A DNA stretch of 23,174 nt, from assembly GCA_029856435.1 (NCBI GenBank), contig JAHQXB010000032.1, forward strand, positions 1 through 23,174, in the 5' to 3' direction. The stretch comes from Candidatus Jordarchaeia archaeon. GTDB taxonomy: Archaea; Asgardarchaeota; Jordiarchaeia; Jordiarchaeales; Jordiarchaeaceae. The notes below the pieces were generated by a model. It ran no database searches and had not been told where the DNA came from. It worked only from the letters and a program-made list of their open reading frames with translations. Shown piece after piece: positions 1-23,174 of this stretch (positions within the stretch are counted from its first letter, which is position 1; each line of letters opens with the position of its first letter). The position numbers were made by a program, and so were the translations under genes.

Positions 1-34
1 TTTTTGTGCTGGAGATTTTTTAGGGGTGTTTTTG

Positions 35-1636
35 TTAGTATTTTATTTCTTGGGAGTTTGAGAGGATTTCTTTGGGTGTTTTTAGGCTGTTTATGTCCAG
101 TGAGTAGTAGCGTTCCATTTCTATTTTTACTTTTTCTGGTAGGTTGATTCCGTCTCTGTGTGCCCAGTAGGTTTTTCCTTTGGGTTTTTGTAGTGGTTCT
201 CCTTGCTTTATTATGATTATTCCATTTTTTATGGTGTAGAGTGTTTGGGAGAGGGCTTTGATTAGTGCCTCTGTTTCCTGTGCAGGGTCTTGGGTTTGGG
301 GGTTGAAGTCGTATATTGCGATGTCTGCGTCTGAGCCTACTGATAGGTTTCCTTTGTTTGGTAGGTTTAGGGATTGTGCGGGGCTGGCGCGGGTTATTAT
401 TGCTATTTCGTAGAGTGTGTATTCTCGATTGATGGAGTGTAGTGGTGTGTCGGCTTCTAGTTTGACTTGGTCTCGGGCTTTTTTGCTTAGGAGCCATCCT
501 ATTATTTGGGGATAGTGGGTGATTAGTCCCAGGTTGGGGTGATCTACCGACAGCTGGATTTGCCAAGGATCCTTTACTTTTAGTGCTAGTTCCAGCCCTG
601 TGGCCCACATGATGCTCCCAGTTTTATCCATTTTATATTCGGTGGGTGTGGCTCCAAAGACTGCTTCAAGTTCAACTTGGTCAGTGAATATTTTTTTGCC
701 TCTACTAGTTGGGATTAGCAGCTGGTTGTCTGCATAGAGGCTTATTGTTTGGTGGGGCACCATTTGTCCTATGTCTGCTTCTACGTTGGGGTGACTGTTT
801 ATGTATTCTGCTATTTGTTCTGCTTGGGATTCAATGGATTCGTTTCCTCCGTAGCTGTGTAGTTGTGCATGTGCAAGGTGTATGGTTCTCTTCTTTTTGT
901 TGGGCTTTATTTCTTCTAGAGCTTTTAGTGTTTTGAGTGTTGTTTTGTAGTTTCCTGGCTTTCCTGCATTGTTGGGATGTATGTGGACGGGGTGTGGCAG
1001 TCCCAAGCGCTCATTTGCCTCTGCTATTATTTTGATGACGTCTAGGGGTGACACTCCGAGGTGCTTTATGGGTTCTTCTATGTTTGTTATTTCCTTTTTG
1101 AGGCTCCACATTTCGCTTCCTGTGGGGTTTAACAGTTTTACTCCATAGGTTTTGGTGGATTCCAGTAGCCATGAGATTATGGTCGCGGCTTCCTCTGCGG
1201 ATTTTTTCCTCACTGCGGGTAATAGATACCAGTAAACGTCTAGTAGCAATAGGCAGGCGTGATCCAGTGAGGGTATATCTAAAAATTCCAAGTGGGTGTG
1301 CAAAGCCTTTGTGGGTGAAACTGCAGCTTCGACGGCGAATGTATAGCCCATTCTTGAATATGTTAAGCCCACTTTTGGAGCGGTGAAAAGAAACTCGTCG
1401 GATGAAGGGGGGAAAAGCATGCGTGCAAAGTTCACATGTTGTGAGGCTATATGGGTGTGAATATCTATCCCGCCGGGGAGAATCATTTTTCCCTTAACGT
1501 CTATGATTTTGGCTTCATTTTCATTCACTGATTCAACTATCACTCCTTTTTTGATGGCTAGGTCCATACGTTCCCCATTTATCTTGTTTGCCGGGTCAAA
1601 AACAAAGCCATTCTTTATGAGAAGTGATTCAATCAT
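35..1636 (-). CDS. fwdA: Formylmethanofuran dehydrogenase subunit A-like amidohydrolase (FwdA/FmdA)
   Basis: Motifs DPANKING, GGIDIHTHIA, RMGYT, YGVK, LGLPHPVHIHPNNAGKPGN, HLAHAQLH, LSVDHPN and GNLSVGSDADIAIYD match FwdA. Start moved to ATG 1636 (MIESLLIKNG), which overlaps the fwdD stop. Confidence 0.88.
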   Translation of the reverse strand: MIESLLIKNGFVFDPANKINGERMDLAIKKGVIVESVNENEAKIIDVKGKMILPGGIDIHTHIASQHVNFARMLFPPSSDEFLFTAPKVGLTYSRMGYTFAVEAAVSPTKALHTHLEFLDIPSLDHACLLLLDVYWYLLPAVRKKSAEEAATIISWLLESTKTYGVKLLNPTGSEMWSLKKEITNIEEPIKHLGVSPLDVIKIIAEANERLGLPHPVHIHPNNAGKPGNYKTTLKTLKALEEIKPNKKKRTIHLAHAQLHSYGGNESIESQAEQIAEYINSHPNVEADIGQMVPHQTISLYADNQLLIPTSRGKKIFTDQVELEAVFGATPTEYKMDKTGSIMWATGLELALKVKDPWQIQLSVDHPNLGLITHYPQIIGWLLSKKARDQVKLEADTPLHSINREYTLYEIAIITRASPAQSLNLPNKGNLSVGSDADIAIYDFNPQTQDPAQETEALIKALSQTLYTIKNGIIIIKQGEPLQKPKGKTYWAHRDGINLPEKVKIEMERYYSLDINSLKTPKEILSNSQEIKY

Positions 1637-2030
1637 TGGCATCCTTTCCCAATAGTTTTCCAAAGAGTTTTTCTGGATCTAACACTTCTTCCTTTGTGGT
1701 TTCAATGCTGGCCTTTAAAACATAGCAGGAATTACTCCCTGTAACATCTATGTCCGGGTCTATTATAGCATTTAACCATGGCCCATTGGGCATGAGTGCC
1801 AATCCCTTTTTGGTCTCGTCTGTTTGGTAGGCTTTAACAACGACGCTCCCAAATTTTGTAGTCACTTTAACACAGTCACCATTTTTAATTCCGCGGCTAC
1901 CCATATCCTCCTTATTCATGAGTATTACTGCTGTGGAATCCACGTAACTTTTTGGGTCTGGATTTTCAACCATCATCCTGTTTTGCTCAATTGACCTTGC
2001 ATTACACAACAGTATTTCCAGCTTACCCAT
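1629..2030 (-). CDS. fwdD: Formylmethanofuran dehydrogenase subunit D-like (molybdopterin dinucleotide-binding domain)
   Basis: MNKEDM..GIKNGDCVKVTTKFGSVVVKA and GLALMPNGPWLNAIIDPD match FwdD; translationally coupled to fwdA. Start chosen at ATG 2030 because the ORF-track N-terminal extension looks non-homologous. Confidence 0.8.
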   Translation of the reverse strand: MGKLEILLCNARSIEQNRMMVENPDPKSYVDSTAVILMNKEDMGSRGIKNGDCVKVTTKFGSVVVKAYQTDETKKGLALMPNGPWLNAIIDPDIDVTGSNSCYVLKASIETTKEEVLDPEKLFGKLLGKDAND

Positions 2031-2340
2031 CAGAAGTCCTACTAAAGACATAGAAATCCGCCTCAGGCAAGCTAACAGAGTAGAAACCAGTACATAAGTT
2101 TTATGAACAAAAAATTTGACTGCACTGTAGCCGACGTCCACTTTTACGTTTTATTAAGTATTCTATCCAACTTTCCTGAGAGGTTCACGAAATTGGGAGC
2201 CAAATCGCCACCTTCACGCCAGCCATAAACGAGTGGGCCCCCTGCATGTAAAAAAGTTACTGTTATATGTTTAAGATTCGGTGGAGCCTCCCATATTTTG
2301 AACAAGTATGGAAGGGGAGCAGACTTAAATTAGAGGCAAG

Positions 2341-2350
2341 TTATTTAAAA
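2341..2350 (+). promoter_or_regulatory. Possible TATA box for queE
   Basis: TTATTTAAAA lies about 28-37 nt upstream of ATG 2378; GAGGTG immediately precedes the start. Confidence 0.35.
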
Positions 2351-2377
2351 GGATGTGGCATGGTCTGTTTCGAGGTG

Positions 2378-3270
2378 ATGGTCTTGGTTAAGGGATGGGT
2401 CGCTGAGGTGTTCTCTTCCTACCAAATCCCCCAAAAGGAGGGGGAGGTAAAGGAGAAGGAGGTAGCGTCAGCGGCTCGTGTTATGGAAAGCGTCAGATAT
2501 AGGAGGAGTGGAAGCTATTCCTTCGTCGAATCGCTCGATTCGCGGGCTGCAACCTAGCTATGGGGGAGTTTGGAACTAGGGGCTGCAGGTGGTGCGACAT
2601 CTTATATAACATGCTAAGACGCGAATCACCTGGAGCTCAAAAACCAGACGCAACTCAGCTTAGAGTGGAAGAAAGCCCCGGGACTGGAAAATTCGCAGGG
2701 CAAGCAAATCCCGTAGATCCAGCAACTCTTTGCAGCTATGTGAGAAAACTGAAAACTGCGGATCTTCACTCGGTATCATTTACTGGTGGGGAGCCTTTAC
2801 TTCAAATGGATTTTCTGAGGGAAGTTTCAGAGAACCTTGTCTCAGAGGGTTATATTCTCTTTCTTGAGACTAATGGTTCTTTACCTAGGTGTGCTTCAAA
2901 GGTGGCTGAACTTTTTGAATACTGCTGCTGTGATATTAAAGATGAGTCGGCGGGGGCTGCTTCAGACTGGAGAGCTCTAGTGGAGAGAGAGTTGGAAACC
3001 ATACAGGTTTTAGTTGAGGCAAAGGCAAAGACCTTCGCCAAAGTTGTAGTTACATCCCAAACAAAATCAGAGAATATTGAATGGTATGCTAGGGAGCTTG
3101 CTAAGTTGGGATGCCCCCTATGTATTCAGATTGTATCTCCATATGGCGAAGTGGAGGAAAAACCCACAATAAAACAACTGTTCCAGTTCACGGAGGCCGC
3201 GGCGAAGTATCTCCATAAGAATGACATTTCAATATCAATTCAAGCCCATAAAGTGTTGGGAATACTCTGA
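2378..3270 (+). CDS. queE: 7-carboxy-7-deazaguanine synthase QueE (radical SAM), intron-split: join(2378..2425,2452..2500,2531..2598,2626..3270), 269 aa
   Basis: Spliced N-terminus reads MVLVKGWVAEVFSSYQ|GEGGSVSGSCYGKRQI|FARFAGCNLAMGEFGTRGCRWCD|SPGAQ, restoring the QueE motifs E-x-F-x-S-x-QGEG, F-x-RF-x-GCN and C-xx-CD. Downstream are VSFTGGEPLLQ, LETNG and SIQAHKVL. Exons total 810 nt = 270 codons. queD follows. Confidence 0.9.
2426..2451 (+). other. Putative BHB-type intron 1 of queE (26 nt, frameshifting)
   Basis: ATCCCCCAAAAGGAGGGGGAGGTAAA. Central helix UACC(2420-23)/GGUA(2446-49), bulges AA^A(2424-26) and AA^G(2450-52), intron stem UCCCCC/GGGGGA. Splicing gives CAA|GGA = Q|GEG. The outer exon-exon helix is weak. 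Confidence 0.85.
2501..2530 (+). other. Putative BHB-type intron 2 of queE (30 nt, creates an in-frame TAG if retained)
   Basis: AGGAGGAGTGGAAGCTATTCCTTCGTCGAA. Bulges AU^A(2499-2501) and AA^U(2529-31), central helix AGAU/GUCG (3 pairs plus an A.G mismatch), intron stem GGAGGAG/UUCCUUC, outer helix AGCG/CGCU. Splicing gives ATA T|TC GCT CGA = I-F-A-R. Confidence 0.78.
2599..2625 (+). other. Putative BHB-type intron 3 of queE (27 nt, in-frame, would add ILYNMLRRE)
   Basis: ATCTTATATAACATGCTAAGACGCGAA. Central helix UGCG(2593-96)/CGCG(2620-23), bulges AC^A(2597-99) and AA^U(2624-26), intron stem UCUUA/UAAGA, outer helix CAGGU(G)G/CACCUG. Splicing gives GAC|TCA = CD|S. Confidence 0.8.
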
Positions 3271-3315
3271 ATCTTTCAGAAAGAATATGTATTGCCTTTT
3301 GTATGTACGTTTGCT

Positions 3316-3435
3316 ATGAAAAACCTTTAGGTTTTCATTCTTTATCTAAAAAGCGTAAGCGTATGAGGGTTTACCATGAAAAAGCTTTAGGTTTTCATCC
3401 TTTGTCTAAAGCGCTTTAGTGTATGGGTTTTTGGC
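3316..3435. repeat. Two imperfect 60-nt tandem units, each starting with inverted repeat ATGAAAA-N9-TTTTCAT
   Basis: Units start at 3316 and 3376; the first 35 nt are identical at 32 positions by manual alignment. Confidence 0.85.
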
Positions 3436-3769
3436 TGTCGTGTTTGAATAACGATATTGGGGCTCTAAAACCCGAAGGAAGGCTTATTTGGACTTCGAAT
3501 GCTTCCCACAATGGAAAAGAAGCCAAAAATAGCCCTCCCTTTCGGGGAAAGGAAACATATAACACCAGGTCGGCTCCCAGGAGCTAAATACATACTGCCT
3601 TTTTATTTGGCAGGAGAGTGAGGTGGAGGTGGATTATTGATAGATTGGTTTAATGTTTTTGTGTGGAAAAGTTTAAAGTGTTTTTGGGGGATTGTTGCAA
3701 GGGAGACAAAAAGGAATGAAATCTTCATATGTACGGGCAATTTTAAAATGTTTGAGGGAAGTTTGAGAG

Positions 3770-4234
3770 ATGGTCTACAAGCTTAAGGTGGAAAGAACTG
3801 ACCTAAACTTTTCTGCGGCTCATTTCCTAATACGCCACCCGAAATGTGAGCGTATACACGGCCATAACTATAAGGTGACTATTGAGATCGAGTCTGATAA
3901 ACTGAACAGTCAGCAAATGATAGTGGACTTTCTAGATGTAAGAAACGTAGCGAGGGATATTTGTCAGAAAATGGATCACTACATACTGATACCCACTAAA
4001 GAAAAAGAAGTGGAAATCAAGGAAATGGGAAAAGAAATAGAGGTTATAGCAAACGGGAGGAGGTACATCTTCCCCAAGGATGACGCATTACTTTTGCCTA
4101 TTGAAGCAACCACTGTGGAAAAAATATCCGAGTATATTTATAAACAGCTGAAAAAGTCACTCCTCAAAAACATGAAAATAAGGGTTTCAGTAGAGGAGGC
4201 TGAAGGGTCAATAGGCACCTACACAGAAGAATAG
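3770..4234 (+). CDS. queD: 6-carboxy-5,6,7,8-tetrahydropterin synthase (QueD/PTPS family)
   Basis: FSAAHF, CERIHGHNY, IVDF, MDHYILIP and TTVEKISEYI motifs; downstream of queE. Confidence 0.9.
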   Translation: MVYKLKVERTDLNFSAAHFLIRHPKCERIHGHNYKVTIEIESDKLNSQQMIVDFLDVRNVARDICQKMDHYILIPTKEKEVEIKEMGKEIEVIANGRRYIFPKDDALLLPIEATTVEKISEYIYKQLKKSLLKNMKIRVSVEEAEGSIGTYTEE

Positions 4235-4268
4235 TTGCAGCCAAAAAAGGGGGAGGAATAGGGGAAAA

Positions 4269-5744
4269 CTATTCAAGCAGTATTAAGTGCTGCTTCAAGG
4301 GTCTCTGAATTTCTCTATTTTTTAGAAACTGGTAGTACTGTATCACCTTAAAAACAGAATTTGATGCTTTAGGTATTGAAGGGTATATGAGGAAGCCATC
4401 ATTTAGGTACTGTTTTATAATTTTTAAACGCTCAGCCTCCATCTCAGGCTGGTACTCTCTAGGTCCACTGGAAGGGTGTAAAACGATAACCAGAGGCTTT
4501 TCCAATCTTTCTCTGATTTCTTTGACTATTTTGAAGAGCTCCTCGTTTCTGTCTCCCCACATCACCTCATGCTGTAACAGTATCAAATCAATATTAGGAT
4601 CCTCATCCACCAATTCCAATATTTTTATATACATTTTTAGATCGTAGTAGACAAAGTAACTGGCGTCAATGGGATTAGATATACCTGTTCCCACATCAGG
4701 AACTATTTCGCCCAATTCTTCCCTAGTTTTTTCACTAAAGGGTGGAGTCCTCAAACCAGCGCTCTCCAATGCGTCTGTGGAAACTACGCTTAGACCTCCA
4801 CCCGCCCCCACAATAGCAGTATTTACCCCTTTTGGGGGATTAAGCCTGAGAAAAGCCATGGTTACATCGCAAAGCTCTTCCATGCTATAGACCTGCACTG
4901 CTCCCGCCTGTTTCAACACCATACTCCAAATTTTGTTTGAACCCGCGAGGGAACCTGTATGTGAAAGGGTTGCGCGTGAACCACCCGCAGTCCAGCCTCC
5001 TTTCCAGACTACTACGGGTTTAATGCGGGTCGCTTCCTTTAAGGTTTTAAAAAAGCGGGGCCCGTTTCTTACCCCCTCAACATAGATATTAATAACCTTG
5101 GTTTTGGGATCCTCTGCGAAATACTCTAGGTAATCTGTGACTTCTAGATCTATTCCGTTGCCGTAGCTAACCATTTTGCTAAAGCGAATGTTGTTCCAGA
5201 AATCGGCAAAGCTGGCCATGGAAACAGTGTGTCCTCCACTTTGACTTACAAAAGATACTGTGCCCCCTTGTGGGGGATTGTATACGTAGGGGTATGAAAG
5301 TTTTCCCTCAAAAGAGTAGACGCCCATTCCGTTTGGGCCTACTATTCGGGTTTTTGTGCCGCGTATTATTTCTAGGAGTTCTTTTTCTAGTTTTTTGCCT
5401 TCTTCTCTCTCCGAGGTGCTTTCTGAGAATCCTGATGTGAAAATCATTACAAACTTGACTTGGGCTTCAACACAGTCTTTTACAACTTCTTTTATTAGTT
5501 TTTTAGGTATTGCCACTACGACGTAGTCGAGGGGTTCTGGCACGTCTTGTACTCTGGGGTATGCTTTTATGCCGAGTACCTCTTTTTCGTTGGGATTTAT
5601 GGGGTATAGGTGTTCTTTTGGGAAACCTCTGTTTAGTATTGAACGCATGTACCAGTTTCCGTGTTTGAAAGGGCTTTCGGTTGCGCCGACCACAGCTGCG
5701 GCTTTGGGGTGAAACAGAGAATCCAGTTCCTCAAATTTTTTCAT
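4269..5744 (-). CDS. Acyl-CoA synthetase (NDP-forming) alpha subunit, paralog 1
   Basis: CoA-binding AVVGAT...YPINP, VGPNGMG, SQSGG, SYGNGIDL, and phospho-His motif SHTGSLAG. ATG 5744 is preferred because GGTGG lies upstream; the ORF track gives GTG 5756. Confidence 0.88.
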   Translation of the reverse strand: MKKFEELDSLFHPKAAAVVGATESPFKHGNWYMRSILNRGFPKEHLYPINPNEKEVLGIKAYPRVQDVPEPLDYVVVAIPKKLIKEVVKDCVEAQVKFVMIFTSGFSESTSEREEGKKLEKELLEIIRGTKTRIVGPNGMGVYSFEGKLSYPYVYNPPQGGTVSFVSQSGGHTVSMASFADFWNNIRFSKMVSYGNGIDLEVTDYLEYFAEDPKTKVINIYVEGVRNGPRFFKTLKEATRIKPVVVWKGGWTAGGSRATLSHTGSLAGSNKIWSMVLKQAGAVQVYSMEELCDVTMAFLRLNPPKGVNTAIVGAGGGLSVVSTDALESAGLRTPPFSEKTREELGEIVPDVGTGISNPIDASYFVYYDLKMYIKILELVDEDPNIDLILLQHEVMWGDRNEELFKIVKEIRERLEKPLVIVLHPSSGPREYQPEMEAERLKIIKQYLNDGFLIYPSIPKASNSVFKVIQYYQFLKNREIQRPLKQHLILLE

Positions 5745-5782
5745 TTTAAAATCCACCGTTGTCTTTTGGTTTTAGAGAAAGT

Positions 5783-6664
5783 TTATTGCTCGCCCATGGC
5801 GAGTTTTAGTTCTTGTAGGGTTACTCGTTTTTTCTTTTCCAGTTTTTCTTGGGCTTGTTTTATTTTGGTTTGGATTATTTCTTCTTCCTTTTTTCTTTTT
5901 TCTTGGGCTTCCCTATTCCTTCTCTCCTTTTGTATTTTGATTTGTTGAGCTTTGTATAGTGATATTTCTTCTTCTATTTTTGTGAGTTGGTTTTCGCATT
6001 GAATTATTTTTTGGAATACTTCGATGTAGTTTTTGTGGTCGGCGTCTGCGGAGCTTCTTAGATCATCTCTTCTCTTTGTGAGGTTTTTTATTTGTTCGAA
6101 TAGAGGTTTGCTCTTTTCATATTCTTCTTGCATGTGGTTTTTTATTTCAATGATTTTTTGTCGTGTTTGTTCCATTTCTTTTTTCAGTTGGTCTATTGTT
6201 TTTTGTATTTTGAGGTTTTCCTCGTAGTATGCTAGGTCTTCTTCCATTTTTTCTATTTGTTTGACGATGGCGTTTTCCTCTTCTAGGGATAGGGTGGTTG
6301 TTTGCTGTTTCCACTCAAGTTCGTTTCTTTTTTTCTTTAATTGTTCGCCGTTAAAACTTATGGGGTGCAGTTTGCTTTTTTGTTCCTTTATTTTGGAAGA
6401 GAGTTCTCTAATTTTTTCGTAAAGCTTTTCTTTCTCCATTTTCATTTGGCTTAGCCGAGAGCTAGATTCCTCGTTTTGCTTTCGAATCTCTTTTATTTGC
6501 TGAGCGAGGAGTTGCACCTCTCTATTTTTCTCATCTCTTTTTTGTTTATATCCCTCAGCGCTTTCCCTTAGTTTTCGTAGCTCCTCAATTAGGGGAACAC
6601 ACTCCTTGTTTAGAGAATAAATTTTGGCTTTGAAAAATTCCTCGTTTTCCGTCAAAGTTCTCAC
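5783..6664 (-). CDS. Archaeal coiled-coil protein (COG1340-like)
   Basis: Heptad-rich E/K/Q sequence with KRDEKN, LEWKQQTTTLSLEEE, ADADHK and C-terminal VTLQEL, as recalled for this family. Confidence 0.7.
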   Translation of the reverse strand: MRTLTENEEFFKAKIYSLNKECVPLIEELRKLRESAEGYKQKRDEKNREVQLLAQQIKEIRKQNEESSSRLSQMKMEKEKLYEKIRELSSKIKEQKSKLHPISFNGEQLKKKRNELEWKQQTTTLSLEEENAIVKQIEKMEEDLAYYEENLKIQKTIDQLKKEMEQTRQKIIEIKNHMQEEYEKSKPLFEQIKNLTKRRDDLRSSADADHKNYIEVFQKIIQCENQLTKIEEEISLYKAQQIKIQKERRNREAQEKRKKEEEIIQTKIKQAQEKLEKKKRVTLQELKLAMGEQ

Positions 6665-6823
6665 CAGAATCTAGGGACGAAAGGCTAGTACCTTAAATAC
6701 TAAAGATGCTTGCCTTACGGTATATAAGAGCACGGGTTAAAAACCTTACTTTAAAATTAGGAATCCCACTTAAAAAACTCACCTAAATTGTAAATTGGAG
6801 TACCTTTTATAAGTTGAAATGCA

Positions 6824-6877
6824 TTTTTGACGATTCCCACGACTAAGGTCGGGGCCTTTCTGCCAACGTTTTGTAAA
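6824..6877 (+). repeat. Dispersed ~54-nt intergenic repeat, copy 1, with hairpin CCC(A)CGAC-TAAG-GTCGGGG
   Basis: Aligns by eye with 9984-10036: TTTTTGACG...CCACGA..AGGTCGG..CTTTCT.GCCAAC..TTTGTAAA. Confidence 0.7.
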
Positions 6878-6961
6878 CCTTGATTTTTGACACAGAAGTT
6901 TTATGTGTGGGGTTAAAAGATTTGTTCTTAGAGATGGTAACATTTATGGGGTGCTTCCTCC

Positions 6962-7543
6962 TTGAGGCGTAAGGACCACTACTATTACAGAGCTCGTAGA
7001 GAGGGTTACCGGTCTAGGGCGGCCTACAAACTAAAGCAACTTGATAAAAAGTTTGGGATTTTTAAGGGTGCAAAGGCAGTTCTGGATTTGTGTTGTGCCC
7101 CTGGGGGGTGGCTGCAGGTTGCTAGGGAGGGGGTGGGCAACGAGGGTGTTGTGGTGGGAGTGGATATTAACAAGATTTCAAGTATAAATGGTGTGACCTT
7201 CATTTGTGGAGACATTGTTAAAGAGGAGACTCTGAATCGGGTTTTGAGTGTTTGTGAAGAGTTTGATGTTGTTCTGAGCGATTGTTCACCTAATGTAAGT
7301 GGGATATGGAGTGTGGATCATGAGCGACAGATGTTTCTTGCTAGGGCCTCTCTGGAGATAGCTAAGAGGGTTCTTAAAAATGGTGGAACACTAGTTATTA
7401 AGGCCTTTCAAGGTTCGGAGTATGCAAGTTTTTTGAGTGAAGTTAAGCAGCATTTTGGCTTCGTTAGAACTACAAAGCCAGAAGCTTCAAGGAAAACCAG
7501 TGCTGAAATGTATATTGTGGCTAAGAATTTTCGAAGGCTGTGA
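6962..7543 (+). CDS. rlmE: 23S rRNA Um2552 2'-O-methyltransferase RlmE/FtsJ
   Basis: GYRSRAAYKLKQLD, VLDLCCAPGGW, VLSDCSPN, LVIKAFQG and KPEASRKTSAEMY. TTG start is uncertain. Confidence 0.93.
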   Translation: MRRKDHYYYRARREGYRSRAAYKLKQLDKKFGIFKGAKAVLDLCCAPGGWLQVAREGVGNEGVVVGVDINKISSINGVTFICGDIVKEETLNRVLSVCEEFDVVLSDCSPNVSGIWSVDHERQMFLARASLEIAKRVLKNGGTLVIKAFQGSEYASFLSEVKQHFGFVRTTKPEASRKTSAEMYIVAKNFRRL

Positions 7544-7581
7544 AAAGAAAAAATAGAATTCCTCTCGGGGAGAGACGGGTG

Positions 7582-7959
7582 TCAGAAGTCCATTATTTGC
7601 TTTTGTATCCAGTTTGTCAATTTTTGGCACTTGATGGGAGATATTGGTTGGGCTGCACCGCAACGCGTTATTGTTATGCATGTAAAGCAGGGGCAGTCAT
7701 TTAGGGTGTTCCATGTTATTGGCGTTTCTTCTTCTTTATTTGCGTATAGGCGGTATGTCCATCTTCCTTTGTAGAGCTCCTTGACTCTTCTTGCTAAACC
7801 CTTACTTTCAAGCTTTACTGCTATGCGAGAACCTTCCCGGCTATTTACTCCAAGCTTCTTCCAAAGGTCACTCTGAAGTATACCTTTGCTTCCAGCTTCT
7901 AAAACTAGTTCGTAGGCAGTTTCTTCCAAACCTGTCACCTTACACCCAATAGTAACCAA
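7582..7959 (-). CDS. TFE-beta / RPC34-like transcription factor (winged helix plus C-terminal Fe-S Cys cluster)
   Basis: GILQSDLWKKLGVNSREGSRIAVKLESKGL winged helix, GRWTYRL, and CPCFTC...C...C. Exact start is uncertain. Confidence 0.8.
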   Translation of the reverse strand: MVTIGCKVTGLEETAYELVLEAGSKGILQSDLWKKLGVNSREGSRIAVKLESKGLARRVKELYKGRWTYRLYANKEEETPITWNTLNDCPCFTCITITRCGAAQPISPIKCQKLTNWIQKQIMDF

Positions 7960-8233
7960 GAGTAGATTTATTGTTTTAAGGAGGTGTAGCTATTGGTTAG
8001 ACGGACTCCAAATTAAACAATAAAAAGGCAATATTTATACTTTATCATGAAAGTGCTAACCGCAGAAATAACGGTTTTGGAGAAGCACAAATGGTTCCAA
8101 ACGGGTTGCAGGACGTTTGACCTATTCGAAGAAAAAGTGCTAAAAATAAAAGATTTATATAGCATATACATTAAGAAACAATAATTAAATCCCAACCGAG
8201 AAACGCTGTCCAATAGTAAAGGAGTGGAAAACC

Positions 8234-8482
8234 TTGCCAAGGTTTTGTGACTATTGCATAAACAAGGCAAAGTATCGGTGTAAGAGGCACCGGAAAAGTT
8301 TCTGTAGGGATCATGGTTTAAGATGCCCAGGATGCGGAGCTGAACTATGCTTGGAGTGCCTTACCAAGAGGGAATGTCCCAACTGTCATACCGAACTACT
8401 CATTTGCCCCACCTGTCTTTCAAATAAGAAAATAACGCGTCTCAGAGCGGACAATATGAAATGCCCAGTTTGCAATAAGTAG
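8234..8482 (+). CDS. Small Cys/His-rich multi-zinc-finger protein
   Basis: 82 aa with 14 Cys, mostly in CxxC pairs; GGAGTGG upstream of the TTG start. Confidence 0.7.
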   Translation: MPRFCDYCINKAKYRCKRHRKSFCRDHGLRCPGCGAELCLECLTKRECPNCHTELLICPTCLSNKKITRLRADNMKCPVCNK

Positions 8483-8592
8483 TCCAAAATTCTGACAATA
8501 AACATAATCCTATTTTCTAAATGCCTTCATCCTCAGATACATTTGATTTTTCACAAAAAGTTTCTTAATTTTCAAAGTTTAAAATAAATAGT

Positions 8593-9981
8593 ATGTTAAA
8601 AGCGACAATAAAAAACAGTCAAAAGCTTATTGAAAATTCAAGCGGAAAGAACAGGTTGGCCAGAAAAATTACACTGGCTCTAATCGAAACTGCACTGAGA
8701 GCCGCCAATCCTAGAAGTGTGGTGAAAAAAAATCTTCTTTTAAAGAGGAATAAATTAATAATTAAAGGGAAAACTTTTGACCTCAACAGTTTAAACAACA
8801 TCTATGTTGTAGGAGGGGGCAAAGCAAGCGGTGCCATGGCAGAAACAGTGGAAGAAGTTTTAGGGGATAGAATTAGTGGGGGGTGCGTTAACATTCTCAA
8901 AGGCACCAGAAACCAGTTTAAAACCTCCAAAATCGAACTTGTTGAGGCTTCGCATCCCGTCCCCGATATGAATGGGTTGCAGGGAGCCAAGAAAATGATG
9001 AGTTTGGTGGGAGAGGCCCAAGAAGGCGACCTAGTCCTATGTCTAATTTCGGGTGGAGGATCAGCACTCATCCCATTGCCTGTAGAGGGAGTTTCACTAG
9101 AAGACCTCCAAGAGGTCAACAGAGCTTTACTTAAAAGCGGCGCTGAAATAAATGTGATGAACGCTGTGCGTAAACACCTCTCAGCTGTTAAGGGCGGCAA
9201 CCTTGCTAAGGCAGCTTACCCCGCAACAGTTGTTAGCCTAATAATTTCGGATGTAGTAGGCGACCCCCTAGAAACCATCGCTTCTGGTCCAACAGTGCCA
9301 GATCCAACCACATATCAGGACGCCATTAATTACTTAAAGGAATATAATATCTGGGACATTTGTCCCGAAGGAGTAAAGAAGCACCTAAATAGAGGCTTGG
9401 AGGGCAAATATCCAGAAACCCCCAAGCCTGGAGATCCAATTTTTGAGAGGGTGTTTAATCTCATTATTGCTACAAATAGAATGGCGTGTTTAGCGGCTCA
9501 AGAAGAGGGACGGAAGAGGGGATTAAAATCTCTAGTGTTAACAACTTTTCTGGAGGGGGAGGCGAGGGATGCAGGTGTTCTGGTAAGCGGAATCGCTAAA
9601 GAAATATTTTACTACAATATACCTTGGAAGAAGCCGGTAATTGTTATTCTGGGAGGCGAAACCACGGTCACAGTACGGGGTAAGGGGAGAGGGGGAAGAA
9701 ATCAGGAGTTAGCTCTGAGTGCCGCACTAAAGCTAAGAGGAGTTGAGGGAGTTGTTATAGGTTCTGTGGCTAGTGATGGAATCGACGGTTTTTCTAATGC
9801 TGCAGGTGCAATTATTGATGGCCAGACAATTGATGAGGCTAAGAGAAGGGGATTGGACGCTTTGAGCTATCTTTTGGATAATAATTCTACAGCGTTTTTT
9901 GAGAGTATAGATGATTGTTTGGTTTTTACCGGTCCCACGGGAACTAACGTGAATGACTTGGTTTTCATAGCGGTGGTCTAA
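8593..9981 (+). CDS. Glycerate 2-kinase (MOFRL/GckA family)
   Basis: GGGKAS, EASHPVPD, LISGGGSAL, VRKHLSAVKGG, SDVVGD, GGETTV, GGRNQE, SDGIDG and TGTNVND. Confidence 0.92.
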   Translation: MLKATIKNSQKLIENSSGKNRLARKITLALIETALRAANPRSVVKKNLLLKRNKLIIKGKTFDLNSLNNIYVVGGGKASGAMAETVEEVLGDRISGGCVNILKGTRNQFKTSKIELVEASHPVPDMNGLQGAKKMMSLVGEAQEGDLVLCLISGGGSALIPLPVEGVSLEDLQEVNRALLKSGAEINVMNAVRKHLSAVKGGNLAKAAYPATVVSLIISDVVGDPLETIASGPTVPDPTTYQDAINYLKEYNIWDICPEGVKKHLNRGLEGKYPETPKPGDPIFERVFNLIIATNRMACLAAQEEGRKRGLKSLVLTTFLEGEARDAGVLVSGIAKEIFYYNIPWKKPVIVILGGETTVTVRGKGRGGRNQELALSAALKLRGVEGVVIGSVASDGIDGFSNAAGAIIDGQTIDEAKRRGLDALSYLLDNNSTAFFESIDDCLVFTGPTGTNVNDLVFIAVV

Positions 9982-9983
9982 AT

Positions 9984-10036
9984 TTTTTGACGCTCTCCAC
10001 GAAGGTCGGCGGCTTTCTCGCCAACAATTTTGTAAA
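9984..10036 (+). repeat. Dispersed intergenic repeat, copy 2
   Basis: Aligns by eye with 6824-6877. Confidence 0.7.
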
Positions 10037-10101
10037 TAACTTAAATAGGATTCCGAACAATTGCTTTAATGTATGTGACGGAAATATTGGTGAATTTTTA
10101 A

Positions 10102-10947
10102 ATGGTTAAAGATTTGTCAAGGTTCTTAAAAGAGGGGCTTCTTGAAGCCTTACCCCCGCTTCCCCCTTCTGTTAATATGGCTTTGGCCGGATTGATGACT
10201 TTGGTTGTGTGTGTTGCCACTATGGCTTTTCAGATGTATTTTCCACTTTCCCAAGGTTACATCAATGCATGTGAAGGCGCCATATATGTAATTGCTCTAC
10301 TCTTTGGGCCAATTATTGGTGGCATCGCGGGGGGAATAGGCTCAATGCTTGCCAACGTTTTTCTGGGCTTTAACCAATATGCTCTCGGCACGCTGATATT
10401 TAAGGGGGGAGAAGGCCTAGCAGTGGGTCTTTTGGGGTATAAATTCCGTCTTTTATTTAAAAGGTGGTGGAGGCTCCTAGGCATAATTATGTGTGGTGGG
10501 ATTTCTGGCCTGATTCTCTACGTGGGTATACGTTATTTAACGGGTTTTGCAGAAATTTATGGAGGAGTTCAACCCTGGTGGTGGAGCTCTAGTTTATTTG
10601 GTGCATATTTTCAGTATGGATGGTGGTACACTCTTGTTAACGTTCCGTGGTGGACTTGGCTTATTATATCCTCATGTTTCGGTTTGCTGTTCTTATGTTT
10701 GATTCTTAATGTGGATGCATCTGTTGGTTGGAGCGCTCTTGCCACAATTGGGGGTGGCCTTCTCATAATATTAGGATACTTCATTATAGAACAATTCTTC
10801 CTAGGCCTCCCGGGTACCAGTATTGCCACCACCACGGGCCAAATTCTCTTAGGCATAATTATAGCCATACCAATAGAGACAGCTATGAGAAAAATTTCAC
10901 CAGAAATTGTTGTCCAAAATTATAGCTGGGAGAAACAAGAAAAATAG
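10102..10947 (+). CDS. ECF transporter S component with additional transmembrane insert
   Basis: GYIN...IYVIALLFGPIIGGIAGGIGSMLA..FLG...GTLIFKGGEG and C-terminal GQILLGIIIAIP; hydrophobic throughout. Confidence 0.75.
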   Translation: MVKDLSRFLKEGLLEALPPLPPSVNMALAGLMTLVVCVATMAFQMYFPLSQGYINACEGAIYVIALLFGPIIGGIAGGIGSMLANVFLGFNQYALGTLIFKGGEGLAVGLLGYKFRLLFKRWWRLLGIIMCGGISGLILYVGIRYLTGFAEIYGGVQPWWWSSSLFGAYFQYGWWYTLVNVPWWTWLIISSCFGLLFLCLILNVDASVGWSALATIGGGLLIILGYFIIEQFFLGLPGTSIATTTGQILLGIIIAIPIETAMRKISPEIVVQNYSWEKQEK

Positions 10948-11383
10948 GTTGCAAAATTGTGTCTTTAAATTATATCTTTAATTTCTTCTTGGAAAAATTA
11001 ACTACACTGTAGTTAAACACTTATTTTGTTCTCAGCAGACATGTAGATATAGTAGGGTATAATGGACTTAATTTTTACCATTTTTAGTTACTAGAGAGGA
11101 TGACTTAGGGTTCTTTTTGAGAAATCGGGGTTTGAAACAGCCACATTTTTGTGAGGGAGCGCGTCCTTCGAGTCATTACTGAAGTTTCTTCCCTTCTCCA
11201 TAAAGCATGTAATTAATTTTCGTATCAGTGATTTTCCTTGGCAGACATTCTGTTATAGTTTATTCCCCTTATGAGGAGTTTATAAGCGTACGAGAAATTT
11301 TAATAGTGGACACTGTTCTCCTAGATTTAGGAAAAAGGGCTATTAGTGAAATGTATATTCGAGTTTTTAGGAGAGTATTGTGA

Positions 11384-11944
11384 TTGGAGCCGGGTGGCGG
11401 AACAGTATCTGATGTTCAGTTTGACGTTTCCCGCTATTTTCTCAGATTCGAGAACAGCACAGTAAAAGTCATAGTAGTAAAAGACCATCCAAAAATTGAA
11501 GTGGGTAAGAGAAGCATTGGTCCTTTTGTGGAAGGTAGAGAGATGAGTCTCAGACTCTGGGAGGCTGCGGAACTAGTTCAGAGTGGAATCGTGAAATACA
11601 AGGAGGAAACCAAGTTTGACATATCAGAACTATATAAGCAGACTTGGAGCGAATCGAATAAGCCTCAACTCCAACAAATCGACCCCAATTTTTACCAAAA
11701 ACTTAGAATGTATTACTCTGACCCCAATGTGGAAGACTCAGAGAAGAGGAAGGTGGAGGACATGGTAACGGATCTGGTATCACAACGCCTATCTAAGATT
11801 CTAAAAATAGCCCTCAGAGGGGGAAGTAGATCAGAGATGACCAAGAATATGACTGAAGAAGAAAAGTGGCTATACGATAGGCTGAACAGTCTACTCCGAA
11901 GCTGGGAGAGAGAATTACGTACTTTTAAAAGGGAGGCGGATTAA
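11384..11944 (+). CDS. gins23: GINS23 (Psf2/Psf3-like) replication factor
   Basis: B-then-A domain order: KVIVVKD..IGPF..G....LRLWEAAELVQSG, then IDPNFYQKL and MTEEEKWLY. Lies directly upstream of mcm. Confidence 0.82.
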   Translation: MEPGGGTVSDVQFDVSRYFLRFENSTVKVIVVKDHPKIEVGKRSIGPFVEGREMSLRLWEAAELVQSGIVKYKEETKFDISELYKQTWSESNKPQLQQIDPNFYQKLRMYYSDPNVEDSEKRKVEDMVTDLVSQRLSKILKIALRGGSRSEMTKNMTEEEKWLYDRLNSLLRSWERELRTFKREAD

Positions 11945-12009
11945 GAATAAAACATAGAAAAAAATATTCTAAATTCGAGAAACCATAATTTTTTTAAGAG
12001 GAGAAAGTA

Positions 12010-14064
12010 ATGCTTGGAGAGGCTCCCGCGGAGCGGTTTGAAAACTTTGTGAAAACTTATCGCACAGAATCCGGCTCAATGGAGTATCGCGAAAAAATTC
12101 GAAAAATGACTGTAACAGGTGAACAAAGCCTAGTTGTCAATTTTGACGATCTGATAAGATTCGACCCAGAACTGGCCAAAACAGTACTAGAAAAACCGGA
12201 AAAAACAATTAGTGAAATTAATCAGGCGTTAAAAAGGATAATAGAGGCAGAGGATCCAGAGTTCGCTGAAACTATGCAAAACTTTTATGTGCGTTTCGCT
12301 AAACTGCCTGAGGAATATCACATTAACCTCAGAAAAATTAGGTCAGAACACATAAACAAGCTCATAATGGTAAGCGGAATTCTGACCAGAGCCAGCGAAG
12401 TAAAACCCAAACTAGTAGAAGCGGTATATGTGTGCCAGAGATGCGGCGAAACTATGATTGTAGCCCAGCAAGATGCAAAAATAATACAACCCTCAGAGTG
12501 CTACAATCCCAACTGTAGAAGAAAAGGACCCTTCAAACTAATCATAGAAGAATCAAGATTTATCGACTGGCAAAAAATAAGAATACAGGAAAAACCAGAG
12601 GAACTACCGCCAGGCCAACTACCCCGCAGCCTAGATTCCATACTCACCGACGACATTGTAGACATTGCAAGGCCCGGAGACAGAATCACACTAACCGGAA
12701 TACTCCGCACCACACCAGAAGTCGCAACTAGGGGAGGGAGCTTGGTAACCTTCAGAACCTTCCTCGAAGTAAACTATGTAGATGTCTCAGAGGTTGAATT
12801 CGAAACAGTGGAGATAACAGAGGAAGAAGAGAGAAAGATCAAAGAACTGGCAGAAGATCCCTTCATACACCAAAAGATAGTTCGTTCCATAGCCCCCAGC
12901 ATTTATGGAATGGAAAACATAAAGGAAGCTGTAGCCCTACTACTCTTCGGGGGACAACCCAAGGTTATGGAGGACGGCGTCACAATAAGAGGAGAAGTCA
13001 ACGTTTTAATAGTGGGGGACCCCGGAACCGCCAAAAGTCAGCTCCTACAGTACGTAGCACGCATTGCACCCCGGGGTTTATACACCTCGGGAAAAGGAAC
13101 CACCGCAGCCGGACTAACAGCTGCGGTTCTTCGCGACCCAGACACAGGAGCCATGATTCTGGAGGCAGGAGCGCTGGTACTCGCAGACCGCGGAGTAGCT
13201 TGTGTAGACGAAATGGACAAGATGAGGGATCAGGATAGAGTAGCCATCCACGAAGCAATGGAGCAGGGAACAGTATCCATCGCCAAGGCAGGTATAGTGT
13301 CCACGCTTAACGCCCGCACCGCGATACTTGCAGCGGCAAACCCGGCACTGGGAAGGTGGAATCCGTTCAAAACAGTTAGTGAAAACCTGAAACTACCTGT
13401 AACAATACTCTCCCGTTTTGACCTAATTTTTGTACTTGTGGACCGACCCCTAGAGGAACAGGACAGAATGATGACAGAGCACATACTCTCTATGCATAGG
13501 ACTCGCACTGTTGAAAAGGCACCCCCAATTCCACCCGAACTTTTGAGGAAATATTTTATATACGCAAGGAATAACGTTCAACCCAAGTTGACCCCAGAGT
13601 CGGCGGAAAAGTTGAGAGAATTCTACTTAGAAATGAGAAAAATGGGAGAACAGCCGGACGCCCCAGTACCCATAACAGCTCGCCAGCTAGAAGCCTTGGT
13701 TAGACTTTCAGAAGCCAGAGCCCGCATGGCTCTTCGGGAAGAAGTTACACCTGAAGATGCAGAGGCAGTAATCAGGCTTATGAGATTCTCACTAAAGCAA
13801 GTTGGTACAGACGAACATGGACTATTTGATATTGACAGCATCTACGTAGGGGTTACCAAGAGTCAAAGGGACAAGATGGAAGCAATTCTGAACATTATAC
13901 GAACCCTAGAAGAACAAACAGAGGCCCCTGTTCCTGTAAACGTTATCATAGAGAAGGCTGAGTTAGAGAATATCGACGCTGCGTTCGTCAACCGAGCCTT
14001 AACCCAGTTGAAAAATGATGGAATACTATTTGAGCCTAAGCCGGGTTTTGTAAAGAGAGCCTAA
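12010..14064 (+). CDS. mcm: Minichromosome maintenance helicase MCM
   Basis: Zn finger CQRC/CYNPNC, FIDWQKIRIQE, Walker A GDPGTAKSQ, Walker B VDEMDK, SRFD arginine finger, ITARQLE. No intein seen. Confidence 0.97.
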   Translation: MLGEAPAERFENFVKTYRTESGSMEYREKIRKMTVTGEQSLVVNFDDLIRFDPELAKTVLEKPEKTISEINQALKRIIEAEDPEFAETMQNFYVRFAKLPEEYHINLRKIRSEHINKLIMVSGILTRASEVKPKLVEAVYVCQRCGETMIVAQQDAKIIQPSECYNPNCRRKGPFKLIIEESRFIDWQKIRIQEKPEELPPGQLPRSLDSILTDDIVDIARPGDRITLTGILRTTPEVATRGGSLVTFRTFLEVNYVDVSEVEFETVEITEEEERKIKELAEDPFIHQKIVRSIAPSIYGMENIKEAVALLLFGGQPKVMEDGVTIRGEVNVLIVGDPGTAKSQLLQYVARIAPRGLYTSGKGTTAAGLTAAVLRDPDTGAMILEAGALVLADRGVACVDEMDKMRDQDRVAIHEAMEQGTVSIAKAGIVSTLNARTAILAAANPALGRWNPFKTVSENLKLPVTILSRFDLIFVLVDRPLEEQDRMMTEHILSMHRTRTVEKAPPIPPELLRKYFIYARNNVQPKLTPESAEKLREFYLEMRKMGEQPDAPVPITARQLEALVRLSEARARMALREEVTPEDAEAVIRLMRFSLKQVGTDEHGLFDIDSIYVGVTKSQRDKMEAILNIIRTLEEQTEAPVPVNVIIEKAELENIDAAFVNRALTQLKNDGILFEPKPGFVKRA

Positions 14065-14255
14065 ACCCAAACCAGAAGATGAAAACATAGAAGAAAAGGT
14101 TAAGATAAAATAATCACTTCAAAGGATTGGTTGTATAAGCTACATGGAACTCTGTAAACCTAATAGAGTAGTGCTTTTGCCAGAATTTAGTAGTGGTCTT
14201 TAATGGAGACGCATACATGGTCTTTGTGATTGTACTTTTTGCTATATTGTTTTGT

Positions 14256-14720
14256 TTAAGCGGTGATCGGGGTCTCGTCTGTGGGAATAGGGACCGCTCC
14301 GCTCTCTGAGGGATAGTAGCGGTTTAGAAGTATCCTGTATGACCTCTCTATGTTTTCGAGACGTTCTTGGTACCTTTTGACTATGCTCATAATCTTTTTG
14401 ATACTTGAGTCTTTGTTAAATATGGTGGTTAGCACTCCTAGGTTTCCTATACCCTGGATTAAGATGTTACCGTCTTTTCCGCTTATTAGTACTTTTTTCA
14501 CTTCTCCCCTTCCTAAATGGTTTGCCAGAGTTGCACCAATGTAAAATGCTGCGGTTTTGGCGCAGGCAATAAAGTCCCTGTCAACATCCTCTTTTAGAGT
14601 GCTTGCGAGAAGTCTTCCGTCTGCATAGGTAAAGGTGGAGAAGTCTATCTCGGGATTTTCTTTTTCCATTTCCTTCAAAATATATAATGCTTGGTTACAC
14701 AAAGTCCGAAATTGATTCAT
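14256..14720 (-). CDS. Roadblock/LC7 (MglB-like) domain protein
   Basis: DGRLLASTL...LGRGEVKKVLISGKDGNILIQGIG..GVLT is a typical Roadblock pattern. Confidence 0.78.
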   Translation of the reverse strand: MNQFRTLCNQALYILKEMEKENPEIDFSTFTYADGRLLASTLKEDVDRDFIACAKTAAFYIGATLANHLGRGEVKKVLISGKDGNILIQGIGNLGVLTTIFNKDSSIKKIMSIVKRYQERLENIERSYRILLNRYYPSESGAVPIPTDETPITA

Positions 14721-15039
14721 TTCTTTTCTATTCCTCCATCAAAAGTTCTCAGAGCCTTGTTTACTATTAAGAGCACTCCGCAGACTCAGTTTCCAGATAT
14801 CACCATTTAACAGAGCTGCGAAGACTCTAAACAGCTAAGAAGAATATCTGAGTACGCTTAATAAACACCACATAATTTCCCGACCAAAACCAAAGGCGTG
14901 AAATACAATGAATGAATCAAAGAAAAAATTTCCTAGAGAAATACGAGTTAAAAAACGAATTCAAAAAATTATATTGTAGAAAGTTAAGAAAAACAAAAGT
15001 TTTTAAAAAATTTAGAAGTGCTCTTAGAAAAGTAGAAGG

Positions 15040-16425
15040 CTATTCTACAGTGTTAGCCCATGGAACCATTTCTTTAAGCTGCCTCATTGCCTCCTCAACT
15101 TTCTCCTTCGGATATTCGTATGGTATCAGTTTACCAGCATGGAAATCGTCAAAAGCCTGCATATCAAAGTGTCCGTGTCCACAAAGCAGGAACAGTATGG
15201 TTTTCCTCTCGCCTGTTTCCTTACATTTTAGTGCCTCATCGATTGTAGCTTTAATGGCGTGAGAGGGTTCGGGTGCAGGGATTATGCCCTCAGTCTTGGT
15301 AAACATTGTAGCCGCTTCGAATACTTCTACTTGGTTATAAGCTTTGACACCTACTTTGCCCTCTTTATAAAGTAAGCATAGTGTGGGGGCTTTTCCATGG
15401 TATCTTAAGCCTCCTGCATGTATTGGGGGTGGAATAAATGTGTGTCCCAGTGTGTACATTTTGAGCATGGGGCCTGACGCTGCCACATCTGGAAAGTCGT
15501 ACATGTATTTGCCCTTTGTAATAGAGGGACACGCTGTTGGTTCAACTGCAACGAACTCGCAGTTTTTGGGAGCCTTTTTTGCCACTTTTTCATAGTAAAA
15601 TGGCCAGAATAAGCCTGAGAAGCTGCTTCCGCCACCGATGCAACCAAAGATGACGTCGGGATAGTCGTCTATCTGTTCAAACTGTTTTAGGGCCTCCTGG
15701 CCAACAACTGTCTGGTGTAAGAGCACGTGGTTAAGTACGCTTCCTAGCGCATATTTTGTGGCATTATTTGAGAGTGCATCCTCCATCGCTTCGCTTATAG
15801 CTAATCCGAGGCTTCCTGTATTGTCTGGATCCCTAGCTAGTACTTTTCTGCCGAATTCCGTATTGTTACTTGGGCTTGCAAATACTTCGGCTCCCCAGTT
15901 TTCCATTAGAACCCGGCGGTAAGGTTTCTGCAGATAGCTAACTTTTACCATGTATATTCTTGATTTGATACCAAACATTTTGCATGCGAATGCCAGGGCA
16001 GAACCCCACTGGCCTGCACCTGTTTCAGTTGTTATGCATTCTATTCCCTCTTTCATATTAAAGTAGGCTTGAGCCACGGAGGTGTTGCTTTTGTGGCTTC
16101 CTGGTGGGCTTACCCCCTCGTATTTGTAGTAGATTTTCGCGGGTGTTTTTAGGGCTTTTTCTAAGCTTAGTGCTCTGTAAAGTGGTGTTGGCCTCCAGAT
16201 TCTGTAGATTTCCCGTACTTCTTCTGGTATCTTTATCCACCTTTCTTGGCTAACCTCTTGTTTTACTAGTTCCTTGGCGAATACTGCTTCTAATACTTCG
16301 GGAGATGGTGGTGCTCTAGTTTTAGGGTCGAGAGGTGGGGGTAAGGGTTTTGGAAGGTCTGGTTGTATATTATACCATTGTTTGGGTATTTCTTCCTCAT
16401 CTAACAGTATTTTTCTGGTTGACAA
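15040..16425 (-). CDS. trpB2: Tryptophan synthase beta chain 2 (TrpB2)
   Basis: [20 protein letters not shown] lysine [15 protein letters not shown] and [10 protein letters not shown]. Start moved to TTG 16425 with GGGTGA upstream. Confidence 0.93.
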
Positions 16426-16598
16426 ATATTTCACCCATTTACTTTTTTTGATGTTCTTTTCGTGTTTTGGGTACTCTGCCGGCTGATTGTGTTTCAGTGC
16501 ATATATGAACACTATTTGGTATATAAGTTAAATATAAATCTTACGTGTACAAAAATATACATATAGACATATAAAGCGCCTCAAGAGGAGAATTAATT

Positions 16599-17102
16599 AT
16601 GTGGCGAAAAACTGCAGAATACTTCTCAAACCATCAAGAAAGACTCAGCGTAGCCAGAGTACTTGTGGAGAACGGTTTGAATATCAAAAACGGAAAAATA
16701 TACTGTAATGAGATTGAAATTCCGATCAAGAGAATAGCTCAAGCAGCAAAGGTTGATAGAAGAACGGTTCTAGAAACCATCAAAATGATCAACAAAAATG
16801 AAGAGCTAAAAACAATTTTTACACTTATGAGATCCGCAGGACTTTCCCTAAAAGAAATAGCGCGACCCCTCAACCTGGGAGTGGTTGAAATCACAGCCGA
16901 TGACCCTCGAAGTGTGGGCATACTAGCTGGCGCCGCCACCATTCTAGCCAATGAGGGAATAAGCATCAGGCAGGCACTCACAGACGATCCCGAACTCAGC
17001 CCCGAGCCCAGACTAACACTTATTGCCGATAGAAAAATACCCGGGGAACTAATACCGAAATTTTTAGAGATAAAAGGTGTAGCCAAGGTTTCAATTTATT
17101 AA
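16599..17102 (+). CDS. ACT-domain amino-acid metabolism regulator (COG2150-like)
   Basis: N-terminal HTH-like IAQAAKVDRRTV and C-terminal ACT (GILAGAATILANEGISIRQA..DPE). GAGGAG RBS; divergent from trpB2. Confidence 0.85.
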   Translation: MWRKTAEYFSNHQERLSVARVLVENGLNIKNGKIYCNEIEIPIKRIAQAAKVDRRTVLETIKMINKNEELKTIFTLMRSAGLSLKEIARPLNLGVVEITADDPRSVGILAGAATILANEGISIRQALTDDPELSPEPRLTLIADRKIPGELIPKFLEIKGVAKVSIY

Positions 17103-17148
17103 ACTAATCGGTAAAAAAAATTAAAAAAGTTAAAAAAGGTGAAAGTAT

Positions 17149-17628
17149 TCAGACACTCTGCTGGTCTACCCGCCAAACTCCGTCTTCATCTATGCGGACG
17201 GTGCAAGGCACAGGGAAGCCCCTATCACTGCCGTCAGAGTTCTTGCGTTTAAAGAGGAATCTTCTCTGATTTGGAAACGGAGCCTTATCCTCTTTTAGAA
17301 ATTCATAGTAGACTCCGTAGTCCTCTATGTAATGTCTACCTGTATTCCACCAGAAGCTTGCGGTTGAACCTCCTAAGTCGACAGTTTTTTGTAATTGAAG
17401 GGACAGTGTTTCTACCCATCCCTTGCGGTCTCCCCTTTGGAGACATTCGTAGGCCTTTATTGCTACTTCCTTAGGATCACCTCTAGCTTCGGGTGTCTTT
17501 GATTTAACCGCCATATCAGATATTTTTCCCAGAACTTGTCCTGCAGTCTTGTCGGTCGCTTTTGTAGTTCCCGTAGCGGCGGCTCGCTTTCCTACCTCTT
17601 CTGCCTTTTTCTTCAATTTGTCGAACAA
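17149..17628 (-). CDS. Hypothetical protein (possible NTF2/SnoaL-like C-terminal domain)
   Basis: TTG 17628 with GGAGG 7 nt upstream; PKEVAIKAYECLQRGD...GVWRVD pattern. Confidence 0.6.
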   Translation of the reverse strand: MFDKLKKKAEEVGKRAAATGTTKATDKTAGQVLGKISDMAVKSKTPEARGDPKEVAIKAYECLQRGDRKGWVETLSLQLQKTVDLGGSTASFWWNTGRHYIEDYGVYYEFLKEDKAPFPNQRRFLFKRKNSDGSDRGFPVPCTVRIDEDGVWRVDQQSV

Positions 17629-18331
17629 GTATCTGCCTCCAGTAAAGGCTATATTAATGTAGATACACCGCAAAAATAAATAGTTTACCTACCCCTTCTA
17701 ACCCAGCGTTAACTTTCGTAACCTTAGGCCTTTCCCAAGTTTTTGGGTTCGCCCAAAAAAAGGGTGAAGCAGGCACACCCCTCTTAGTTTGGTGTGTAGA
17801 TGCAAAACATCTGCCATAGCGGAGAGATTCATGTCCTGATGGGCAGGTGCCCTATGGACACTGTTAACTGAGTGGCACCTATCATACGCTATACGTTTTT
17901 CGGCTCAAACACCCTTCTGCTGGGCGTATTTGGGCGTTTTTCACCCTTGGAACAACTGCGAGCATGCTCCCATAGGGGGCTTAGAACACTCTCCGAACGT
18001 GTACACAAATAGGTAACACCTAAGTTTATTGTGTCGCCCTATGAAGCGGAAACCGAACACCACTGGGGAAATGCCCCAGATGGATAAGTTTCGGACAACG
18101 GCCTCCCTCTAGCTTGCATTCACAATACCCTAATTGACTCCATTTTATATACGAGAGTGTTAAAAAAGGTGAAACCTAACTTCTCCAGTCTATAGATAAA
18201 AGATTCTCTCACAAATGGAGTGTTTGCCTAACATATCGGGGATAAAAGTGCCGAAATACATTCTGTTACTTTGGGAAAAGTTTCCTAAAATTATTTATAT
18301 CTGAACTAGAAACTGATTTTGGAGATGATAT

Positions 18332-19792
18332 ATGAACAGGCAAGAAGTTGGTTTTAACGCCCTATTCCGACCAAAGAATGTTGCTGTTGTTGGTGCATCT
18401 AATACTTTTGGGAAGATTGGTGGTGCTACCTTGGCCGCTATTCTTTCTGGTGAGTTTAGAGGTGAGATTTATCCTGTGAATCCTTATGAGAGCGTGGTTT
18501 TGGGATTGAAGACTTATCCCAATATTACTTCGATTTCAGGAGACATCGATTTAGTTGTGTTAACGGTTCCTGCCAATACTGCTGTTGAAGTTTTAAGGGA
18601 GTGTGAGAAGAAGGGGGTCAAGGCCTGCATCATAATAACTGCTGGTTTTAAAGAGGTGGGTGGGGAGGGGGAAAAGTTGCAGAATGAGATTTCTGAGATA
18701 GGCAAGAGGAGTGGAATGAAAATAGTGGGTCCCAACTGTATGGGAGTTTATAGCGCTTCTGGAAATCTCACCGCGATAATGAGTCCCATAAATCCTAATA
18801 GGGGAAACATTGCCATGGTTTCGCAGTCTGGGACTTTGGGCATGGTGCTTATGGATTCCATCTCCAAGAATGGAGCGGGGTTCACAAAATTTGTGAGTAG
18901 CGGAAATGAGGCGGTATTGAAGTTAGAAGATTATTTGGAGTATTATAGCAGTGATCCCGAGGCAGGAGTGGTTGTGGCTTTTATTGAGGGGGTTCGAGAT
19001 GGAAGAAGATTTATTGATGTGGCGAGAAGGTTAACTAGCAAGAAACCTTTTATAGCTATTAAGGCTGGTAAAACGAAGGCTGGTTCCGAGGCCGCCCGTT
19101 CCCACACTAGTTCGATTGCCGGTTCAATCCAAGTTTTTCGCGCTGTAGCAAAACAGACCGGGATTGTTTTGGCAGAAAATAGCGATGAGCTTGTGGATTA
19201 TGCTACTGCCTTTGCTAAGTGCCCCTTACCTAAGGGGAGAAGAGTGGGAATTTTGAGTGGAGCGGGAGGGTGGGCGGTTCTGACCGCTGATGCTTGTGAA
19301 GAATATGGTTTAGAAGTGCCTCCATTGCCAGCAGGCGTGGTAGAAAAAATTAGTGAGCGGGCTCCCAGTTATTGGAGTCATAGAAATCCTATCGATCTCG
19401 TTTCCAGCTTGGACATAGACCTCTTCAAATTTTGCGGCGAGATTCTTTTCGAAGAGAACATAATTGACATTTTACTATACGCATATATCGCATATGATTT
19501 TTCAAGTTCATTTGACTCTCTTTCAAAGGTACCTATTTTTAGTGAGGAGGAGATTGAGACTTTTAAAAAAGGTTCAAGGTGGTTCATGAAAGCCCTAGCG
19601 GAGAGTGCATCAAGCATAAATGAGAAGTATGGAAAGCCTGTTTTATTTGTGACCAGGGATAGTGAAGTATACAACACTCTTAAGAATAGTAGAGTTCCAG
19701 TTTTTGGAAGCCCCATAAGGGCGGTAAAGTGCATTGCAAAGATGGTGGAGTACCGAGAATACCAAGAGAGAATCGGGGAAGCGGAAAAGTAA
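18332..19792 (+). CDS. Acyl-CoA synthetase (NDP-forming) alpha subunit, paralog 2
   Basis: AVVGAS, VGPNCMG, SQSGTLG, SSGNEA, SHTSSIAG and NPIDL. Confidence 0.9.
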   Translation: MNRQEVGFNALFRPKNVAVVGASNTFGKIGGATLAAILSGEFRGEIYPVNPYESVVLGLKTYPNITSISGDIDLVVLTVPANTAVEVLRECEKKGVKACIIITAGFKEVGGEGEKLQNEISEIGKRSGMKIVGPNCMGVYSASGNLTAIMSPINPNRGNIAMVSQSGTLGMVLMDSISKNGAGFTKFVSSGNEAVLKLEDYLEYYSSDPEAGVVVAFIEGVRDGRRFIDVARRLTSKKPFIAIKAGKTKAGSEAARSHTSSIAGSIQVFRAVAKQTGIVLAENSDELVDYATAFAKCPLPKGRRVGILSGAGGWAVLTADACEEYGLEVPPLPAGVVEKISERAPSYWSHRNPIDLVSSLDIDLFKFCGEILFEENIIDILLYAYIAYDFSSSFDSLSKVPIFSEEEIETFKKGSRWFMKALAESASSINEKYGKPVLFVTRDSEVYNTLKNSRVPVFGSPIRAVKCIAKMVEYREYQERIGEAEK

Positions 19793-19902
19793 ATAAATTG
19801 TTTTCAAGTAGTGTTCTCGCTAGTTTGCTCTTACAATAATATGATTAACATTTAATTTTGATAAAAAAAGGATATCAGCAAAATAAGTAGGCATGCTGAC
19901 TT

Positions 19903-21366
19903 GTGGTGTCATTTATGAACTGCAAATATGACCTAAAGCCGCTTTTTGAGCCCAGAACAGTTGCAGTCATTGGGGCAACGGATGTTCCACGCAAAATTGG
20001 AAATACTGTCATCTCAAATCTGATTTTTGGGGGATTCAAGGGTGAAGTTTTCCCCGTAAATCCGTATATGGAGAAAGTACACGGAATGGAAACCTACCCA
20101 AAAATAACCGATATTCCCAAAGAGGTAGACCTCGCGGTCATAGTCATCCCCGCAGAACATGTTCCTCAAGCATTCAGGGAGTGTGCCGAAAAGAAGGTAA
20201 AAGCATGTATAATAATAACCGCGGGATTTAGTGAAGTGAACGAAAAAGGCAGACAAATGCAGGAAGAAATAGCCAAATTAGCAGAAGAGAACAAGATCGC
20301 AACTGTGGGTCCAAACTGTATGGGGCACATTAATAATTCTCTGAGTCTGAATACCTTGATGGCAACCAGTTTCCCGCCCAAAGGAAATATTAGTATGGTG
20401 AGCCAAAGTGGCACTGTAGGTTTAGTGCTTATGGGGGAAATAGCTAGGAGGGGGGGAGGTATTTCCAAATTTGTGAGTAGTGGAAACGAAGCAGTTTTAA
20501 AACTGGAGGACTATCTGGAATATTTCACCTACGACCCGGACACAAAAGTTGTAGCAGCTTTTGTAGAGGGTGTACGTAATGGGGAAAGATTCTTGAAGAT
20601 TACAAGGGAGTTGACCAAGAGAAAACCATTTATAGTAATTAAGGCGGGTAGAACCAGCGCAGGTGCTAATGCTGCACGTTCCCATACCGCCTCTATTGCG
20701 GGGGCTACTCAAATATTTAATGCGGTGGCTAAACAGAATAACATCATCACTTGTGAGGGTACCGAAGACCTTATCGATTACACTATGGCTTTTTCGATGG
20801 GGATCTTACCTCGAGGTAAGAGAGTAGGTATCATTACACCTGGTGGAGGTTGGGGAGTTTTGGCTGCTGATGCTTGTGAAGAGTACGGACTTGAGGTAAC
20901 CAAATTGCCGCAGAACATTGTTGATAAGATAAGTGAGAGAGCCCCTCCCTACTGGAGCCATGGTAATCCCATAGATCTTGCAGCTACGCGAGATGTGGAT
21001 ACTCTGACTTGGAGTGGTGAAGTCCTGTTTGAGAATGATGTTGTGGATTCTTTGATTATTCAATTTTTTGCTGGAGACCTATCTGTCATGATTAAAAATT
21101 GGAGGGAGAGGGGTGGTATGAGCGAGGAGTATCTTAAGACAACAGAGCAAACTTATAGACAGATGATGCAAAAAATTGCCACGGACTCAGCTAAACTTGT
21201 GGAGAAATACAAAAGACCAGTTTTTGGAATTACGAGAGATATAGAGTTTACCCAGATGCTCTTAAGCCGAGGAATACCCGCATATGTGGATCCAAGGAAA
21301 GCCGCTAGGTGCATTTGTAAGATGTGGGAGTACAGTGAACACATATATAAAAATAAAAGTTTATGA
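19903..21366 (+). CDS. Acyl-CoA synthetase (NDP-forming) alpha subunit, paralog 3
   Basis: AVIGAT, VGPNCMG, SQSGTVG, SSGNEA, SHTASIAG and NPIDL. Start may be ATG 19915. Confidence 0.9.
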   Translation: MVSFMNCKYDLKPLFEPRTVAVIGATDVPRKIGNTVISNLIFGGFKGEVFPVNPYMEKVHGMETYPKITDIPKEVDLAVIVIPAEHVPQAFRECAEKKVKACIIITAGFSEVNEKGRQMQEEIAKLAEENKIATVGPNCMGHINNSLSLNTLMATSFPPKGNISMVSQSGTVGLVLMGEIARRGGGISKFVSSGNEAVLKLEDYLEYFTYDPDTKVVAAFVEGVRNGERFLKITRELTKRKPFIVIKAGRTSAGANAARSHTASIAGATQIFNAVAKQNNIITCEGTEDLIDYTMAFSMGILPRGKRVGIITPGGGWGVLAADACEEYGLEVTKLPQNIVDKISERAPPYWSHGNPIDLAATRDVDTLTWSGEVLFENDVVDSLIIQFFAGDLSVMIKNWRERGGMSEEYLKTTEQTYRQMMQKIATDSAKLVEKYKRPVFGITRDIEFTQMLLSRGIPAYVDPRKAARCICKMWEYSEHIYKNKSL

Positions 21367-21528
21367 CTCTGTCCGGAACAGATGCCTCGTGTAAAAATTC
21401 TATATTTTTAGCCTTCTCAAAATATTTTATAAATTAGTCCTGTTCTAATATTATTTAAAAGACACTAGCTTAAGCTAGTAAAATAGTCTACTAAGAAGAC
21501 CAACTGGGAAAGTGACATTCAATTTGTT

Positions 21529-22365
21529 GTGAGTAAAAGATTTGATGGAGGAAATCTAAGAATGGTAAGTTACACAGTTGATTACTGGTCTTCCAGTCTT
21601 CATGACGAAGAGGTTGGCATACGGCAGAGGGAAGTTCTCATGAGTCAGAGTCGCCAATTCACAAAGGATATGGACCTGTTTGGAGAACTCAAAAAGGACA
21701 AGGAAAAATTCGGCGTGATAGGTTACAGGAAGTCGATTTGGGATGAAAAGGAGCTTAGGAAAGGGGGACAAAGCATTTTTGATCAGAGACTCGTAGTCAA
21801 AGCGTTTTCGCAGTCGGAATCCGGAAATATTTCCTGGTGGGGCACCATTGAGGAACTAGTTGGCAAATCTATAGCAAAATCTTTTAGTACTGGTGAGCCT
21901 CTTCCGGTCTTTGCAGTTATCTTGGATGTGGATAAGCTGGTTCACACGGTGGAGAAGATCTATCGAGGCCCCCTCAGAACTGACACCTATGCTTTGAGCA
22001 TCTATAATGAGAACGCTGGAACTTTTGAAGCTTACAAGATTATTGGAGAACGCGTATCACTGGGTGCAGACTATAAGGTTTTCAGTGCAGAAAAGAATAA
22101 ACACGTCGTTACAATTAACAGCAAACTGCTAAATGTGGGTGGAAAATGCGACGTCGAAATAAAGGACCCAAACATATCAGGCAACGACGAATTCATCAGA
22201 ACTCTTATACTATTTGTATCCACTCTCAAGTTCCAGGGCGAAGTTGAAAACCATATTTCAAAAACTTTAAGCGAGATGGAAAAGGGAAAGCTGAAAATTA
22301 AACCAGATGTTGAGGAACTTGGGTTAATGCGCAACCCCCGATACCTAAAATCCACAATAACTTAA
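21529..22365 (+). CDS. Hypothetical protein, possible Tubby C-terminal/LURP-one (scramblase-like) fold
   Basis: Long ORF; RVSLGADYKV....INSKLLNVGGKCDVEI followed by hydrophobic helix LILFVS. Start is uncertain (GTG 21529 or ATG 21562). Confidence 0.5.
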   Translation: MSKRFDGGNLRMVSYTVDYWSSSLHDEEVGIRQREVLMSQSRQFTKDMDLFGELKKDKEKFGVIGYRKSIWDEKELRKGGQSIFDQRLVVKAFSQSESGNISWWGTIEELVGKSIAKSFSTGEPLPVFAVILDVDKLVHTVEKIYRGPLRTDTYALSIYNENAGTFEAYKIIGERVSLGADYKVFSAEKNKHVVTINSKLLNVGGKCDVEIKDPNISGNDEFIRTLILFVSTLKFQGEVENHISKTLSEMEKGKLKIKPDVEELGLMRNPRYLKSTIT

Positions 22366-22453
22366 AACTAATAAATTCTTCTTTTTTTCTTAGAAATGTA
22401 TATTAAATTGAACCACGCATTAAATATGTGTATCCTTTACTGAGGAGATTGAG

Positions 22454-22726
22454 ATGTTTGTACTTTTGCTAGAAATAGATGTTATTCCAGGAACTGAGGA
22501 CGCTGTTTTCGAAAAAATTCACGCAGCTCCGGAGGTAAAAGAGTCTCATCTAGTTACAGGAACTCATGATATCATCGCAATCATAGCAGCTGATAGTTTA
22601 AAGAGAATTTTCGAGGTTGTCATGAATATAAGAAAGCTAAGGGAGATAGTGAGGACGAAAACTTTGCCGGTAGTTAAGGTTTGGAAATCCGCTCTGATAA
22701 ATGTTGAGAGTAGTGAGGAGAGATGA
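22454..22726 (+). CDS. Stand-alone Lrp/AsnC ligand-binding (RAM) domain protein
   Basis: EVKESHLVTGTHDIIAII...IRKLREIVRTKT; no HTH; GAGGAG RBS. Confidence 0.85.
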   Translation: MFVLLLEIDVIPGTEDAVFEKIHAAPEVKESHLVTGTHDIIAIIAADSLKRIFEVVMNIRKLREIVRTKTLPVVKVWKSALINVESSEER

Positions 22727-22974
22727 TGGCGTTTATGATTTTTGACATAAGGCCGGGAGCCGAAATAGAAGTCCTAAAAGCATTAGAGAGTGATGACGCG
22801 GTAAGAGACATCTACGTGATTGCTGGAGAACATGACTTGGTAACAATTGTAAGCCTTCCAGAATACAACGCAATATATGAATGGCTAGTGAAGGCACGTC
22901 AGCTGCCAAACGTAGAACACATAAAATGTTATTTATGCATGGACAGTATCACCGGCAAAAAGGTTCACAAATAA
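22723..22974 (+). CDS. Stand-alone Lrp/AsnC ligand-binding (RAM) domain protein
   Basis: VRDIYVIAGEHDLVTIV...LPNVEHIK; ATGA overlap with the previous gene. Confidence 0.85.
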   Translation: MMAFMIFDIRPGAEIEVLKALESDDAVRDIYVIAGEHDLVTIVSLPEYNAIYEWLVKARQLPNVEHIKCYLCMDSITGKKVHK

Positions 22975-23044
22975 AAAAGCCTTCTTTTTATTTTGCAAGA
23001 ACAAAATTTTTTCTAAGGTTCTTCAGATTATTTAGATTCTATAG

Positions 23045-23174
23045 TTAGAAACCCACATTCCGCACCCTTCGTGAATTTTTTGGTATTTTTTCTTTTTCCC
23101 AATTTCTGCTCATTTCTTCTGCAGGGATTTGGGGGTTTCCGAAGAATTGTTCGGTAAAGGCGGGCATCCTCCAT
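23045..23174 (-). CDS. Possible C-terminal end of a gene entering from beyond the window
   Basis: Open frame WRMPAFTEQFFGNPQIPAEEM...VGF* converging on the Lrp pair; not identifiable. Confidence 0.3.
   Translation of the reverse strand, partial: WRMPAFTEQFFGNPQIPAEEMSRNWEKEKIPKNSRRVRNVGF

What the first reader, a model, noticed from the sequence alone, without database searches (positions are those of the whole stretch)
2378..3270. queE mRNA appears to carry three bulge-helix-bulge micro-introns: a multi-intron archaeal protein-coding gene
Seen in sequence: the QueE N-terminus is split across two frames and a TAG. Deleting 2426-2451 (26 nt), 2501-2530 (30 nt) and 2599-2625 (27 nt) yields one 269-aa ORF with contiguous motifs SYQ|GEG, RQI|FARFAGCN and CRWCD|S. 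Independently, each insertion folds as a 4-position helix flanked by two 3-nt bulges plus an intron stem, and cutting after bulge nucleotide 2 gives these same junctions. All three introns start with A and end with AA. Established: archaeal EndA cuts BHB motifs after the second bulge nucleotide and RtcB ligates; mRNA splicing of this kind is known for crenarchaeal cbf5, which typically has one intron. Inference: this queE is functional and needs multiple splicing events. I am not aware of queE introns or of three BHB introns in one mRNA, but cannot check the literature. If the organism is Asgard, this bears on the origin of intron-rich genes.
Basis: partly seen in the sequence, partly recalled or inferred. 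Interest (0 to 1): 0.95.

Follow-up and report, generated by a model that had tools for sequence, protein, structure and literature searches.

The report
Three tRNA-type introns split Asgard queE
The only queE-like gene (tRNA-modification pathway) of this Asgard archaeon is cut into four exons by three tiny introns shaped like tRNA introns. All 11 sampled species of its class keep them at the same codons, so its mRNA almost certainly has to be spliced three times by the tRNA-splicing enzymes, although no RNA data could be obtained.

Summary
Removing 2426-2451, 2501-2530 and 2599-2625 gives one 269-aa frame that aligns without gaps to intact QueE-like proteins of other Asgard archaea.

- **Structure:** each insert sits in a bulge-helix-bulge (BHB) fold of somewhat relaxed form. 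Cutting after the second bulge nucleotide gives exactly the junctions defined by homology, the best of 289 offsets each time.
- **Conservation:** all 11 genomes of the class (Jordarchaeia/Freyarchaeia; 2 families, 3 genera) carry the three inserts at the same codons. Lengths range from 15 to 30 nt, with stops or frameshifts inside.
- **Selection:** the stems show compensatory changes, and exons 2 and 3 are always 49 and 68 nt. dN/dS in the small exons is 0.05-0.2.
- **Outside the class:** all 15 orthologues found in other Asgard families are uninterrupted.

Pseudogene, assembly artefact and ribosomal bypass are therefore unlikely. I found no RNA evidence, so splicing is inferred.

The searchable literature reports coding-sequence BHB introns only for crenarchaeal cbf5, with one intron. 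This scan had already noted the same three-intron queE in two other genomes of the class (e1-5396135, e1-5514085).

In passing: RtcB's own gene carries a BHB intron.

The parts
2341..2350 (+). TATA-like box (TTATTTAAAA) about 33 nt upstream of the ATG. It suggests a leaderless or very short-leader queE transcript.
   Evidence: Read directly. This is an inference from the usual archaeal promoter spacing and was not tested.
2378..2425 (+). queE exon 1 (16 codons, ends ...FSSYQ). Its last nucleotides form the 5' strand of the outer and central helices of BHB 1.
   Evidence: The Met at 2378 is conserved in the genus ('FEVM'); the upstream ATG at 2360 is not.
2426..2451 (+). Intron 1, 26 nt, phase 0, shifts the frame. 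Central helix UACC:GGUA, bulge AA^A, inner stem UCCCCC:GGGGGA, 3' bulge AA^G.
   Evidence: Class-wide covariation: 97.7% of cells paired against at most 70.5% when slid, and 5 of 5 inner pairs show changes on both sides.
2452..2500 (+). queE exon 2, 49 nt (GEGGSVSGSCYGKRQI plus the first base of the Phe codon).
   Evidence: 49 nt in all 11 genomes; dN/dS 0.05-0.2.
2501..2530 (+). Intron 2, 30 nt, phase 1, in frame with a TAG. Central helix (A)GAU:GUC(G), bulge AU^A, 10-bp inner stem, 3' bulge AA^U.
   Evidence: Covariation: 92.5% paired against at most 62.6% when slid, 4 pairs with compensatory change. In the other family the central helix is a full 4 bp, CGAU:GUCG.
2531..2598 (+). queE exon 3, 68 nt (last two bases of the Phe codon, then ARFAGCNLAMGEFGTRGCRWCD: the Cx11CxxC iron-sulfur cluster motif).
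   Evidence: (68 nt in all 11 genomes).
2599..2625 (+). Intron 3, 27 nt, phase 0, in frame without a stop in this strain. Central helix UGCG:CGCG, bulge AC^A, inner stem UCUUA:UAAGA, 3' bulge AA^U, outer helix CAGGUGG:UCACCUG.
   Evidence: The same intron carries a TAG in sister species at 96% identity, shifts the frame in G007, and is 15-17 nt long in the other family.
2626..3270 (+). queE exon 4 (214 codons plus stop), the radical-SAM core.
   Evidence: PF04055, 31 bits against a cut-off of 29.5; QueE, NrdG and PflA models, all below cut-off; homologues named 7-carboxy-7-deazaguanine synthase QueE. Single copy in the genome.
3770..4234 (+). queD-like gene (6-pyruvoyl-tetrahydropterin synthase family), the pathway partner downstream on the same strand.
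   Evidence: PF01242, E = 8e-26.

Best explanation
The queE-like radical-SAM gene is a working gene made of four exons (48, 49, 68 and 645 nt). They are separated by three BHB-type introns of 26, 30 and 27 nt.

Inferred mechanism, not shown:
1. In the primary transcript each intron and its flanking exon bases fold into a relaxed bulge-helix-bulge motif.
2. The heterotetrameric (alpha-beta)2 splicing endonuclease EndA cuts after the second nucleotide of each bulge.
3. RtcB joins the exons and probably circularises the introns.
4. Only the triply spliced mRNA encodes the 269-aa enzyme.

The three introns were gained before the two families of the class diverged and have been kept since.
For: **Shown by computation**
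- The frame is restored and alignment to intact orthologues is gapless.
- BHB geometry coincides with the homology-defined junctions, best of 289 offsets for each. Random frequency is 1.5e-4 to 5e-7.
- All three motifs form together in the minimum-energy fold.
- All 11 genomes of the class keep the three introns at identical codons and phases. Intron lengths differ (intron 1: 20-26 nt; intron 2: 18-30; intron 3: 15-30). Exons 2 and 3 are invariably 49 and 68 nt.
- RNAalifold recovers the BHB of intron 1 on its own, and the stems show compensatory changes.
- The mini-exons are under purifying selection: dN/dS is 0.05-0.2. Synonymous sites are saturated between the families while about 70% amino-acid identity remains.
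- The 15 orthologues found in other Asgard families are uninterrupted.
- The gene is single copy, and the pathway partners queD, queC and arcTGT are intact.
- The EndA alpha subunit aligns without gaps to A. pernix EndA across the region where I recall its broad-specificity loop lies. There is also a beta-like subunit that lacks the catalytic His, and RtcB is present.

**From papers**
- Cuts fall between bulge residues 2 and 3 in cbf5 pre-mRNA (PMC2738675).
- Asgard EndA is (alpha-beta)2 with the L1 loop (PMC5829648).
- 92-95% of tRNA genes in Freyarchaeia carry introns, often several each (PMC11291895).
Against: - No RNA evidence. No run on record as RNA holds the locus. The only contigs laid, labelled metatranscriptomic but probably DNA, carry the inserts unspliced. 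No exon-exon junction was found in JGI metagenome contigs.
- The 3' bulges and outer helices are irregular, the central helix of intron 2 has an A.G mismatch, and intron 3 in the other family has almost no inner stem.
- Cleavage of such motifs by this organism's EndA is untested.
- Transcription and translation are coupled in archaea. How three splicing events get ahead of ribosomes on a probably leaderless mRNA is unexplained.
Confidence: 0.85

Rival explanations
1. queE is a decaying pseudogene and the inserts are disabling junk.
For: The unspliced reading is broken by a frameshift and a TAG. Gene callers truncate it in every relative.
Against: The same three interruptions are kept in 11 species of 2 families. 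Exon lengths are constant, dN/dS is 0.05-0.2, and synonymous sites are saturated. The inserts show compensatory stem changes. The gene is single copy and the rest of the pathway is intact.
Confidence: 0.02
2. The inserts are assembly or sequencing artefacts.
For: The source is a metagenome-assembled genome of 181 contigs.
Against: The inserts are present in 11 separate assemblies, including a one-contig genome (G006). They are also present in separately assembled contigs of a strain with about 4-5% differences (record 2 spans 1801-3197 without skipping them).
Confidence: 0.01
3. The inserts stay in the mRNA and the ribosome skips them (translational bypass or frameshifting), as in phage T4 gene 60.
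For: Each insert is short and folds into a hairpin. No spliced RNA has been seen.
Against: Three separate hops of 15-30 nt would be needed. I saw no matching take-off and landing codons at the junctions (read; not checked systematically). What is conserved is BHB geometry, with the frame-restoring junctions at the endonuclease cut positions, not hop signals.
Confidence: 0.03
4. The inserts are removed from the RNA by some other nuclease and ligase pathway, or splicing is partial and regulatory. For example, intron 3 might be retained in this strain as a 9-aa insertion, or intron retention might gate archaeosine synthesis.
For: Intron 3 here, and intron 1 in G010, are in frame without a stop. 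All three introns lie in the first 250 nt, so an unspliced mRNA would yield only short peptides. The BHBs are relaxed.
Against: Intron 3 has a stop or shifts the frame in nearly all other species. The insertion would sit directly after the third cluster cysteine (CxxCD|S), where no orthologue has extra residues. No feature points to another nuclease. The regulatory idea has no direct evidence.
Confidence: 0.09

Closest known systems
cbf5 pre-mRNA intron of Crenarchaeota (Desulfurococcales, Sulfolobales; Watanabe 2002, Yoshinari 2006, Yokobori 2009 = PMC2738675)
   Same: A small intron inside a protein-coding sequence, folded as a mostly relaxed BHB. The predicted cut lies between bulge residues 2 and 3. 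The host has a hetero-oligomeric EndA. Gene callers mis-annotate the gene as split or frameshifted.
   Different: cbf5 has one intron and splicing was confirmed by cDNA. Here there are three introns in one gene, a different gene (queE-like radical SAM) and a different phylum (Asgard, class Jordarchaeia/Freyarchaeia), and no RNA confirmation yet.
Multi-intron tRNA genes of Freyarchaeia and Atabeyarchaeia (Valentin-Alvarado 2024, PMC11291895; bioRxiv 10.64898/2026.10.13.758758)
   Same: Same lineage and the same presumed machinery (EndA and RtcB). Several BHB introns per gene, at non-canonical positions.
   Different: Those introns lie in tRNAs, where the exon structure is an RNA fold. Here the exon halves of the motif are also constrained by codons. 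My term searches of both papers for introns in protein-coding genes or mRNA found no such report.
HAC1/XBP1 unconventional mRNA splicing in eukaryotes (IRE1 cleavage, then ligation by Trl1 or RtcB)
   Same: Spliceosome-independent removal of a small intron from an mRNA, with cuts in stem-loop motifs and RtcB-type ligation. Splicing is needed for the correct reading frame. This comparison rests on established knowledge, not on a test here.
   Different: The nuclease is IRE1, not EndA/TSEN. There is a single, stress-regulated intron. No homology of the introns is implied.
Spliceosomal and group II introns
   Same: Only the outcome: a protein gene in several pieces that needs RNA splicing.
   Different: At 15-30 nt these inserts are far too small. 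They have no GU...AG ends and no ribozyme domains, and Rfam finds nothing in the window. The mechanisms are unrelated.

Membership tests
Archaeal BHB (EndA-dependent) intron | [quoted passage not shown] | tested here: met
   The central helix is 4/4 (introns 1 and 3) or 3/4 (intron 2; 4/4 in the other family). The 5' bulge is exactly 3 nt in all. Inner stems are 5-10 bp here. The 3' bulge and outer helix are irregular, so the form is relaxed, of the kind that hetero-oligomeric EndA is reported to cleave in cbf5 pre-mRNA (PMC2738675).
Archaeal BHB (EndA-dependent) intron | Cleavage after the second nucleotide of each bulge gives the functional junction | tested here: met
   That rule gives exactly the homology-defined, frame-restoring junctions for 3 of 3 introns here (best of 289 offsets each). 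It also gives constant exon lengths in 11 of 11 genomes.
Archaeal BHB (EndA-dependent) intron | Helices maintained by compensatory change across species | tested here: met
   intron 1, 97.7% paired, all 5 inner pairs changed on both sides; intron 2, 92.5% paired, 4 pairs compensatory; in intron 3 the central helix varies U:G/U:A and the outer helix differs between the families while still pairing. The automatic alignment of intron 3 was unusable.
Archaeal BHB (EndA-dependent) intron | Host encodes a broad-specificity splicing endonuclease and an RtcB ligase | tested here: met
   an alpha subunit closest to A. pernix and S. tokodaii EndA with the loop region aligned, and a beta-like subunit lacking the catalytic His; one RtcB gene.
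Archaeal BHB (EndA-dependent) intron | Spliced RNA, or EndA cleavage, actually observed | not testable with these tools
   One search listed no run on record as RNA. One search shows only unspliced, DNA-like contigs. Searches found no junction in JGI contigs. None of this bears on expression.
QueE (7-carboxy-7-deazaguanine synthase) | Scores above a curated QueE model cut-off | tested here: inconclusive
   exon 4 alone hits QueE, NrdG and PflA models far below their cut-offs; intact orthologues P0016, P0023 and P0027 hit QueE models best (TIGR04508, 47-55 bits against a cut-off of 240). The spliced protein has no reference, so I did not submit it.
QueE (7-carboxy-7-deazaguanine synthase) | Radical-SAM cluster motif, N-terminal QGEG motif and GGEP SAM motif | tested here: met
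   SSYQGEG, Cx11CxxC and FTGGEPL are present only in the spliced reading and align with orthologues. PF04055.
QueE (7-carboxy-7-deazaguanine synthase) | Genomic context with the preQ0/archaeosine pathway | tested here: met
   a queD-like gene 500 nt downstream on the same strand; arcTGT-like and QueC genes elsewhere in the genome.
Spliceosomal, group I or group II intron | Conserved splice-site dinucleotides or ribozyme domains | tested here: not met
   The introns are 15-30 nt, start with A or U and mostly end with AA. Rfam gives no match in the window.

The most novel reading that the evidence does not exclude
Obligatory splicing of mRNAs by the tRNA-splicing machinery is a routine, ancient part of gene expression in this Asgard class. 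It includes multi-intron genes such as queE. In this genus it also includes the mRNA of the ligase RtcB itself, so the splicing system depends on its own product. Because queE makes a tRNA-modification precursor, splicing capacity could also couple tRNA processing to tRNA modification.
Probability: 0.45. Interest if true: 0.95.

Novelty: new variant of a known kind. Interest (0 to 1): 0.85.

Why it matters
In the papers I could search, protein-coding BHB introns are documented for a single archaeal gene, cbf5, with one intron, in Crenarchaeota. A gene that needs three such splicing events, conserved across a whole class of the archaea closest to eukaryotes, has several consequences.

- 'Genes in pieces' that require enzymatic mRNA splicing would be tolerated and maintained for long periods in prokaryotes with coupled transcription and translation.
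- Annotation is affected: every relative's queE is currently called as a truncated protein.
- Coding sequence would be under a double constraint, from codons and from the exon half of the splicing motif.
- It gives a compact substrate of about 300 nt with three motifs for testing the substrate range of Asgard EndA.

It does not bear directly on the origin of spliceosomal introns, which use an unrelated mechanism.

Tried and rejected
- **RNA runs:** no RNA holder is listed. The two runs offered ('metatranscriptomic', probably DNA) were laid. They hold a related strain whose contig carries the inserts unspliced, and their even cover of intergenic DNA looks like DNA. This counts neither for nor against splicing.
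- **Junction search:** exact searches for exon3|exon4 and exon1|exon2 junctions in JGI metagenome contigs gave 0 hits each. The collection is probably DNA, so this is uninformative.
- **Protein database:** no full-length spliced-type protein of this class appears among the top hits. The one 264-aa hit, P0002, has an N-terminus read in the wrong frame.
- **Genome-wide scan:** my own BHB-plus-open-frame scan did not separate signal from background. It gave 4640 hits against 4437 decoys with parallel pairing, and a codon-usage filter did not help. It missed the queE introns because the exons are short and intron 2 has a 3/4 helix. It did recover the RtcB intron. I therefore give no genome-wide count.
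- **Intron copies:** BLAST of the three introns against the genome found no other copies, so they are not a repeat family.
- **RNA families and tRNAs:** Rfam and ARAGORN found nothing in the window.
- **Intron 3 alignment:** the MAFFT/RNAalifold alignment was misaligned between the families. I used end-anchored counts instead.
- **A candidate 22-nt intron at 17671-17692 (minus strand)** from the scan was rejected. Neither flank hits a Pfam family and the sequence does not look coding.
- **Left out:** the spliced protein was not sent to the Pfam, NCBIfam or structure tools because it has no reference. I used single exons and intact orthologues instead.

Full report
**1. The observation**

The window between 2378 and 3270 reads as a radical-SAM gene whose N-terminus is broken. 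Frame 0 runs from the ATG at 2378 to ...FSSYQ and then drifts. A second frame carries GEGGSVSGSCYGKRQI, then a TAG, then ARFAGCN...CRWCD. Removing 2426-2451, 2501-2530 and 2599-2625 gives 810 nt, one 269-aa frame.

That product aligns without gaps across all three junctions to intact proteins of about 260-290 aa from other archaea. Several of these are named 7-carboxy-7-deazaguanine synthase QueE by their sources. Intron 1 shifts the frame. Intron 2 is phase 1 and carries a TAG. Intron 3 is in frame without a stop in this strain.

**2. Structure and chance**

Folding each insert with its flanks gives the arrangement known from archaeal pre-tRNAs:
- the last four exon bases before a 3-nt bulge pair with the four intron bases that precede the last two intron nucleotides;
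- an intron stem follows the 5' bulge;
- the 3' exon pairs back to the 5' exon.

Cutting after the second bulge nucleotide is the rule stated for cbf5 in PMC2738675. It gives exactly the junctions required by protein homology.

The motifs are relaxed. Intron 2 has an A.G in its central helix. The 3' bulges are 2-3 nt with small asymmetries.

In 2 million random sites of this genome, a 4/4 central helix with a stem of at least 5 bp occurs at 1.5e-4. A helix of at least 3/4 with a stem of at least 10 bp occurs at 5e-7. For each intron the true junction is the top-scoring one of 289 offset combinations. All three motifs appear together in the minimum-energy fold of the first 303 nt (z = -3.65).

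**3. Relatives**

The nearest proteins come from Freyarchaeota and Jordarchaeales (Asgard) and are nearly all called as N-terminally truncated. All 11 genomes held for the class (2 families, 3 genera, including a one-contig genome) have one orthologue, and every one is interrupted at the same three codons and phases.

| Intron | Length across the class |
|---|---|
| 1 | 20-26 nt |
| 2 | 18-30 nt |
| 3 | 15-30 nt |

Lengths are not held to multiples of three and the introns mostly contain stops. After removal by the BHB rule, exons 2 and 3 are 49 and 68 nt in every genome and the N-terminal peptides align without gaps.

The stems covary:
- RNAalifold recovers the BHB of intron 1 unaided.
- With my structure, 97.7% of cells pair against at most 70.5% for slid controls, and all five inner pairs change on both sides, e.g. 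CCCCC:GGGGG, CUUCC:GGAAG, CCUUA:UAAGG.
- Intron 2 gives 92.5% against at most 62.6%, with four compensatory pairs.
- In intron 3 the central helix varies U:G/U:A, and the outer helix differs between the families while still pairing.

The mini-exons are under purifying selection. dN/dS is 0.05-0.2 within families. Synonymous sites are saturated between families at about 70% amino-acid identity.

Outside the class, all 15 orthologues found among 110 other Asgard genomes sampled are continuous through all three sites. The introns were therefore present in the common ancestor of the class, and I did not find them elsewhere.

**4. Machinery and pathway**

The genome has two EndA-domain genes.
- One is closest to the catalytic alpha subunits of A. 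pernix, S. tokodaii and P. aerophilum. It aligns without gaps with A. pernix EndA across the segment GQPLGIRKPKSPQFTRPLELS. From memory, this is the crenarchaeal broad-specificity loop.
- The other lacks the catalytic histidine, as a structural beta subunit would.

This is the (alpha-beta)2 type reported for Asgard archaea (PMC5829648) and the type that processes cbf5 pre-mRNA (PMC2738675). One RtcB gene is present.

queE is single copy. A queD-like gene lies downstream, and QueC and an arcTGT-like gene are present.

The QueE assignment itself is probable but not certified. Intact orthologues hit QueE models best, but far below the curated cut-offs.

**5. Explanation and rivals**

The best explanation is a functional four-exon gene whose transcript is cut by EndA at six sites and rejoined by RtcB.
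- A pseudogene is excluded in practice by conservation and selection.
- An assembly artefact is excluded by 11 assemblies plus separately assembled contigs of a related strain that contain the inserts.
- Ribosomal bypass would need three unrelated hops and does not explain why BHB geometry is conserved.

What remains open is whether splicing is constitutive or regulatory, and how it gets ahead of ribosomes on what looks like a leaderless mRNA (TATA-like box at 2341-2350, read from the sequence). No RNA evidence was obtainable.

**6. Literature and novelty**

Full-text searches returned only cbf5 as an archaeal coding gene with a BHB intron. PMC2738675 states that no splicing had been confirmed for other genes. 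Papers on Freyarchaeia and other Asgard archaea describe very intron-rich tRNA genes (PMC11291895; bioRxiv 10.64898/2026.10.13.758758), and my term searches of them found no mention of protein-gene introns.

I class this as a new variant of a known kind. The mechanism is the same as for cbf5. The differences are three introns in one gene, a new gene and a new phylum.

Earlier notes of this scan describe the same three-intron queE in two other genomes of the class, and many single-intron genes in this genome. I treated these as leads. The queE claims I re-derived here.

**7. In passing**

- The RtcB gene of this genome carries a 30-nt in-frame BHB intron with a TGA between TLPD and AHQGYGFPIGG.
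- The match is interrupted in all six genomes of the genus: an in-frame stop in five, a truncated match in G006. The four RtcB genes found in the other family have no insert.
- A roughly 300-nt dispersed repeat sits between queE and queD.

Noticed in passing
G000 contig C93:1547-1576, minus strand (locus L022): The only RtcB gene carries a 30-nt in-frame insert with a TGA between 'TLPD' and 'AHQGYGFPIGG'. It fits BHB geometry (central helix CCCG:CGGG, bulges AC^A and AA^G, 4-bp inner stem), and removing it restores the conserved RtcB motif. The RtcB match is interrupted in all 6 genomes of the genus (an in-frame stop in 5, a truncated match in G006). The 4 RtcB genes found in the other family have no insert. 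The ligase needed for BHB splicing would then depend on splicing of its own mRNA.
   Followed up: partly
window 3283-3655 (tandem 60-nt units at 3301-3420): The spacer between queE and queD holds a roughly 300-nt member of a dispersed repeat family, with at least 40 hits at 69-99% identity across the genome's contigs (MITE-like). The related strain in runs X1 and X2 has 71 other letters in place of these 372.
   Followed up: partly
G000 C35:14826-14855 (-), C73:11339-11368 (-), C68:10550-10582 (+), C5:19743-19773 (-): My crude genome scan lists further 30-33-nt inserts with BHB geometry, mostly A-rich bulges and strongly coding flanks. An example junction is ...NVTNDVY|AIGGTD..., which looks like the PurM/HypE/SelD superfamily. 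They look like more mRNA introns but I did not check them against homologues.
   Followed up: no
L005:2317-2340 (G010) and window 2599-2625: Some copies of the queE introns are in frame without a stop: intron 1 in G010 (24 nt) and intron 3 in this genome (27 nt). If left unspliced they would add 8-9 residues rather than truncate the protein.
   Followed up: partly
window 4269-5756 (-), 18332-19792 (+), 19903-21366 (+): Three paralogous genes with CoA-binding and succinyl-CoA-ligase-like flavodoxin domains (ADP-forming acyl-CoA synthetase type) lie in one 23-kb window. MCM, a GINS-like gene, FtsJ and a roadblock/LC7 gene are nearby.
   Followed up: no
window 1-20000 against runs X1 and X2: Two hot-spring runs labelled metatranscriptomic hold a strain mostly 85-95% identical to the window across the stretch. 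They cover intergenic DNA evenly, so they look like DNA despite the label.
   Followed up: partly

What the first reader, a model, noticed from the sequence alone, without database searches (positions are those of the whole stretch)
2420..2453. Intron 1: 26-nt frameshifting insert exactly inside the conserved Q-G-E-G motif
Perfect central helix UACC/GGUA, 6-bp intron stem, and bulges AAA and AAG. The outer exon-exon helix is only about 1 firm pair (C2419-G2453), so this is a relaxed BHB. If retained, translation stays in frame 2 and stops at TAG 2555-2557. Established: relaxed motifs are handled by broad-specificity (alpha-beta)2 or epsilon2 endonucleases. Inference: this genome encodes such an enzyme.
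Basis: partly seen in the sequence, partly recalled or inferred. Interest (0 to 1): 0.75.

Follow-up and report, generated by a model that had tools for sequence, protein, structure and literature searches.

The report
tRNA-type mini-intron in Asgard queE
A 26-base insert that breaks the reading frame of the tRNA-modification gene queE in an Asgard archaeon has the shape of a tRNA intron and is kept in all 11 species of its class, so the mRNA almost certainly has to be cut and rejoined by the tRNA-splicing enzymes. The papers I could search confirm this for only one archaeal protein gene (cbf5).

Summary
Observation confirmed and interpretation supported. Window 2426-2451 is a 26-nt insert between the Gln codon (CAA 2423-2425) and the Gly-Glu-Gly codons (from 2452) of a QueE-like radical-SAM gene.

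- **Conservation:** all 11 species genomes of the class (Jordarchaeia/Freyarchaeia, Asgard) carry an insert at this site. Lengths run from 20 to 26 nt and fall in all three frame classes.
- **Structure:** the central helix is paired in every genome, and 5 of the 6 stem pairs covary.
- **Gene status:** queE is single-copy, and exon 4 has dN/dS of about 0.1.
- **Product:** removing this insert and two further mini-introns (2501-2530, 2599-2625) gives a 269-aa protein that aligns end to end with intronless homologues.
- **Enzymes:** the genome encodes a catalytic EndA alpha subunit with the broad-specificity loop lysine, a His-less beta-like paralogue, and RtcB.

No RNA data were available, so the excision itself is inferred.

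I also found tRNA-type inserts in cbf5 (in the catalytic Asp codon), gatE and rtcB of this genome. Earlier notes of this scan report the same kind of intron in other genes of this genome.

The parts
2378..2425 (+). queE exon 1, ..MVLVKGWVAEVFSSYQ. The start codon is uncertain: ATG 2378, TTG 2384 or ATG 2360.
   Evidence: Frame-2 ORF. Upstream GAGGTG in relatives and the alignment of N-termini.
2419..2419 (+). C2419, 5' partner of the only invariant exon-exon pair (with G2453). It is a synonymous third position of the Ser codon, yet invariant in 11 genomes.
2420..2423 (+). Central helix, 5' strand UACC (exon; Tyr codon plus the first base of Gln).
   Evidence: paired in 11 of 11 genomes
2424..2426 (+). 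5' bulge AAA. Predicted cut between 2425 and 2426.
   Evidence: A cut after the second bulge base restores the Q|G junction.
2426..2451 (+). Intron 1, 26 nt.
   Evidence: Absent from intronless homologues. Variable length in relatives.
2427..2445 (+). Intron hairpin h': UCCCCC (2427-2432), loop AAAAGGA (2433-2439), GGGGGA (2440-2445).
   Evidence: 5 of 6 pairs show changes on both sides across relatives
2446..2449 (+). Central helix, 3' strand GGUA (intron).
2450..2452 (+). 3' bulge AAG. Predicted cut between 2451 and 2452.
   Evidence: Not unpaired in the MFE or alifold folds.
2452..2500 (+). queE exon 2 (GEGGSVSGSCYGKRQI plus the first base of Phe).
2501..2530 (+). Intron 2, 30 nt. Its first two bases AG complete TAG 2500-2502 with exon T2500. 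Central helix AGAU/GUCG has an A.G mismatch.
   Evidence: It is 18-23 nt in the sister family.
2531..2598 (+). queE exon 3 (..ARFAGCNLAMGEFGTRGCRWCD), which carries the Fe-S cysteines.
2599..2625 (+). Intron 3, 27 nt, in frame and stop-free in this genome. Central helix UGCG/CGCG.
   Evidence: Four of the five same-genus relatives have a TAG inside it, and the fifth has an out-of-frame 30-nt version.
2626..3270 (+). queE exon 4 (SPGAQ.. to stop TGA 3268-3270), radical-SAM core.
   Evidence: Pfam Radical_SAM. dN/dS 0.08-0.22.
3770..4234 (+). queD (6-carboxytetrahydropterin synthase), the neighbouring gene and same pathway.
   Evidence: Pfam PTPS. TIGR03367 QueD best hit, 82.6 bits against a cut-off of 89.25.

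Best explanation

**Shown**
- The insert and its fold are as described.
- The insert is conserved, and its stem covaries, across the class.
- The gene is under purifying selection.
- The predicted splice product is intact.
- The enzyme genes are present.

**Inferred**
1. In the pre-mRNA, exon bases UACC pair with intron bases GGUA. A 6-bp intron hairpin stacks on one side and a weak exon-exon pairing on the other.
2. The heterotetrameric (alpha-beta)2 splicing endonuclease binds this relaxed, HBh'-like motif.
3. It cuts two bases 3' of the central helix on each strand, at 2425/2426 and 2451/2452.
4. RtcB joins the exons, giving ..SSYQ|GEGG...
5. Two more mini-introns downstream are removed in the same way, and only then can the 269-aa enzyme be made.
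6. An unspliced message yields a short out-of-frame peptide that ends at TAG 2555-2557.
For: - **Position:** intronless homologues read ..E[IV]FSS[FY]QGEG.. with nothing between Q and G.
- **Geometry:** the fold has a 4-bp helix, an AAA bulge and a 6-bp stem. A blind RNAalifold run recovers the same three elements.
- **Comparative data:** 11 of 11 species genomes of the class have the insert at the same columns, with lengths of 20-26 nt in all three residue classes mod 3. The central helix is paired in 100% of cells. Five of the six stem pairs change on both sides, and covariation exceeds all 500 shuffles and all slid controls.
- **Frozen synonymous sites:** C2419 and C2422 lie in the structure and are invariant.
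- **Live gene:** exon 4 has dN/dS 0.08-0.22 at dS up to about 2. The gene is single-copy. queD is adjacent, and queC and two TGT-family genes are present.
- **Product:** the in-silico splice gives 810 nt, that is 269 aa plus a stop. It is 49-55% identical to intronless homologues over their whole length and gap-free at all three junctions.
- **Enzymes:** EndA alpha carries the catalytic triad and the loop lysine, the beta-like paralogue lacks the His, and RtcB is present. PMC5829648 states that (alpha-beta)2 enzymes with this loop cut relaxed motifs and that Asgard archaea have them.
- **Same cutting rule elsewhere in this genome:** it restores conserved motifs in cbf5 (GTLD|PKV), rtcB (LPD|AHQGYG) and gatE (Pfam profile 2-41 | 47-276).
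Against: - I had no RNA evidence. No spliced form turned up among the database proteins, and no spliced junction turned up in the metagenome contigs.
- The 3' cut site is not in a clean 3-nt bulge in either the MFE fold or the consensus fold. An alternative exon-exon register is 3.2 kcal/mol more stable.
- The outer helix shows no covariation.
- The only rtcB gene of this genome is itself interrupted, so ligase supply depends on the same process.
- The QueE assignment rests on best hits that fall below NCBIfam cut-offs.
Confidence: 0.88

Rival explanations
1. Translational recoding: the ribosome frameshifts or hops over the 26 nt, as in phage T4 gene 60, and the hairpin acts as a recoding signal. 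No RNA is cut.
For: There is a stable hairpin right after the break, and no RNA data exclude recoding.
Against: - Insert lengths of 20-26 nt cover all three frame classes in relatives, so no single frameshift rule fits.
- There are no matching take-off and landing codons: CAA/CAG precedes the insert, and AAA, GAA or AAG ends it.
- Some versions contain stops and one is in frame.
- The constant 4-bp helix and 3-nt spacing are what EndA needs, not what a ribosome needs.
- Two further inserts in the same gene, and inserts in cbf5, rtcB and gatE, follow the same geometry.
Confidence: 0.04
2. The gene is a decaying pseudogene, or the insert is an assembly or sequencing error in a homopolymer-rich stretch. 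No functional QueE is made.
For: - Gene callers produce only truncated or misframed proteins for this clade.
- The insert contains C5, A4 and G5 runs.
Against: - Eleven independent assemblies, including a closed and curated chromosome (CP147778.1), carry the insert at the same site.
- dN/dS is about 0.1.
- Exons have no frameshifts or stops, and all length variation is confined to the three inserts.
- The stem covaries.
- The gene is single-copy and its pathway partners are intact.
Confidence: 0.03
3. The insert is removed from the RNA, but by something other than EndA and RtcB: another nuclease and ligase pair, or a different pair of bonds that gives the same mature sequence. Cuts shifted by 1-2 nt are sequence-equivalent here.
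For: - The exon ends ..CAA and the intron ends ..AAA, so three cut pairs give the same product.
- The 3' site is not a canonical bulge in the predicted folds.
Against: - A conserved 4-bp helix with cut sites two bases beyond it on both strands is the EndA ruler.
- The same rule works for five other inserts I checked.
- At 20-26 nt the insert is far too small to be a ribozyme.
- Both EndA subunit genes are present and uninterrupted. rtcB is present but is itself interrupted by a mini-intron.
Confidence: 0.05

Closest known systems
BHB intron in the cbf5 pre-mRNA of Crenarchaeota (Desulfurococcales, Sulfolobales; PMC2738675 and the work it cites)
   Same: - It is a short BHB-type insert (16-44 bp in cbf5) inside a protein-coding sequence.
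- It often has a relaxed cleavage motif.
- It sits in a conserved motif, so it must be removed.
- It occurs in organisms with a hetero-oligomeric EndA.
- The host gene encodes an RNA-modification enzyme.
   Different: - The host gene is queE, not cbf5.
- The phylum is Asgard, class Jordarchaeia/Freyarchaeia.
- It is one of three introns packed into the first 250 nt of the gene.
- Splicing has not been shown experimentally.
- This genome's own cbf5 also has a 31-nt insert in the catalytic Asp codon.
Non-canonical (relaxed, HBh'-type) introns of archaeal pre-tRNAs, which are very abundant in Freyarchaeia and Atabeyarchaeia (PMC11291895; bioRxiv 10.64898/2026.10.13.758758)
   Same: - The motif is the same: a 4-bp helix, 3-nt bulges and an intron hairpin.
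- The size range is the same.
- The presumed enzymes are the same.
- The lineage is the same one in which 92-95% of tRNA genes are interrupted.
   Different: - There is no tRNA body around it.
- The exon half of the motif is built from codons (Ser-Tyr-Gln and Gly-Glu-Gly).
- Splicing therefore has to compete with translation.
Unconventional cytoplasmic splicing of HAC1/XBP1 mRNA in eukaryotes (Ire1 cleavage, then tRNA ligase or RtcB joining). This comparison comes from my own knowledge.
   Same: - A short frame-changing intron (26 nt in XBP1) is removed from an mRNA without a spliceosome.
- An endonuclease that cuts at stem-loops does the cutting, and a tRNA ligase does the joining.
   Different: - The nuclease is different: Ire1, not EndA.
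- The RNA motif is different.
- The eukaryotic case is a regulated stress response, and nothing here shows regulation.

Membership tests
Archaeal BHB (EndA-dependent) intron | 4-bp central helix between the two cut sites | tested here: met
   UACC 2420-2423 pairs with GGUA 2446-2449, and it is paired in 11 of 11 genomes.
Archaeal BHB (EndA-dependent) intron | Two 3-nt bulges on opposite strands | tested here: inconclusive
   The 5' bulge AAA appears in every fold. The 3' bulge AAG can form, but the MFE and alifold folds prefer another exon register, and the open-bulge fold costs +3.2 kcal/mol.
Archaeal BHB (EndA-dependent) intron | Flanking helices h (exon-exon) and h' (intron) | tested here: inconclusive
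   h' is met: 6 bp, with 5 pairs covarying. h is reduced to one invariant pair, C2419-G2453, followed by mismatches. This makes it the relaxed HBh'-like form, not the strict hBHBh' form.
Archaeal BHB (EndA-dependent) intron | Cuts after the second bulge base on both strands give a functional joined RNA | tested here: met
   The join 2425|2452 restores ..SSYQGEGG... The full in-silico product is 269 aa and is gap-free against intronless homologues.
Archaeal BHB (EndA-dependent) intron | Excision and ligation in vivo or in vitro | not testable with these tools
   No RNA data were available. No spliced form was found in the protein or contig collections.
(alpha-beta)2 broad-specificity splicing endonuclease | Two different EndA-family subunits, one catalytic (Tyr/His/Lys) and one structural | tested here: met
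   There are two PF01974 genes. L001:1178-1753 aligns with A. pernix alpha and has the triad. L002:1195-1785 has Thr at the His position and matches the N-terminal, structural half of fused EndA models.
(alpha-beta)2 broad-specificity splicing endonuclease | Specific loop (CSL/L1) with the conserved lysine in alpha | tested here: met
   ..GIRKPKSPQF.. aligns with ..DVEKPRGADF.. of 3P1Z_B, so the Lys44 position is conserved. The role of the loop is taken from PMC5829648.
(alpha-beta)2 broad-specificity splicing endonuclease | Heterotetramer assembly and cleavage of relaxed motifs | not testable with these tools
   Needs the recombinant protein.
QueE (7-carboxy-7-deazaguanine synthase) | Radical-SAM fold and score over the curated QueE model cut-offs | tested here: inconclusive
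   Pfam Radical_SAM is over its cut-off. QueE models are among the hits for exon 4, though activase models score higher. They are the top hits for the intronless orthologues, but all fall below the equivalog cut-offs. Sources name the homologues QueE.
QueE (7-carboxy-7-deazaguanine synthase) | Pathway context | tested here: met
   queD lies 500 nt downstream. queC and two TGT-family genes are in the genome. queE is single-copy.

The most novel reading that the evidence does not exclude
Intron 1 is one instance of a lineage-wide invasion of protein-coding genes by tRNA-type mini-introns in Jordarchaeia/Freyarchaeia. That invasion gives three introns in queE, plus cbf5, gatE, hypD and even rtcB, the ligase that must join the exons. 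mRNA splicing by EndA and RtcB would then be an obligatory layer of gene expression, possibly self-regulating, in a relative of the eukaryotic ancestor. That in turn implies some way of keeping ribosomes off unspliced messages.
Probability: 0.5. Interest if true: 0.85.

Novelty: new member of a known kind. Interest (0 to 1): 0.68.

Why it matters
According to the papers I could search, splicing of an archaeal protein-coding message by the tRNA endonuclease has been confirmed for one gene, cbf5, in Crenarchaeota. [quoted passage not shown] It is also the first of three introns in one gene.

It shows that the known flood of tRNA introns in this lineage has spilled into mRNAs. It explains why every database entry for this gene is truncated or misframed. 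It gives a small, clean substrate of about 70 nt for testing how far an Asgard EndA tolerates relaxed motifs outside a tRNA. It also raises the question of how splicing and translation are ordered in a cell without a nucleus.

Tried and rejected
- **Spliced transcripts in public data.** A scan of the metagenome contigs with the degenerate spliced junction gave two unrelated chance hits. A protein search with exon 4 found only truncated or misframed versions for this clade. Both results are uninformative about splicing.
- **Genome-wide loose BHB scan.** It found 51,454 hits against 51,170 in a mirror control, so the motif alone has no statistical weight.
- **Frame-rescue filter for frameshifting BHB hits.** It showed no excess over a wrong-length control.
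- **Bulge signature A-N|A / A-A|N.** It gave 593 hits against 502 expected. The ORF-rescue filter on it was only slightly better than control bulge sets, 19 of 593 against 13 of 682. It served only as a source of candidates, which I then checked one by one.
- **ARAGORN.** It found no tRNA in the window and only 6 tRNA genes in the whole genome.
- **NCBIfam.** It could not place the protein over a QueE cut-off.
- **Rejected readings.** I rejected frameshifting or hopping, a pseudogene, an assembly error and a separate short ORF. The reasons are given under the rival explanations.

Full report
**What is there**

The plus strand of window 2378-3270 carries a radical-SAM gene (Pfam Radical_SAM on 2560-3267). 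It is followed 500 nt downstream by queD (PTPS family; QueD model best hit). Its N-terminus is spread over two frames and a TAG. Frame 2 reads ..KGWVAEVFSSYQ up to CAA 2423-2425. Frame 1 reads GEGGSVSGSCYGKRQI from 2452.

Intronless homologues from other Asgard classes and from databases read ..E[IV]FSS[FY]QGEGxxxxGSCxGKRQIF[IV]RFAGCN...C.WCD[ST]P.. without interruption.

**The fold**

- The sequence gives UACC (2420-2423) paired with GGUA (2446-2449).
- The 5' bulge is AAA (2424-2426).
- The stem is UCCCCC/GGGGGA, 6 bp, with a 7-nt loop.
- The 3' bulge is AAG (2450-2452).
- C2419-G2453 is followed by a C.A mismatch.

RNAfold of 2400-2470 returns the central helix, the AAA bulge and the stem (-29.5 kcal/mol, z -3.3). 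It pairs the polypyrimidine exon 1 with the polypurine exon 2 in another register, so the 3' bulge is absorbed. A fold with both bulges open is 3.2 kcal/mol less stable.

A blind RNAalifold run on 11 sequences gives the same picture. This is a relaxed, HBh'-like motif in the sense used in PMC5829648, not a strict hBHBh'.

**Is it more than chance?**

A loose BHB is common. There are 51,454 matches in the genome against 51,170 in a mirror-image control, so the motif alone proves nothing.

A BHB as good as this one, with four Watson-Crick pairs in the helix and at least 6 bp in the stem, occurs at a given site and length with frequency 7.4e-6. Here the site is dictated independently by protein homology, and three cut pairs are sequence-equivalent. 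The same coincidence recurs at two more inserts in this gene.

**Comparative evidence**

The class has 11 species genomes in the collection, in two families, and all 11 have one queE gene. All 11 carry an insert at the same columns. The lengths are 26, 25, 26, 24, 21, 20, 22, 26, 23, 22 and 22 nt. These lengths fall in all three residue classes mod 3. Some versions contain stops and one is in frame. The insert therefore cannot be translated, and no single frameshift can handle it.

On the alignment:
- The central helix is paired in 100% of cells.
- Five of the six stem pairs show changes on both sides (UCCCCC/GGGGGA, UCCCU/AGGGA, CUUCC/GGAAG, CCUUA/UAAGG).
- Covariation exceeds all 500 shuffles and all slid controls.
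- The outer helix has one invariant pair and no covariation.
- Two synonymous third positions inside the structure, C2419 and C2422, are invariant, although dS between genus members reaches about 2.

Homologues in six genomes of other Asgard families lack the insert.

**The gene is alive**

- Exon 4 has dN/dS 0.08-0.22.
- Exons have no indels or stops, and all length variation lies in the three inserts.
- The gene is single-copy.
- queC and two TGT-family genes are present.

Joining 2378-2425, 2452-2500, 2531-2598 and 2626-3270 gives 810 nt, that is 269 aa plus a stop. The product is 49-55% identical to intronless homologues over their whole length and gap-free at all three junctions.

Introns 2 (2501-2530) and 3 (2599-2625) obey the same ruler: a 4-position helix with cuts two bases beyond it on each strand. 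Their helices are AGAU/GUCG, with an A.G mismatch, and UGCG/CGCG. I then checked them against the sister family, where the helix is CGAU/GUCG and the junction restores ..TIFIRF...

**The enzymes**

The genome has two EndA-family genes.

- L001:1178-1753 (192 aa) is most like the catalytic alpha subunit of A. pernix (3P1Z_B, E 3e-45). It has Tyr/His/Lys and the lysine of the Crenarchaea-specific loop.
- L002:1195-1785 (197 aa) has Thr in place of the catalytic His. It matches the N-terminal, structural half of fused EndA models, whereas L001 matches the C-terminal, catalytic half.

This is the (alpha-beta)2 pattern. PMC5829648 reports it with the L1 loop for Asgard archaea and links it to cleavage of relaxed motifs.

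RtcB is present once.

**Organism**

Same-genus relatives are named Candidatus Freyarchaeota, Jordarchaeia and Jordarchaeum. One of them is the closed chromosome CP147778.1. PMC11291895 reports introns in 92-95% of tRNA genes of this lineage. In keeping with this, ARAGORN finds only 6 tRNA genes in this 98%-complete genome. Neither that paper, nor the 2026 census preprint (10.64898/2026.10.13.758758), nor my other searches mention introns in protein-coding genes of Asgard archaea. PMC2738675 states that pre-mRNA splicing had been confirmed only for cbf5.

**Mechanism**

Shown:
- the motif, its conservation and its covariation;
- the intact predicted product;
- the enzyme genes.

Inferred:
- EndA cuts at 2425/2426 and 2451/2452.
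- RtcB joins the exons.
- Unspliced mRNA yields only a short peptide that ends at TAG 2555-2557.

The rivals are each given 5% or less. They are recoding, a pseudogene or assembly error, and another excision route.

**Wider context, tested by me only in part**

The same cutting rule restores conserved motifs in several other genes of this genome.

- **cbf5:** a 31-nt insert in the catalytic Asp codon, the same place as in Crenarchaeota.
- **gatE:** a 30-nt insert, with the Pfam profile continuing 2-41 | 47-276 across it.
- **hypD:** a 28-nt insert.
- **rtcB:** a 30-nt in-frame insert with a TGA in LPD|AHQGYG. It is present in the 6 genomes of the genus and absent in the sister family.

Earlier notes of this scan list further cases in this genome. 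I treat those as leads.

**Verdict**

This is a new member of a known kind: a cbf5-type pre-mRNA BHB intron, but in a new gene and a new phylum, and the first of three in one gene. RNA evidence is the missing piece.

Noticed in passing
L104:1547-1576 (-) = G000 C93: The only rtcB (RNA ligase) gene has a 30-nt in-frame BHB-shaped insert containing TGA, inside the conserved LPD|AHQGYGFPIGG motif (central helix CCCG/CGGG). All 6 genomes of the genus show it: a longer span with an internal stop in five, and a break in the match in G005. The 4 genomes of the sister family with a match have an uninterrupted gene. The ligase message would need the ligase to be spliced.
   Followed up: partly
L096:2259-2289 (-) = G000 C73 22783-22813: cbf5 carries a 31-nt frameshifting insert inside the catalytic Asp codon (GTL-D-PKVTGVLP). 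The central helix is CACU/AGUG and the bulges are AG|A and AA|A. PMC2738675 describes the crenarchaeal cbf5 intron as sitting at this same position.
   Followed up: partly
L128:2339-2368 (-); L126:1384-1411 (-); L127:1011-1038 (-): Three further BHB-shaped inserts join long open frames.
- gatE, 30 nt: the Pfam GatB_N profile runs 2-41 upstream and 47-276 downstream.
- hypD, 28 nt: the downstream part starts at profile position 29.
- An EndoQ-like gene, 28 nt: no Pfam hit, and I recognised the motif by eye only.
   Followed up: partly
window 2599-2625 and the matching stretch in L009, L012, L013, L014, L015: In the sister family the stretch after ..WCD is only 12-14 nt long in four genomes and differs in frame between them (12, 14, 14 and 13 nt). 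In G009 it is longer and I did not delimit it. G007 reads through it in frame. I could not place BHB boundaries there, so the status of intron 3 in that family is unresolved.
   Followed up: no
whole genome G000: ARAGORN calls only 6 tRNA genes in a 97.8%-complete 3.5-Mb genome, and two of the calls have absurd 'introns' of 664 and 2109 nt. This fits tRNA genes so interrupted that standard finders fail.
   Followed up: no
proteins P0001-P0018 (database entries for this clade's queE): All public protein models of this gene in Freyarchaeia/Jordarchaeales are N-terminally truncated or start in a wrong frame. For example, a 264-aa entry begins with about 50 residues of out-of-frame translation. 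Annotation pipelines miss the introns.
   Followed up: yes
window 2372-2386: A GAGGTG Shine-Dalgarno-like motif directly abuts ATG 2378 and lies 5-6 nt before TTG 2384. The sister family has GAGGTGGT 6 nt before a GTG. The true start may be 2384, which would make exon 1 only 14 codons.
   Followed up: no

What the first reader, a model, noticed from the sequence alone, without database searches (positions are those of the whole stretch)
2489..2535. Intron 2: retention creates a stop codon across the exon-intron boundary
The exon's last T (2500) plus the intron's first AG forms an in-frame TAG, so this 30-nt in-frame intron is still obligatory. Its central helix has an A.G mismatch (2495/2528), making it the weakest BHB of the three. 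Inference: it could be the rate-limiting, regulatory splice.
Basis: partly seen in the sequence, partly recalled or inferred. Interest (0 to 1): 0.7.

Follow-up and report, generated by a model that had tools for sequence, protein, structure and literature searches.

The report
tRNA-type mini-intron 2 in Asgard queE
A 30-base insert with a stop codon at its start splits the tRNA-modification gene queE of an Asgard archaeon; it is almost certainly a tRNA-style intron that must be cut out of the mRNA, but nothing shows it is a special regulatory step.

Summary
The sequence facts hold. Bases 2501-2530 are a 30-nt insert in queE. T2500 plus A2501 and G2502 make an in-frame TAG. The central helix of the fold carries an A2495/G2528 mismatch. 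Removing exactly these 30 nt restores the motif RQIF.RF.GCN found in intron-less QueE.

The insert sits at the same codon in all 13 Freyr-/Jord-type sequences examined (18-30 nt). Its hairpin shows compensatory changes, exon lengths are fixed, and exon differences are mostly synonymous. Other Asgard families lack it. The genome has two EndA paralogues and one RtcB.

New here: a public RNA-Seq contig matching a sister strain's exons at all eight variable positions lacks exactly 2599-2625, the third queE intron. So this mRNA is spliced by the same cutting rule. No RNA data reach intron 2.

"Weakest of three" is true only by central-pair count (3 of 4). In folding models, intron 2 has the most populated cleavable fold of the three. 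The A is forced by a conserved Gln codon; Jord relatives changed that codon and gained a C-G pair. "Rate-limiting, regulatory" remains untested speculation.

The scan has noted such mRNA introns many times on other DNA. In the papers I searched, archaeal mRNA introns of this kind are reported only for cbf5 and one Haloferax 5' UTR.

The parts
2384..2425 (+). queE exon 1. The start codon is uncertain: TTG 2384, ATG 2378 or ATG 2360. It ends ...VAEVFSSYQ.
   Evidence: Translation and alignment to intron-less QueE; GGTGAT Shine-Dalgarno-like motif just upstream (read from sequence).
2426..2451 (+). Intron 1, 26 nt, frameshifting. Central helix UACC/GGUA, bulges AAA and AAG.
   Evidence: present in all Freyr and Jord relatives (19-26 nt), absent from other Asgard families.
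2452..2500 (+). queE exon 2, 49 nt (GEGG...GKRQI plus the first base of the Phe codon).
   Evidence: Length is 49 nt in all 13 sequences. Codon differences from the window are mostly synonymous, e.g. 6 synonymous / 0 non-synonymous against G002.
2489..2492 (+). 5' strand of the outer exon helix h (AGCG), pairing with 2532-2535 (CGCU).
   Evidence: MFE fold. Pair 2489/2535 is A-U in 5 and G-C in 4 of 11 sequences; 86% of cells paired. The metagenome relative L032 has AACG/CGUU.
2495..2498 (+). 5' (exon) strand of central helix H (AGAU), facing GUCG 2525-2528. A2495 faces G2528 as a mismatch.
   Evidence: Three pairs are invariant in 11 of 11. The fourth is A.G in Freyr-type and C-G in Jord-type sequences.
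2499..2501 (+). 5' bulge AUA, with the predicted cut between 2500 and 2501.
   Evidence: Unpaired probability 0.94-0.99; invariant in 13 sequences.
2500..2502 (+). In-frame TAG spanning the exon 2 / intron 2 boundary.
   Evidence: kept in all 13 relatives; no PylS in the genome.
2501..2530 (+). Intron 2, 30 nt, in frame. It contains the hairpin h' 2502-2511/2515-2524 and the 3' strand of H, 2525-2528.
   Evidence: Removal restores RQIF.RF. In h', 94.8% of cells are paired and 4 pairs change on both sides. Length is 29-30 nt in Freyr-type and 18-23 nt in Jord-type sequences.
2529..2531 (+). 3' bulge AAU, with the predicted cut between 2530 and 2531. It lies in an internal loop opposite U2493 and C2494.
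   Evidence: (unpaired probability 0.86-0.99 with 25-40 nt flanks).
2531..2598 (+). queE exon 3, 68 nt (F)ARFAGCNLAMGEFGTRGCRWCD. It holds the radical-SAM cysteines in a CX11CX2C arrangement.
   Evidence: Length is 68 nt in all 13 sequences. The same-length insert between the first two Cys is present in intron-less QueE of other lineages.
2599..2625 (+). Intron 3, 27 nt, in frame and without a stop in this genome. Central helix UGCG/CGCG, bulges ACA and AAU.
   Evidence: Exactly these 27 nt are left out in an RNA-Seq contig of run X3. That contig's eight differences from the window equal those of G001's exons, and G001's DNA keeps the intron. Relatives have a TAG inside it or lengths that are not multiples of three.
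2626..3270 (+). queE exon 4 (SPGAQ... to the stop codon).
   Evidence: Pfam Radical_SAM 35.3 bits; homologues named QueE; single copy in the genome.

Best explanation
Bases 2501-2530 are a genuine bulge-helix-bulge (tRNA-type) intron in the pre-mRNA of the single queE gene of a Freyrarchaeaceae (Asgard) archaeon. It is the second of three such introns (2426-2451, 2501-2530, 2599-2625).

Mechanism proposed:
- The transcript folds so that exon bases 2495-98 pair with intron bases 2525-28. A 10-bp intron hairpin sits on one side and a short exon-exon helix on the other.
- The splicing endonuclease EndA cuts two bases 3' of each strand of that central helix. Two paralogues are present, so it is probably the broad-specificity (alpha-beta)2 form.
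- RtcB joins the exons, giving ...GKRQI-FARFAGCN...

Without removal the ribosome stops at TAG 2500-2502, before the iron-sulfur cysteines.

The A.G mismatch is a cost of keeping the conserved Gln codon (CAG) in the exon strand of the helix. The TAG follows from the bulge and hairpin sequence.

Splicing is most likely constitutive, like that of the many relaxed tRNA introns of this lineage.

Shown here: sequence, fold, conservation, covariation, presence of the enzyme genes, and RNA-level removal of intron 3. Inferred: cleavage and ligation at intron 2 itself, and which enzymes do it.
For: **Exact boundaries**
- Deleting 2501-2530 gives a one-gap alignment over 264-265 columns to intron-less QueE P0016 and P0018.
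- A shift of one base either way loses the conserved Phe (read from the sequence).

**Conservation**
- The insert sits at the same codon in 8 Freyr-type and 5 Jord-type sequences, with lengths 18-30 nt.
- It is absent from three other Asgard families.

**RNA structure**
- 90.3% of cells pair, against 31-55% when partners are slid.
- 5 pairs change on both sides.
- 0 of 500 shuffles reach the observed covariation score.

**Exons are translated in the spliced frame**
- Exon lengths are fixed at 49 and 68 nt.
- Codon changes are mostly synonymous.

**Enzyme genes present**
- Two EndA paralogues.
- One RtcB.

**RNA evidence for the same gene**
- A contig of a true RNA-Seq run lacks exactly 2599-2625.
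- It differs from the window at eight positions, the same number as G001's exons; the six that the tool lists are G001's variants. G001's DNA keeps that intron.
- This confirms the cutting rule on a neighbouring intron of similar relaxed geometry.

**Other**
- queE is single copy.
Against: - No RNA read or contig covers the intron 2 junction. The X3 contig starts at 2581, and a search for short spliced protein fragments found nothing.
- The motif is not canonical: 3 of 4 central pairs, and the outer helix is displaced by two unpaired bases. [quoted passage not shown] The BHB shape by itself is therefore weak evidence.
- Contigs of runs X1 and X2, labelled metatranscriptomic, keep all three inserts. 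The tool flags them as probably DNA, and one spans the upstream intergenic region. If they were RNA, unspliced transcript would be abundant.
Confidence: 0.85

Rival explanations
1. One reading: because its central helix has an A.G mismatch, intron 2 is the slowest of the three to be cut. It would act as a rate-limiting, regulated step tuning QueE output, for example according to EndA/RtcB load.
For: - It is the only one of the three introns with 3 of 4 central pairs, and this holds in all 8 Freyr-type sequences.
- Jord relatives replaced the otherwise invariant Gln codon by Thr or Ser codons (ACG, TCG). This creates a C-G pair and a longer outer helix, which suggests that this pair matters for fitness.
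- G2528 could mutate to U to pair with A2495, yet it is invariant in all 13 sequences.
Against: - Folding models give intron 2 the highest occupancy of a cleavable fold: P 0.19-0.65, against 0.013 for intron 1 and 0.022 for intron 3. Ensemble cost is 1.0 kcal/mol against 2.3-2.7.
- Intron 3, with the low predicted occupancy, is seen spliced.
- About 40% of annotated Asgard tRNA introns lack a canonical motif, so relaxed substrates are routine.
- The mismatch is explained by the coding constraint alone.
- No retention or kinetic data exist.
Confidence: 0.08
2. The insert stays in the mRNA and the ribosome skips it (translational bypassing, as in phage T4 gene 60), or the TAG is read through.
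For: A stop codon directly followed by a stable hairpin at the 5' end of the gap resembles the gene 60 take-off site (from my own knowledge of that system; sequence).
Against: - No landing codon matches the take-off codon AUA. The only nearby candidate, AUC 2530-32, would lose the conserved Phe.
- Jord inserts of 18, 19 and 23 nt cannot be read through in frame.
- No PylS is present.
- Intron 3 of the same gene is removed at the RNA level.
Confidence: 0.02
3. queE is a decaying pseudogene, or the inserts are assembly errors, and only a truncated product from ATG 2560 is made.
For: Database gene calls for this clade start downstream or in the wrong frame (P0001-P0007).
Against: - The same three inserts occur in 13 independent assemblies.
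- Exons upstream of 2560 have fixed lengths and mostly synonymous differences.
- A product starting at 2560 lacks the first cluster cysteine and the QGEG motif.
- queE is single copy and lies next to queD.
Confidence: 0.02

Closest known systems
BHB intron in the cbf5 pre-mRNA of Crenarchaeota (Desulfurococcales, Sulfolobales; PMC2738675, reviewed in PMC10485636)
   Same: - A short intron inside a protein-coding sequence.
- A relaxed BHB fold.
- The host has a two-subunit EndA.
- The gene encodes an RNA-modification pathway enzyme.
- Lineage-specific gain.
   Different: - A different gene (queE) and a different phylum (Asgard, class Jordiarchaeia).
- Three introns within 200 nt of one gene rather than one.
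- Splicing at this particular intron has not yet been seen in RNA.
BHB intron in the 5' UTR of Haloferax volcanii HVO_1309 (PMC7714728)
   Same: An mRNA substrate of the archaeal splicing endonuclease. Cleavage was shown in vitro, and a review reports the spliced RNA as the major product in RNA-Seq (PMC10485636).
   Different: That intron lies in the untranslated leader, so it does not interrupt a reading frame. The host has a homodimeric EndA.
Non-canonical tRNA introns of Freyrarchaeaceae and Jordiarchaeaceae (PMC11291895; bioRxiv 10.64898/2026.10.13.758758)
   Same: - The same lineages.
- The same presumed enzymes.
- Similar sizes.
- Frequent relaxed motifs (about 58-60% canonical).
- Repeated lineage-specific gains.
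   Different: Those introns interrupt tRNA genes. Neither paper, in the passages I searched for these terms, describes introns inside protein-coding genes.

Membership tests
Archaeal BHB (tRNA-type) intron, strict hBHBh' / HBh' / hBH definition (Marck & Grosjean 2003, as restated in bioRxiv 10.64898/2026.10.13.758758) | [quoted passage not shown] | tested here: not met
   AGAU/GUCG gives 3 pairs plus A2495.G2528 in all 8 Freyr-type sequences. The 5 Jord-type sequences have CGAU/GUCG, 4 of 4.
Archaeal BHB (tRNA-type) intron, strict definition | Two 3-nt bulges on opposite strands, flanked by at least one adjacent outer helix of 2 or more pairs. | tested here: met
   - The 5' bulge AUA is clean and is followed directly by a 10-bp h'.
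- The 3' bulge AAU faces two extra unpaired bases (U2493, C2494) before the 4-bp h, so only the h' side is canonical.
Archaeal BHB intron, relaxed class | At least 3 of 4 central pairs, with cut sites in unpaired bases 2 nt 3' of each central-helix strand. | tested here: met
   By itself this class is common by chance.
Archaeal BHB intron (functional criterion) | The cut sites predicted by the motif rejoin the exons into the functional product. | tested here: met
   Removing 2501-2530 restores RQIF.RF.GCN and a one-gap alignment with intron-less QueE.
Archaeal BHB intron (functional criterion) | Structure is conserved with compensatory changes while sequence and length vary. | tested here: met
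   4 pairs of h' change on both sides, and one pair of h does. Lengths are 18-30 nt.
Archaeal BHB intron (functional criterion) | The host encodes the splicing endonuclease EndA and the ligase RtcB. | tested here: met
   Two PF01974 matches at 108 and 80 bits; one PF01139 match at 579 bits. Only the presence of the genes was tested, not their activity.
Archaeal BHB intron (functional criterion) | The spliced RNA is observed. | not testable with these tools
   The only RNA contig (X3) starts at 2581. It shows intron 3 removed but does not reach intron 2.
QueE, 7-carboxy-7-deazaguanine synthase (radical SAM) | Radical-SAM domain with a three-Cys cluster motif, an N-terminal QGEG motif, and homology to named QueE. 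| tested here: met
   - Pfam PF04055 scores 35.3 bits, above the 29.5 cut-off.
- Best database hits are named QueE.
- The spliced product is about 53-55% identical to P0016 and P0018.
- queD (PTPS) lies 500 nt downstream.
- Enzyme activity was not tested.

The most novel reading that the evidence does not exclude
The mismatched central helix makes intron 2 a cleavage step that is sensitive to EndA dose or to temperature. QueE output, and with it supply of the archaeosine precursor preQ0, would then track the cell's spare tRNA-splicing capacity. The Gln-to-Thr/Ser codon change in Jordiarchaeaceae would be a lineage that gave up this brake.
Probability: 0.07. Interest if true: 0.8.

Novelty: new member of a known kind. 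Interest (0 to 1): 0.55.

Why it matters
In the papers I could search, archaeal mRNA splicing by the tRNA-splicing enzymes is reported for one coding sequence (cbf5) and one 5' UTR (HVO_1309).

- **Density.** A single Asgard gene with three such introns packed into its first 250 nt is a far denser case. One of the three is now seen removed in public RNA data.
- **Lineage.** It lies in a lineage close to the origin of eukaryotes.
- **Evolution.** Intron 2 shows how exon coding and intron-recognition structure compete for the same bases: a Gln codon set against a base pair.
- **Annotation.** Every database QueE of this clade that I inspected is truncated, read in the wrong frame or read through an intron.

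Tried and rejected
- **A fourth BHB-like fold at 2559-2582**. Rejected as an intron: the 8-9 residues it encodes (AMGEFGTRG) have same-length counterparts in intron-less QueE of other Asgard families and of Hydrothermarchaeales (CX11-13CX2C).
- **Extended exon-exon helix 2471-80/2541-50** seen in the MFE fold. It is not complementary in Jord sequences and shows no compensating change (read from the alignment).
- **Calibrating central-helix mismatches on this genome's own tRNA introns.** ARAGORN found only 6 tRNA-like hits genome-wide, two with implausible 664- and 2109-nt introns and none in the window, so this failed. I used published figures instead.
- **The metagenome scan** added only two useful loci.
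- **Short spliced protein fragments in the protein collection.** None found.
- **Copies of the intron elsewhere in the genome**, allowing up to 7 substitutions. None found, so it is not a recent repeat family.
- **Rfam.** No family matches in the window.
- **PylS.** None over the cut-off.
- **Runs X1 and X2.** Their contigs keep all three inserts. They are flagged as probably DNA and one spans the intergenic region, so they say nothing about retention.

Full report
**Where and what.** The window is contig C165 of a 3.54-Mb, 181-contig genome. Its closest protein relatives are labelled Freyarchaeota / Freyrarchaeum, an Asgard group. The finding lies in the 5' part of a plus-strand radical-SAM gene:
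- Pfam PF04055 scores 35.3 bits.
- Homologues are named 7-carboxy-7-deazaguanine synthase QueE.
- The gene is single copy.
- It lies 500 nt upstream of a 6-pyruvoyl-tetrahydropterin synthase (QueD-type) gene.

**Checking the observation.**
- The sequence and a script confirm TAG at 2500-2502, in frame with the preceding ...GKRQI.
- They also confirm a 30-nt stretch 2501-2530, and A2495 opposite G2528.
- The MFE fold of 2489-2535 is -16.7 kcal/mol, with z = -3.25 and none of 200 shuffles as stable. It contains:
  - a 4-bp exon-exon helix (2489-92/2532-35)
  - three central pairs (2496-98/2525-27)
  - a clean 3-nt bulge AUA (2499-2501)
  - a 10-bp intron hairpin (2502-11/2515-24)
  - GAAU (2528-31) unpaired
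- Two further exon bases (U2493, C2494) are also unpaired. The 3' cut site therefore sits in an internal loop rather than a pure bulge.

**What defines the boundaries.**
- Intron-less QueE proteins read ...E[VI]FSS[YF]QGEG....GSC.GKRQ.F.RF.GCN...(8-13 residues; none in P0014)...C.WCD[ST]P... These come from other Asgard families, from Hydrothermarchaeales and from unnamed metagenome records.
- The window matches this only if three stretches are removed: 2426-2451 (26 nt), 2501-2530 (30 nt) and 2599-2625 (27 nt).
- The product then aligns to P0016 and P0018 with a single gap in 264-265 columns, at about 53-55% identity.
- For each of the three, the positions given by the BHB rule coincide exactly with the protein-defined junctions. 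The rule places the cut two bases 3' of each strand of a 4-position helix formed by the last exon bases and the intron's 3' end. I checked this geometry against the definition quoted in bioRxiv 10.64898/2026.10.13.758758.
- Moving intron 2 by one base either way replaces the conserved Phe (read from the sequence).
- A fourth BHB-like fold at 2559-2582 is not an intron. Its translation has same-length counterparts in intron-less homologues.

**Comparative evidence.**
- I collected 13 sequences: the window, five genomes of the same genus, five of a second family of the same order (Jord-type), and two metagenome contigs.
- Every one has an insert at the intron 2 site. It is bounded by the invariant GATAT|AGG ... 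GTCGA(A/C)|T. Lengths are 29-30 nt in Freyr-type and 18-23 nt in Jord-type sequences.
- Six genomes of three other Asgard families have no insert.
- On an 11-sequence alignment, the proposed structure pairs in 90.3% of cells, against 31-55% when partners are slid.
- Five pairs change on both sides, four of them in the hairpin. No shuffle of 500 reaches the observed covariation score. The caveat is that the sequences are related and few.
- Exons 2 and 3 are exactly 49 and 68 nt in all 13 sequences.
- Their codon differences from the window are mostly synonymous: 6 synonymous and 0 non-synonymous in exon 2 against G002, and 15-19 synonymous against 10-13 non-synonymous versus Jord-type sequences.
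- The exons are therefore translated in the frame that exists only after splicing.

**Enzymes.**
- The genome holds two EndA-family genes. This is consistent with the two-subunit, broad-specificity endonuclease. The preprint reports two distinct full-length paralogues in 44 of its 60 Asgard genomes.
- It holds one RtcB.
- No PylS is present, so TAG is a stop.

**RNA evidence.**
- One public run recorded as RNA-Seq of a sediment metatranscriptome (X3) has a 221-nt contig, depth 17.5, covering 2581-2826. Exactly 27 nt are left out at 2599.
- The contig differs from the window at eight positions. The exons of sister genome G001 also differ at eight over the same span. The six positions that the tool listed (2649, 2651, 2653, 2701, 2713, 2733) carry G001's variants.
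- G001's DNA keeps the 27-nt insert, with an in-frame TAG inside it.
- The simplest reading is a spliced queE transcript of a G001-like strain. This confirms both the splicing of this mRNA and the cutting rule, on an intron whose outer helix is also displaced, by one unpaired base.
Removal of intron 2 itself therefore remains inferred.
- Two runs labelled 'metatranscriptomic WGS' carry contigs with all three inserts. The tool flags them as probably DNA, and one runs through the intergenic region.

**The mismatch and 'weakest of three'.**
Intron 2 has 3 of 4 central pairs in all eight Freyr-type sequences, while introns 1 and 3 have 4 of 4 in the window.
- All three introns in the window lack a directly adjacent exon helix of two or more pairs.
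- Thermodynamic modelling points the other way (37 °C parameters, forcing only the canonical pairs of each central helix, with no credit for A.G):

| Intron | P of cleavable fold, local contexts | P in the 282-nt context | Ensemble cost |
|---|---|---|---|
| 1 | 0.013 | 0.013 | 2.7 kcal/mol |
| 2 | 0.36-0.65 (it is the MFE) | 0.19 | 1.0 kcal/mol |
| 3 | 0.022 | 0.022 | 2.3 kcal/mol |

- Intron 3, with a low value, is the one seen spliced.
- The preprint on Asgard tRNA introns reports only 58-60% of annotated introns at canonical boundaries. Relaxed substrates are therefore routine for these enzymes.

**Why the A is there.**
- A2495 is the second base of a CAG codon. This Gln is present in every intron-less homologue examined, and a Gln codon always has A at that position.
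- Jord-type sequences have ACG or TCG (Thr or Ser) instead. This gives a C-G fourth pair, and in four of the five an A-U that extends the outer helix.
- I infer that RNA-structure selection overrode the protein constraint in that family. This suggests the pair has some fitness value.
- It does not show that the Freyr-type intron is slow or regulated.
- G2528, which could pair if it were U, is invariant in all 13 sequences. I cannot explain this.

**The stop codon.**
- The TAG is conserved in all 13 sequences.
- Its T is the first base of the Phe codon, its A is the third bulge base, and its G opens the hairpin.
- Intron 3 has no stop in this genome but has one in sister genomes.
- The stop guarantees that unspliced mRNA yields only a peptide of about 40 residues. 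I see no evidence that it was selected for that.

**Rivals.**
- Translational bypassing or read-through is excluded by the Jord inserts of 18, 19 and 23 nt, by the lack of a matching landing codon, and by RNA-level removal of intron 3.
- Pseudogene or assembly error is excluded by the conservation pattern.
- The regulatory reading stays possible but is unsupported.

**Comparison with what is known.**
- Reviews and primary papers in the searched library list cbf5 (coding sequence, Crenarchaeota; PMC2738675) and HVO_1309 (5' UTR, Haloferax; PMC7714728) as the archaeal mRNAs spliced by the endonuclease. One review expects more (PMC10485636).
- Papers on Freyarchaeia and Jordiarchaeia describe very intron-rich tRNA genes. 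In the passages I searched for terms such as 'protein-coding' and 'mRNA', they do not describe protein-gene introns.
- Earlier notes of this scan report the same kind of mini-intron in many other genes of this genome and in other Asgard genomes. They also report introns 1 and 3 of this gene.
- Intron 2 is therefore a further member of a phenomenon this scan already knows, though I did not find it in the searched literature.

**Verdict.** 'Weakest' is true only by pair count. 'Rate-limiting, regulatory' is not supported.

Noticed in passing
G000 contig C93:302-1636 (minus strand); locus L114 about 1499-1603: The only rtcB (RNA-splicing ligase) gene of this genome carries a 30-nt in-frame insert with a TGA, between ...TLPD and AHQGYGFPIGG. 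It has a canonical fold: central helix CCCG/CGGG, bulges ACA and AAG, hairpin stem CAUG/CAUG. The ligase mRNA itself therefore seems to need splicing. Earlier scan notes report the same in other Asgard genomes.
   Followed up: partly
window 2599-2625; L008, L009, L010, L012, L014: In Jord-type relatives the third queE intron is only 15-17 nt, with no intron hairpin, so the 5' cut site lies in the loop. In G007 (L008) it is 15 nt, in frame and free of stops, and the database protein P0012 reads through it (SKKRK).
   Followed up: partly
window 3301-3420: Two tandem 60-nt copies (78% identical) lie between queE and queD. Each contains an imperfect palindrome ATGAAAAnCTTTAGGTTTTCAT. Contigs of runs X1 and X2 cover 3326-3364 at roughly four times the depth of the queE contigs, so the unit may be repeated elsewhere. 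No Rfam family matches.
   Followed up: no
proteins P0001-P0007, P0012, P0022 (relatives' gene calls): Every queE gene call of this clade that I inspected is N-terminally truncated (201-227 aa), starts in a wrong frame (P0002, P0022) or reads through an in-frame intron (P0012). Annotation pipelines miss these introns.
   Followed up: yes
window 2494-2496 and the same codon in L008-L014: The Gln codon (CAG), invariant in the other QueE sequences examined, is Thr (ACG) or Ser (TCG) in Jord-type sequences. This change completes the intron's central helix and, with ACG, extends the outer helix. It is a possible case of an exon evolving to serve intron recognition.
   Followed up: partly
window 35-2141 (minus strand): Upstream and divergent from queE lie two overlapping genes: an amidohydrolase (Amidohydro_3) and a small molybdopterin-dinucleotide-binding-domain protein. 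From my own knowledge, the pair resembles formylmethanofuran dehydrogenase subunits A and D.
   Followed up: no

What the first reader, a model, noticed from the sequence alone, without database searches (positions are those of the whole stretch)
2586..2632. Intron 3: cryptic in-frame intron invisible to ORF callers, next to the Fe-S cysteines
This 27-nt stop-free insert (ILYNMLRRE) follows C-R-W-C-D directly and has the most complete BHB of the three, including an exon-exon helix. An annotation pipeline would translate it as a protein loop. Retention might give an alternative isoform. Inference: similar hidden in-frame introns may exist in other apparently intact genes of this lineage.
Basis: partly seen in the sequence, partly recalled or inferred. 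Interest (0 to 1): 0.75.

Follow-up and report, generated by a model that had tools for sequence, protein, structure and literature searches.

The report
In-frame tRNA-type mini-intron in queE
A 27-base stretch that reads like nine extra amino acids beside the iron-sulfur cysteines of the tRNA-modification enzyme QueE in an Asgard archaeon is almost certainly a tiny tRNA-style intron cut out of the messenger RNA, the third of three in this gene, and it looks translatable only by accident in this one genome.

Summary
Observation confirmed. Window 2599-2625 is a 27-nt, in-frame, stop-free insert directly after C-R-W-C-D of a radical-SAM QueE gene, and 2586-2632 folds into a near-canonical bulge-helix-bulge (BHB).

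It is very probably an intron. The same codon boundary carries an insert in all 18 related loci examined (class Jordarchaeia/Freyarchaeia, Asgard), 15 to 32 nt long. In 16 of the 18 it shifts the frame or contains a stop. The four closest relatives read TAG where this genome reads TAT. Intact orthologs of other lineages, and the solved QueE structure, have nothing there.

Removing this insert and two upstream inserts (2426-2451, 2501-2530) at the BHB cut sites gives a 269-aa protein that aligns without gaps to intact orthologs. The same removal gives stop-free N-termini in all 18 loci. Exon 4 is under purifying selection. The genome encodes two EndA paralogs and RtcB.

No RNA data were available, so excision is inferred. 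A conserved retained isoform is not supported. This scan had already noted three queE introns in other genomes of the lineage. In the papers searched, splicing inside an archaeal coding sequence is confirmed only for cbf5.

The parts
2378..2425 (+). queE exon 1 (M-V-L-V-K-G-W-V-A-E-V-F-S-S-Y-Q)
   Evidence: Aligns to the N-termini of intact orthologs. The ATG at 2378 is inferred as the start.
2426..2451 (+). Intron 1, 26 nt, shifts the frame. BHB core: H UACC/GGUA, bulges AA^A and AA^G, h' UCCCCC/GGGGGA.
   Evidence: Length is 19-31 nt in 18 loci, and the h' stem is kept with different sequences.
2452..2500 (+). queE exon 2 (G-E-G-G-S-V-S-G-S-C-Y-G-K-R-Q-I plus the first base of F)
2501..2530 (+). 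Intron 2, 30 nt. The TAG at 2500-2502 is split by the 5' cut. H AGAU/GUCG (3 of 4 pairs), bulges AU^A and AA^U, h' GGAGGA/UCCUUC.
   Evidence: Length is 18-38 nt in 18 loci, with compensatory changes in h'.
2531..2598 (+). queE exon 3 with the radical-SAM motif C-x11-C-x2-C (G-C-N-L ... G-C-R-W-C-D)
   Evidence: The x11 loop is conserved in intact orthologs, so it is protein and not intron.
2586..2591 (+). Intron 3 BHB: 5' strand of the outer exon-exon helix h (CAGGUG)
   Evidence: Pairs with 2627-2632.
2593..2596 (+). Intron 3 BHB: 5' strand of the central 4-bp helix H (UGCG, exonic)
   Evidence: Pairs with 2620-2623.
2597..2599 (+). Intron 3 BHB: 5' bulge A-C^A. Predicted cut between 2598 and 2599.
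2599..2625 (+). Intron 3, the finding: 27 nt, in frame, stop-free here (ILYNMLRRE)
2600..2619 (+). Intron 3 inner hairpin h': UCUUA (2600-2604) pairs with UAAGA (2615-2619); 10-nt loop 2605-2614. T2607 is G in the closest relatives, which gives them TAG.
2620..2623 (+). Intron 3 BHB: 3' strand of the central helix H (CGCG, intronic)
   Evidence: The last base is G, A, C or U among relatives.
2624..2626 (+). Intron 3 BHB: 3' bulge A-A^U. Predicted cut between 2625 and 2626.
2627..2632 (+). Intron 3 BHB: 3' strand of the outer helix h (CACCUG)
2626..3270 (+). queE exon 4 (214 codons plus stop)
   Evidence: Open in 15 of 15 loci, dN/dS 0.07-0.22. Radical_SAM Pfam hit.
3770..4234 (+). queD (6-carboxytetrahydropterin synthase), the pathway neighbour

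Best explanation
Window 2599-2625 is an archaeal bulge-helix-bulge (tRNA-type) intron in the queE pre-mRNA, the third of three mini-introns in the first 250 nt of the gene.

Proposed mechanism:
- The transcript folds locally. Codons for C-R-W pair with codons for S-P-G to form the outer helix.
- The exonic UGCG pairs with the intronic CGCG to form the 4-bp central helix.
- The intron forms its own 5-bp hairpin.
- The splicing endonuclease EndA, here probably a two-subunit (alpha-beta)2 enzyme, cuts after the second nucleotide of each 3-nt bulge: AC^A at 2598|2599 and AA^U at 2625|2626.
- RtcB joins the exons, giving C-R-W-C-D-S-P-G-A-Q-K.

That the intron is a multiple of three and free of stops is an accident of this genome, one loop base away from the TAG of its closest relatives. 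It is not a designed coding loop.

Shown: the insert, the fold, its exact coincidence with the protein-defined gap, its conservation at one site with frame-breaking lengths, purifying selection on the exons, and the presence of EndA and RtcB genes. Inferred: actual cleavage and ligation, and the subunit type of EndA.
For: (1) Intact orthologs from Hel-, Loki- and Hydrothermarchaeales-type genomes read C-x-[WF]-C-D-[ST] with no insert (alignment A1; DNA of L023 and L024). So does the solved QueE 4NJG, which reads C-R-F-C-D-T.

(2) All 18 loci of the class carry an insert at exactly this boundary (11 of 11 genomes). Lengths are 27 (x5), 29 (x3), 30, 31, 32 (x2), 15, 16 and 17 (x4). Only the window and L007 are in frame and stop-free. 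L002, L003, L004 and L022 have an in-frame TAG and L006 an in-frame TAA.

(3) The BHB cut sites delimit exactly the protein-defined gap. A BHB this good occurs about 2e-6 per (position, length) pair genome-wide.

(4) Removing the three inserts gives a 269-aa product that aligns gaplessly over the N-terminus and is 51-53% identical to orthologs of 261-269 aa. The same removal gives stop-free N-termini in 18 of 18 loci, although every intron varies in length.

(5) Structure is conserved. RNAalifold recovers h, H and h'. The fourth h' pair changes U-A to C-G. The first H pair varies among U.G, U-A and mismatches on the intron side only.

(6) Introns 1 and 2 of the same gene show abundant compensatory change in h'.

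(7) Exon 4 has dN/dS 0.07-0.22.

(8) The genome has two EndA paralogs, 31% identical, one lacking the aligned catalytic His, and it has RtcB.

(9) Published context: 92-95% of Freyarchaeia tRNA genes carry introns, many at non-canonical positions (PMC11291895).
Against: No transcript, cDNA or peptide evidence was obtained for this gene in this genome.

The BHB is not strictly canonical. G2592 either sits opposite the 3' bulge or wobble-pairs with U2626 and shortens that bulge to 2 nt.

Covariation within intron 3 is thin: one pair with changes on both sides. Half of each key helix is exonic and fixed by coding.

In four loci of the window's family and in L009 the first H pair is a mismatch.

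In the Jord-type family the intron (15-17 nt) has almost no h' helix, so it is a bulge-helix-loop form.

Loose BHB geometry alone is not enriched over shuffles.
Confidence: 0.88

Rival explanations
1. The 27 nt are ordinary coding sequence: a lineage-specific 9-residue surface loop of QueE that is always translated. The RNA fold is incidental.
For: In this genome the insert is in frame and stop-free. The homologous 15-nt insert of L007 is too, and is annotated as protein in P0014.
Against: In 16 of 18 loci the homologous insert shifts the frame or has an in-frame stop, including relatives 95-96% identical. Its length varies by non-multiples of three while the flanking exons stay in register. 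It sits directly after the third cluster cysteine and Asp, where all intact orthologs and the solved structure have S or T. The gene needs two other frame-breaking removals anyway.
Confidence: 0.03
2. It is an intron, but in this genome splicing is partial or regulated. Retention yields a second QueE isoform with nine extra residues, altered or inactive: a splicing-level switch, or an intron on its way to becoming exon.
For: Only here and in L007 would a retained intron 3 keep the frame open.
Against: No conservation of the open frame. The sister genomes have TAG at the third codon, so any such isoform would be strain-specific. The differences among the 27-nt copies are a stop, ATG/ATA and GAA/AAA, which is not a coding-like pattern. 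The insert would move the S/T that follows C-D away from the cluster motif. From memory, that residue is part of the active site in the solved QueE; this was not tested here.
Confidence: 0.05
3. queE is a decaying pseudogene in this lineage, and the three inserts are debris.
For: Unspliced, the gene is broken by a frameshift and a TAG. Public annotations are truncated.
Against: Exon 4 has dN/dS 0.07-0.22 and is open in 15 of 15 loci. The inserts sit at three identical codon boundaries in three genera, and their removal always restores the frame. All inserts share BHB cores with compensatory changes. The search of 11 genomes found one strong queE match per genome, and queD lies next to it.
Confidence: 0.02
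4. The ribosome skips the insert (translational bypassing or frameshifting) rather than the RNA being spliced.
For: A stable hairpin lies in the gap.
Against: There are no matching take-off and landing codons: GAC before, UCA after. Gap lengths of 15-32 nt, and three gaps in one gene, would need three different recoding events. The BHB geometry with cuts after the second bulge nucleotide explains all three exactly.
Confidence: 0.01

Closest known systems
BHB intron in the cbf5 pre-mRNA of Crenarchaeota (Watanabe 2002; Yoshinari 2006; Yokobori 2009, PMC2738675)
   Same: A protein-coding archaeal gene is interrupted by a short intron whose boundaries fold into a bulge-helix-bulge motif. EndA is expected to cut it and an RNA ligase to rejoin the exons. 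The host lineage has a hetero-oligomeric EndA and many non-canonical tRNA introns.
   Different: The gene (queE) and the phylum (Asgard, class Jordarchaeia/Freyarchaeia) differ. There are three introns in one gene instead of one. The introns are very small (15-32 nt at this site). In this genome the intron is in frame and stop-free. cbf5 splicing was shown experimentally; this case rests on comparative inference only.
Non-canonical tRNA introns of Freyarchaeia and Atabeyarchaeia (PMC11291895; bioRxiv 10.64898/2026.10.13.758758)
   Same: Same lineage, same motif, same size class, same presumed enzyme. Multiple introns per gene are common.
   Different: Those introns are in tRNA genes, where the exon half of the motif comes from tRNA structure. 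Here the exon halves are codons for C-R-W-C-D and S-P-G. Neither paper, as searched, reports introns inside protein-coding sequences.
Relaxed BHB / bulge-helix-loop substrates of (alpha-beta)2 and epsilon2 EndA (PMC5829648, PMC2724299)
   Same: The Jord-type 15-17 nt homologs have a central helix and one clean bulge, but the other bulge merges into a loop. The window's copy has a one-nucleotide irregularity at the outer helix.
   Different: Cleavage of these particular substrates has not been assayed.

Membership tests
Archaeal BHB (EndA-type) intron | [quoted passage not shown] | tested here: met
   UGCG/CGCG (2593-2596 with 2620-2623), bulges 2597-2599 and 2624-2626. RNAalifold draws the 3' bulge as 2 nt because G2592 can pair with U2626.
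Archaeal BHB (EndA-type) intron | Flanking helices h (exon-exon) and h' (intron) | tested here: met
   h is 6 bp, offset by one unpaired G. h' is 5 bp with a 10-nt loop.
Archaeal BHB (EndA-type) intron | Cutting after the second nucleotide of each bulge yields a functional mature sequence | tested here: met
   Removal of 2599-2625 gives C-R-W-C-D-S-P-G-A-Q, matching the consensus of intact orthologs without a gap. This holds in 18 of 18 loci.
Archaeal BHB (EndA-type) intron | Structure maintained in relatives by compensatory change | tested here: inconclusive
   Only one pair has changes on both sides (U-A to C-G). The exon strands are invariant. Introns 1 and 2 of the same gene show clear compensation.
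Archaeal BHB (EndA-type) intron | Host encodes the splicing endonuclease and an RNA ligase | tested here: met
   Two EndA paralogs of 192 and 197 aa, each with the N-terminal and catalytic domains. RtcB match with E = 5e-174.
Archaeal BHB (EndA-type) intron | The intron is physically absent from mature RNA | not testable with these tools
   No transcript data. Protein-database searches with the spliced N-terminus found no spliced or intron-less close relative.
Translated protein insertion (loop) | Reading frame and open codons preserved among homologs | tested here: not met
   16 of 18 homologous inserts shift the frame or contain a stop.
QueE, 7-carboxy-7-deazaguanine synthase (radical SAM) | Cluster motif C-x(n)-C-x2-C, T-G-G-E-P SAM motif, homology to named QueE | tested here: met
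   C-x11-C-x2-C and F-T-G-G-E-P-L are present. Radical_SAM Pfam hit with E = 1.6e-8. The best NCBIfam hit is queE_Cx14CxxC, but below its cut-off on the unspliced fragment. The spliced product is 51-53% identical to proteins of 261-269 aa named QueE. PDB 4NJG QueE is the only solved hit.

The most novel reading that the evidence does not exclude
In-frame, stop-free BHB introns such as this one are a stage at which an archaeal intron can be retained. That would give either a condition-dependent inactive or altered QueE isoform (a primitive alternative splicing in a close relative of eukaryotes) or, if splicing is lost, a new protein insertion. Intron retention would then be a source of lineage-specific indels in Asgard proteins.
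Probability: 0.06. Interest if true: 0.85.

Novelty: new member of a known kind. Interest (0 to 1): 0.66.

Why it matters
Splicing of archaeal messenger RNA by the tRNA endonuclease is confirmed in print for essentially one gene, cbf5. PMC2738675 says so as of 2009, and five literature searches here found nothing later for Asgard coding genes.

This gene belongs to the archaeal group closest to eukaryotes. It carries three such introns, kept at the same codons across a whole class. One of them shows that these introns can be invisible to gene callers.

Practical consequences:
- Public QueE proteins of this lineage are truncated, or in one case carry five false residues.
- Any alignment-based inference on Asgard proteins (indels, signature inserts, structure prediction) can be contaminated by untranslated mini-introns.

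Conceptually, it makes routine mRNA splicing in Asgard archaea directly testable with one RT-PCR.

Tried and rejected
(1) I first suspected that the segment A-M-G-E-F-G-T-R-G between G-C-N-L and C-R-W-C was an intron. Rejected: intact orthologs keep it (C-x11-C-x2-C).

(2) First guesses for the intron 2 borders gave a product one residue short. The BHB-derived cuts (AU^A, AA^U) give K-R-Q-I-F-A-R-F-A-G-C, the expected spacing.

(3) Loose BHB scan of the window: 160 hits against 104-147 in ten shuffles. The motif alone is uninformative.

(4) Genome-wide scan: 525,300 BHB-like candidates, tested for whether removal fuses two coding-like ORFs. There was no enrichment over random decoys (0.2% against 0.28%), because gene boundaries mimic rescue. 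Enrichment appeared only with A-rich bulges (0.13% rising to 1.24%). The clear cases matched introns that other notes of this scan had flagged (pcm, EndoQ, gatE). I could not estimate the number of hidden in-frame introns.

(5) Searches of the protein collection with the 68-residue spliced N-terminus, over longer and similar lengths, found no spliced or intron-less close relative. The best hit was 63% identical.

(6) Rfam and tRNA scans of the window: nothing.

(7) The metagenome locus scan added only two close relatives.

Full report
WHAT IS THERE

The + strand between about 2378 and 3270 encodes a radical-SAM enzyme of the QueE type, 7-carboxy-7-deazaguanine synthase. It has a Radical_SAM Pfam hit, and its best NCBIfam hit is queE_Cx14CxxC. 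queD lies downstream at 3770-4234. Named database relatives place the organism in the Asgard group Freyarchaeota/Jordarchaeia.

The long ORF read from 2503 contains G-C-N-L-A-M-G-E-F-G-T-R-G-C-R-W-C-D, then ILYNMLRRE, then S-P-G-A-Q-K. The conserved N-terminus (V-A-E-V-F-S-S-Y-Q) lies upstream in another frame.

THE OBSERVATION

The region 2570-2650 folds far better than shuffles: -29.2 kcal/mol, z = -4.86. Read as a bulge-helix-bulge it has these parts:
- a 6-bp exon-exon helix, 2586-2591 with 2627-2632
- a 4-bp central helix, 2593-2596 with 2620-2623
- 3-nt bulges A-C^A and A-A^U
- a 5-bp intron hairpin, 2600-2604 with 2615-2619

The one irregularity is G2592. It is either unpaired or wobble-paired with U2626. 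RNAalifold on nine relatives finds the same helices without being told.

A BHB of at least this quality occurs about 2e-6 per (position, length) pair in this genome. Here it coincides to the base with a gap defined independently by protein alignment. A relaxed BHB geometry on its own is common and proves nothing.

WHY IT IS AN INTRON AND NOT A LOOP

Intact orthologs from other Asgard and archaeal lineages read C-x-[WF]-C-D-[ST] with nothing in between (alignment A1; DNA of L023 and L024). The solved Burkholderia QueE reads C-R-F-C-D-T.

I collected 18 loci from the class: all 11 species genomes held, two metagenome contigs and five contigs encoding database proteins. Every one has an insert at exactly this codon boundary.
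- In the window's family the lengths are 27, 27, 27, 27, 27, 29, 29, 29, 30, 31, 32 and 32 nt.
- In the sister family they are 15, 16, 17, 17, 17 and 17 nt.

Sixteen of the 18 shift the frame or carry an in-frame stop. The four relatives that are 95-96% identical at the protein level read ATC TTA TAG where the window reads ATC TTA TAT. The open frame here therefore depends on one base in the hairpin loop (T2607).

A protein loop cannot change length by one or two nucleotides while the flanking exons stay in register. An RNA element removed before translation can.

THE WHOLE GENE

Two further inserts lie upstream.
- 2426-2451 (26 nt) separates S-S-Y-Q from G-E-G-G and shifts the frame.
- 2501-2530 (30 nt) separates K-R-Q-I-(F) from A-R-F-A-G-C. 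Its 5' cut splits the TAG at 2500-2502.

Both have 4-bp central helices, although in the window's family intron 2 has an A.G mismatch at the first pair. Both have A-rich 3-nt bulges, and both have intron hairpins whose sequences differ between genomes while pairing is kept.

Joining 2378-2425, 2452-2500, 2531-2598 and 2626-3270 gives a 269-aa protein. Its first 75 residues align without a gap to intact orthologs of 261-269 aa, and it is 51-53% identical to them overall.

The same operation gives stop-free N-termini with the same motifs in all 18 loci. This holds even though the three intron lengths range over 19-31, 18-38 and 15-32 nt.

The segment A-M-G-E-F-G-T-R-G between the first and second cysteines is not an intron. 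Intact orthologs keep it, so the motif is C-x11-C-x2-C.

NOT A PSEUDOGENE

Exon 4 is open in 15 of 15 loci, with dN/dS between 0.07 and 0.22.

MACHINERY

The genome encodes two EndA paralogs of 192 and 197 aa, 31% identical. Each has the N-terminal and catalytic domains. In their pairwise alignment the His of the first (G-I-D-H-A) faces Thr/Ser in the second. I read this as a catalytic alpha subunit plus a structural beta-like subunit, that is, an (alpha-beta)2 enzyme of the broad-specificity kind described in PMC5829648 and PMC2724299. This is an inference. RtcB is present.

MECHANISM PROPOSED

The pre-mRNA folds locally. EndA cuts at 2598|2599 and 2625|2626. RtcB ligates the exons. The mature mRNA then encodes C-R-W-C-D-S-P-G.

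Shown: the anatomy, the conservation, the frame logic and the presence of the enzymes. Not shown: the RNA events themselves. Searches of the protein collection with the spliced N-terminus found no spliced or intron-less close copy.

Pipelines translating the intron as a loop. This has happened for the 15-nt homolog. The public Jordarchaeales protein P0014 contains C-D-S-K-K-R-K-T-P. For the window's close relatives, the public models instead start at the GTG homologous to 2664 and lack the cysteine motif (P0003).

A conserved retained isoform. This is not supported.

Other hidden in-frame introns in the lineage. This is reasonable. By simple arithmetic, not measurement, about one third of introns will be multiples of three and a fraction of those will lack stops. 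At this site, 2 of the 7 multiple-of-three copies are stop-free.

My genome-wide attempt to count them failed. ORF-rescue by BHB-like candidates was not enriched over decoys except for A-rich bulges. In-frame candidates inside genes are swamped by background.

COMPARISON WITH WHAT IS KNOWN

The closest described system is the cbf5 pre-mRNA intron of Crenarchaeota. PMC2738675 states that, as of 2009, splicing was confirmed for no other archaeal protein gene, though others were predicted.

Freyarchaeia and Atabeyarchaeia are published as extreme for tRNA introns: 92-95% of tRNA genes carry them, often several, at non-canonical positions (PMC11291895). A 2026 preprint analyses Asgard tRNA introns and finds two EndA paralogs in most genomes.

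Five full-text searches found no paper describing BHB introns inside Asgard coding sequences. The library does not hold most subscription journals.

Earlier notes of this scan report the same three queE introns in three other genomes. One of them claims RNA-level support in a relative, which I did not check. Other notes report many BHB introns in protein genes of this same genome. My genome scan recovered three of those independently: pcm, EndoQ and gatE.

VERDICT

The in-frame state is incidental. As a kind it is a new member of a known class, EndA-type introns in mRNA. It occurs in a lineage and at a density (three per gene, conserved class-wide) that specialists would find surprising, and it is a concrete warning for the annotation of Asgard proteomes.

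Noticed in passing
G000:C93:302-1636 (- strand), locus L106: The RtcB ligase gene match (E = 5e-174) has one in-frame TGA inside it. It could be selenocysteine (the lineage is reported to have Sec machinery), another mini-intron, or a break.
   Followed up: no
window 3300-3420: Two tandem copies of a roughly 58-nt unit lie between queE and queD. Each contains an imperfect palindrome (ATGAAAAAC-CTTTAG-GTTTTCAT at about 3316-3338 and again at about 3376-3398). No Rfam family matched. Function unknown.
   Followed up: no
L007 (G003:C11), public protein P0014: The annotated Jordarchaeales QueE (251 aa) starts at an ATG near the end of exon 2 in the wrong frame, reads through intron 2, and reads through the 15-nt intron 3 as S-K-K-R-K. 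This is a concrete case of an intron translated in a database protein.
   Followed up: partly
L019:1178-1756 (G000:C104) and L020:1195-1788 (G000:C64): Two EndA paralogs, 31% identical. The second lacks the His aligned with the first one's G-I-D-H-A, which suggests a catalytic plus structural subunit pair.
   Followed up: partly
G000 contigs C109, C24, C35, C73 (x2), C101, C70, C93 (- or + strand; indices): The genome-wide scan found 22-32 nt inserts with a 4-bp central helix, A-rich bulges and 4-9 bp hairpins whose removal fuses two coding-like ORFs. Three match earlier notes (pcm, EndoQ, gatE); the others I did not identify.
   Followed up: partly
L102, L105 (relatives): In some relatives a DUF366 gene sits between queE and queD. 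It is absent from that position in the window.
   Followed up: no
window 35-2141 (- strand): Formylmethanofuran dehydrogenase subunit A-like (35-1663) and D-like (1629-2141, molybdopterin-binding) genes lie divergently upstream of queE. This neighbourhood is conserved in relatives.
   Followed up: no
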